Below are positions 1-49,349 of a stretch of DNA of 49,349 nt, piece by piece. The stretch comes from a virus. Its lineage: Duplodnaviria > Caudoviricetes. Position numbers and translations under genes: made by a program. The notes under the pieces are model-generated. The model was not told the DNA's origin, did no database searches, and was given only the letters and a program-made list of their open reading frames with translations. Every line of letters begins with the position of its first letter. The stretch's first letter is position 1. Location: IMG/VR virus record IMGVR_UViG_3300032290_001111, positions 1 to 49,349 of that record; one strand, written 5' to 3'.

Positions 1-134
1 CCGATCTTGAGGTTGTCGATGCTGACTGCCTGATACGTCCCGATGTTGCCGTTCTTAGCCAATTCGAATGTCGCACCGCACGATGTCTGCATCGCGGCGT
101 TCCCTTCGTTCATTCCATCGTCAAACTCGGACAT
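1..134 (-). CDS. N-terminal part of the gene after the capsid gene (probable head-completion protein), runs off window edge
   Basis: ATG at 134, open frame MSEFDDGMNEGNAAMQTSCGATFEL... to the edge; preceded by GTTGACG-N14; function from position only. Confidence 0.5.
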   Translation of the reverse strand, partial: MSEFDDGMNEGNAAMQTSCGATFELAKNGNIGTYQAVSIDNLKI

Positions 135-148
135 GCAGTGTATCCACA

Positions 149-155
149 CGTCAAC
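149..155 (-). promoter_or_regulatory. GTTGACG late-gene motif (14 nt before ATG 134)
   Basis: One of 7 positional copies upstream of late genes. Confidence 0.55.
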
Positions 156-166
156 CCGTACAAGCA

Positions 167-199
167 GAAGGGCCACTCGGTTTCCCAAGTGACCCTTCT
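167..199 (-). terminator. Hairpin downstream of the major capsid gene, probable intrinsic terminator
   Basis: Minus strand AGAAGGGTCACT-tgggaaaccg-AGTGGCCCTTCT stem-loop; weak U-tract. Confidence 0.55.
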
Positions 200-226
200 T
201 TCCCCCCAGAATTTCTTACCCTCGGA

Positions 227-1225
227 TTAGGATGCCGAGTAGTTGGTCGTGATGAGCTCCATCGCTTTGCTGTTCACAACCTTGATGACGCGGTTGCTGC
301 GGACGCGGAGCACCGTGCTGCGGCGCTTCTCGTCACGGTAGCTTTCGCTGGTGAACAGACCGCCCGGGCTATCTGCGTCCCAGACAATCGTGCGACCGAC
401 GCCGCCGTTCATGAAGTCTCCGTCTGCGAACCGCCCGATGGCGATGTAGTCGTTGCCCCAGACCGGCGACAGGCTCGATGTGAGCCCCTTGGCCGCGAAG
501 TCCACCGACTTCTTGCCGATGACGAGGCGGGACAGGCCGAACGCTTGCGCGAACATTTGCTCGGTGATCATCGACCCGCCCTGGCTCACGTTGAGGAAGC
601 CATAGACGTAGGTCTGCATCTTCGTCGAGCGCCGGATCTGATTCCAGAGCGTCAGTGACATCACAACCGTGTCCGGCGGCTCGCCCTTGAGAGTGAGGCG
701 CTCGATGGCGGCGTTGATGTCGTAAGGGCAGTCGATCGTCGCGATGAGCGTCTCGGTGTAGTTCACCTTCGGAGCCGTCGCGGTGAACGTGCTGGCGTTC
801 ATGATGGCCGCGGCGCACTCCATCTCGTAGTCGAGCATCAGCGCGTTGCCGAGCGTCTTTGCCGTGACCACTTCCGCATCGAAGAAGGATGCCATGCGGC
901 TTGCCACGACGTCATCGACGCGCTCTTCGAGACCGTATTCCTCGGTCTGGAAGTTGTCCCATGTGAACTTGCGGTCGATCTCGTTGTAGGTGCCGGTCTG
1001 GCCACGCTTCGTTGAGCTGTTGAAGGTTGCCGCAGCGCTCGGGTTGCGTCCTGCACGAAGCAGCTCGCTATCCTGCACGGTGAACTTGGGATAACGACCG
1101 ACTTCGGTTAGGCTGGTGTATGTCGGCAGAAGGATGTTGCCGATATACAGCCCCTCCTGGCCGACTGCCTCCATGAGAACGGTCGAGATGTCCGACCTTG
1201 GGATTGAATCAACTGTATTGAACAT
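227..1225 (-). CDS. Major capsid protein (lambda gpE-like, HK97 fold)
   Basis: 332 aa; follows protease/scaffold and decoration genes; TEEYGLEERVDD and ESYRDEKRRSTVLRVR segments typical of gpE-like capsid proteins. Confidence 0.85.
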   Translation of the reverse strand: MFNTVDSIPRSDISTVLMEAVGQEGLYIGNILLPTYTSLTEVGRYPKFTVQDSELLRAGRNPSAAATFNSSTKRGQTGTYNEIDRKFTWDNFQTEEYGLEERVDDVVASRMASFFDAEVVTAKTLGNALMLDYEMECAAAIMNASTFTATAPKVNYTETLIATIDCPYDINAAIERLTLKGEPPDTVVMSLTLWNQIRRSTKMQTYVYGFLNVSQGGSMITEQMFAQAFGLSRLVIGKKSVDFAAKGLTSSLSPVWGNDYIAIGRFADGDFMNGGVGRTIVWDADSPGGLFTSESYRDEKRRSTVLRVRSNRVIKVVNSKAMELITTNYSAS

Positions 1226-1258
1226 AGATTATTGGTGTTTTGTTGGTTTCGATCCGGG

Positions 1259-1984
1259 TTAGATTGCCGCCTTGTTGATGACGTAGTTGATAAGGAGCGT
1301 TCCGGTCTCCGCGGTGGAGGCGTGAAGGTTGGTGATGGTGATCTGGAACGATCCCGCCGCCACTGCGGTAACGGTAGCGATCGGAGTTCCGCCGGTTCCG
1401 CCGGATGCGATTGCGACAACAGGCACGTCACGTGCGCCGACCCGCGTGTTCGTCACAGTGAACGAAACCTCACCGGCCGCCGCGATGTTCTGCGTAACCG
1501 TTGTGATGACGCCGGAGAGGCCGCTTGCCGTAACGCCAGTGGTTGCGCTGGTGATCTGAGTGACATCCACACCAGTCCCGAGCGATGCGTTGTTGGCTCC
1601 TGCAAACAGGATCGCCCGAAACACGCCGCCATCGGAGCTGGCTGGCACTGAATCCACGGCGACGCCGATCACGGTGCCAGCCACGCGCTTTACGACGCGT
1701 CCATCCGTGGCATCCTGCTCCAGCTCGTCGCCCATTGTGATTGCGGTCGCGTTGCCGCACTTGACGAAGTGGAGACCGTTCCCAGCAGACAGGAAGACGT
1801 CGCAGGCCATTCCAACCGCCGATCCGGATTCCTTCTTGGCGTTACCGCGGAGAAGGGTTCCGATTGGACGGTCCGTGATGGACGCACAGAGATCGACGCC
1901 GGTGCTGGTCAGTTTGACGAGCTCGTGCTCGTAGGCCGACAGGTCTGCTGCCACTGGCAGCGAAATTACGTTTGATGTGTTCAT
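1259..1984 (-). CDS. Capsid decoration/cement protein with extra C-terminal Thr/Val-rich beta domain
   Basis: Between scaffold and MCP; N-half resembles DUF2190-like cement proteins (AITMGDELEQDATDGRVV..VIGVA); C-half VTQITSATTGVT... Confidence 0.7.
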   Translation of the reverse strand: MNTSNVISLPVAADLSAYEHELVKLTSTGVDLCASITDRPIGTLLRGNAKKESGSAVGMACDVFLSAGNGLHFVKCGNATAITMGDELEQDATDGRVVKRVAGTVIGVAVDSVPASSDGGVFRAILFAGANNASLGTGVDVTQITSATTGVTASGLSGVITTVTQNIAAAGEVSFTVTNTRVGARDVPVVAIASGGTGGTPIATVTAVAAGSFQITITNLHASTAETGTLLINYVINKAAI

Positions 1985-2022
1985 TGATTAAAGAATCGTG
2001 GTTGGTTTCCGAATTGACTGGA

Positions 2023-2838
2023 TTACGACTGCATCCGGATCACCCGGCGGCCTTGCGACTGGAGCCAGTCCGCGTGCAGTGCAGCGCCGCCCGGTTCCTT
2101 CATTGCGAAGTGGATTGCCTGAGCCTCCGAGCATTTGTTCTTGTCCCGGATCTCCTTGACGAGCTGCTGAAACTCGTGAAGCTCGCCGTTATGGTTGGCC
2201 GCGAAGAGCCGCACGCCGTTCTCGACACCGGCTGCAATCGGACGGGTTCCGGTCTGGAGAGCGATCGTTAAGGCTTCGTTCTCGCTCACGAGGCGCTCGG
2301 CCAGCTCGATTGCCTGGTCGCGCTGTTCGGCAAGTGTGCCGATCTTGGACTGCACTTCGCTGAACTGAATATCCTCGGCCACCTTCTGCTCCTTTGCGCG
2401 CTGCGAATTGATCATCGAGCGAAGCTGGATCACCTCATTACGAAGGGCGCTGAATGCTGCTCCGGCTGCCGCACCGGCACCAGCAGCAGCTTCGCCGCCA
2501 CCGGACTCACCGTATGAGCCAGCATACTGGCCGTCGCCTTCCTCACCAGCCTGTGCTTCACCTTCCTCGCCTTCGCCGTCGAACTGCGAGTTGAACTGGT
2601 CGATCGCTGCATTGACGTCTTCGCGGCTGAGGCCGAGTTGAGCGAGCTGCTCGTCGCTTGCTTCGTTGAGCGCGGAGAGTTCCTCGGGAGTGAGCCCCTG
2701 GTCGTCCTGCCCATTCTCGTGCAGCGCGGAGATTGCCTGCTCATGAGCGTCGAGACGCTGATTGAGTCCGTTGATTGCGTTCAGAACATCTGCGATGCTC
2801 GGTTCGCCCTGTTGGTTGTTGTTGTTGTTTCCAGCCAT
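2023..2838 (-). CDS. Nested in-frame scaffolding protein (internal start, Nu3-like arrangement)
   Basis: In-frame ATG (MAGNNNNNQQGEP) just after the protease domain, preceded by GTTGACA-N14 like other late genes. Confidence 0.65.
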   Translation of the reverse strand: MAGNNNNNQQGEPSIADVLNAINGLNQRLDAHEQAISALHENGQDDQGLTPEELSALNEASDEQLAQLGLSREDVNAAIDQFNSQFDGEGEEGEAQAGEEGDGQYAGSYGESGGGEAAAGAGAAAGAAFSALRNEVIQLRSMINSQRAKEQKVAEDIQFSEVQSKIGTLAEQRDQAIELAERLVSENEALTIALQTGTRPIAAGVENGVRLFAANHNGELHEFQQLVKEIRDKNKCSEAQAIHFAMKEPGGAALHADWLQSQGRRVIRMQS

Positions 2839-3363
2839 GTCGTGTGAACCAGTGTCAACTGAAAACTCGTCCCTCGCTCCGAAAAGCCCATCAGCATTGG
2901 CCGCAGGGCGTGTAACACAGTCCACGGAGAGCAGCTTCTCCGCGCGTGCTGCTTTCTTTCCTGGAGACACTTCAACCCCCTGTCCCTTGAATGCCACCGA
3001 GAGCCCGAAGCAGTCCGGCATCGTGGCCGCGCGCTCCAGCATCAGCGGTGTTTCGCTGTGGTTCTTGAGGAGGTGCCAGTCTCCGCGCAGCTTGTCTCCG
3101 TCCATGCGGAAGTTGGTGACGTAGCCGTTCATCTTTTCGATGCCGGTTCCGTGGTCGAGGTTGACCGGGACCTTGCCGCGGCCCTTTGCGAGCTGGAATA
3201 ACTTGCCGACCGTCTCGTCGTCCACCTGGAGATTGTGACCCTCCGCTTCGCAGCCGCACGTGATCAGGCTCACGCCTTTGATCACGCAGTCAGTTGTGTC
3301 GATTACTCCGGTCTGTCCATTGAACAGACCTTTTGAATGAAGAAGGATGGTTTCTAGTGCCAT
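2023..3363 (-). CDS. Prohead maturation protease fused to scaffold
   Basis: N-domain motifs VNLDHG, LRGDWHLL, FGLSVAF, SVDCVTRPAAN (HK97/herpes-type protease fold); acidic and coiled-coil C-terminal region; ATG 3363 preferred over TTG 3384. Confidence 0.8.
   Translation of the reverse strand: MALETILLHSKGLFNGQTGVIDTTDCVIKGVSLITCGCEAEGHNLQVDDETVGKLFQLAKGRGKVPVNLDHGTGIEKMNGYVTNFRMDGDKLRGDWHLLKNHSETPLMLERAATMPDCFGLSVAFKGQGVEVSPGKKAARAEKLLSVDCVTRPAANADGLFGARDEFSVDTGSHDMAGNNNNNQQGEPSIADVLNAINGLNQRLDAHEQAISALHENGQDDQGLTPEELSALNEASDEQLAQLGLSREDVNAAIDQFNSQFDGEGEEGEAQAGEEGDGQYAGSYGESGGGEAAAGAGAAAGAAFSALRNEVIQLRSMINSQRAKEQKVAEDIQFSEVQSKIGTLAEQRDQAIELAERLVSENEALTIALQTGTRPIAAGVENGVRLFAANHNGELHEFQQLVKEIRDKNKCSEAQAIHFAMKEPGGAALHADWLQSQGRRVIRMQS
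2853..2859 (-). promoter_or_regulatory. GTTGACA late-gene motif (14 nt before scaffold ATG)
   Basis: AGTTGACACTGGTTCACAC, nearly identical to the copy at 6793. Confidence 0.6.
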
Positions 3364-3378
3364 ACCTTGTTCATCGGA

Positions 3379-3385
3379 TGTCAAC
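3379..3385 (-). promoter_or_regulatory. GTTGACA late-gene motif (15 nt before protease ATG)
   Basis: Intergenic positional copy. Confidence 0.6.
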
Positions 3386-3386
3386 G

Positions 3387-6275
3387 CTACTGCGGTGTGC
3401 TGAGGCTGATAATCGAACCCAGCGACTCGCGGGCGCTCAGTTCAGATGTCGAGGCAAGCTGCCCGCGCCTGTGGCGATCCGCCATAGCCTGCTCCCAAGC
3501 TGCCCATCTGGCTTTGTGGTCCCTGTCCTTGAACTTCCGCCCGAACCACCCGACCTTTGGCGTCTCTGGCTTATACACGCGCGTCGTAGTGGACTGACTT
3601 CCACCGCGCTCGGATATTGCCCATTCGGGCCGCGCGCTATCGTCCGCTCCGGGAAGAAGGTAGTCGGGCATGTCTTCGACTGACGGCTTGCGCCCAAAGG
3701 CGATTGTATTCAACTCCTCCCTCGCCGAACAGTCCCACGCCCGCAGCGATTTATTGATCCGGCTATCCGGGTCGTTCGCTGTCTTCGACGATGTGAGCTT
3801 CTTCTTCATACCGCTCATCCGCGCGCAGAATGACGCCCTGCGTGAGTTTCCGACCTTCTTGGATGGAGCCTTCAGGTCGCTGCCTGGGTTCTCGCGCTCG
3901 TAGGACTTCCGGCCCTTCTCGTTGAGGCCACCGCTGCGGCTCTTGCCTTCCTTACGGGTCCATGCGGAGCCGAGCTGGATCATGTCGAGCTGGTCGCGAG
4001 CGGACATCTGGTGCTGCTCATCCTCTTCTGCCTGCTGCTTCTTGGATAGCGGCTTGCCTTTCGGTTTCTTCTTCTGGCTCCAGTGGCGCTTGTAGTCTCC
4101 GCCCTTTCTTGCAAAGAGAACCAAGTCCAACTCCTCCCGAGCCGACAACTGCCGCTGCCCGCCCGATGGCGTCATGGCGTATCCGACACCTACGCCAGCC
4201 GCTCCGGCCACCGCAGCGCCACGCCAGCCACGCAGGCGATACTTGAGGCTCGGACCTGACATTGCTGTTGGTTGTTTAATCTGACCCTGTGCCGGGGCTT
4301 GTGCGTCCGCTGGCGGGGCTGCTGGAACGGCACCCTGCGAGGCGTAGTTGCCCGGAGCGCGCTGCTGCGGGGCTGCTGCCTGCGGGAGTGGAGCGAGCTG
4401 CCCTTCGGGCTTTTGAAACTGTCCAGCGTTGGGAGCGATTGGCCGCTCCATGACGGGCTTCTGCGGCAGAGCGCCACGGGTCGTCTTGCGAGCTTCGTTC
4501 AACTGTCCCGCGAGATAACTGCGAGTCTTCTGCATCCCGCCGTTGAGTCCGGCCAGATCGGAGCGGCCAGCGCCCGTGACTGCTTGATTGAATGTTCCTT
4601 GGAGCTTGCGACCAGCGGCTTCGATGGCTTCGAGCTCTGCGCGTGGCGCATTCACGCCCTGCCTGCCGAGGGTCTTCATGAGAAAATCTCCGCGCGCGAA
4701 GAGAATCGTGTCGAGGGAATCACGGGCGGAGAATCCATCCGGCTGAAACTTGGCGGCGTAGCCGGGCGTGTTATCTCTTGCCCATCTCTCTGCACGCACA
4801 AGCCCTCTGGCAGCCTTCGCCTCCTTCGTGAGAAGCAGTCTGTCGGCCATACTGAGGACGCCCTTTCTTCCGGTCGCCGTGTCTATCAGTCCCGGTGGAG
4901 CCTTGAATGCTTCAGGCATGTTCTTGAACAGCTTATCGAGATACTTGCCGCTCCTGCGTCCAATGAGAGCCCCAAACCGGATTTCATCGAGCGACTCACG
5001 AGCCGACAACTGAACCGGGCGACGCTTGATTTCGTTGATGATATTGCGCTCCGACTTGTTCGAGTCGCGCTTGCTGATTCCGTATTGGATCGCCGGAGGA
5101 ACAACGCTCCAACCGAGCAGCTTCCGGTTAAATCCCGCTGCTTGTTCCTGCGCCATCTTGGTGGCTTTCGCGCGCAGCTTATTTGCGTCAACACCAGAAA
5201 TCTTCGCCAATGGATGAACTGACGCAGACTCTATCGCGGCGTCTGCCCACGATGGGATCGTGGCGCTCTCTCCATGCCAAAACCCCCTGTATGCTTTTTT
5301 GGCCTTGTCGGTGATTCCGAGCTCGATGATCCCGCCCAGCGCGTCCCGCGCGGACATCCGAATCTTCCGCCCCTTCAGCTTCCGCCCGATCTTCGACAGC
5401 ACGCCCTCCTCCTGCTGCACCGCCTGTGCGCCCTGCTTATACACGGCCCCGATGGCCTCTGGATCGATCCCGGAGCCGTCTGCGCCGGAGAACATGCCGA
5501 GTGAGTTGCGGGGGCGTGGGTCGGCGAAGGTGATGATGGGGCCAAGGGACTCGCGAGCTGAGAATTGCTTCTTCTTATCGATTCTTGCGCCGACATTGCC
5601 CCCGATAGCACGGCCCATCAATCCGCCCCCGATCGCGCCAGCCATAGCCACGCCCATATTTCCAGACGCGCGGCCAGCCAGAAGGCCTCCGACAGCCCCG
5701 GCCGCGCCGCCAGTCATTCGGCCCGTCTTGACGTGAGTGCTGTTCTCCAGTCCGAGATTAGCGACCTTTGCTTGACGGTCCGAAACAAGCCCAACTCGCG
5801 CCAGCTTAGAGAGCCGGTCCTCCGTGGCGGAGTGAGCGAGCAGCTTGCCGAAGTCCTCGCGATCTCCCCCTCTGTATCGATCGATAATCCGATCCCGATC
5901 CTCAACGATTGCGTCTTCCAGAAGTTGCCTGCGATTTTCCAGTTGCGATACACGAGCCATCCGCCCTTTATATTCGTCGTAGCCAGTGCCGAATTGAATG
6001 ATCCCTTCAAGAATCTGCCGTGGTTGATGTGCTTTCATGATGGATTGGAATTCGCTGTTTCTGGATCGGTTTGCTTTCTTCGATGTCACACGGAGGTTGC
6101 TGGGCGCGTTGTTGGCCGGGTTGCGATCGATGTGATCAATGTCGCGATTATCCCCCTTACTCACTCTGCCCTCCTTAACGAGCAAACGGCGTGCAGCATT
6201 TCGCTTTGCACGCCGTTTGACTTGAGAAGGCTTGGAGTGGTAGTCGCGGTACTCTTTGGCGTAGTCGCGAGCCAT
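3387..6275 (-). CDS. 962-aa modular polyprotein-like head protein (HNH module, DUF6321-like module, glycine-zipper modules, 8 SAR linkers)
   Basis: N-terminal HNH (DIDHIDRNPANNAPSNLRV..NR); 8 copies of xSAR(E/D)xL..[IV]xF/L; module SAWTRKEGK..GGLNEKGR..RRASFCARM..SLRAWDC. Confidence 0.75.
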   Translation of the reverse strand: MARDYAKEYRDYHSKPSQVKRRAKRNAARRLLVKEGRVSKGDNRDIDHIDRNPANNAPSNLRVTSKKANRSRNSEFQSIMKAHQPRQILEGIIQFGTGYDEYKGRMARVSQLENRRQLLEDAIVEDRDRIIDRYRGGDREDFGKLLAHSATEDRLSKLARVGLVSDRQAKVANLGLENSTHVKTGRMTGGAAGAVGGLLAGRASGNMGVAMAGAIGGGLMGRAIGGNVGARIDKKKQFSARESLGPIITFADPRPRNSLGMFSGADGSGIDPEAIGAVYKQGAQAVQQEEGVLSKIGRKLKGRKIRMSARDALGGIIELGITDKAKKAYRGFWHGESATIPSWADAAIESASVHPLAKISGVDANKLRAKATKMAQEQAAGFNRKLLGWSVVPPAIQYGISKRDSNKSERNIINEIKRRPVQLSARESLDEIRFGALIGRRSGKYLDKLFKNMPEAFKAPPGLIDTATGRKGVLSMADRLLLTKEAKAARGLVRAERWARDNTPGYAAKFQPDGFSARDSLDTILFARGDFLMKTLGRQGVNAPRAELEAIEAAGRKLQGTFNQAVTGAGRSDLAGLNGGMQKTRSYLAGQLNEARKTTRGALPQKPVMERPIAPNAGQFQKPEGQLAPLPQAAAPQQRAPGNYASQGAVPAAPPADAQAPAQGQIKQPTAMSGPSLKYRLRGWRGAAVAGAAGVGVGYAMTPSGGQRQLSAREELDLVLFARKGGDYKRHWSQKKKPKGKPLSKKQQAEEDEQHQMSARDQLDMIQLGSAWTRKEGKSRSGGLNEKGRKSYERENPGSDLKAPSKKVGNSRRASFCARMSGMKKKLTSSKTANDPDSRINKSLRAWDCSAREELNTIAFGRKPSVEDMPDYLLPGADDSARPEWAISERGGSQSTTTRVYKPETPKVGWFGRKFKDRDHKARWAAWEQAMADRHRRGQLASTSELSARESLGSIISLSTPQ

Positions 6276-6281
6276 GGCTGA

Positions 6282-6737
6282 TTACTTTCCGCGCAACCGT
6301 GCGATCAGCTTTGCGACCGCGCCGCCTGCCGCTGCAACACGACCCCTGCCAAGACGCTGACCGACCTTTGCTCCGCTCCCCCACTCTCCGAGTCTCGCTT
6401 CACGGTAGTCGCCTGCGACTTTTCCAGCCTGCGACTTGAGGCTTTCATAATCACCAGGAAGGGCGCGATAACCGGCTTTGATCTTGTCTCCGACGCTACG
6501 GACCCGATTCATCGCTCCGGGTCCGCGCTCTGAGCCACCCCAGTCATTCCACACCTTTGATCCCCTGGCGTACAGAGCGCCGGTGCCAGCTACGCCTGTC
6601 ACGCCTGCTCCAATCGCGAGATTGCGCCCCATGTTGGATTCATCCTCGTCCCCGTAGCGAGAAAAGTTGATTTCCAGCGCCCTGTCGGCAATAGCGTTGA
6701 GTTGAACGAGGCGGTTGAGACGATGTTGATTGCTCAT
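6282..6737 (-). CDS. Basic glycine-rich protein, putative head-internal protein
   Basis: N-terminus RLVQLNAIA..EINF resembles that of the 1401-aa neighbour; hydrophobic LAIGAGVTGVAGTGALYA. Confidence 0.65.
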   Translation of the reverse strand: MSNQHRLNRLVQLNAIADRALEINFSRYGDEDESNMGRNLAIGAGVTGVAGTGALYARGSKVWNDWGGSERGPGAMNRVRSVGDKIKAGYRALPGDYESLKSQAGKVAGDYREARLGEWGSGAKVGQRLGRGRVAAAGGAVAKLIARLRGK

Positions 6738-6792
6738 GGTGATGTGAAACGTGGTTTGTTGAATGTTGATTCGATTACGCTGTGTGAACTGG

Positions 6793-6799
6793 TGTCAAC
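6793..6799 (-). promoter_or_regulatory. GTTGACA late-gene motif upstream of 151-aa gene
   Basis: AGTTGACACCAGTTCACAC directly after upstream stop codon. Confidence 0.6.
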
Positions 6800-9700
6800 T
6801 TACAGGACATCGTCCAGCATCGACGAGAGGGCGATGAGGTCTTTCGTGATGGAGCTAGCCTGATGGACCTTGCTCTTACGAAGGCTGCCAGCGAGAACGT
6901 CTCCGTGATCGACTGCTCCGGTGGACGGCATAGCGCCCGGACCGCCGCCAGTGCGCTTACCGGAAACCTTGCCTCCTTTATGAAGAATCGCCATCGTACC
7001 GAGTCCAGCCAGGAATGCGCCGACGTTCTTCGCTGGGTCTATCACGCCCTCCCGCCAGCGCTTTGTTTGTAGCGTCGGGACCTCTTCGCGATTGCGGCGG
7101 CGGATCTTGCGGACTAGGAGCATGTCCCCGTCCCTGCGCGTGTCATAGTCTGATTCGTTCGAAATGAAGCGGATTACTCCACGCTGATTGGCTGGGTTGC
7201 TGAACTTACCCTCGATGATCTTGCCGTATTTCTTGACCGCATCCTGCTGGTCTTTCGCAGCCTTGGCTGCCTCGATTGCGGTAGCCGCCTCGTCTCCAGC
7301 GGAACCACGAGCTGCGGCTTTCTTAACCTCCCTGCGAGCTGCTGCGTTTCGCCTGACCCATGCCAGGCCACGCCCAGCAATGCCCGATTGATTCACGGCA
7401 GACGCCGCCTCGTTCACGGCGTCATCGGTATATCCCGTGATGGCATTGTAAGCCTTTGCCAGTCGCGGCATTTTGTGCGTCATGGCGTCGCGAAGTTCCC
7501 CACTTTGAACTGCGTTCCTCCAGCCTGAAATCACCGTCCCATCCGCAGTCCCCTTCACGATCCGGCGACCGGCGACTGCGCCCGTGGCTAGGATGCCGCC
7601 GAGAATCATATTGCGAACCCATGGCTTGTCCCACTCCCGCTGGCGCTCACGGCCGCGGCTATCGACATTCTTCTCACCCTTGACGGCACGGACCACATCC
7701 TTCGCGAGACGGGTTCCGCGCTTTCCATAAACGGTCGCCTTGTTCGCGAAGATCCTACCCTTACGCCATTCCTTGTCGCCGCCCGATGCGAGCCATTCTT
7801 TGTCTGTGATTTCATCGTCCTCGCGGAACCGGATAGTCTTCGTTTTTGAGTTCATGAGTAGATTCGCTGCGACCAGCCCGCCTCCGACGAGGCCGGTGAT
7901 CTTCGCCGCCTTGCCTGCATTCCTGGCTCCGACATTGAAACGGCTGGCGATTCCGCGGGCTCGCTTGATTCCCTTGCGGGCGATCAGCGCCCCGGTCCCG
8001 AGTGCCGCCGCTTTCCACGGGATACCCTCGGCGCGCTTCCCTTCGCGAGTGCGCTCGCCGTACATGTCCTTCCCGGCTTCCGTGCGGGTTCGAATCAACG
8101 GCACCAGCATGGCACCGGCACCGGCACCAGCGGCGGCCCCGCGGCGGCCCTTGAGAACGCCACCGAGGGCTGCTCCGGAGAGTGCCGTTCGCAGGATATT
8201 CGCATCGCGGCGGTCGAGGTCTTCGTCCTGAATCCGCTTCCGGTAGCGGTCGATTGCGAGCTTACCGCTGAGAGGGGCTTCAGCGAACTGGACCGGCTGG
8301 AGTTTGGATGACATGCGGGTTGGCTTCTTCAGGTTGCGAATCGTGTCGGCCTGCTGGCCCTCGTCCGCCATCTGGACACCGCCCACCAGCGCACCGACGG
8401 TTCCGCCGATAACGGCACGTCGCAGAGCGCCACCCTTGCCGATTGCGGCGATAGGCAGCCATGCACGGTGGCGGCGAACAAAGTTCCCGGCCTTCCTGAC
8501 GACCTTGGATTTCGTGTCCTTGTTCAACATCCCGGCAAGAGCGCCTACGGTAGCGCCGCCGAGCCCGCCTACGATAACACCCCCGAGAGCACCGCTCTTC
8601 GTTGCAGATGCCTTGTCGCTTTCTTTCGGCTTCCCGAGAATCTTCGATCCGATCACACTCGCCGCGAGACCAGCTCCGCCGAGGAGAGCACCGCCCTTAA
8701 AGGCAGCCTTGCCGATCCGGTTGAACTGCTTGCGGAGCGGAGCCGGAGCTGCCTCCACGACCTTCTTCGCGGACACGCCAGCCACGCCACGGAGCGCCTT
8801 GCCGTCGCGAGGACGATGAAGTGCCGACACGATACCGCCACCAGCGGCCCCGGTGATCGCAGAACTGATCGCCATACGCTTTGCGTCGTCGTAGTCACCG
8901 CGCTCGAATCGGAGCTGCTTTTGCTTCGCCTTATTCTGATCCGCCTCACGCATCGCACTACTTCCGAGAGCGGCACCACCAACGAGGCCGACTCCTGCTC
9001 CGATGGCGACGTGCTTGTAACGACGACCCTCTTCCTCGAACATCGCCTTCTTGTGCTGCTCTCCGAGAGTTTGCTGCACGCCGGAGACTTCTTTCTGAAC
9101 GCGGTCCTTATACGTGCGCTGCATCTCAGCCATTCCACGCTGCGACTTCACGAATGAGTCGCGAAGTTCGTCCACTCCTGCGAGCTTGTCGGAATACTCT
9201 TTCCGCGTTTGATTCAGTGTTGTTTGCAAATCCTTGTTTTGCCTCTCAAGCGACCGATTCATCCGATGCGTCATCACCATCCGATCTTGAATCTCCTCAC
9301 TCACCCCTTTGACCTTATGCTGATTTAGCGCGTCAATGACTTTACGGATGTTCGATTCGATTGGGCTCCTCGGCTCCTTATTTATTGGCTCCCCTCCCTC
9401 CGTGGTATTGCGGGTGTCGTTCTTAACCCGGCCAGCAGCTTGCTTCTGGGCTTTTTTGCGCTCCTTGGTGGACGTATATCCGGTCGGCCTGAGCGCCCGT
9501 GCGGCCTCGTTGGCCTTAATCTGAGCATCCCGGTTGCGAATAGCGGCATCAGCAGCCCTGGTGGCGTCCTGAACGGCGCGCTCCCTATTTAGCTTCTGCG
9601 CGAACGGGGTTTTGCGATAGAAATTGCGAAGATTCGCGGCAGCACTGCCGACAACGAGGCGTTGAATATGTATAGGGGTCTCCCTCTTGCCCTTGCCCTT

Positions 9701-11005
9701 GCCCTTGCCTTTGACTTTGCCCTTACCATTACCCTTGCCCACCCGTAGGATGTCTCCGAAGTATGGAAGCCGAGCCGCTTCCGCTCGTGCCAGATCCCGG
9801 GAGTTCCCGCGCAGCTTCGCCAGATCGAGAGCCTCGTTACTGGCCTTAACCATCGCCTTATAGCGGTCCATTCGAGCGAGCTCGATGAGCTTCCCTTGTG
9901 CCGACATCAACATCTTCTGCTCCTCCTTCTTCTTACGTCCGGACAGCATCTTCGAGGCAAGCACTCCTCCCCCGATGAGGCCAGCGGCAATACCGAGCTT
10001 CTTGAGCGTCGGAAAGGATTTCCTAGTTGCGTCCACGGTCGGACCCTTCCAGCCTTTCGGGCGGGCAGGATATGTGGTGGACTGTGCGAGAGCCTCTTGA
10101 TTCACGGCACCACCAAACACAGGGGTATCAAGCCTTTTAGCCTGCCTGCGCAGAATCGCCTCGCGGTCGCTCCCCGGAGCCGTGAGTTTTCCCACGGCCT
10201 CCCGCATAAGTTTCACCTTGCGCTCACTGGTTCTAAGAAAAGTGGCTGCATCGTGCATTCCCTCCGCCCCTGGAGGCATCGGGTCTTCGATTATCTTCAC
10301 CACATTGAGGGCCTTCTTGGTCAATTCATCGGGCTCAAGGTTTGGGGTGATTCGCCCGCCCTGCTGCCAGAGGACTCCTTGCTTTGCCCGCTCGGTTAGC
10401 TTGCCGAGGTAGCGGCTTCCGCGCTCCTTCAGAGCGGTGGCATCTCTGGCCTCCGCAGATTTGATAATCTTCTCGTATCGCTTACTGGAGTCATCAAGCA
10501 TATCCTTCTCGCGATCCGTGAGATCATACCCCTTGCGAATTGGCCCGCCGTTAAACTGAGCATCCCGCTTGCGAATAGTCTGCAACAGCTTACGCCGGGT
10601 TCCCACTACCTGTGCGAGCTTCTTGCGCTCTACCTTCGTCCATTCACGCACTGGGGCTTCCTTATCGCGGTCATCCAGATTCAGTCCATTCTCTTTGGCG
10701 TAATCGTAAAGCGCGCGGCGAGCCTCTCCTGCGGCATTTACCGATCGGAGGTCCGAGGCTTTCACTGGACGCTTCCCGCCTCCATCGGTGGGCACATACC
10801 GCCCGCCGCCCTCCCTCGTCACGGACTCCGGCACCTCCTGCGAAACTACAGCCTTGCGAACCTCATTGAGGATACCCCTGTCGTCATACACAGACCCCTC
10901 AAGGAGCTTTTTTGACATCTCGCCAGGCTTCGCGAACGCGAGCAGACCGGTGGCGATCCTATTGAGCTGGAAAAGACGGTTTTTGGAGATTCGCTTGAGT
11001 GACAT
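6800..11005 (-). CDS. About 1400-aa basic modular protein with many glycine-zipper segments (putative internal/ejection polyprotein)
   Basis: Long ORF with repeated GxxxG hydrophobic stretches followed by basic runs and (M/F)(S/N)..IxF linkers; ATG 11005 after GTTGACA motif. Confidence 0.7.
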   Translation of the reverse strand: MSLKRISKNRLFQLNRIATGLLAFAKPGEMSKKLLEGSVYDDRGILNEVRKAVVSQEVPESVTREGGGRYVPTDGGGKRPVKASDLRSVNAAGEARRALYDYAKENGLNLDDRDKEAPVREWTKVERKKLAQVVGTRRKLLQTIRKRDAQFNGGPIRKGYDLTDREKDMLDDSSKRYEKIIKSAEARDATALKERGSRYLGKLTERAKQGVLWQQGGRITPNLEPDELTKKALNVVKIIEDPMPPGAEGMHDAATFLRTSERKVKLMREAVGKLTAPGSDREAILRRQAKRLDTPVFGGAVNQEALAQSTTYPARPKGWKGPTVDATRKSFPTLKKLGIAAGLIGGGVLASKMLSGRKKKEEQKMLMSAQGKLIELARMDRYKAMVKASNEALDLAKLRGNSRDLARAEAARLPYFGDILRVGKGNGKGKVKGKGKGKGKRETPIHIQRLVVGSAAANLRNFYRKTPFAQKLNRERAVQDATRAADAAIRNRDAQIKANEAARALRPTGYTSTKERKKAQKQAAGRVKNDTRNTTEGGEPINKEPRSPIESNIRKVIDALNQHKVKGVSEEIQDRMVMTHRMNRSLERQNKDLQTTLNQTRKEYSDKLAGVDELRDSFVKSQRGMAEMQRTYKDRVQKEVSGVQQTLGEQHKKAMFEEEGRRYKHVAIGAGVGLVGGAALGSSAMREADQNKAKQKQLRFERGDYDDAKRMAISSAITGAAGGGIVSALHRPRDGKALRGVAGVSAKKVVEAAPAPLRKQFNRIGKAAFKGGALLGGAGLAASVIGSKILGKPKESDKASATKSGALGGVIVGGLGGATVGALAGMLNKDTKSKVVRKAGNFVRRHRAWLPIAAIGKGGALRRAVIGGTVGALVGGVQMADEGQQADTIRNLKKPTRMSSKLQPVQFAEAPLSGKLAIDRYRKRIQDEDLDRRDANILRTALSGAALGGVLKGRRGAAAGAGAGAMLVPLIRTRTEAGKDMYGERTREGKRAEGIPWKAAALGTGALIARKGIKRARGIASRFNVGARNAGKAAKITGLVGGGLVAANLLMNSKTKTIRFREDDEITDKEWLASGGDKEWRKGRIFANKATVYGKRGTRLAKDVVRAVKGEKNVDSRGRERQREWDKPWVRNMILGGILATGAVAGRRIVKGTADGTVISGWRNAVQSGELRDAMTHKMPRLAKAYNAITGYTDDAVNEAASAVNQSGIAGRGLAWVRRNAAARREVKKAAARGSAGDEAATAIEAAKAAKDQQDAVKKYGKIIEGKFSNPANQRGVIRFISNESDYDTRRDGDMLLVRKIRRRNREEVPTLQTKRWREGVIDPAKNVGAFLAGLGTMAILHKGGKVSGKRTGGGPGAMPSTGAVDHGDVLAGSLRKSKVHQASSITKDLIALSSMLDDVL

Positions 11006-11023
11006 CTTACCTAGATGTCGCGA

Positions 11024-11030
11024 TGTCAAC
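11024..11030 (-). promoter_or_regulatory. GTTGACA late-gene motif (18 nt before ATG 11005)
   Basis: Intergenic positional copy. Confidence 0.6.
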
Positions 11031-11033
11031 ACC

Positions 11034-12341
11034 TCAGAGCCGCTGCACCCGTGCGAGGATTCTGCGCTTACCCTGCCTGAGAAGGGCGTTCACTCGATGA
11101 TTCCCGTCCTTCAAGACATACACCCCATGCCCGAGATGACTGATCACCGGCGGCGCGAGCTTCGCGCTTTTGGTCATCTTCCTGACCTTCCCCTCGTCGA
11201 TGCCCCACTGAGGGCTCACGATGGAGCGGATGCGAACCATGCGCTCCTTGCCCTCGCCGATGCGATGGATGCCCGGCTTCACTCCCTTTCGGAAGATTGG
11301 GTTCTCGACTCGTTCGAACTGGATGGTGTGGAGAAGGGATGAGAGCTGCCTCTCCTTTGGTTTGCGCGAGGCGGCGTAGGCTCCGGCTGCGACTACCGGG
11401 ACCACGACAGTTCCAGCAATCAGGTATGGCTTTTGACGGGCCGCGTCCCGCTGCGCTCTCCTGGCTGCCCACACGCTGTCTTTCATCCGGTTCCTCTGAG
11501 CGTGGTAATTCCGCCAGCTTTCACTCTCCTTTTTCATTATCCTCTTAACCGCTGTTTCGTCATACGGTCGCTGTGATTGCAGCTCCTCGAATAACTCCCC
11601 CTGCCTTGCGGCATTCGCCCTTGATGACCTGGCGTATTTGCTGAAAACTTTTGCGGTCCTTGCGTGAGCCCCCGCCTTAATGAAGGCGGGAACGAGCGGG
11701 TTGCGCACAATAAAGTCGTCGATGCGCGGCCCGAACTGGATGACGGGGAGGAGGGCGGAGAGCTGTTTCTCCTTTGGATTGCGCGTGGCGGCGTAGGCTC
11801 CGGCCCCGATCAGGGCGGCGGCTCCGAGCCCGGCTCCGATCTTGGCGCTGCGGGAAATGCCTTTGCGAGCCGGGGCGACAGCAATCGGAGGCGTGCCGTG
11901 ATAAAACGCCCTCCCGGAAGACTCTCCGTGCGCCCGCTCCCAGGCATCGTTCGGCTTACTGGTGATCATCAGCGCACCCGCAGATGAGCCCTTTAGGTGC
12001 ATTTTAGAAAACTCATCAGTTGTCGGATAGTGCCTGCGACCAACCCGCTTCGACAGCTCCTCGTGAGTCAGGCGCTCCGATACCACCCTGCTGATTGTCC
12101 GCCCCACTCGGTCCTTGGTCCCTGTCGGGATGCTGGTGCTCACCCTCCATGCTGACTTATCCATCGGGTCTCTTTCAATTTCGCGCCGCCATCCCCGCTC
12201 CGACACTGACGCTCTCGAAGGGGTTGATGTGGCAAGCCCCCTCAGGCCGTGCTTATCCATATCCATGTAATCCCTATCGACTGTTCTGACAAGAATCTGA
12301 CGGGTTGCGAACTGAAGGAGCTCGATGATCTGCCTGCTCAC
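11034..12341 (-). CDS. Three-module protein with C-terminal ParB/sulfiredoxin-like domain
   Basis: Two copies of AGAYAA(T/S)RxPKE(K/R)QLS(A/S)LLxxIQF; last module PPVI..YVLKDGNHRVNA; GTG start overlaps upstream stop (GTGA). Confidence 0.7.
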   Translation of the reverse strand: MSRQIIELLQFATRQILVRTVDRDYMDMDKHGLRGLATSTPSRASVSERGWRREIERDPMDKSAWRVSTSIPTGTKDRVGRTISRVVSERLTHEELSKRVGRRHYPTTDEFSKMHLKGSSAGALMITSKPNDAWERAHGESSGRAFYHGTPPIAVAPARKGISRSAKIGAGLGAAALIGAGAYAATRNPKEKQLSALLPVIQFGPRIDDFIVRNPLVPAFIKAGAHARTAKVFSKYARSSRANAARQGELFEELQSQRPYDETAVKRIMKKESESWRNYHAQRNRMKDSVWAARRAQRDAARQKPYLIAGTVVVPVVAAGAYAASRKPKERQLSSLLHTIQFERVENPIFRKGVKPGIHRIGEGKERMVRIRSIVSPQWGIDEGKVRKMTKSAKLAPPVISHLGHGVYVLKDGNHRVNALLRQGKRRILARVQRL

Positions 12342-12478
12342 TTCTTCTTCCCTCCCTCGATACGGCCCATACTGCGCTCCATCTCGCGCTCGGCAATGCG
12401 CCAAGCCGCGTCCTCGAATCCGGCCATCCTCAAGGCCCGGAATACCGCACGCATGAATATACCCCTGAGTCTGTTCAT
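12338..12478 (-). CDS. 46-aa small protein (absent from ORF track)
   Basis: MNRLRGIFMRAVFRALRMAGFEDAAWRIAEREMERSMGRIEGGKKK; ATGA overlap with portal stop and GTGA overlap with next gene. Confidence 0.6.
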   Translation of the reverse strand: MNRLRGIFMRAVFRALRMAGFEDAAWRIAEREMERSMGRIEGGKKK

Positions 12479-14256
12479 TTCTTCGCCCCTCCCGGTGCCG
12501 CGACAGGCGCGTGCTCGCCTCCTGGAGTGAGTCCGGCGTCGCGATTCAAATCTTCGGTGGTCGGCTCCTGCGGCACGATCTTCTCGGCCTCGCCTTGCGG
12601 TAGCCCGAAGACCTGCATGAGCGTCTGGATGGCACTGTCGCGGTCCATCTTGCCCTCCCCGACTGCAACGAGGATCTCCGTGAGCTGCTTGACGCCCTTG
12701 TCGCCGATGGCCTGGATACTGACCGGCGGAGGCGGAGGCTGCGGCGTCGGGGCCAGGTATGCGGCTTTCTGCGCGGTGATGTCCGGGAACAGCCCGCGCG
12801 CGAACACCTCGGCTGGCAACTGGGCCTTCGCGCCTTCGTCAAGCGCGGTATTCGCCGCTTGAGCGTTCGACTGGAACACCTCCTGCGGGTTGTAGCCATA
12901 CTTGGACGTGACATCTGCAACAGGGAACAGCCCGTGAGTGACCCCGGCGATGTCGTTCTGCATCTCGTATCCAGCATCAGTGGTGATCCACGGGCCGAAG
13001 TGCCACGAGGACTGGAACTGGCCCGGGCTGGCCGGGATTTCCTTCCGCGCTACGCCGAATGCGATCACCTTGTTGCGGATGCGGGTGAGGATCTTCTGCA
13101 CGATGATGTTGTTCTGCCAGCCCTGGATTGTGCGGAGGTCCCCCTGGAGCTCGATGCGCTGCGACACGCCACCGAGGCTCGCCAGGTCCCACAGGAAGCC
13201 GTAGGAGAGCTTCAGGGAGTGCGCCATGCGGCGGATGAGGGTCTGCACGAAGACCATCGTTGAACCGGACGGGCGCGCCGACGGGGTGAGCATCTGAAAC
13301 ACCTCGCCCTCACCCATCTTCAAAATCTTGCCCCAGTTCGCCTCCTGGCTCGGGGTGCCTGCCGCGGTCTTACCGTCCCACGCGCCGGGTCCCGTATTCG
13401 AGAACGGGTCCTTTGTACCCACAAGACCGGCCCACTGGCTTTGCGTCTTCATCGCCACCTTCTCGGCATCGATCCACTCCTTGATGTCGCGGGCGTCATT
13501 CAGGAGCCGGAGCAGCTTTGTGCGACCACGATACTCATCCCCGGCGTCGGCATCGAACACGTGAATGAACGCACGGGGCTCGACTTCGCGCTTGTCCACA
13601 TACTGATTGTTCTTCGTGCGCCGGAATGTGCGGTAGCTGACGACCCTGCCTGTCGCTGGATCGATCGTGATGCCTCCGACGTAGTTCTCGTTCGTGTCCG
13701 CCTCTTGCGGGTTCCCGATCCTGTCCGCGCTGACCAACTGGACGCAGAACTCTCCGTTCGGAGACCATGCGGGATCGACCTCCACGATGCCTGAGTCACC
13801 ATCCACGAGGAACCCAGTGAATGCGAGCTGGACGAGCTTCGAGAAGCGGTGACGTCCGGTGATGTCGCACCGCACTGTTCCGTCCATCGCGGGGATGTCT
13901 CCGCACCACCCGTGGAAGTAATCGTCGTAGATCCGGTTCAGCTCAGGGTCCCCGGAGTTGGCGTGGTTGGTGATCGTGCCGCACACGTAGTTTACGATGC
14001 GCCCTACCACCCCGCCGATCCACTGATACTGACACAGGTCGCGCGCGTCCCACATCGCCTTGATGCGGTCACGGTTCGCCATCGATGTCTCACGCCCTGC
14101 GTTCTGGGATTGCCCTCCGCTACTGCCCCGCTGGTGGGAATTCGGGTTGTATCCGGTGGAGAAGGCGACTTCGCGGTATCTGGGATTGAACACCGTGACG
14201 ATGTTTCCCTGCCCGTCGTATAATCCCTGCCCTGCTTCGAGTTTGATGTCCTTCAT
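12475..14256 (-). CDS. Portal protein, lambda family
   Basis: 593 aa; ARDL, LVDGD, FIHVFD..EYRG, LSYGFL, SQRIEL motifs of lambda gpB-like portals; follows gpW-like gene. Confidence 0.9.
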   Translation of the reverse strand: MKDIKLEAGQGLYDGQGNIVTVFNPRYREVAFSTGYNPNSHQRGSSGGQSQNAGRETSMANRDRIKAMWDARDLCQYQWIGGVVGRIVNYVCGTITNHANSGDPELNRIYDDYFHGWCGDIPAMDGTVRCDITGRHRFSKLVQLAFTGFLVDGDSGIVEVDPAWSPNGEFCVQLVSADRIGNPQEADTNENYVGGITIDPATGRVVSYRTFRRTKNNQYVDKREVEPRAFIHVFDADAGDEYRGRTKLLRLLNDARDIKEWIDAEKVAMKTQSQWAGLVGTKDPFSNTGPGAWDGKTAAGTPSQEANWGKILKMGEGEVFQMLTPSARPSGSTMVFVQTLIRRMAHSLKLSYGFLWDLASLGGVSQRIELQGDLRTIQGWQNNIIVQKILTRIRNKVIAFGVARKEIPASPGQFQSSWHFGPWITTDAGYEMQNDIAGVTHGLFPVADVTSKYGYNPQEVFQSNAQAANTALDEGAKAQLPAEVFARGLFPDITAQKAAYLAPTPQPPPPPVSIQAIGDKGVKQLTEILVAVGEGKMDRDSAIQTLMQVFGLPQGEAEKIVPQEPTTEDLNRDAGLTPGGEHAPVAAPGGAKK

Positions 14257-14513
14257 TTGATTTCCGAGAAGTCTGTGACGCCGATTCCGTGGTTGATTAC
14301 TGGTTTGATGATGACCGTGGCGCTCCTCTCCTTCAGGACGAACGCGATGGCGTTGAGCTGATCCTGAAGCATCCGGAGATCCCGCGTGAGGGACTTCGAC
14401 CCCATCGACTGAGACACGATGGTAGTCTCCTTCGCTTCGAGAGCGGTCTGTAGTGCTTCAAGGGAAGCAGTGTCTTTTGCGCGGTACCGCAGCAGATAGT
14501 CCGTGTAGGCCAT
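14253..14513 (-). CDS. gpW-like head-tail adaptor
   Basis: 86 aa directly upstream of portal; VSQSMGSKSLTR hairpin between helices; ATG 14 nt after GTTGACA. Confidence 0.65.
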   Translation of the reverse strand: MAYTDYLLRYRAKDTASLEALQTALEAKETTIVSQSMGSKSLTRDLRMLQDQLNAIAFVLKERSATVIIKPVINHGIGVTDFSEIK

Positions 14514-14527
14514 GCTGAGTGCGCTGG

Positions 14528-14534
14528 TGTCAAC
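14528..14534 (-). promoter_or_regulatory. GTTGACA late-gene motif (14 nt before gpW-like ATG)
   Basis: Start of head operon. Confidence 0.6.
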
Positions 14535-14776
14535 ATCCCCGGATTCCACCACCAATTTTAATTTTTCCGAGTTACGTTTAGATAGAGGTAAATATGTGTA
14601 ACTCAGTGTTATAGGGGTAGTCGCGGAGGTTCTGGCGGATCAACAAAAATGGTCTGGCAGCCCCGAGGCATCCCTATGCATCCCGGGTCGCGTGACTCGG
14701 GGGAGCGCAATACTATCATCACGATGCTCCCGTGGTAACAAACTCTAGTCCGGAGCCTAAAGGGACACCCGTTAGT

Positions 14777-15022
14777 ATGCGTTACTTAATCAGTCAGATC
14801 CAGGATTATGTCGGTGCCAGTACATGGCACTGGGAAATGGTCGCCGTCGAAGCAGACGGAGGCGCAGAGACGGTCACACGGGTCCAGAAGCGGAAAGATC
14901 TTCCGTCCGTTCCCGAGGCGCGAAAGATCCTCGCCGAAAGAAAGGCGAGACGCGAGGCAATGATGGCCTGCCCGCCGTGTCCGCCGCCGCGTCCGACCGA
15001 CATCGGGGATGACTACTGGTAA
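14777..15022 (+). CDS. Hypothetical early protein
   Basis: First rightward ORF after the divergent intergenic region. Confidence 0.5.
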   Translation: MRYLISQIQDYVGASTWHWEMVAVEADGGAETVTRVQKRKDLPSVPEARKILAERKARREAMMACPPCPPPRPTDIGDDYW

Positions 15023-15157
15023 CTCGGCAGACGCCCTCCTTCTCGCAGCTTCGGTTGCAGGAGGGAGCGGTCTGCCTGGAAGTCCAGGTAAGGGAAAACA
15101 AAACCGAGGTGCTCCCTGCCTCAAAACCAAAGTCGCCCGATAACGGCGCAATGAACA

Positions 15158-15376
15158 ATGGCACGCACAACACGCAACATCACCCATGCCGGATACTTCC
15201 GGCACCCACACACCATGTCCGAGGCACGGGCGTGGTATGCACTCAAGTCGGAGGCGGATGAGTGGCCGCACCTGAAGCGGCTTCTTGCACGCCGCGCCCC
15301 TCGCCGCAGCCTGCCTGACGAGTGGGACGACAAGATGGTGGCGGCGCGGGGAGAAATCCCAGCCTGCTTCAAGTAG
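15158..15376 (+). CDS. Hypothetical protein
   Basis: ORF flanked by structured intergenic regions. Confidence 0.6.
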   Translation: MARTTRNITHAGYFRHPHTMSEARAWYALKSEADEWPHLKRLLARRAPRRSLPDEWDDKMVAARGEIPACFK

Positions 15377-15470
15377 GTTCCTATCTCCCCTTCGGCGCAA
15401 GCCGGAGGGGAGCAGGGAGCAAACAATAACCCGCTGACTAACGCTCCGTCAGCACAAGAAAGACAAGAAC

Positions 15471-15830
15471 ATGAACAAAAACAAAAACGCCACTATCATC
15501 GCTCTCGCAGCGATGTTTACACGGGCCAACTCGGCCCTCACAACAGCCGCCAGTAATGGCGAACGATACACCCCGTCATTGGGCGTAGAAGCCGACCGCA
15601 AGCACGCGGCAGCCGAGGCACTGAAGGCCATCGGGCACCCCGTCATGGACCCATACGTGGGCATGGCGGTAACAGCGCGCGACGGCACGCAATGTCGCGT
15701 GATATACGTCGGCCTCGAAGGCGACGTGCTGGTGGAGGCCAGCTTCGTCAGTCGGATGTGGTCCGGCAACATCATCTCCTTCTCGGAGGAGTTCACGGCA
15801 GTCCCTCTACCGGAGGGCTGCGAGCATTGA
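15471..15830 (+). CDS. Hypothetical protein
   Basis: ORF with A-rich leader; coupled to next ORF. Confidence 0.6.
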   Translation: MNKNKNATIIALAAMFTRANSALTTAASNGERYTPSLGVEADRKHAAAEALKAIGHPVMDPYVGMAVTARDGTQCRVIYVGLEGDVLVEASFVSRMWSGNIISFSEEFTAVPLPEGCEH

Positions 15831-16150
15831 AAACTCTCGCAGAAATCGTCGGCGTGCTGCCAGCAGTGCCGGAATACAAGCAGCGTCGAATCTACTGGTT
15901 CAAGACGGGCGGTATCGCATTTATCCTTGTCGGATACTGCCCGGACACGCTGGATAACTTCCTCGCGCTGTTTAATGACGCGAGGAAGACGTTTCCGGGG
16001 CTGCGCCTGGAGGATATATCCTGTGGGAAGGTGAGCAAGTCCAATACAATATATGGCTTCACGTTGATTCGCTTCGACGTAAAGGGGCCGCGGAAAAAAT
16101 ACCGCGGATGGGACGGCCTGGATGGGAAGCACCTGGACTTCAACTACTGA
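15827..16150 (+). CDS. Hypothetical protein
   Basis: TTGA overlap, GGAGG upstream. Confidence 0.55.
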   Translation: MKTLAEIVGVLPAVPEYKQRRIYWFKTGGIAFILVGYCPDTLDNFLALFNDARKTFPGLRLEDISCGKVSKSNTIYGFTLIRFDVKGPRKKYRGWDGLDGKHLDFNY

Positions 16151-16383
16151 CGATCCGCCGTTAGTTCCAACCCTGCCGGGAGCCCTCACTCCCGGCAGCA
16201 TGGAGCCAACGAAGACACTGCTCTTCTGAAGCACCAAAAGTCAGAGTCAAGTGACTCTGGCTGGGCGAACACAACAGGCAGACAAGCTCTGCCGACCCGT
16301 CCGCATACGCCCTGCGGACAAACAACCCCTGCGCACTCACTCCGGCTGTGAGTGTAGCGAACCAAGTGCCGGAACTTAAACAC

Positions 16384-17337
16384 ATGAATAAGAACCACAA
16401 GAACAGCAGCCCCCGCAACAGCAAGTCCATCGGCGCAATGGTCTCCGAGATGGAGGCCGCAGGCGTCAAGGTGCCATACGGAGCGCCCCGCCAGGCGTTT
16501 CCTCGCGCCGTTGCGACCGCATACGCCAAGTGGCGCGCGGCCACGGCACCGAGAGCGGCGGTGAAGCCAGCAGCGGCACCACAGCCACGCCCGCAGCGGA
16601 AACAGGAGCAGGAGGAGCAGTCGCCCTACGCCCCTGGCTCGCGCTTCATTGCGAGCCGCACCAAGGCTCAGCTCTGCGACGCCATCGTGGCACGCGGAGG
16701 CCGCGACCCGATCAACGGGTCCAAGAACGCGCTCGCAAGGGCGCTGTCGGAGATCGCTGGGAAGGCAAGCGTGGACCTGGCTCGCGAGCTGGGTAATTCG
16801 GCAATGGCGATCGCCAGCCGCCGCAACCGCTGGAAGGCGAAAGCCGTGGAAGCCGCGCAGGTCGGCATCGTCCTGAGCGACGAGGAGCGTCGCACCGGGC
16901 TCTACCGCATGGATAACGCGGTGGCGCTGGACCTGGCTCACGGCGACCCATTGGAGTCGCTGTGGCGGGCAGCAGCGCCGTCGTGGACTGAACTGGTCCT
17001 CGATGTGCTGGTCGAGGCCGCGAGTGCCCCGGTCTCGCTCGGATGCGAGACATGGGCGCATCGCCAGAAGCTCCAGGGAATCCCGTGGGGCAACTCGGGC
17101 GCGGCGCACGAGGAGCTCAATGCCCGCCCACGGGTGGACGAGGAGTTCGCAGACAGTATACAGGACGAACTCCTGCGCGGGCACATGCAGAAGCGCCGCA
17201 CAGAAGGGCGCGATAAAGCCTTCGTCAAGAAGGCCCATCGCAAGGCCCGCGGCCAGCGCCGTGCGGAACTCCCGGCGGAGCCCGTGGCAGTCTCGCTGAT
17301 CGACTCCGATGTGGAGTCGAACCCGGGGCGCTGGTAG
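16384..17337 (+). CDS. Hypothetical protein (basic, Ala-rich)
   Basis: Long ORF starting the coupled early operon. Confidence 0.65.
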   Translation: MNKNHKNSSPRNSKSIGAMVSEMEAAGVKVPYGAPRQAFPRAVATAYAKWRAATAPRAAVKPAAAPQPRPQRKQEQEEQSPYAPGSRFIASRTKAQLCDAIVARGGRDPINGSKNALARALSEIAGKASVDLARELGNSAMAIASRRNRWKAKAVEAAQVGIVLSDEERRTGLYRMDNAVALDLAHGDPLESLWRAAAPSWTELVLDVLVEAASAPVSLGCETWAHRQKLQGIPWGNSGAAHEELNARPRVDEEFADSIQDELLRGHMQKRRTEGRDKAFVKKAHRKARGQRRAELPAEPVAVSLIDSDVESNPGRW

Positions 17338-20300
17338 TGAACCGCACAGCAAAAGCGGCGGCAAAGCTCCGCCGCATCCTCAAGCGCCTTGAGGTGAAAC
17401 AGGCACGACAGGAGGCACAGAAACAGATCAATGCGGACCTCGCATTCATCGAGACGCAGGAGTGCCTTCATGCCGAATCGGCCTTTGCGCGTAGCGTCGC
17501 AGAGGAGACCGAGGTGGTGTACGACCATGCCCTGGGCGAGATGATCATGGAGGGCGCACTGTGATCGCGGTCAGCGAGTCGATCCTGATCGCCGGGGCAA
17601 TCGTGGTATTCGCGCTTGGCGGAGTGTTTGGCACCCTGTGGTGGGCATTCCTGAAGCGGTTGTTCTCATCGCCGCGCAAGCATCACTGCCCTCACTGTGG
17701 AAGTATTCGCGTCCGGTTCGTTACGGACTGGCACGCGGAAACTGTAGGCCAGGATGACGTAGGATTCTCCGAGACCGCATCGGAGTTCATCTGCACGGAA
17801 TGCCACCATACACACTGGGTATGAGCGACCGAATCGTAGCCCGCTGGGAAACTCGCGGGAAGGATTACCTCGAACTCACGAAGGACGAGGGCCGTGGTCG
17901 CTGGTATTCCTACAAAGGAAACGGCTGCGGCGGCGGATTCGAGGCAGACTCGGACGCTGCGGCCATTCAGCGTATGGAGAACCCGTGGGGACACCCAGAC
18001 GGCACCGGACAGGTCACGGTGCTGAAAACCGACCGGCCATCGCTAAGGAGGGTGAAGTGAATCGGAAGAACTCGTTCTCGATCAACAGGCGCGGGCAGAC
18101 GGTCGATAGGTATGGCCGCGTGTTCGAGCTGGACACTCGTGAGATGAAGAAGCGTCGCCGCCCGCTGAAGGGTGACAAATACCAGACGCGAGGGCCGGAT
18201 GTGTATCCAGCCCCAAATGCGATGAAGCCAACGGGAGGAATCTCGTGAAGCGACAAATCGCAGAGCAGCTACCATTGTTGCTCGCAACCGATCGCCAGGG
18301 ACAACTGTTCCTTGGCGACGAAAAGACCAGCCGCGAAAATATGCGCCGGTATCGACTGAGCAGGTTGCTCGGCGAGATGGCCCGTGGACTGGCAATCCGT
18401 ACTGGCGGAAGCAAACCAGAAGTAAAGCCATGAGCGAACCAAACATGATCGGGGTAGCACTGACTAAGTGCTACTTCTGCCAAAAAGACGACTGCATCGT
18501 GATCAACACCAGACTCGGCACACTCAATGCCGCGAAGGTCGAGAAGATGCACGGAAAGACAATCAACATGGAGCCGTGCCGGAAGTGCGCGGGCCTGATG
18601 AAGAAGGGGATCATCCTCATCACCATCGATGACGCCAAATCCGGCGAGGACTGGAATAAACCACCGCTGCGAAATGAAGAGCGCCAGGGCTGGATGCCGA
18701 ACCCATACCGCACGGGCGGATGGCTCGTTATCACAGATGACGCCGCGAAGCGAATGTTCCCGCAGATGGCCGACTGGGCGATCAAGCATCGCTTCATGTT
18801 CATCGAGCATGAGGCGGCGAAGATGATCGGGCTGTTCGATGCGACACCAGAGGAGGTCAAATGAGCTCAGTTCTGACTTATCAGCCCGTGTTCCGCCGTG
18901 CATCATTCGGCGACGGCTCGGTGATCGAGTGCGTCGGCACGGATGCCGAGACGGCGGCGGTGCGCGTTCAGCAAGTAGTCCACGCCGTAAACATGCTCCC
19001 GAAGCTGGTGGGAGTGCTGGAGAAGCTGCTCAATAACGCTGACCACATCGGCGAAGAGCTTCCGAAGACCTACAACTACGAAGTGGCCCGCGCTGTCCTC
19101 GCCGAAGCCAACAACCCGGAGGTGAAATAGATGCGATTCGTAACTCCACAGGAGGACATCGACAAGATGCTGGCGGTTGAGAAATCAGTGAAGCCGGAAG
19201 AGATGGCGCTCTACATGGAGTGTATGGGTGGCGTGCCGATGAGTGCGCGGGTGAAGTCTCCACGTCCATGTGATGCGGAGGGCCGCGATGTTCGGGATGG
19301 CTGCATCCTGACCGGCGTATTCATTCGCTGCCGGAAGCCAGCCAGCAACCCGGAGGTGTCGAAGTGATCCACAGAAAGACACTCGCCCTCCAGGCGGTGA
19401 AAGACCTCGCTGCGGCACATACACACCAGTTCGAGTTGATCCAGGCCGTGTATGCATTGGTGCTGCCGGTGCCGTGGGATCGGATCGCAGTCATGAAGGG
19501 ATATCCTCGGTGCAACAAGAAGACGGCGGTGGTCCTAATGGATATATTCATGGCCTTCGACCGCAAGCATCATCCGGATGTGATTCCCGGAGGAGCGTGG
19601 ATGAACAGCGGGTTCAGCTTCACTGCCGGAGGAGACGACCTTGAGGATATGGTGATCGAGGTCGATGACGCGATCATTCAGCTCAAGAAGGAGGAGAAAT
19701 GATCACTCTTTTCTCATCCAATGGAGAACTGGCGGTCGAGCCAGTCACGGGGCTCGTCATTAAGGCGGACTCGGACTATTATCCGAGCGGGTTCGACGAG
19801 GAAGCCGGACTGCACTGCCTTGGCGGAATCCAGCGAATCGACATCGAGGAGTTCTGCGTATTCTGGGGCTGCGAGCCGATGGATGGAGACATCCTCGACT
19901 TCGGCTACTGGTATGACGCCCCCGCTGGCTCCGGCGATGGATACGAGCCTCCGGCGATGGACTGGCGACTTGATACCGTCATACCGATGCTGCTGGAGGA
20001 TGCTGCATACTACGGTGTTCTCGACCAAGTCGGGGCCGATACCACGCCAGGAGAACTGCTGGAGCTGGTGAATAAAGGGAGAGCCTTCGGGGCGATCCCA
20101 AAGAACCCCGAACTCAGAACAACGCCCACAACGGGCAACGCCACTCCGACATTGATCGGTGATGGCGAAACACAAGAAGGAAAACAACAATGAGCAAACA
20201 ATGCCAATGTGACGGAACCGGAAGACTTATCGAGTCGAACGCGCATATGTACGACGCGGTGAAAGAGCTCCCGTTCGTAGTCCATGAACCGGGAGAGTGC

Positions 20301-21121
20301 AAATGCACCAACGAGCTTTCGACTTATCGCCGAAATGGCAAGTTGCTGGTTCTGTGCTCGTGCTGCCACGGAATGCAGGATGATCTCGTGAAAGAAGGAG
20401 CCGAATGAACAAAAAATACGCAGGGATCGACTACTCCGGCCCAGGAAGTACGATCAATCGCGACCCCGAGACCGGGATTCGCTACGGGGTCATCAGCCAG
20501 CACTCCATCCAATCCGATGTGATGTCGGACATCTGGGGTGAGGCGAGAGACCTCAGCTATGAGCAGGCGAAAGAAGAGCTACTAGACAGCATTATGCGTC
20601 ACGTCGTCATGCCGCGTGACTCGGACGGAGAGACGCGCCCGGAGCGGTGGCGCGACGTAAAGGCGGAGCTGCGCGATCTCTGGTATGGCGAAGGGCAGGA
20701 GATGGCGCGAAATGAGGCGACCGAAGAGATTACGGCCGTCTTCGACAGCGAGGGCAAGGATGGCCGAGAGGCTGTCTGGGAGGTGATCTCGGATCGCTTC
20801 AATGACCGCTATGACGGAGACGGTCACGACTGGCTCTGGGAGAAGGACGGCTACACGCTGTCGAACTGCCTGCAATCGGACGTGTTCGTGAGCAAGTCGC
20901 CTTACTTCACCTACGCACCATACTGTAGTCCCTGTTGTCCCGGAGCCGGAAACCTCGACTCGATCCACGTCGAGAGCTGCCATGAAAAGAGCGGATACGC
21001 AAAGTGCTTCTGTCTCGACGGGAGTTTCTTCGATGATGGGCGAGCGCCATATCCGATGTGGCGCGTTGATGACGGGTCTCTTGTTGACCCCGGCACAGAT
21101 GAAAGTAAAACTGCACAATGA
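17337..21121 (+). CDS. Run of small translationally coupled hypothetical genes (17337-17564, 17561-17824, 17821-18060, 18057-18248, 18245-18433, 18430-18864, 18861-19130, 19131-19367, 19364-19702, 19699-20193, 20190-20408, 20405-21121)
   Basis: Consecutive ATGA/GTGA overlaps and GGAGG-type RBSs; several CxxC zinc-ribbon motifs. Confidence 0.65.
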
Positions 21122-21693
21122 ACAAAGAAGAATGGCGAGACATCGCCGGATACGAAGGTAAATACCAAGTCTCAACCCTCGGCCACGTGAGATCGCTTAC
21201 GAGGGTTGTTTCACATCGCAATGGGAGCTGTCCGAAATACGGGCGACTCCTAAAACAGACCCCGAACACCAAGGGGTATCTACTGGTCGGGCCAACAGTG
21301 AATCGCATCCAGCGCACGAGACCCGTGCATCGACTGGTTGCGGAGACTTTCATCCCGAGGCCGGAAGGCGCATATGAGGTGAACCATAAGAACGGCGTGA
21401 AGACAGATAATCGCGTCGAGAACCTGGAGTGGGTATCTGCGGATGCGAACATGAAGCACGCCGTCGCCAATGGACTGCGTGCGCTCGGCGGCGGTAAGGC
21501 CCATTGGGCCAAATTGCAGGCGAGGGACATCCCGGACATCCGAGCCAGGATTGCCCGCGGCGAGAGCCTTGGCAGCATCGGTCGCCTGTATGGCGTAGAT
21601 CACTCCTCGATTCGCGCCATCAAGACCGGGCGATCATGGCGACGCTGCGGCGGCCTCGGGTACGAGGTTAAGAAGGTTGAGGTAGAGCAGTGA
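21118..21693 (+). CDS. NUMOD4-HNH homing endonuclease
   Basis: EEWRDIAGYEGKYQVSTLGHVRS (NUMOD4); VHRLVAETFI..EVNHKNGVKTDNRVENLEW (HNH); C-terminal HTH. Confidence 0.92.
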   Translation: MNKEEWRDIAGYEGKYQVSTLGHVRSLTRVVSHRNGSCPKYGRLLKQTPNTKGYLLVGPTVNRIQRTRPVHRLVAETFIPRPEGAYEVNHKNGVKTDNRVENLEWVSADANMKHAVANGLRALGGGKAHWAKLQARDIPDIRARIARGESLGSIGRLYGVDHSSIRAIKTGRSWRRCGGLGYEVKKVEVEQ

Positions 21694-23409
21694 AACTCGT
21701 CACCTTCATGGCGAAAGCCTGCATGTATGCCCAGGAGCACATTGACGACAAGGATGCGTGGCCGACTGGCAAGATCGAGCGGGAGGACTACCTCCAGTGC
21801 GTCTCTTACCAGATGGCGTGCTTTTTTGCGCAGAACACTCCGAGGGGAGACAACGGGGTGTGCTGGGACGTGGTGCTCTATGAGCTGGCCGAGCACCCGA
21901 TGAAGTCGGAGAAGCAGTGGGAGAAGATCCTCGGCAAGATCGCCGAGGATCTGGGAGGCTGGAAGAAGTGAGCGCCGAGAAGAGGCATTGCGCCTACGTC
22001 ATCTGGGGTGAAAATCCGGAAGACGGAGAGGCCCCATGCGTGTACGCCTTCAAAACCGAAGACGAACTGCTGGCGTTCTGGGATGGCGTCGAGGCTGCGA
22101 GTGGATGGCTGGATTACCATCCCTGCGACAACGAGAACTACAAGTGGAGCGAGGAACTGCGCGAGGTGGTGGAAGTGAAACCCTCCGGGCCATCCCCGGA
22201 AGAAGGAGGACAGCAGACATGAGCAAAAACACTGAAGATGAACCTCTCTGCTGCCCGTGGTGTGCGGCAGGAAGCGGGTTGCTACTGCCGTTCGGAAGGC
22301 CATCTGAGATAGGACAGAACGCCCAGACATGCGGAGAGGACGAAGACGACATGACCCCGCTCTCAGAATACGAGTGCCACAACGAGGATTGCGGAAAGAG
22401 CTTCTGGGTATGAGTTACCACGTAAAGTCCATCGCCGAACAAGAAATCGACGCCCGTGCGGCATGTAACGTAGGTGGTCGAATCAAGACAGCAATCCGCA
22501 AGCTCGACAACAATGAGCCGTCTTCAGCGAAGCTCATTCTCGAAGAACTCCTCTGCTTCATCGAACAGAGAGACCTCCCGGAACAACCCAGCGCCGACAA
22601 GTTCGATGCGGGGATAGACAAAAAGGAATAACCCTATGAAAAATACAGCAAGAAAGCGCGCCCGAGAACTATCGGCTGCGCGCTCCATCGTCATCGCGGC
22701 GATCGCACCGCTCAAGTCCGCACTCGCGGATGAGTACATCACGTTTGAGGACATCGGTATTGCCGAATCCCCGAGCGGCCAGGCGGCCTACTGCCTCTCT
22801 ATTATCGCCAGCAAGCCCGTCACGGCCCAGGTGCTATCGCGAGAGCCGGGAAGGTTCATCGTGAAGCGCGGGGCGGTCGTGGAGGCATGTGAAGGCACCG
22901 ATCAGGCCATGCGGGCCATCTCGTTCTTCATAAAGGAGCCACATGCTTAAAGCGAGAATCCTCGTAAGGACGCAATGCGGCCACTGGGCGCTCTCAGGAG
23001 CCATTGAGGGCTGCATTCGGAAGATCCGCAGCAACGGAGCCAGGGGCGTGCTTAACGCGCACATCACGGCGCTCGTAGGGCCTCCAGAGCTGCTCAAGGA
23101 GGTCTCGGTAACGCAGTATGGAGACATCGAGCGACCGAAGGGGGTCGAGAGTGTCGAAATCGGCACTGCCCGCATCTCCACAAGGAAGCCCAAATTGTGA
23201 AGCGAGACGGGTGGAAGAGGGTCCCCTCTGTAACGCCAGGCGGGAAGCCAGCGTTCTACTATCACGCCGCGCTGAAGCGGTGGGTGGTATGGGACCGCAA
23301 GCAACAAATGTGGGTCGTGGCGAGTGCCTCAATCCCAGTAATCAAGTTCGGACGACAATCGTTCTTCCGGACTCCAACACAGGCGGCAATCGCCGCAGAG
23401 AAACAATAG
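21690..23409 (+). CDS. Run of small coupled hypothetical genes (21690-21971, 21968-22222, 22219-22413, 22410-22631, 22636-22950, 22943-23200, 23197-23409)
   Basis: Overlapping start/stop codons, RBSs. Confidence 0.6.
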
Positions 23410-23410
23410 C

Positions 23411-24889
23411 ATGAAAAACATCAAAATCAGCGACAGCCTCCGCGCTACACTAAAAGACTGCGCCAGCACATGCAGGCCAGCATACATCCTGATTCGCACC
23501 GGGTCACCAATTTACATGGGCAGGCGCGATCCACTCAGCAGCAAAAGAGGAGAGAGAATCATCGCAGGCAAGCTGATCGGGGATTTCTTCTCGATGCGAG
23601 AATCCGCCGGGATGATCTCTTATATGCCAGCGGGGCGGACTCAGGAATTCACCGCTGACGGCCGATGGACCAGAAAAGGCAGGCAGACGATCTCCCCCGT
23701 GAAGTGGCTTCGCTCCATGTTTTCAGAGAGGGTTATCGAGAAGCTCCGCCTCACTGAGAAGGACTTCGCCGCATTCAGCCCTGCGTTCAAAGCGTCAGAG
23801 AATAAGAACGCGCTGCACTTCGTATTTGTCTCCTTCGAGGCGGCGTACGACCAAGCCCGATATGTCGAGGGCGAGATTGGATCGTGCATGTGGAATAAGC
23901 CGGTCGGAGCGTTCTACGAAGACGTAGGAGCGAAAGTGGTGGTCGCGGTGAATTCGGAGAACAAGTTCGTTGCGCGAGCGATCGTATGGGACAACGCCAA
24001 GACATTCTCAGGCGAAAGCATTCCGATGATCGACCGAATCTACGCCCGTGAGCCATGGCACGTAGAAGCCATGAAAGAATGGGCGTTGAGCTCAGGCAGG
24101 GCGCATCTGGTAAAGCAGTCAAACTCGAACGAAGGATACCTGATACTTCCGGACGGGTCCACGTCGTCCAAGGGCCTGAAGATACCGGCACCAGACGACG
24201 ACCACGACTTCTATCCGTATCTGGACACGTTCAGATGGCAGGTGGGTGGACGCATTCTGTCTGAGTGCAGCAGCAATGCCTGCTATACCTATGACCTTAC
24301 GAATGGATCAAGAAGCCCCGAAGAGGATGATGAGCCATACGCTCACGATGTTGACGGAAATCCGATTGAGACCGAGAGCGAAGCGGATGACGACTACCAC
24401 TACGTCGATGGCGATTATTACCCGTGTGACGACTCGCGTATTTGCTGGGTGGGAAGCTGCAATGAATACATGCTGCGCCGCCATTGCGTCCGGCTGCGAA
24501 CCGGCGACTACTTGCCTAAGGATGATGCCGTCGAGGTGAATGGGTGCTGGTATGCCGAGGACGATGATGATGTCGTACGCACGATCGGCGGAGATTGGGC
24601 GCTTCAGGAAGACTGCGTGTATATCAGCTACGCGTATTACATGACCGGTGACGAGAGGGTTGTGACGACTGTCGATGCCGATTACGCGCTGAAAGCCGAC
24701 TGTGTGGAGATTGACGGGGACTACTACCCACTTACTCACATCGACATCTGCCAGACGCACGACGGCGGATACGCGCTCAAGGACAACTGTCGTCGATCCC
24801 CGGATACCGGGGCGTGGATACCTCTCGAAGAAGAGGAGTGCATGGAGGAAATAGAACTCGCAGAGAAAGCAGCGGGAGGACGCGTATGA
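23411..24889 (+). CDS. Conserved phage protein with GSCM / ARAIVW / DRIY / YPYLDTF motifs and acidic C-terminal repeats
   Basis: 492 aa; motifs as listed; repeats of CV(E/Y)(I/V)xGxYY; directly upstream of the peptidase. Confidence 0.7.
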   Translation: MKNIKISDSLRATLKDCASTCRPAYILIRTGSPIYMGRRDPLSSKRGERIIAGKLIGDFFSMRESAGMISYMPAGRTQEFTADGRWTRKGRQTISPVKWLRSMFSERVIEKLRLTEKDFAAFSPAFKASENKNALHFVFVSFEAAYDQARYVEGEIGSCMWNKPVGAFYEDVGAKVVVAVNSENKFVARAIVWDNAKTFSGESIPMIDRIYAREPWHVEAMKEWALSSGRAHLVKQSNSNEGYLILPDGSTSSKGLKIPAPDDDHDFYPYLDTFRWQVGGRILSECSSNACYTYDLTNGSRSPEEDDEPYAHDVDGNPIETESEADDDYHYVDGDYYPCDDSRICWVGSCNEYMLRRHCVRLRTGDYLPKDDAVEVNGCWYAEDDDDVVRTIGGDWALQEDCVYISYAYYMTGDERVVTTVDADYALKADCVEIDGDYYPLTHIDICQTHDGGYALKDNCRRSPDTGAWIPLEEEECMEEIELAEKAAGGRV

Positions 24890-25941
24890 AGAAGCTCCTG
24901 AGGTCAATCCTGGAGATCGAGTCCGAGTCCGGGTGCTGTGATGATATGCAGCAATTCCTGTGGGACTTCGCAGAGAAGTCCGGGTGGGAGAGCCACACCG
25001 ACAAGCTCGGGAATATCTACATGACCAAAGGTAAATCCGAGTCATACCCGTGCGTCGTAGCTCACATGGATACGGTCCACGAGATCATGATGACCGGGAA
25101 GCTCGTGGCCGCCGAAGTGGAGCCCGGGGTCATCACTGGGTTCAACTCCAATACCAAGGAACAGTCTGGGATTGGCGGAGACGATAAGTGCGGCATCTAC
25201 GCCGCACTGAGGGCCATGATCGCCCTAAAGGAATGCAAAGCTGCGTTCTTCGTTGACGAGGAAGTTGGGTGCCATGGGTCCGGAGGGGCCGATATTGGCT
25301 TCTTTAGTGATTGCCGGTTCATCCTCCAGGCAGACCGCAGGGGCGGCTCCGACTGGGTTACGAACATCAGCGGGCCGCTCGGATCGGACGCCTTCCAGAA
25401 GGCGGCAGAACCGTTCCTGAAGGCATACGGCTACGCCCCGACAAGCGGGGCCATGAGCGACGTCATGGCGCTTCGAGACGGCATGGTTGGAATATCATGC
25501 GCCAACATGAGCGCGGGGTATCACAACCCGCATCAATCGAGCGAATGGATCAGTGTTCCGCAGTTGGAAAACTGCGTGTCGATGATCATCGCGATATGCC
25601 TCGGGCTGAAGGAGACGTTTCCGTTTCAATATGAGGCGTGTCCGCCAGCGTGGTCGTTCGGGATGCAGATCCGTGGAGGCGGCTCCAAGAAAAGCAAGGT
25701 GTCGTGCGACACCTACTGCACCTACTGCATGGAGCCGAAGTATTACATGGAGATGGAGGACATGGACGTCTGCCTGAAGTGCTCCAGAGCTCAGGAGTCC
25801 ACATCCGGAGGGATCACATACGCATCCTGTGACTCGTGCGGGCATCTTGCCGACCTGGAGTTCGTAGAGCCGTTTGGGATGCTGTGCTCGGGCTGCGAGA
25901 GATCCATGGACGCCGTCCGTGATCAGGAGTGGTCGCAATGA
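24886..25941 (+). CDS. M20/M28-family zinc peptidase with C-terminal zinc ribbons
   Basis: AHMDTV, GIGGDDKCG, DEEVG, QADRRG, SDV, NMSAGYHNPH motifs. Confidence 0.85.
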   Translation: MKKLLRSILEIESESGCCDDMQQFLWDFAEKSGWESHTDKLGNIYMTKGKSESYPCVVAHMDTVHEIMMTGKLVAAEVEPGVITGFNSNTKEQSGIGGDDKCGIYAALRAMIALKECKAAFFVDEEVGCHGSGGADIGFFSDCRFILQADRRGGSDWVTNISGPLGSDAFQKAAEPFLKAYGYAPTSGAMSDVMALRDGMVGISCANMSAGYHNPHQSSEWISVPQLENCVSMIIAICLGLKETFPFQYEACPPAWSFGMQIRGGGSKKSKVSCDTYCTYCMEPKYYMEMEDMDVCLKCSRAQESTSGGITYASCDSCGHLADLEFVEPFGMLCSGCERSMDAVRDQEWSQ

Positions 25942-26039
25942 GCAAGAAGCTCAAGACCGTCCTCGAAATCGCTGCGGAGGTGTTCGGGATCATCGTGGCG
26001 GCGATTCCGATCATCCGGATATTCCGGAGGAAGAAGTGA
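25938..26039 (+). CDS. 33-aa membrane peptide
   Basis: MSKKLKTVLEIAAEVFGIIVAAIPIIRIFRRKK; ATGA overlap. Confidence 0.55.
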   Translation: MSKKLKTVLEIAAEVFGIIVAAIPIIRIFRRKK

Positions 26040-26143
26040 TCGCCCACATCCATCACATGCCGCACATGCACACGTGGGAGCAACTGCTGGTAGCGGCGAT
26101 ACTCGTCGTCGTGAGCGCAGTTGCGCTGAGGGGAACGCGATGA
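26036..26143 (+). CDS. 35-aa His-rich membrane peptide
   Basis: GTGA overlap; IAHIHHMPHMHTWEQLLVAAILVVVSAVALRG. Confidence 0.5.
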   Translation: MIAHIHHMPHMHTWEQLLVAAILVVVSAVALRGTR

Positions 26144-26943
26144 GCCGCGAAACGCCACGGCGGCGGCCCAGGAAGACCAGGACCGTATTCATCAACGGTC
26201 GATTCATCAGTGCCGACCCAAGAAACCACACGGTAGAAGCATACGACCTCTCCGAGTGCGACCCCCACAACACCTTGATCGCCGCGGTGCTCGAACTACG
26301 AGCCCGCGTCGAGCAGACACCAGCCATAGCGCCATACTTACAGACATTGCTCTGCGAGACGGACGCCGATGGTTCCATAACCCACTACACGCCCGTACGC
26401 TCCGGCGCGGTAGTAAAAGCAATCCTGAGCGCAAGAAAACAACATGAGTAAGAAACGAAAGCCCAAGACTATCATCGTGATTCCAGAAAAGGAAATCACC
26501 CCTGGTGACGTCATCCATGCAGCGACTCAAATCAGCCGAGCGATCGGCGCGGTTCGGGATGCGGTGGATGCGGCGAAGCCGATCATCCGGCACGCCATGA
26601 AGCGGGGGCGCAAGTAATGTTCACCTGGAACGTAAGCCTGAGCGCGAAACAGGTTCTCATGCTCATGGCATTCAATGCCACCGAGCCGGACGAGCACGGC
26701 AGCCAGTTCTCCGCAGTGCAGGACTTGATCACGGACGCGTGGAGTATCCGTGGAGCGCGCGGACTCTGCGAGGAGGGGTTTATTCTCGCAGTTCATGACG
26801 GAGTCCGGTCGAAGTGGACGATCACCGAAAAGGGCAGATTGATCGCCAACGCAATCCTGCTGGACGCGAAATCCCTGTCCGGGATTGAGGAGCGGCTCGG
26901 GAGGAGCCTGCGCAAAGCAGTGAACGCAGCAAGCACACGATGA
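26140..26943 (+). CDS. Three small hypothetical genes (26140-26451, 26444-26617, 26617-26943; last is winged-helix-like)
   Basis: Coupled ORFs; last has LCEEGFI...WTITEKG wing motif. Confidence 0.55.
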
Positions 26944-28427
26944 ACATGCTCGACACATTCAAAGCAGCCCGTCGCTCCGGCTGCCCAATCGTCGCCATAC
27001 GCACTCCGGACAGTCACGCCACCATCGGCGAGATCCTGAAGGCGCAGGAAAAGTATCCGGTGCTCCGCTGGGACGTGTGCAGGGGTATCGTGGGGCTCAA
27101 CGCGGCTGGTTCCGAGGCAGAGTCCACGATTAACGGAGGGCTGGAGCCAGCAATAGCCACTGGAAACCCAGTGGAGGCCCTTCAGCTATCGCTCGCCAAA
27201 GCACCGCAGGGCTCGATCATCTTCATGCACAACCTCGGCATGATACTTGAGCTGAACGACAGCTCCCGAATCCCGGTGATCCAGGGCATCAGTAACGTCA
27301 GGGATGCGTTCAAGTCGTCGCTTCGCACGCTGGTCCTTATCGGGCCGGACGTGAAGCTGCCGCCGGAGCTGTCCGGCGACTCGATCACGCTCGACGTAGA
27401 GCTCCCAAATCCGGAGGCGCTCGCCGCCATCGCCAAGGGCATCCATAAAGCCGGGCAGGTGCCAGAGCCATCCAAGTCCGACATGAGCAGAATCGTGGCG
27501 GCCGTGCGAGGTCTCTCCTCATTCGCGGCAGAGCAGTCACTCGCAATGGCGCTCACGCAGAAGGGTATGAACATCCCGATGCTGTGGGATCAGAAGAAGG
27601 CAATCATCGAGCGCGCGGGAGGGCTCAAGGTAAGCAAGAGCGCCGTGACGTTCGACTCGCTCGGCGGCCTCGAATCCATCAAGGGGTTCGCTAAAATGAT
27701 CCTCGGCGGCCGCAGGGTTCCGAAGCTGGTCGTGCTGATCGACGAGATCGAGAAGCAGATGGCTGGTCTTGGAGACTCCAACGGCATCAACCAGGACGCA
27801 TTCGGTCAGTTGCTCGCAGCGATGCAGAACAACAACTGGTCAGGGATGCTGCTTCCCGGATTCCCTGGAACTGGTAAGACAGAGTTCGCCAACGCGCTCG
27901 GCAATGAGGCTGGAGGACTGTTCATCCAGATGGACCTCGGCGGCACCAAGGGGTCGCTCGTGGGCCAGTCAGAGAAGATGATCCGCAACGCCATCCAGAT
28001 GCTTCTGGCAATGGGCGGCGAGGACGTGATGTTCGTCGGCACATGCAACAGCATGGCGGGGTTGCGTCCGGAGCTGAAGCGACGCTTCGGGCACGGCACG
28101 TTCTTCTTCGACCTGCCGACAAAGAAGGAGCTCGTCCCGATCTGGGACATCTACCGACAGAAGTTCGACATCGCGGAGGAGCCGCCGGACTGCTCCGACT
28201 GGACTGGCGCGGAGGTAAGGAAGTGCTCACAGCTCGCATGGGAGCTCGACATCCCGCTCACGAAAGCCGCGAAGTTCATCACTCCGGTTGCGAAGATCAT
28301 GGGCGAGGAGGCGGATAAGCTCCGCAAGTCGGCGCACATGCGCTACCTGTCTGCGTCATACGATGGGCTCTACAAGTGCAACCCGTCGAAAGATGACATG
28401 GCGCGGATGATCGCCAAAAGCAACTGA
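26940..28427 (+). CDS. Ycf46-like AAA+ ATPase with permuted motif order
   Basis: Ycf46-like N-domain (VKLPPEL, RGLS, FDSLGGL); LIDEIEK precedes GFPGTGKT; sensor-1 VGTCN, RRF, FFFDLP, TGAEV. Confidence 0.85.
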   Translation: MNMLDTFKAARRSGCPIVAIRTPDSHATIGEILKAQEKYPVLRWDVCRGIVGLNAAGSEAESTINGGLEPAIATGNPVEALQLSLAKAPQGSIIFMHNLGMILELNDSSRIPVIQGISNVRDAFKSSLRTLVLIGPDVKLPPELSGDSITLDVELPNPEALAAIAKGIHKAGQVPEPSKSDMSRIVAAVRGLSSFAAEQSLAMALTQKGMNIPMLWDQKKAIIERAGGLKVSKSAVTFDSLGGLESIKGFAKMILGGRRVPKLVVLIDEIEKQMAGLGDSNGINQDAFGQLLAAMQNNNWSGMLLPGFPGTGKTEFANALGNEAGGLFIQMDLGGTKGSLVGQSEKMIRNAIQMLLAMGGEDVMFVGTCNSMAGLRPELKRRFGHGTFFFDLPTKKELVPIWDIYRQKFDIAEEPPDCSDWTGAEVRKCSQLAWELDIPLTKAAKFITPVAKIMGEEADKLRKSAHMRYLSASYDGLYKCNPSKDDMARMIAKSN

Positions 28428-28428
28428 T

Positions 28429-29672
28429 ATGGCCGACCTCGCCGAACAGGAAGTCATCAACAACGATGATATGAGCCAGATGCTTGCGTGGCTCAATAGA
28501 AAAACGACAGTCGAAATCGCAAGGCACGTAATCGCTTTGGAAAAGCGCGTGCTTCGACTATCATCAAATGCCCGTGCGCTCGCGTATATTGCCTCAAACG
28601 AGGAATTCGTGACCGGAGCACCACTCGACATGATCGAGTCGGTGTTTGGCAGGAAACTGAAGTAACAAAACGACTATGAATACACTGAAAGAACTGATAG
28701 AGAAAGCAACACCGCTGCCGTGGAGCTTCGAGACTGGAGAGCATTGCTGCTTCCACGCAGGCAATCGAGTAAGCATCATCCGATGGTCCAAGGATGGGCC
28801 AGATGAAAATAATTGCGAGACCGTCGCAGAAGTCTGGCCAACCTCCGGGGATTCGGACATCGCTGACGGGGCGCTCATCGCCCATTGCGTGAACAACTTC
28901 GCGCAGGTGATGGAGGCACTGGAAAGGTCGCATGAGGTCATCAAGGATCTCGCTTCCGCTTACAGCGACGACGCCACGTTCGATGAAAAGAATGGCGGCT
29001 ATGGGGCTGGGACGATGAGCATCAACGAACGGGTCATCCGCGCGGCGCAGACGATCCCCCCTGGGGAGAAGGAGGCTAAATGAGCCGCTCTGAACAAATC
29101 GCTGCGATCTACAAGACCATCGACGATCTGAGCGACGAAGGGTGCGATGCGCGGGTGCGAACCGACTACTCCGGACGGGCCATGTTTGGCCGGACGTGCT
29201 ACGGGATCACATCCCGCGAGCAAAACGACGAGCAAGTGATCGAGTTGGCGGCACGGAATGGATTGCGCGGAGCCCGCGTGGACTCGATGGGCCTGGGCGT
29301 AATCGTCTATTGGCCCAGCATCAATGGGGAGTCCAAATGAGCAAAACAACTCAACAAATAGCGGAAGACTGCGGGCTGGATACCAACGCGGTTCATCTGT
29401 TGGGTTTGGCGCTCAAAACTCCAGACAGCGACACGGACGAGACCGCGAAGCTCGGTGCCATCATTGGCGCGCTCTACCGGCGCATTGAGAGGCTGGAGGA
29501 CTGGAAGACAGAAGCAATCTCGGTGACGCCGCCTATGCAGGAAATAGGAGCCGCGCTTGGCCTGCCTCTCGGGGTCAGCATTCACGACAAGATACTCCCA
29601 GGGATTGTCGGAATGAAGGAGACCATCAGGGTTCTTGAGTGCAATCTCGCGGAAGCGGGAGGGCTGGCCTAG
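28429..29672 (+). CDS. Four hypothetical genes (28429-28665, 28676-29083, 29080-29340, 29337-29672)
   Basis: Coupled ORFs; 28676 has ATPLPW...ALIAHCVNNF. Confidence 0.6.
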
Positions 29673-29986
29673 TGCCCTGCTTCACGATGTCTTCGATGGA
29701 AACAACCCTCGAAGCGAAAGACCCCGCAACCCTGAAAGCCGCCCTTGAGGAGATGGGATTCGCCGTGCGAGAGATCGCCGGGCAGATCAACTTCTCAGGC
29801 CGGAACAAGGAGACCGGGATGTATGAGACCGGGAGCTACATCAACGGTGTGCTCACCGCCTCCAAGACACTGAGCGTGAACTCAGTGAAGAAATCCTACG
29901 CCGTACAGGTTGCGGCGCAGGCAGCAAAGAAGATGGGGTTTAAGTTCGGGCAACTCCCGAACGGAACCTACGTCACATACCAATAA
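29672..29986 (+). CDS. DUF1257/Ycf35-like protein
   Basis: KDPATLKAALEEMGF ... KSYAVQVAAQAAKKMGF pattern; near Ycf46-like ATPase. Confidence 0.6.
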   Translation: MPCFTMSSMETTLEAKDPATLKAALEEMGFAVREIAGQINFSGRNKETGMYETGSYINGVLTASKTLSVNSVKKSYAVQVAAQAAKKMGFKFGQLPNGTYVTYQ

Positions 29987-29991
29987 CGACC

Positions 29992-30210
29992 ATGCCAAAG
30001 CACAAACAAACATGCCCGATCTGCTCGATGCCGATCGGGGAAGGAGAGCAACTGATCGCCTACTACTTCGCCCCGAAGGACTGGTGGGTGATGCACCACC
30101 TGAAGGCTTCTCCGAACGAGAACCTTATCGGGAACGAGGAAATGCTCACCGTTGTCGGCGCGAAGTCCACATGCGCGCTGGCCGGATTCCGTGAACCGGA
30201 GATGAAATGA
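29992..30210 (+). CDS. Hypothetical zinc-ribbon protein
   Basis: CPIC motif; coupled to next ORF. Confidence 0.5.
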   Translation: MPKHKQTCPICSMPIGEGEQLIAYYFAPKDWWVMHHLKASPNENLIGNEEMLTVVGAKSTCALAGFREPEMK

Positions 30211-30455
30211 AGATCGAGCAACTCGACTCGAAGCCGCAAGGCACAATCTTCACCCACGAAGTCCTTGAGGACGGAACAGTGAAGACCACCAGCGGGAAGA
30301 TCGCCATGCCGATCCACTCAAAGGGTGAGGCATTGCTTCGCGACCTGATCGCGCAGCTCAACGGTGGCAAGGGAGCGAATACTCGCACCAACCTGCCTCA
30401 TGCCCATCGGGATACCGGGATGCACGTTCATGGCGGCGAGGGGAGGCAGCACTGA
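30207..30455 (+). CDS. DUF2997-like small protein
   Basis: EVLEDGTVKTT..., helix, His-containing tail; usual partner of Ycf46/DUF1257. Confidence 0.5.
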   Translation: MKIEQLDSKPQGTIFTHEVLEDGTVKTTSGKIAMPIHSKGEALLRDLIAQLNGGKGANTRTNLPHAHRDTGMHVHGGEGRQH

Positions 30456-31978
30456 TGAGCATTAAGGCACTAATGGACCATACGGACTTGCCGTGGAGCA
30501 CGGACTGGCAGGATCTTGACGGCCTAACCAGGCCCGATAGAGCGCTCGCCGCCCATTGCGTGAATAACTTCATACCGCTACTGGAGGCGCTAGAAACCGC
30601 GCTGGCCCCATTGGACGCCATTCAAGACGGTCGCCTGAATGATGCATCACACATTATTCCCGGAGCGATTAACAAGATCATGAATGCGCTCGCTACCGCC
30701 AAGGAGGTGAAGTGAGCAACCTAATCCTCGACCCTGACTCCGAAGATGCGCGAGAATGGCTGCGCTGGTTTCTCGGAATGATTGCAGATGGCGGGCTATG
30801 GCAAATCCCGAGAGCCGACACGGTGTATCAAATCCTGCATGGGAACAAGACCATGAAGAGGGTATCCGGTGGAGGCGACAGGGATACAGAAAAGGTCGCC
30901 AAGGCGATCGGATGGAGCGTGCAGGTATGACGCCATTCCGCAAGACCTACGAGAACCTCGCAAAGCCGCCAGGAGGCTACGCAGAGGTCGAGATATGCAC
31001 CGTGAGGCGCTACAAGCCCAGCGGGATGCTTCCGTCGCTTTACGCCCGCGTCACGGAGCCGCACCAATGCGACCCGGACTACGAGCTGGAGCATGGCTGC
31101 CCGACCGGACCCGTGGAGATCGGAGTATTCGGCAGGATCGACAACGAAGCGCCGCGATTGCTGTTCGTCAGCGACACCCCGGAATGCGCCCACGAGGCGC
31201 TTGCGATGCTCGGAATCATACCTCCCGCAGTAGCGACCCAGGATCATAGAAAAACGCTCGGCAGCCACATTGTCATCGCGGAGCGGGTCAGCGACAGCAC
31301 GCACGCCATCGTGGCGGCGTTCAATAAGCCGAAGCGCGTGACAAATGAGCGGTTCTCGCTCGCAGTGGAACTGACGCGCGTTCTACTATCACCATCAGCC
31401 GAGGTGCTGGAGAGACAGGATCTCCCAACCACGCTCGACGACATCCTCCCAAACAATGACGCTTCGATAACGATCGATCCGTCATCAAAATAATACAGAC
31501 ACATACCATGAAAGTAACTACAACAAAGATCGCAACCCTCACACAACCATCCTCCTCGGTCATCGAACCGAAACCTACGAAACAGGAGATTATCGCCGCG
31601 ATGGTTATCGCCGCGAGAGCTCAATGGAACGAGAGAAAGAAGGCGTCGGACGAGATCAACGAGGCTGCACGCCTGGAGATCGTCAATTACATCAAAACCA
31701 CGCCCGGGTTGCTGATGGTTGATGAGATTGACAACTTCGCCGACGTATCTTATCCGCGCAAGCGGGTGCAGGTAACGGTGGTGCTGAGGAAAGACAAGAA
31801 GCTCGACGGAATGATCAAGAATTATAACGCACTTGAGACGCTCTACGCCTTCGACGAGCACGCTATCGAGGAGAAGATCAAGAAGGCAATGAAGGCAGAT
31901 CCGCGCAGGGTGAAAGTCCTGTCGGAAAGCCACGAAATCAAAGCTGCTCTGGACAAGATCCAGCGCATGTTCAGCTAA
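30455..31978 (+). CDS. Four hypothetical genes (30455-30715, 30712-30930, 30927-31493, 31508-31978)
   Basis: Coupled ORFs with RBSs. Confidence 0.6.
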
Positions 31979-31993
31979 GCAGAGAAAACACCT

Positions 31994-33085
31994 ATGACAA
32001 AATACCAAGAATTCGCGAGAGCGAACCACACCCCAGGAGCCGAAATCAACGACCTCTGGCACCCCTTAATTCAAGTCGAATGCCAGGTGATGAACCAGGA
32101 GGAGTTCGAGCGCAAGGAGGCAGAACGCAAGCAGCGAGAGGAGGAGCGCGCCCGCATCCGCGAGGTCATCTCCAAGACCGCGGACATCAGCGCGGACCTC
32201 ACCGGCCGCATCGTAGTGAAGGTCTCGTTTGAGGGATCGCACGCGAAGACCAAGCGACTCACCGCCTCGGAGCGTGCGCTGGTGATCAGCCAGCCGTACA
32301 ACGTGAAAGGTGTGATCGGGGCCGAGAAGCCGCTGTTCGAGAGCGAGGCTTACGACGACCTGATGAACTTCATCAGCGAGCGCCGCAATGACTTCGCCTC
32401 TTACGGAATCCCGCACATCCACTTCGCATCATCGCATGTTGTTGACGTGATGCGTATCCCGGAGATCGAAGACCTGTCGGCCCGCACCGAGAAGCAGCTC
32501 GCCGAGAAGGTCGAAGCATTCGCGGCTGACTGGCCGCGCGCCATCGAGGCTGCCAAGGAGCGCCTTGGCCCGCTGTTCAAGGCCGAAGACTACAAGCCCG
32601 TGGAGGCGATCCGTTCGCTGTTCAAGTTCAAGTATGACTGGATGGCGTTCGGAGTGCCGGATCAGCTCAAGCAGTTCGACATCAAAATCTACGAGCGCGC
32701 CTGCGCGAAAGCGGAGAAGGCGTGGAAGCAGATCGAAGCCAATGGCGTGCTTCTGCTGCGCGAGACTATCATGGAGCTCGTCGGTGGACTATCGGACGCG
32801 CTGACGCCGAAGGAGAACGGCGATAAGAAGCGGTTCTACGCATCCAACGTCACGAAGATCCAACAGTTCGTCGAGGACTTCAAGAAGCGGAACATCTGCA
32901 ACGATGCGCTGCTTGAAGCGGAGGTCGAGAAGCTCAATTCGATCGTGTCGGACATCGACACCAAAGCACTGTCCTCGGACGACGCCCTGCGTTCATCCGT
33001 CAAGGCGAAGATGGATGCAACCAAGGAAGTTCTGTCCGAGCTTGTTATTGACGCCAACTCGCGTCGTATCACATTCGAAGAATGA
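31994..33085 (+). CDS. DUF3150-like helical protein
   Basis: 363 aa; LGPLFKAEDYKPVEAIRSLFKFKY and FKKRNICND motifs. Confidence 0.6.
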   Translation: MTKYQEFARANHTPGAEINDLWHPLIQVECQVMNQEEFERKEAERKQREEERARIREVISKTADISADLTGRIVVKVSFEGSHAKTKRLTASERALVISQPYNVKGVIGAEKPLFESEAYDDLMNFISERRNDFASYGIPHIHFASSHVVDVMRIPEIEDLSARTEKQLAEKVEAFAADWPRAIEAAKERLGPLFKAEDYKPVEAIRSLFKFKYDWMAFGVPDQLKQFDIKIYERACAKAEKAWKQIEANGVLLLRETIMELVGGLSDALTPKENGDKKRFYASNVTKIQQFVEDFKKRNICNDALLEAEVEKLNSIVSDIDTKALSSDDALRSSVKAKMDATKEVLSELVIDANSRRITFEE

Positions 33086-33194
33086 AACGCTTGATCAAAT
33101 GGATTCGCCTGCTGCTCGCCCGCAGGAAGCCTACGCCACTGGCCGACCACATGCGCCGGTTCAACGCGAAGCCCCCGAAGGTCACGGAGGACCG

Positions 33195-34200
33195 ATGACG
33201 CAACGCAAGCCCAGTCACCCCGGCCACGACGACCCGGTGGTGATATTCCAGGGCGGAGGATACGATGGGTGCTTCTGGGAGTGGAACGCCATCTTCTTCA
33301 CTCGCGATGGAGTCACAAATAGGCTTGTGGCCGATCCGCTGCAATCGTCAGTCTCCGGTCGCTCGGGGCGGGCGGTGTTTGAAGCATTCCGGCAGGGAAT
33401 CCGGGATGGATTCGAGACCGCTATCGCGAAGTCGAGAAGGGAGCGTCCATTCCGCATCAACACGCTCGCCCGATGGGAGGAGTTCCAGAAAGAATTCAAC
33501 CCCGGGTTCATCCGGTCAGTAGCAAGGCATGGGCAGTGGGACGTGAAATGCCAGGGTTGCAAGCGATACTTCGATGCAGACGAAATCTTCCACACGAAAT
33601 ATGGAGGAAACGGCGGCATTGGTATCGTATTCCACGACGTCGTATGTAGTGAATGCGCCGACTCCCAGCATGACCAGTGGGTTGCGCGCGACATCTGGCC
33701 AGGAATGAAGCCAAAAGAACGGATTGAAGCAGTGAAAACAGCAATCGAACGCGGCATAGACATTGATCTTTCCGCAGCGGAGCAGGACGAGTGTCCGGTT
33801 CCCGGCGATTGTGTGTATGAAAACGAACTATACTGATATGAACCCAACAGACCTTGACATCTACTCACCCGAGCAAATGAAGGTGAGTGCGTTTTTCGAC
33901 CGGCATGGAAGTCAGTCGTATGAAGCAGCAGCCACGGGGGCGCTTCAGGCGATCCGCGCGGCCCAGCTTCTTATGCTTTCGGTTCCGCACGCGATATTCA
34001 AGCGGGTGTGCTACGAGGAGTGCCTGAAGGCGAAGCGCGCTGGCGCAACCGAAAAGGAGATACTCCGATCGACACTGTTCGCCGACACGCTGGAATATCT
34101 TGAGAAATCCAACGGCGCCGCAAAGGCGTTCATTGAAGCGGGCGGGCTCGGTGATGACATTGCAGAGTCAATCCGCAAGGCAGCGGAGGAAGAGCAATGA
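33195..34200 (+). CDS. Two hypothetical genes (33195-33836 with zinc ribbon, 33838-34200)
   Basis: ORFs with RBS; QGGGYDGCFWEWN motif, CxxC pairs. Confidence 0.6.
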
Positions 34201-34970
34201 GGGCGATTCTGTCGATCTTGCTTGCGGCCTCGGCGGCGTTCGCGCAGGACGCAAATTCCCGAGCGGCGCAGAAACATCCGGCGCTCAAGGTGCAGGGGAG
34301 CGAATTGCATTCACGGTTCATGACCCTGTACGGGGAGGCGGTGAAGACACAGTCGCCAGTCCTCAGCGACCCGGAATGGCCGACCGTTCTGGCCGACAGG
34401 GCCGCGGCGGACATAGCAAAACCGAAAACACCTGCAAAGCAAGGGCTCTCCGGATTCCTCAATATTGCATGGGGAACGCCTCGCGACGAGGCGGTCAGGC
34501 TTATGTCGGCTCGCGATGGGGTGACTGTATCGGAAGGCAGCGCATCCGCGGCTCTCTTCAAGGGCGGTCAATTCGCTGGCGTGGACGTATCCCTGTGGGC
34601 GCTAGCGTTCGACAAGGAAGGAAGAATGCACACGGGGCGCGCGTCGATGCACCCAAGGCCGAGCACCCTTCTCGACAAATACAGCGACATCAAATCGTTG
34701 ATGGCCGAGAAGTACGGCAAACCCGCCACGGACATATACCGGTTCCACTACCCATACGACAGCGATTCAGAGGGTCACGAGCTGACGGCTATTCGAGTCG
34801 GGAAGGCGACCATTGCGTCCTACTGGACATTCCCATCCCCAGGCAAGCCGGACAACATCATCAGCGTTCGAGTAACCGAGTCGCAGGCGATCATGATCAC
34901 GTATCAAAACGGCGATCTGATTCGCGCCGTTACTGACGACAAGAAAGGAGAAAACATGAAAGACCTGTAA
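34197..34970 (+). CDS. Secreted/periplasmic protein
   Basis: Sec-type signal peptide MRAILSILLAASAAFA|Q; GFLNIAWG...EKYGKP pattern. Confidence 0.7.
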   Translation: MRAILSILLAASAAFAQDANSRAAQKHPALKVQGSELHSRFMTLYGEAVKTQSPVLSDPEWPTVLADRAAADIAKPKTPAKQGLSGFLNIAWGTPRDEAVRLMSARDGVTVSEGSASAALFKGGQFAGVDVSLWALAFDKEGRMHTGRASMHPRPSTLLDKYSDIKSLMAEKYGKPATDIYRFHYPYDSDSEGHELTAIRVGKATIASYWTFPSPGKPDNIISVRVTESQAIMITYQNGDLIRAVTDDKKGENMKDL

Positions 34971-34980
34971 CGCATAAAGG

Positions 34981-35015
34981 AAAAGGGCCGGGGAGAAATC
35001 CCCGGCCCTTTTTTT
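34981..35015. terminator. Bidirectional intrinsic terminator
   Basis: AAAA-GGGCCGGGGA-GAAA-TCCCCGGCCC-TTTTTTT between convergent operons. Confidence 0.92.
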
Positions 35016-35131
35016 GTGAACTCACGTCTGCGGTTCCGATGTTCCGGACGGTGCCCGCAGTCACCGCTGAATTAGGCTACAAGAATAAAGCCCCCGGCCC
35101 GCACCTTCGGCTGACGGTCTTTCGCTACAAC

Positions 35132-35434
35132 TTACGGATGAACATTGAACTCCTGCGCTGGTGCGAGCAAGCCCTTTCTGCGCGCCTCCGCTCCGTTGTC
35201 GCCGATCCAGTTGTGGCACGGTCGGCAGATCGCCAGGAAGAACCGCTTATCGCACAGGAGACGGCCAACCCTCCCCCTGATGTGATGAATCTCGGTCGCG
35301 CTCCCCTTGCACACCCCGGCGACTCCGGCCATGCACTTCGGATGCTCTTTCAGGAAGACGTCGCGCACCTTGTTATACTCACTGTTCTGGCGCTGTCGCT
35401 TCTTCGACACGGACTTCAGGCGGGTTCTTTTCAC
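35132..35434 (-). CDS. Small HNH nuclease-like protein
   Basis: C..C..ATEIHHIRGR...LAICRPCHNWI. Confidence 0.75.
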   Translation of the reverse strand: MKRTRLKSVSKKRQRQNSEYNKVRDVFLKEHPKCMAGVAGVCKGSATEIHHIRGRVGRLLCDKRFFLAICRPCHNWIGDNGAEARRKGLLAPAQEFNVHP

Positions 35435-35979
35435 AGCATCGTCCCCCGCTCCGCCGAGATTGCGTGATCAAGGATAAGCAGCGCATCGCAGGTCTTCAGG
35501 GTGACGTCGCAGGATGGGAATCTGCGCTCGGCCTCCCCCTTGAGCTTCGCCTTCCACTGTCGCTTCAAAAGACCGTTGTGCGCCTTGATTCCCTTCTTCT
35601 CGTCGGCCGTCATCTCCTTGGTTGCTTTCAGGAGCCCCTTGGTGCCCAGTCCAAGGGATTTCTGCCACAGCTGAGGAGTGACCTCCACGATTCGGATGCC
35701 GAGCGTTTCAAGAATGCACCCGATGCGCTCCACGGTCCTGCCGAACTCGAACATCTGCGACGCACCACCATCGGGGATGAAGCCCGTGATCTTTTCAATG
35801 TAGGCTACCGGTGCGCCGTCGCATCCGACTGCCGCTTCTTCCTTCAGGATGCCGCGAATCACGTCGATGATGCCGCGGCGGGTGTCCGGCATTGGAACTA
35901 CCTGGACCCCCATGCGGTTTGCCCATGCGATTCCGCCGGAGGCCCCCGGGTCCGCCCCGATGATAGTGCGCGAGGTCAT
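35431..35979 (-). CDS. RuvC-like Holliday junction resolvase
   Basis: IIGADPGASGGIA, AYIEK, VTPQLWQK, DALLI. Confidence 0.8.
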   Translation of the reverse strand: MTSRTIIGADPGASGGIAWANRMGVQVVPMPDTRRGIIDVIRGILKEEAAVGCDGAPVAYIEKITGFIPDGGASQMFEFGRTVERIGCILETLGIRIVEVTPQLWQKSLGLGTKGLLKATKEMTADEKKGIKAHNGLLKRQWKAKLKGEAERRFPSCDVTLKTCDALLILDHAISAERGTML

Positions 35980-36164
35980 GGCTCGATAGGCGTGCCTGCA
36001 CGCTTGGCGGCCCTTTCTGCGCGCTTGATGTCCACGGGCCGCGGGCTGGTGCGGCGGATTGTGAATCCACTTCCGCGATCACCATTCCCGATGCCCCTGC
36101 TGGCCCTCCAGCTCTCGCGAGCGGCGGAATACCCAACTCCGCGCTGATCCTTGAACCGGCTCAT
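35976..36164 (-). CDS. Small basic hypothetical protein
   Basis: ATGA overlaps on both sides. Confidence 0.5.
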   Translation of the reverse strand: MSRFKDQRGVGYSAARESWRASRGIGNGDRGSGFTIRRTSPRPVDIKRAERAAKRAGTPIEP

Positions 36165-36715
36165 TCAGCACCTCCTTCGATTCCGGGAAGCGCGGGCTGC
36201 AAGAACCCGAAGTACACTTGCCCGGCCTCGTCGAAGATCGCCTTTGCCTGCTGGACCTCGATGCTGTCCGCCCCGTGGCGCTTCGCAACCGAGTCGAACC
36301 ACCCGACCTGACGGTCGTGCTTTCTCATTCCGAGCTTCGGGCGTCCGTGGGTGTCCACGAGGACCTCGCCGGTGTGGTTCCTCCGGACCACGAGGAACTG
36401 CAACTGGTGATCGAGGATCGCGCGCTGCTGCTTTTCCTCAAGCGAATCCCACATATCGCCATCGAGGATGATCTCCGCGTCCCCGCACCCCTTGACGCGG
36501 TTCTTCAGATTCACGATCGATGTCAGCGCGTTGGCCTGGTATCCGTGCAAACGCACGGCGCACCCGACTTTCTCACCGGCGTCGTTCTCTGGCGCGAACG
36601 CCATGAGCACGTCGATTTTTACTTCCTGTGTATCAAGGTCCTTGTGGAACTCCTTCACCAGCTCCTTGACGATAGCCAGTGTTTCTTTGCCCCCTTTTTC
36701 GTAGCGTGATGCCAT
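36161..36715 (-). CDS. Phage metallopeptidase-like protein with degenerate HExxH
   Basis: DAEIILDGDMWDSL..AILDHQLQF..RKHD..VAKRHG. Confidence 0.7.
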   Translation of the reverse strand: MASRYEKGGKETLAIVKELVKEFHKDLDTQEVKIDVLMAFAPENDAGEKVGCAVRLHGYQANALTSIVNLKNRVKGCGDAEIILDGDMWDSLEEKQQRAILDHQLQFLVVRRNHTGEVLVDTHGRPKLGMRKHDRQVGWFDSVAKRHGADSIEVQQAKAIFDEAGQVYFGFLQPALPGIEGGAE

Positions 36716-36760
36716 GTTGTTTTGTGGCTGGTTTTCCCGCCAGCCGCCGGGTTGTTGAAA

Positions 36761-37084
36761 TCAGTCCGTCTCTCCGGATTTACGTGGTTGCTTTGCGTAA
36801 TGCGAGATGATCGCGTCGAGGACGTAGTTCCTCACGCGGCGAATGTGCTTGCAGCGGTAAGTGTCGCGTGGTTTTCGAACCTCCCGCCACCGCGGCATCC
36901 TGCGGGCCACGAAGTCTGTGCAGGTGCAACTCCCAAGCCCTCCGTAGTGCGAAATATCCACGGCGTATGCAGTGTCATTCTGAGTCATCGAGTGGGCCAG
37001 ATAAGCGCCGCGGCCGACTTTCGTGATCCTCATCCCCTCCAGGGTTACTTCTTCAGCGTCAGTGGTAAGAGTAGGCTTTTTCAT
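36761..37084 (-). CDS. SWIM zinc-finger protein
   Basis: YAVD..GSCTCTDF...CKHI. Confidence 0.75.
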   Translation of the reverse strand: MKKPTLTTDAEEVTLEGMRITKVGRGAYLAHSMTQNDTAYAVDISHYGGLGSCTCTDFVARRMPRWREVRKPRDTYRCKHIRRVRNYVLDAIISHYAKQPRKSGETD

Positions 37085-37088
37085 GAGC

Positions 37089-37517
37089 TCACCCAGCCGG
37101 TTTAATCTCGAAGCTATTCAGGATCTCCACCGCCCGGGCCTTCATATCCTTCTTCGCGTTCGAGGAATTGATGAACTCTACGAGCTCCCTCATTGCGGCG
37201 ATGGCTCGATCCTTCCATGCCGCACATTCCGCCACCAACCCCTCGACGGGCACCTCGGAGGCGATTACGCCGCGGGCGTGGTCGCTCCTGAAGTCCACAT
37301 CGCGCCGATCCGCCCTTGAGATCGCAGTGAGCATCACAATGCGCTCCTCGTCTGAGGCCGCGGTTACGAGATTGCAGTCCGATGCCTGCGCGCGAACTGC
37401 CGGAGTTCCGCACGGGAACACATGGGGTCCGATCTGATCAATCGCCAACTGCCACCGCTCCCCTGTCGGGAGATGATCGACGACGTCTCCGGCCCTGAAT
37501 AAAGTGTCCGTTTTCAT
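37089..37517 (-). CDS. Hypothetical protein
   Basis: FRAGDVVDHLPTGERW; coupled to upstream ORF. Confidence 0.6.
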   Translation of the reverse strand: MKTDTLFRAGDVVDHLPTGERWQLAIDQIGPHVFPCGTPAVRAQASDCNLVTAASDEERIVMLTAISRADRRDVDFRSDHARGVIASEVPVEGLVAECAAWKDRAIAAMRELVEFINSSNAKKDMKARAVEILNSFEIKPAG

Positions 37518-38035
37518 AGTATGTTCACAGTCAGCACTGCTCCGTTCGCCATACCGGCAGAGCGGGTTATCACATGAATGGCTTCCCGAATATCCACCGA
37601 CCGCGAGATTTCGTCATCAATCATTACGGGGCGGATATCGATTACAGAATGCGTTGCATCAAGATGCCGGACGCTCCACGACATTCCCAGGAAACACTTC
37701 TCGAACGCCTCCATCAAAATATCGACGATGGCCTTGTTCCATTCGGGATTCGCCTTGAAAGGGAGCTGAATCCCTCCCGATCTACGCTTCGGATCGAGCA
37801 GCGTCACGCGGGACTGCTTTCCTGTTACACGGAGCGAAGCCATGAGGACAACGGAAGAGATCGCCCAGATTGTGCGTCCGTGTTTACCGACTACGCGCCC
37901 TTGATCCTCTGGGTCCACCTGCACGATAAATTCACCACCGCGCACTTCGATGTCTGGAGGACTGCTGGGTCGCGTCATCGATGCGAACAGATTGCGCACG
38001 ACGTTGTAGATTGTTTCAGTTTCAGTGTCAGTCAT
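37514..38035 (-). CDS. KH-domain RNA-binding protein (KhpA/YlqC-like) with second degenerate domain
   Basis: VQVDPEDQGRVVGKHGRTIWAI with intact GxxG loop. Confidence 0.8.
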   Translation of the reverse strand: MTDTETETIYNVVRNLFASMTRPSSPPDIEVRGGEFIVQVDPEDQGRVVGKHGRTIWAISSVVLMASLRVTGKQSRVTLLDPKRRSGGIQLPFKANPEWNKAIVDILMEAFEKCFLGMSWSVRHLDATHSVIDIRPVMIDDEISRSVDIREAIHVITRSAGMANGAVLTVNIL

Positions 38036-38075
38036 TGGGCTCGGCTTCTATGCACCGCGATCCGCGCAGTCAACA

Positions 38076-39365
38076 CTATCTGCACGTGAACATGCAAATT
38101 TTCCCGAGGAAGTCGAATTCGAGCACATCACCGCGCGAACCGTCCCGGTTCTTGTCGATGGAAACCGTTCTCGACCCGTCCTCTTTCTCGGCGACGGTAA
38201 GAATGATGTTCGCGAAGTTCTCTTTCGCCTGCGACCAACGGGCTTTTACGTTTCCGTCCTTCCCCTCAGTTACCTGCGAGAGCAGAATGGTCGTGATTCC
38301 AAGCTCTCCTGCAACCTTCTTCCACTCCGAAGAGATCTCAGACAACCCCTCCTCCTTCGACATCTTCGGAGGAAGCGTCAGAAGCTCGTCGTAGTCGAGA
38401 ACCGCAAGGCCGAGCCCTCCGGCGCTTGCCGCCACCCTCGTCTTCTGCACGATGGACTCTATCGTGGCTGGCCGATCTTCGCGGAACTCGATCTTGCTAC
38501 TGCGGACGCGATCTGCCCCGTACTTGATAAGGCCCAGGCCGGACTTATCCGCGAGCAAATCGGAGCGCCCGCGAACGTAATCCTTGATGTTCTGCCGCCC
38601 GCACAACTGAATCAGCCTTGAGACCTGTTGCCGGACGGTCATCTCGTAAGTGTAGTAGGCGGTCCCGAGTGAATGCTTCCGGTCGAACGCCTCTGCGAGA
38701 TTTAACGCGAACGCGCTCTTGCCGCTTCCTCGCGCTCCGCGAATAAGGATCATGTCCCCCTGCTGGAACCCGCCGATGATTTCATCCAGCTTTGAGTAGC
38801 CAGTCGATCTCCCGAAAATAGCCACGTCGTTGTTTCCCTCGATGTCGGCCATGATCTCATCGACAGCGGACGCGGTTGTCTTCCTCTTCTGCCCTCCAGC
38901 GGACGTGATTCCAACGGAGGCTGCGGCGAAAGAAAGCTCCGATACTGCCGCGGCGGCGCTGCATGTGCCTGAATTGATCAATTCAAGGATCTCCGAGCAT
39001 GATGACCGGGTCACTCGAAGCACATGCATGTCTCTCACCGCCTCGATGTATTGCCTCACGTTCACCGCCGTAGCCATGAAGGTGTAGATATCCGATAGCT
39101 CTGAAAATCCGATGGTTGTCACTCCCTTGTCCCTTAAAAACTTGGCGAACACCACAGCATCAAGGCTGGCACCGATGGTGCAATTCCCATTTACGACGAA
39201 CTCCCTCATCATCGAATACATCGTCCTGTGCATGGCGTTCTGGCTAAACCACTCGTCGTTGCACCCTGCCTGCTCGGCGATAACCAGCGCGTGATGGGGG
39301 GCGTGCATGATGCACGACAGCACCGCCTTCTCTGAAACCTGGTCCGAAAATCTGTCGGGGCTCAT
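38076..39365 (-). CDS. dnaB: DnaB-like replicative helicase
   Basis: STGYSKLDEIIGGFQQGDMILI, GARGSGKS, YEMT, AVLDY, LSQ, DKNRDG. Confidence 0.9.
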   Translation of the reverse strand: MSPDRFSDQVSEKAVLSCIMHAPHHALVIAEQAGCNDEWFSQNAMHRTMYSMMREFVVNGNCTIGASLDAVVFAKFLRDKGVTTIGFSELSDIYTFMATAVNVRQYIEAVRDMHVLRVTRSSCSEILELINSGTCSAAAAVSELSFAAASVGITSAGGQKRKTTASAVDEIMADIEGNNDVAIFGRSTGYSKLDEIIGGFQQGDMILIRGARGSGKSAFALNLAEAFDRKHSLGTAYYTYEMTVRQQVSRLIQLCGRQNIKDYVRGRSDLLADKSGLGLIKYGADRVRSSKIEFREDRPATIESIVQKTRVAASAGGLGLAVLDYDELLTLPPKMSKEEGLSEISSEWKKVAGELGITTILLSQVTEGKDGNVKARWSQAKENFANIILTVAEKEDGSRTVSIDKNRDGSRGDVLEFDFLGKICMFTCR

Positions 39366-40228
39366 TTCGCGCCTCCTTGACTCATCAGCCGGGCCTCCAG
39401 CTCGCGCTGATACTGGTCCCGCTTCGCTTTCTCCTCCGCCTGCCGCTCGGCCGCGGTTCTCTGCGCCGACGCGACCACGGGGCTACTGGGCGCGCTGAAC
39501 CGCTCGAAATTCATCTTCCACGTCCGGGCGGCCGCCCTCCAGTCCTTCATCTTCACCCGCCCCAGCATCCATCCGCGCGCCGCGTGATGATTGATGAATG
39601 CCTCTGCCTGCCGTGCGGACTCTCCGTTCAGTCCGCTGGCCTTGAAAAAGTCTGCGACGTCGTCCTGCCGCGGAGGGGAGAACCGACGGGGCGGTGCGTC
39701 CAGCAAAAGGGGGTCGGCGGAATTAGGGGATTTGTTACTGCATTTTGTTTCTACGGTCCTGGTTTCCTCCCTTCCTCCTTGCCCAACCCCTTCCATCCCA
39801 AGATCATTATTACTACATTCAGTCTTACTGCTATCCTTCTTACTATGATACCGATTTTCAAGATCTTGATTTTCAGGATCTAGCTTTTCAAGATCTTGAT
39901 TTTCAGGATCTAGCTTTGGGAATGAGGCAATATCTGAAACATGAAGCACCCATGATGACACCCTGCCGCCATCCCTCTGCTGGACCAGCTTTGCGTATCC
40001 AGCCTTCCGTAATTCCAGAAGAGCTGCGCGAACTGAGTGCTTTCCGTCAGTAGCGCGGTTGAGTAGATCGCTGACACGCACCTTCCATCCGTCCGGCTTG
40101 CTGAGGATGTATGATAAGATGCCCTTAGCTCCCCAAGACAGGCCGGGATCATCTAGTAGGGTTCTTGGTATTCTTGCAAACGGGTCCAGCTTGCCCGCGA
40201 GTCTGATAATTGTAGAGTTGGTTTCCAT
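39362..40228 (-). CDS. Replication initiator protein
   Basis: LSWGAKGILSYILSKPDGW HTH; internal iterons; C-terminal GW..MKDWRAAARTW; directly upstream of helicase. Confidence 0.85.
   Translation of the reverse strand: METNSTIIRLAGKLDPFARIPRTLLDDPGLSWGAKGILSYILSKPDGWKVRVSDLLNRATDGKHSVRAALLELRKAGYAKLVQQRDGGRVSSWVLHVSDIASFPKLDPENQDLEKLDPENQDLENRYHSKKDSSKTECSNNDLGMEGVGQGGREETRTVETKCSNKSPNSADPLLLDAPPRRFSPPRQDDVADFFKASGLNGESARQAEAFINHHAARGWMLGRVKMKDWRAAARTWKMNFERFSAPSSPVVASAQRTAAERQAEEKAKRDQYQRELEARLMSQGGAK
39855..39914. repeat. Iteron array / replication origin: 2 x 30 bp = 4 x TTTTCA(A/G)GATCT
   Basis: Perfect tandem TTTTCAAGATCTTGATTTTCAGGATCTAGC x2 inside the initiator gene, next to an AT-rich tract. 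Confidence 0.85.
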
Positions 40229-40507
40229 TGAATTTTAGGCACAAAAAAGAACAGAACCCAACGACCACCCTGAAAAGTGGCACATGAAGCAGCCAAGTAG
40301 CCGCTGGATTCTGTTCTCTGAATTTCTCATGTTTTGATGTTTGATGGGCTTTTCAGTTCCCATATCGGTTGCCCGATGCGTAAAGAAATTGCAGAATGAA
40401 TCCCTCCGGTCAACAATTATTTTCTTGCGCTTTGTCGGCGCAGATGCCAAAACCCCGATCGCTCGCGACAAGTTTGTGAGCGGCTTACACTGAAAATAAA
40501 CCATACA

Positions 40508-41236
40508 ATGAACCTGATTAAAACACACACCCCCGACAGCCAAATCGTGCTGTCAGAATCCGCCACAGAGGCGAAGAAAACACTGATCCTCGCGTCATCC
40601 GAGATCGTATCCGTAGCATCCGCCGAGGAATCGAAAACCGCACGGGAGTTGATCGCTCGACTCGACCTTCACTTGAAGGATTTCGAGAAGGCGCGAGTCG
40701 CCGCCAAAGCACCATTCCTGGAGATCTGCCAGAAAATCGACGCCCTCAACCGCGACCACTCAACCTCGCTGGCTGCTGAAAGGAAGCGACTGTCCGACAT
40801 GGCTGCCAAATACGAGGCCGACGTTCAGCGAAAGGCCCAGGAGGCGGCCGCCAAGGCCCGCGCTGAAGCCGAAAAGCTGGAGCGGGATCGCCTTGCCGCA
40901 ATCGCCGAGGCAGAGCAGAAGAAGCGCGACGCGGAGAAGTCCGGAGACGCCATCGCCGCACTTGAAGCCGAGATTGCCGCCGAGACGGCGAAGGAGCAGC
41001 AGCCGGTCGCGAAAGGGTTTGCGTATCTGGACTCAAGACCTAAACCTGCGCCGGGAGTCGGCACCGAAACCGTGATCGAAATCACGGACATCAAAGCACT
41101 CTACGCCGAGTTTCCGATGTTCGTCCGGCTTGAGCCCGAGCTTGCGATGATCCGCGCCGCAGTGAAGGCCGGGCAGAAGCTCCCAGGGGTTCTCGTGACC
41201 GAGAAACCCGTGATTTCGAAAAGGAGGGGAGCATGA
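40508..41236 (+). CDS. Coiled-coil recombination-module protein (Gp157-like)
   Basis: ARVAAKAPFL..KID; C-terminal IRAAVKAGQKLPGV. Confidence 0.6.
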   Translation: MNLIKTHTPDSQIVLSESATEAKKTLILASSEIVSVASAEESKTARELIARLDLHLKDFEKARVAAKAPFLEICQKIDALNRDHSTSLAAERKRLSDMAAKYEADVQRKAQEAAAKARAEAEKLERDRLAAIAEAEQKKRDAEKSGDAIAALEAEIAAETAKEQQPVAKGFAYLDSRPKPAPGVGTETVIEITDIKALYAEFPMFVRLEPELAMIRAAVKAGQKLPGVLVTEKPVISKRRGA

Positions 41237-41763
41237 ATCAAACACAACGCCAATTCCTGCTCAGCTCTATCGAGTCTCAGTATAAGGCCGAGATACATGC
41301 CTTACGCAAAGCGAAACCCGTTGAGCCCAGCCTCAATAACTACCTAATCGCATCGATCCTCGACGGAACCTTCAAAATGAAGGATCAAGGCGCGGTGCGC
41401 GAAGCAATCCGTGAGCGCACGATCAAGCTCGGCAAGAAGGAGGCGCTCCTTTGCGGCTCCGCTGACGTATGGGGTCATCGCGGCCTGCAAGATGAGGACA
41501 CCGAGGAGAAATTCATCAAGGTTCCCGTGGGCATAATTTTCGAGCTCCCTGAGCGATATATTTCTGAGAAGAAGAAGTATGACTCCGAGATGGAGGAGTG
41601 GACGGAACGTGAGCGGCTCCTTACGTCCTCGTTTGAGGCCATGAAGATCAAGGTTCAGCTCGGGAGTGACAAGGCACTTCAATCTCTTGTGGATCAAGCC
41701 GACTCACTTTGCTCTATGTCGCTGACCGACTCCTCGAAGCTCTTCATCACAAACACCAAGTAA
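41233..41763 (+). CDS. Hypothetical protein
   Basis: ATGA overlap, RBS. Confidence 0.6.
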   Translation: MNQTQRQFLLSSIESQYKAEIHALRKAKPVEPSLNNYLIASILDGTFKMKDQGAVREAIRERTIKLGKKEALLCGSADVWGHRGLQDEDTEEKFIKVPVGIIFELPERYISEKKKYDSEMEEWTERERLLTSSFEAMKIKVQLGSDKALQSLVDQADSLCSMSLTDSSKLFITNTK

Positions 41764-41764
41764 C

Positions 41765-42082
41765 ATGGCACAACAACGCGACAATAGCGGCTCCTCGTTC
41801 CCGAACGACCGACGCCGCGAAGGGAAGAATGACCCGAACATCACAGGCTCCATCATGGTTGATGGCGCGGAATACTGGCTCGACACATGGGTCAAAAATC
41901 ACCCGAGGCAGCCAGGATACGACCCAAACAAAAAGACGTGGTATTCCCATAGTCTCCGACGCAAAGATTCACAGCGGCAGAACCGCAGAGAGGCAGCGCC
42001 GAGGCGACAAGCAGCGCCTCCGCCACCTCCGCCGTCAGACAATAACGGAGACCTCCACCCCGAAGAACAAGGCTGGAAATAA
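41765..42082 (+). CDS. Small single-stranded DNA-binding protein-like
   Basis: NSGSSFPND..DPNITGSIMVDGAEYWLDTW OB-like pattern with Pro/acidic tail. Confidence 0.65.
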   Translation: MAQQRDNSGSSFPNDRRREGKNDPNITGSIMVDGAEYWLDTWVKNHPRQPGYDPNKKTWYSHSLRRKDSQRQNRREAAPRRQAAPPPPPPSDNNGDLHPEEQGWK

Positions 42083-42088
42083 CGCACT

Positions 42089-43180
42089 ATGAACGAAAAC
42101 ACATCACTAATGACAATCGACACCATCGCCGCCATCGCCGAGAGATTCTCGCGAAGCGGCTTGATGGGAAAAGCGAGCCCTGACGCTGTCTTCGGGCTCA
42201 TGATGCTCTGCCAGAGCGAGGGGATCACACCCATCGCCGCGCTGAAGCGATATCACATCATCGAAGGAAAGCCATCCATGCGATCCGATGCAATGCTGGC
42301 GGAGTTCCTGCATGACGGAGGGCGCGTGATATTCCACGTCCGCGATGACGCGATGGTTGGCGCTACGTTCCTATCGAAATCCGCCCCCCAGGCTCAGGAG
42401 GCAGTCGATCGCGCTGGCCAACGGTTCATCGCCGTTTGGAAGCTGATGTCCGCGCCGGAAGGCCACCGGACCGAGCTCTACACCGCAATCGCCAAGCTGT
42501 CACACCCCGGAGAGGAGACGATCGTTCGCACGTTCGCGGACTGTCAGGCCAAGGGACTCACGGACGGCAACGATGGTAGTCTAAAAAAGAACTGGGCTAC
42601 GTCGCCACGCCAGATGTTGACCGCGCGCGTCATTACGGAGGGAATCAGGCTCGTAGCGCCGCAGCTCGTCACCGGAGTCTATACTCCGGAGGAGATCACG
42701 GATACGCTGGAGGTCATCACAAAGCATGCCGACAGCCCAAGAGGGAGCGCGGCGGAGCTTCGTAAGGCAGCCCTTGAGGAAAGCGACCCGGAGAAGCGTC
42801 GGCAATTACTCGGCGCTGCATCTGACCTCGCCCACAGCGAATCTACCGAGGAGCCAGCCGCAGTGCTTGTTCTCGAACAGGACGACATTCCCATGAATCA
42901 CGCGGAGCTAGCGAAGGTCAAAGAAGTGAAGCAGAGGTCCGCTCCTGAGCCATCGCCCGAGCCAGCAGCCCCGCTCCAGATCGGAGTCCCGTGGAGGGAT
43001 TACGTTGTGACGGAGCTAAAGAACAAGGCCATGCACGGCAAAAAGCTCGGGTCGCTATCCAGGCAGGAAGTGGAGATTCTTCACCGGACCCGCTGCACGC
43101 CATTCCTGAAATCCGACAACGAGGGACTACGGCTTGAAGCGGAGAAGATCCTGGAGGCTCACGAATCATTCGCACCTTAA
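42089..43180 (+). CDS. RecT/Redbeta-like single-strand annealing protein
   Basis: YHIIEGKPSMRSDAMLA, NWATSPRQMLTAR, GVYTPEE. Confidence 0.8.
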   Translation: MNENTSLMTIDTIAAIAERFSRSGLMGKASPDAVFGLMMLCQSEGITPIAALKRYHIIEGKPSMRSDAMLAEFLHDGGRVIFHVRDDAMVGATFLSKSAPQAQEAVDRAGQRFIAVWKLMSAPEGHRTELYTAIAKLSHPGEETIVRTFADCQAKGLTDGNDGSLKKNWATSPRQMLTARVITEGIRLVAPQLVTGVYTPEEITDTLEVITKHADSPRGSAAELRKAALEESDPEKRRQLLGAASDLAHSESTEEPAAVLVLEQDDIPMNHAELAKVKEVKQRSAPEPSPEPAAPLQIGVPWRDYVVTELKNKAMHGKKLGSLSRQEVEILHRTRCTPFLKSDNEGLRLEAEKILEAHESFAP

Positions 43181-43190
43181 TACCAGCCAA

Positions 43191-43484
43191 GTGCCAAAGC
43201 CTACCAAATTAGTAAATTCGCGCAAGACGCGATCCGGACGCTCGGCGCAGCAACCAGCAAGCCTCCTTCGTCGCCGCTACGTCCGCACCGTGAAAATCGG
43301 GGACAAGTGGAACACCTACCTGCAAATAGACCATCAGGGATTCTGCGTCGTGGAGCAAACCTGCCGTCAGCGGGCGCAATGGTTCGGTAAAATGCTGGCC
43401 GTCGCGCTCGAACGGATGCTGGCGGCTAACGTAGAGCGCAGCGGCGGAACGTCCGCTGCCGTGACTGGTTCGCCAACTTTATGA
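43191..43484 (+). CDS. Hypothetical protein reading through attC-like site A
   Basis: GTG start; ATGA overlap with next ORF. Confidence 0.5.
   Translation: MPKPTKLVNSRKTRSGRSAQQPASLLRRRYVRTVKIGDKWNTYLQIDHQGFCVVEQTCRQRAQWFGKMLAVALERMLAANVERSGGTSAAVTGSPTL
43424..43474 (-). mobile_element. attC-like site A
   Basis: Minus strand GGCGAAC-cagtc-ACGGCAGC-ggacgttccgcc-GCTGCGC-tctac-GTTAGCC; short (51 bp). Confidence 0.7.
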
Positions 43485-44852
43485 ACTCGCTCGAAGTAAT
43501 CAATGCCGAGAAACGCGCCTACGAGAAAGCGTGGAGATTGAAGAACATCGAAAGGTGTCGGCAATACTCGCGTGACAGCTACGCGAAGAATAAGGAACGC
43601 CGCCGCGAATATCGTTCCAAGTGGAACAAGGCAAATCGCGCAAAGAAGAATGCCATAAATAAGCGGTGGCGCGAACGACACCCGGATGTCGTGAAGGAAT
43701 GTAACCGCCGAGAAATCGAGAACCTGTCTGCGGCGTATGTGGCCAAGAAAATGCGCCTCCGTGTTGGCGAGTGTCCTCCCGAGCTTATCGAACTGAAACG
43801 AACCCATATCCAACTTAAAAGACAACTACGAAAAACAAAATGACGACACCAACGAACATGCAAGAACTCCGCGCCGTGCTCTGCGAGACAATCGCAGCCG
43901 TTCGCGCAAGAGAAATTACACCCGACGCGGCGGAAGCCGTGAGTAATGCCAGCGGCAAAATAGTCGCGAGTTTTAGGGTTGAACTCGAATACCGAAGGAT
44001 GCGCGGGGAAGTGCCAACACTCGGTTTTATGGAGGGCGCGAAATGACCAAGGAACAAGAAGACACGCTGCTTGATGACGCTAAACCTGCAAAGTCTTATG
44101 GGGTTAATCCAGCCAACACTCCGCGCACCGATGCGGCAACGATTCCTTGCGGATGGGACACAACGGACCCCGTAGTTAAAAAAACCTTCGCGCAAAAATT
44201 AGAACAGGAATTAAACGAATCTCGAATTGCGCTGGAGAGCATGGGTGAAATCGCAGGTTCCTCAGCAGAGGAAATCGAAGGGGCATTGAATCTCGTGAAT
44301 GCAGACTGTCCGGCAATGGATAGGTTCACGAACATTATTCCAACAGTGAATTGGCTTTTGCAAAAATGGAAAGAATGTCGCGAGGCTTGGAATAACGCGG
44401 ACAGCTTGGCTAAAAAGAAAATGCAAGCAAACCACCGACTGCAAGACGAGAACGCGAAACTTAACATATATTCGCAACGGCTAAGAGATGCCATAGCATC
44501 GTTGATTTACAGCGCAGAAGAAGCGGCAAAATTGATTGTTTCCGTAACTGACAGATACGACATTGACGCGGCGATTGATGCAGCAAAAGCGGTGCTGGCA
44601 AATAAGGTTTCAAATTGGGCCGATGAATCAATGGCGATGCAACGCAACTGGTGGGTGAACGTCTATCCAGATGGGAGCATTTCATCCGCTCTGTGTCGGA
44701 CCCGTGAGGATGCGATGAATCGGAGCACCTACACAGGAGAGACTCCAGACGCGATGCAGGTTGAAGTAACGCTGCACATTGTGCGGCGGGCGAACGAGCC
44801 AAGCTCAGAGACAGGCTCGGCGGGGAAACCTTTAACCGGGCGAGGCGCGTGA
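43481..44852 (+). CDS. Three cassette-borne hypothetical genes (43481-43843, 43840-44046, 44043-44852)
   Basis: Coupled ORFs, visibly more AT-rich than flanks, lying between attC-like sites. Confidence 0.65.
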
Positions 44853-44887
44853 GCGCCGAGCCTGTTCTCTGCAGCGCCTGGTTAGGG
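44789..44887 (-). mobile_element. attC-like site B
   Basis: Minus strand CCCTAAC-caggc-GCTGCAGA-gaacaggctcggcg...cgccgagcctgtc-TCTGAGC-ttggctc-GTTCGCC, extrahelical base in L''. Confidence 0.85.
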
Positions 44888-44961
44888 CGCTTTAACCGTC
44901 GCTCGCAGAGTTCTGCGGGGTGGGCGGAGTTCCAACAACCAACGCCGAAAGGCCACAAAAA

Positions 44962-45327
44962 ATGAAAATGAAACGACTCGGAAAACAGACCAAATCAGGA
45001 CGCGGCTTCCCGCTCGTGGAGTTCAAGGACTTCTACGACGTGCCTTGCAGCATCCAAGCCAGCAGCCTCGCAATCTATCAGCAGCCCGGAACGTCGGCCA
45101 TATGGCTCGGCGTCGATGACGCGGCCCCGAAAATCATGAAGAGCGATGCGCTGAAACTCGGCATGGAACTCCCGCCGGGAGAAGTCAGCGGATGGATGCC
45201 ATTCCCGGTGCCGCCTCAAGTGTCGTTCAACACGCGGATGCACTTGGACCGCAAGCAAGTGCAGGCGCTCGTGAACCACCTGCAAGCGTGGCTCGAAAGC
45301 GAAACCGGACAACTCGCGGTAAAATGA
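44962..45327 (+). CDS. Cassette-borne conserved phage protein
   Basis: RGFPLVEFKDFYDVPCSIQASSLA...IWLG...RMHLDRKQV. Confidence 0.7.
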   Translation: MKMKRLGKQTKSGRGFPLVEFKDFYDVPCSIQASSLAIYQQPGTSAIWLGVDDAAPKIMKSDALKLGMELPPGEVSGWMPFPVPPQVSFNTRMHLDRKQVQALVNHLQAWLESETGQLAVK

Positions 45328-45401
45328 ACGCCACGCACTGGAGCGGTAGCTCGCGGGCGGCGGGGGTGGCTTTTCCGTTGAGCAAAACGTCGGACGAAAA
45401 G

Positions 45402-45443
45402 AAGCGCCCTAACAAGGATTAGGCGAACAGCCGTTCGTATAAT
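45402..45443 (-). mobile_element. attI-like array-start site
   Basis: Minus strand ...gttcgcctaatcctt-GTTAGGGCGCTT; 12-bp complement of the R'' flank of site B; no attC fold. Confidence 0.5.
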
Positions 45444-46046
45444 ATGAGAGCACGAACTTTTAACTACGCGATAAATCTACTGCGCGGTTTGGGGCTGAAA
45501 TGCGAAGATTGCAGCATGGCCATCGACTTCACCAATGAGGAGATTCTCTCGGACACATGGGTGGAATACAGATTGATTGGTACCTGTAAGTGCGGCGCAT
45601 CAAGGGCCGCCTACAGGGAGTCGGAAGAGACACGCCGCATCATCAACCGCGACTACACCCAGGTTGCTCAAGAGCTCCTTAGGGTCTGCAAGCCGTCGCT
45701 GTTCCGCCCGACGCGACCGAGGGTGCCGGATTTCTACCCGGCGCAGTTTGATCTCCCATATCGTGGGATATTTGATGATGATTCGACACCAAATTCTGCG
45801 CCGAAAAACGATGAGTTCACCAGCGTGCGAAAATACGTCGATTATTCCAGTGTTCGCGACTACGCCGATTCAGATATTTACGCCATGTCCGAGATCGAGA
45901 GGCGGTATTCCGAAGCGACTAGATGGCTCGCGGGGAAGATGGCGGAATACATTGTCGATACCGTGAATCCCGCCATCAAGCAGCCCGCCCCTCCTGTGAA
46001 GATCCCGCAAAAGGAAGAGCCCCGGAAGATCTCGTGGGAGGTGTAG
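45444..46046 (+). CDS. Hypothetical protein with zinc ribbon
   Basis: CEDC..CKC; convergent with terL. Confidence 0.55.
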   Translation: MRARTFNYAINLLRGLGLKCEDCSMAIDFTNEEILSDTWVEYRLIGTCKCGASRAAYRESEETRRIINRDYTQVAQELLRVCKPSLFRPTRPRVPDFYPAQFDLPYRGIFDDDSTPNSAPKNDEFTSVRKYVDYSSVRDYADSDIYAMSEIERRYSEATRWLAGKMAEYIVDTVNPAIKQPAPPVKIPQKEEPRKISWEV

Positions 46047-46047
46047 C

Positions 46048-47889
46048 CTACTGGACGTTGGCGGCCGTCGTTTCCTCTGGCATGGACAGGAGTCCTTTTT
46101 GAAGGGCGCGGATTGCAACATGGCTCTCGCAGTCGGCGAGATGGTTCTCCTGATGGAGTTCGACCCACGTCCACTCGATCTTGCCCGTCCTCTTGTTTTT
46201 CTGCTGCCGCTTCACGCGCGAGTTCAGGTGCCGCTGATACCGGTCGCTGACGTTGATCGAAGCGTGCCAGATCACGGGGTTGGCATATCGGAGACTGGAG
46301 ACCAGATCCAGCGCCCCGTTCTTCGAGAACTTCACGAACCGCACGCGCTGCGCAGTCCTGTTCTCCCATGCGGTCCCGAGCAGCGGGTCGCGGAACTGGA
46401 CCTGTGAGTAAATCCTTGTCGTGCGGGTATGGTTCGGGCCGGGGTGGTAGAACTCCTTGGTATTGCTGCCCCAGATGCCACGCCAGCCGTAATCGAGGAT
46501 GATGCGCCCGACAGCGTTCGGGCGGTGGGCCATGTCTACGGTGACGTCCTCGTCCGCGACCCCATACTCCAACTGCAACTTCTTGAGGTCGTCCTCGGTG
46601 TCCACGCGGTCGGCAAAGACCAGCCAGCTCTCGCCGTTCGGCTTCTGCGGAGTTGGCTTGAGGAATTTCCGGATAAGCGCCCAGTAGTGCCCCTCCTGCG
46701 CGTCGATGGCCATGAGCGGAACGGAATCCTCCGGGGTGGAGGTGATTTCCTCCAGCGGGATTTCCTTGTGGTCGTATCCACGGGACTCATCCCACGGCTC
46801 CGCAAGCCAGGAGTTCACGAAGTTCTGACGGTCCTTCAGTAGTCTGGCGGTGAGGAACTGCACGGCGCACGCGCCCAGCGAAGTCTGCTGCGAGAGGATC
46901 GAGTAAAGCGAGCTGAGGTGGTACCCGTAAGAGCCCGCGCGCGCATCCGTCCTTGTCGGGGTCCAGATGCCCTCCCCGACCATCAGTTGGCGCTCCGGCT
47001 CGGAAATCTCACCGCCGCACTCCTGGCAGCGGTAGAATGCGTTCGCCATCACCTTCTCCATGTCCCATGCGTCGTCCTTCTTCGCCTCGTCTGGATGCTC
47101 CCTCCACCACCGGATGCCGCAATCCCCGTGCTCTTCGCTCTTGACCGTGAAGAGCAGCTTGATGCGCCTCTCGCACCGCGGGCACGGCAGCATGAAGTTC
47201 CTCATGTCTGTCTTCTGGAACTCCTCCCAGATCATTCGATTCGCCAGCGTAGGGGTCGATGCCTTGACGATCAGAGGAAACGGATAGGACTTCGTGCGCT
47301 CCTCGGCGAGCTGGATTGCTGCCGCCTCATACTGCGACTCCTCGCCGAACTTGTCCGTCTCGTCCATCCACAGCGCGCCTACGGGGCGGGAAGAAAGGTT
47401 GGCCGGGGAGTTGGATCCCACGAAGTTGAGCACCATCGACTTGAAGTGCTGCTCCGTAAATCCGAACAGGTGCTTGTCGATCTCCCCCGAGGATGTCTTC
47501 GGGATCTGCTGCAAGGCAGCCTGACAAGCCCTGACCTGCTTCTGCCACCGCGACTTCGAGAATGACTTCGCAAGGTCTCCGTTCGGAAGGACCCACATGG
47601 CGTCCTGCGGGTCGCGGCAGAGGACGTAGAGCATCCCGAACTGCATGAAAGACGTTTTTCCGCTCTGAGTGCCCTGAACCATGACGACGTTCCTCGTGCT
47701 CTTGTCCCCGAGTCGCTCCAGTGGCTCACGCAGGTATGGAGTGATCGACAGCGAGACATTGCCCTGGATCGCGCCGGTGGGGATGTAGCAGTTGCTCTCC
47801 ACCCACTCCACGACGCTCTCCTTTCGATGAGGGCGAAGCGCTTCAAATAACTGCTTTCGCAGTTCCTCCATCGCGGGATACTCGCTCAC
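46048..47889 (-). CDS. terL: Terminase large subunit, lambda GpA family
   Basis: TPYLREP, GTQSGKT Walker A, WMDETDKF Walker B, STPT, zinc-binding CPRC/CQEC, AIDAQ, NHLADC; start probably GTG 47889. Confidence 0.93.
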   Translation of the reverse strand: MSEYPAMEELRKQLFEALRPHRKESVVEWVESNCYIPTGAIQGNVSLSITPYLREPLERLGDKSTRNVVMVQGTQSGKTSFMQFGMLYVLCRDPQDAMWVLPNGDLAKSFSKSRWQKQVRACQAALQQIPKTSSGEIDKHLFGFTEQHFKSMVLNFVGSNSPANLSSRPVGALWMDETDKFGEESQYEAAAIQLAEERTKSYPFPLIVKASTPTLANRMIWEEFQKTDMRNFMLPCPRCERRIKLLFTVKSEEHGDCGIRWWREHPDEAKKDDAWDMEKVMANAFYRCQECGGEISEPERQLMVGEGIWTPTRTDARAGSYGYHLSSLYSILSQQTSLGACAVQFLTARLLKDRQNFVNSWLAEPWDESRGYDHKEIPLEEITSTPEDSVPLMAIDAQEGHYWALIRKFLKPTPQKPNGESWLVFADRVDTEDDLKKLQLEYGVADEDVTVDMAHRPNAVGRIILDYGWRGIWGSNTKEFYHPGPNHTRTTRIYSQVQFRDPLLGTAWENRTAQRVRFVKFSKNGALDLVSSLRYANPVIWHASINVSDRYQRHLNSRVKRQQKNKRTGKIEWTWVELHQENHLADCESHVAIRALQKGLLSMPEETTAANVQ

Positions 47890-48344
47890 AGCCATCTGAG
47901 TGCGGCGTAGTTGATCGCGAGGTGCAGGGTGTTGTCGGCGGCGATAAGCAGCCACACAGCAAGAAACGGTGGTGTCTCGGATGGATATCCGGTCGCGCTG
48001 CAATTACTCCACATCCATCGCGGCGTGTCATAGTAGTGTTCCTTAACGACCGCATCGAACTCCGGAGATGGGGATTTTGGAACTGGCAGTATTCCGCGTT
48101 TGATCCAAAGCCCAAGCACGATATTCTTCCAATACACCACGAACCTAGCCAGACGCCAGCGGTCGATCGCAAAGTGCGTCAAGAAAATGACCGCACACGG
48201 CAGCGCTCCTCCGATAAGCAGGAACGGCAGTGAATAAGCCAGCGCGTGACAGAACGCCGCAAAACTGTTCCGCGCCTTGTTTTGGGCCATCCAGTCAGAT
48301 TGTGTGACGTAATCTCCAAAGAGGTGAAGTATGAGTTGTTCCAT
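47886..48344 (-). CDS. DUF3307-like membrane protein
   Basis: HLFGDYVTQSDWMA, HALAY, HFAIDR, DNTLH. Confidence 0.8.
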   Translation of the reverse strand: MEQLILHLFGDYVTQSDWMAQNKARNSFAAFCHALAYSLPFLLIGGALPCAVIFLTHFAIDRWRLARFVVYWKNIVLGLWIKRGILPVPKSPSPEFDAVVKEHYYDTPRWMWSNCSATGYPSETPPFLAVWLLIAADNTLHLAINYAALRWL

Positions 48345-48347
48345 AAA

Positions 48348-48956
48348 TCAAGCTGCGTATTCCCGCTGGGCGTCAGCGATGATTTGATTGATCGCCTTCT
48401 CCAGAGCATCAAAAGCCATCCTGGGGTTCGCCGGATTACATTCCGTGCATTTCGCCTGCGGGAGCCTCTTCAGTCGCCCGAGAACCAGGTCCCATCCGCG
48501 CTTGAACAATGCGTGCGCGTCCTGAAACGGGACGAGGAGATTGCGCTGCTGCTTCTCCTCTCTCAGCGCCCGCTCCGCGGAAAACCTCGCCTCGATCGCC
48601 TTCGAGTGGATTGAAAGCAGCGGGGCGATCATCGAGGGCTTCCCGTCCCTCATCGCGTCATCCAGCAGTCGCGATGCCTTGATCTGCGCCGCTACCGCCG
48701 CCATGACGGTCCCCTCAATCGTGACGTCCTCGGGCTTTTCCTTTGGCGGACGCCCCTTTCGCTTCGGAGTCTTCGGCTCGACCGGTGCCTCGCTTGCCTC
48801 CTGGGTCCGCCGCGATGCCGTCCTGCGCCTCGCGTTGGCCTCCCGCCACTCCGCGGCTTCCTCCGCACTTGTAAGCGGCATCCCGCGCTTCACCAACTTG
48901 TTGATCATGTTCCGGGAGAGCCCCCACTGACGAGCAAGTTCGCTTTGTTTAATCAT
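48348..48956 (-). CDS. terS: Terminase small subunit (Nu1-like)
   Basis: N-terminal HTH KQSELARQWGLSRNMINKLVKRGMP; upstream of terL. Confidence 0.75.
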   Translation of the reverse strand: MIKQSELARQWGLSRNMINKLVKRGMPLTSAEEAAEWREANARRRTASRRTQEASEAPVEPKTPKRKGRPPKEKPEDVTIEGTVMAAVAAQIKASRLLDDAMRDGKPSMIAPLLSIHSKAIEARFSAERALREEKQQRNLLVPFQDAHALFKRGWDLVLGRLKRLPQAKCTECNPANPRMAFDALEKAINQIIADAQREYAA

Positions 48957-48989
48957 TCTTGAGAAAAAGGGTTCGTCCAAGTGCATCGA

Positions 48990-48996
48990 TGTCAAC
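48990..48996 (-). promoter_or_regulatory. GTTGACA late-gene motif upstream of small terminase
   Basis: GTTGACATCG, as in the copy at 11024. Confidence 0.5.
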
Positions 48997-49136
48997 CATA
49001 ATTCCCCGTTTTAATGCACAAACCAGAGGTTGACTGGTTCCCAGAACACCTCAGGCCCAAAACAAATAGAGGATACCTACCCACCACGGCAAAAATAACC
49101 TTGCCTATTCACATATCGCGCCCACGATGCGATGTC

Positions 49137-49349
49137 ATGAACGAGGATGACACATTGAGGGACCGCTTTGAACGTGGCTATATTGCCTCTGGAGATAACG
49201 ACTGCTGGCCGTGGAGGCTTGGGTGCAACAGAGCGGGATACGGGCAGCTCACGTATCAAGGAAAGCATTATGCGGCGCATAGGGCTGCGTGGGTGCTGGC
49301 GAATGGCGAGATTGAGCCGAGAGGCGATGGCCGAAGGCTGTGTGTCTGC
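49137..49349 (+). CDS. HNH homing endonuclease, truncated by window edge
   Basis: DCWPW..GYGQL..AAHRAAWVLANGEI...LCVC. Confidence 0.8.
   Translation, partial: MNEDDTLRDRFERGYIASGDNDCWPWRLGCNRAGYGQLTYQGKHYAAHRAAWVLANGEIEPRGDGRRLCVC

Follow-up and report, generated by a model that had tools for sequence, protein, structure and literature searches.

The stretch of DNA analysed here (the window) is the whole 49,349-bp record of an uncultured tailed phage (G000), a linear contig that CheckV estimates to be 67% complete. Between its RecT gene and its terminase large subunit gene lies a cassette array with the following features:

40,508-43,180, plus strand: upstream operon with exonuclease-like, SSB and RecT genes (PHROG matches)
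42,089-43,180, plus strand: RecT (PHROG match)
43,191-43,429, minus strand: eroded cassette 3, with an ORF at 43,191-43,484 (plus strand) and a decayed R'' at 43,257-43,263 (GCAAGCC for GTTAGCC)
43,424-43,474, minus strand: attC2, 51 bp; detector score 14, covariance model 29.6 bits; a near-identical copy occurs in the related locus L004
43,430-44,794, minus strand: cassette 2, 1365 bp, probably composite; attC2 and three antisense ORFs (43,481-43,843, 43,840-44,046 and 44,043-44,852)
44,597-44,603, plus strand: eroded R box GGCAAAT, where cassette 2 ends in L004 (there GGCGAAC)
44,789-44,887, minus strand: attC1, 99 bp; detector score 19, covariance model 33.6 bits, fold z -3.1 to -3.4
44,795-45,412, minus strand: cassette 1, 618 bp; attC1 and an antisense gene, R boxes pairing over 12 bp
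44,849-44,965, plus strand: linker ORF through attC1, 38 codons, overlapping the preceding stop and the following start; predicted from sequence only
44,962-45,327, plus strand: cassette 1 gene, 121 aa; phrog_3849, unknown function
45,324-45,422, plus strand: ORF across the attI crossover, 32 codons, AAC read as Asn, stopping in attI; likewise a prediction
45,413-45,443, minus strand: attI; crossover G|TT between 45,413 and 45,412, L-box-like GCCTAAT 4 nt off (45,418-45,424), second conserved motif at 45,433-45,443
45,444-46,046, plus strand: orphan ORF, 200 aa; its start coincides in position with the intI ATG of related phage integrons, and it converges on the terminase gene
46,048-48,003, minus strand: terminase large subunit (PHROG match), right flank

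On the minus strand each attC site reads R'' (AAC), 5 nt, L'' (8 nt, with an extra base at position 4), a second unpaired A, L' and R' (GTT). This agrees with the attC definition (R''-5 nt-L''...L'-5 to 8 nt-R', with extrahelical bases on the R''/L'' arm), and attC-aadA7 as printed in the supplement of Qi et al. 2023 (PMC9892861) follows the same layout convention. A covariance model trained on 41 attC sites adjoining genome-borne intI genes returned only attC1 and attC2 below an E value of 0.4 in the window, both on the minus strand. Thus, the two attC-structured sites with an extrahelical base that a sequence-only reading had proposed are present where it placed them, and judged by layout and model both hairpins are canonical minus-strand attC sites. 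For our own attC detector, 20 Markov-simulated windows gave a background of 0.15 matches per window at scores of at least 14 and none at 15 or more; it made one false match, inside an intI. attC1 folds well against shuffles (z about -3) and attC2 no better than shuffles (z -1.3 to -1.45). Pair counts in the attC alignment lean towards structure because its rows were picked by the detector, and were kept out of the evidence. The proposed mismatch of R'' and R' inside each site is clear for attC1, where 4 of 7 positions pair, and slight for attC2, where 6 of 7 do. An Rfam scan of the window returned no family.

In a canonical array the ORFs lie on the attC top strand, each upstream of its own attC. 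Here every ORF between the sites is on the plus strand and the attC sites are on the minus strand, so the ORFs are antisense, as the sequence-only reading had it; they are also co-directional with the exonuclease-like/SSB/RecT operon. R boxes pair across the cassettes as that reading claimed: the 12-bp match of cassette 1 (44,881-44,892 with 45,402-45,413) and the GTTCGCC/GGCGAAC ends of cassette 2 are both real. In L004, however, cassette 2 ends about 190 bp earlier, at the eroded R box of the window; the cassette is thus probably composite here, and its pairing may be partly due to chance. Cassette 2 is the more AT-rich one, as described (GC 0.509, against 0.60 in cassette 1 and 0.583 in the whole genome). 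Two cassettes had been counted and both hold, but the eroded third one at 43,191-43,429 was overlooked. L281 retains GTTAGCC where the window's cassette 3 has lost its R box, and in L282 the homolog of cassette 3 is an intact antisense cassette after an intact attC, adjoining an attI-like site and an intI stub. Cassette 3 is the farthest from attI, as expected of the oldest unit. For the cassette 1 gene, a homolog at 55% identity is an antisense cassette in L001 and one at 31% is a sense cassette in L178, so this gene family is present in both polarities. In the viral contig L178 (8,120-9,821) the sense array lies downstream of a distant intI and runs in the same direction.

The attI-like start that had been suggested near 45,402-45,443 was borne out by homology, since 45,413-45,443 corresponds to sites before the start codons of phage intI genes: window positions 45,411-45,446 align with the pre-intI region, ATG included, in L147, L156, L158, L163, L168, L171 and L210. 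The array is therefore headed by an attI, as a complete integron would be, and the place of the intI beside it is occupied by the orphan ORF. The latter had no match among Pfam, NCBIfam or PHROG families, and only two homologs of its protein were found among 49 candidates, one being itself. Elsewhere the slot beside attI holds the terminase end, 11 bp off (L003, L004 and L014), another small ORF (L139) or a 66-aa intI stub (L282; PF13495, 35.6 bits), and these occupants look like stages of intI loss. From crossover to ATG the distance is 30 nt in the window and in the phage clade described below, versus 127-330 nt in most chromosomal loci, which leaves little room for a Pc; a weak consensus scan found no sigma-70-like site near attI. 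An attI pattern built from the window site matched 12 viral loci, of which L130, L132, L138 and L139 are true sites by context and the remaining eight lack an array; the L014 site, also true by context, came from a separate scan. We rejected two candidate features of attI, namely the 4-nt spacer as a marker of the phage clade, as it also occurs in some chromosomal attI sites, and CGAAC-N4-GTTCG as a LexA box, as its spacing varies.

In agreement with the earlier reading, no tyrosine recombinase or IntI was matched in the 49,349 bp by PF00589, by an IntI alignment or by tblastn, in a linear record that is 67% complete and extends 3.9 kb to the right of attI. The record that contains L004 (G003) is 81% complete and runs colinear with the window for 49 kb; no IntI is present in the roughly 7 kb that it adds on the left or the 4 kb on the right. 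Together both records cover about 60 kb of a genome that is probably near 66-70 kb, the size that related contigs reach.

Integrases do occur in other phages with such arrays. In L132, attI directly precedes the ATG of a 319-aa integron integrase that scores 259.8 bits with TIGR02249, just under the cut-off of 265; the integrase of L141, 61% identical to it, passes with 274.9 bits, and TIGR02249 is the best-matching family for both. The phage of L132 also has a lone attC downstream of intI, outside its main array (L143, 2,265-2,385). With an alignment of both integrases as query we took 58 viral loci and the best 80 of 564 genome loci. In a quick, midpoint-rooted tree of 79 IntI proteins, 42 fell in one clade (SH-aLRT 100) made up of 31 viral and 11 genome rows; given the rooting, we claim no direction of IntI transfer. 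Nine of the 11 genome rows are titled Verrucomicrobiota, and it is these IntI neighbours alone that point to a possible Verrucomicrobiota host for the phage. An IntI-like gene was found in 94 of the 301 Verrucomicrobiota genomes searched, and a close prophage terminase that would assign the host in none of 401 genomes. The intI-bearing phages are unrelated to the window phage, their terminases being about 22% identical where present.

Polarity was counted by integrase group, in counts that omit four partial viral matches. At the 35 viral loci whose IntI is at least 49% identical, genes are antisense in 65/65 inter-attC segments and 27/27 first cassettes, whereas sense segments prevail (35 of 41) at 68 distant genome loci; antisense and sense segments number 12 and 3 at the 19 distant viral loci, and 5 and 3 at the 12 close genome loci. 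Arrays are also antisense at L188, L190, L195, L196, L180, L183 and L186, where the viral integrases fall outside the main clade, so the reversed layout is not confined to one integrase lineage. Also, L206, L208 and L211 are loci in bacterial genome contigs that combine sense cassettes with an integrase nested in the phage clade, a pattern suggestive of integrase exchange between phage and chromosome together with a switch of polarity.

The reversed layout was also counted in a broader set of viral loci. A search with a general attC pattern derived from this group found 106 viral loci, of which 26 have short flanks. In these together with L001, L003, L004, L015, the TJE1 phage control and the window, 128 of 132 unique segments are antisense and two of the four sense ones belong to TJE1, with coding strand and frame called by our own amino-acid score rather than by a gene caller. 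In the same set R boxes match at 3.42 of 4 positions across cassettes versus 2.20 of 4 within sites. For an integrase search we chose 50 loci for their arrays or long contigs; IntI was present in one of the 47 records searched. Seventeen of the records are at least 90% complete and 11 of these have at least two attC sites, none with an IntI; one weak recombinase match was seen. L001 (348-5,337) is a dense antisense array of at least nine attC sites in a 16-kb viral contig, where one cassette occurs twice.

The sequence-only reading had proposed a comparison of related phages at G|TT, and gene content does differ at the crossover in L003, L004 and L014. The terminases of L003 and L004 are 81% identical to that of the window and their arrays occupy the same location. 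Within this lineage three different cassette ends are found at one attI, and a cassette that abuts the attI-like site in L003 lies behind an attC in L004. Window positions 43,426-44,046 recur in L004 at 91% identity, attC2 included, in a match that begins within the R box of attC2 and has a different cassette upstream; attC2 thus forms a unit with the genes on its right side, and this settles the polarity independently of extrahelical bases. The more distant terminase relatives L005-L012 have no array in the DNA examined. Among 50,697 phage records, blastn with the array gave zero matches, and tblastn with the terminase gave nothing at 60% identity or more.

Further variants came from Logan contigs of five sequencing runs, two of which (X1 and X2) may be the source samples and one of which (X4) belongs to another study. 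Three other cassette ends occur at the window's attI, in X2, X3 and X4, and all of them part from it at the AAC triplet of the crossover. One X2 contig, at depth 24, starts at the AAC at 44,793 and branches at the AAC at 45,411-45,413, with a flank depth of 8-10. Right of cassette 1 it has three continuations: attI, an attC half, with the break directly after AAC (45,413/45,414), and a short hairpin. Left of attI this run shows cassette 1 at depth 3 and a different end at depth 6, for a flank depth of 8, this second end being tied to the orphan-ORF flank by a 30-nt contig overlap. The third end, in X3, is on a contig that reaches about 130 nt into the orphan ORF, and the fourth, in X4, is seen over 33 nt of attI. 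The cassettes are thus units bounded by G|TT crossovers, whose neighbours switch at AAC in L003, L004, L014 and X2-X4. Loose ends at 43,329, 44,106, 44,117 and 44,195 point to mosaic exchange away from the att sites as well. The ORF at 44,043-44,852 is a three-part mosaic, and it is at the last three of these positions that X2 and X3 contigs depart from it. A further loose end in X2, behind window position 45,415, joins cassette 1 to an A-run and a short GC-rich hairpin (depth 15.8, 24 nt seen) and is possibly a secondary insertion site. Neither excision joints nor circles appeared in the contigs of the five runs, a form of data that drops rare forms.

The ORFs of the array also follow one another without gaps. 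From 43,191 to 45,422 seven ORFs, two of them the short predictions, follow each other with a stop/start overlap of four bases at 6/6 junctions, and all three crossovers of the window are in-frame Asn codons in this overlap chain. Among 184 phage junctions, 97 have no ORF call reaching the site, 27 have an ORF that stops there and 60 are read through, with AAC in the Asn frame in 50 of these 60; part of this bias arises because TAAC contains a stop codon in one of the frames. An ATG with a Shine-Dalgarno-like motif is found on 40% of 245 phage attC bottom strands versus 6% of 66 chromosomal attC sites. In ordinary integrons, the translation of one cassette is reported to affect the next (available text of PMC11511950). 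It is likely that the attC hairpins at this locus double as translation connectors. A weak consensus scan of 40,000-46,300 found no sigma-70-like promoter on the plus strand, so the upstream RecT operon is the likely source of the cassette transcript.

Taken as a whole, we consider it probable (about 70%) that the locus is a phage integron of reversed polarity, with an attI, two intact attC cassettes, an eroded one and an orphan ORF in place of intI, which is likely still recombined in trans, most likely by an IntI of the phage clade from a co-infecting phage or prophage. In this scheme the attC bottom strand, which here is the plus and coding strand, would be folded and cut by IntI, and cassettes would enter at attI as in any integron. 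As the genes face attI, they would be transcribed from the phage recombination operon rather than from a Pc. Each attC probably provides both the last part and stop codon of the gene before it and the start of the gene after it. The newest cassette would be the last in the operon, whereas older ones would move ever nearer to RecT, shed their attC and end up as permanent phage genes. The sequence-only reading had the phage shuffle its own genes with an IntI of the host. Gene change bounded by G|TT supports the shuffling; the source given for the integrase is less well supported, since the attI matches that of the phage-borne IntI clade at the same 30-nt distance to the ATG, and the locus is better read as a phage integron that has lost intI. 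By this attI form and distance, a helper of the phage clade is favoured as the integrase source, with a chance somewhat short of even; the enzyme is no less likely to come from a co-infecting phage or prophage than from a chromosomal integron, and an integrase from the host chromosome seems rather unlikely. That no integrase acts on the array at present is less probable still, and a gene of the phage's own in the unseen part of its genome comes last.

A quite unlikely, though real, rival to a reversed integron that still recombines is a frozen relic, in which IntI built the cassettes in integrase-bearing phages and this lineage now swaps them only by RecT-type recombination via short homologies in attI, attC and genes. 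RecT is encoded directly upstream of the array, erosion affects both cassette 3 and the R box inside cassette 2, mosaic breakpoints lie within cassette 2, and the contigs held neither circles nor joints. Moreover, a crossover anywhere in the shared 30-nt attI would also resemble a break at AAC, and as the phage encodes RecT, homologous swapping has to be taken seriously. What speaks for continued site-specific recombination is that attI, attC1 and attC2 are all intact, that single cassettes switch neighbours precisely at AAC, and that at least three cassette ends join an attI allele identical to that of the window although attI varies among intI-bearing phages. We regard it as improbable that the array is a split but complete integron whose own intI lies outside the record. 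The incomplete assemblies (67% for the window, 81% for the colinear G003) and the related contigs of 66-70 kb would leave space for it, but the additional DNA of G003 lacks it, intI of the phage clade sits about 30 nt from the crossover, and IntI was found in 0/11 near-complete records with arrays.

It could also be argued that no reversed system exists, the hairpins being chance or terminator-like structures, or the cassettes having been inverted by top-strand recombination. The poor fold of the 51-bp attC2 would fit chance, and top-strand recombination is able to invert cassettes according to the available text of Nivina et al. 2016 (PMC5027507). Nevertheless, top-strand insertion flips gene and attC jointly, and here the attC sites keep their canonical orientation towards attI, the reversal being limited to the genes. 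Chance and inversion are also at odds with the better match of R boxes across cassettes than within sites, and they are largely refuted by the antisense segment counts, the polarity of the IntI clade and the covariance model, which makes them very improbable beside a reversed phage integron.

With two clustered attC sites 1.3 kb apart and no intI within 49 kb, the array is a CALIN by definition, though a phage integron of reversed polarity that lacks intI is the better description. The available text of Cury et al. 2016 (PMC4889954), whose definition this is, lists intI loss as one origin of CALINs and treats mobilisation in trans as speculation. Unlike CALINs, SALINs or attG insertions (PMC4889954; Loot et al., 10.1101/2022.09.11.507474), in so far as the available texts describe them, the window keeps a true attI rather than a secondary site, and population data speak for change at this attI. 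The array also resembles the CALINs of virulent phages (Qi, Rajabal, Ghaly, Tetu and Gillings; PMC9892861), which have at least two attC sites in a phage, no intI and small phage-type cargo, and in which IntI1 recombined 5 of 6 phage attC sites with attI1. In contrast to the window, the TJE1 genes are sense to their attC sites in both segments that we computed (2/2), and the available text reports no attI, antisense genes, phage integrase clade or variation between relatives. With class 1 and chromosomal integrons the locus shares the attC anatomy, the G|TT crossover, an attI beside the intI position and cassettes stacked from attI. It differs from them in that its genes are on the bottom strand of attC and point towards attI, in the replacement of intI, and in the short distance from crossover to ATG given above. 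Inverted-integrase integrons (PMC13323075) also have intI co-directional with the cassette genes; as described in the available text, their intI is flipped relative to attC and the genes are sense, while in the reversed phage layout intI and attC are regular and the genes are flipped. In the literature covered, with few subscription papers, we found no description of antisense phage cassettes or of a phage IntI clade.

Integrons are described as bacterial devices, in which the strand rule serves to place genes under Pc. At this locus the same rule would act on reversed genes transcribed from a phage operon, and cassettes still change at attI in a phage whose record contains no integrase. The orientation rule itself was set out for integron cassettes by Nivina et al. 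2016 (available text of PMC5027507). If confirmed, this would provide a site-specific mechanism for the turnover of phage accessory genes and a route, traceable at the sequence level, from cassette to fixed gene. Small parts such as the attI, two attC sites and the 319-aa integrases make CALIN mobilisation in trans and cassette origin testable. More tentatively, and with slightly more doubt than belief, phages may run a mirror-image integron economy, in which a phage IntI clade spreads the attI-intI module among unrelated phages and integrase-free satellites keep only attI and are serviced in trans. In this economy the attC hairpins would be rebuilt as frame-standardised translation connectors, so that the early operon can take up any cassette, and ageing cassettes would decay into ordinary phage genes. 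If true, such an economy would be a site-specific source of phage mosaicism and possibly a birthplace of new cassettes.

The cargo of related arrays includes DNA methyltransferase-like and MazG-like genes (L132, 6,014-6,727; L141, 105-845; L004, 7,202-7,636; L003, 2,947-3,330). Within the window itself, positions 17,500-35,000 hold a long plus-strand series of small ORFs, most of which match none of the families scanned and in which the covariance model finds no attC; the same part also encodes a peptidase, an AAA ATPase and an HNH gene.
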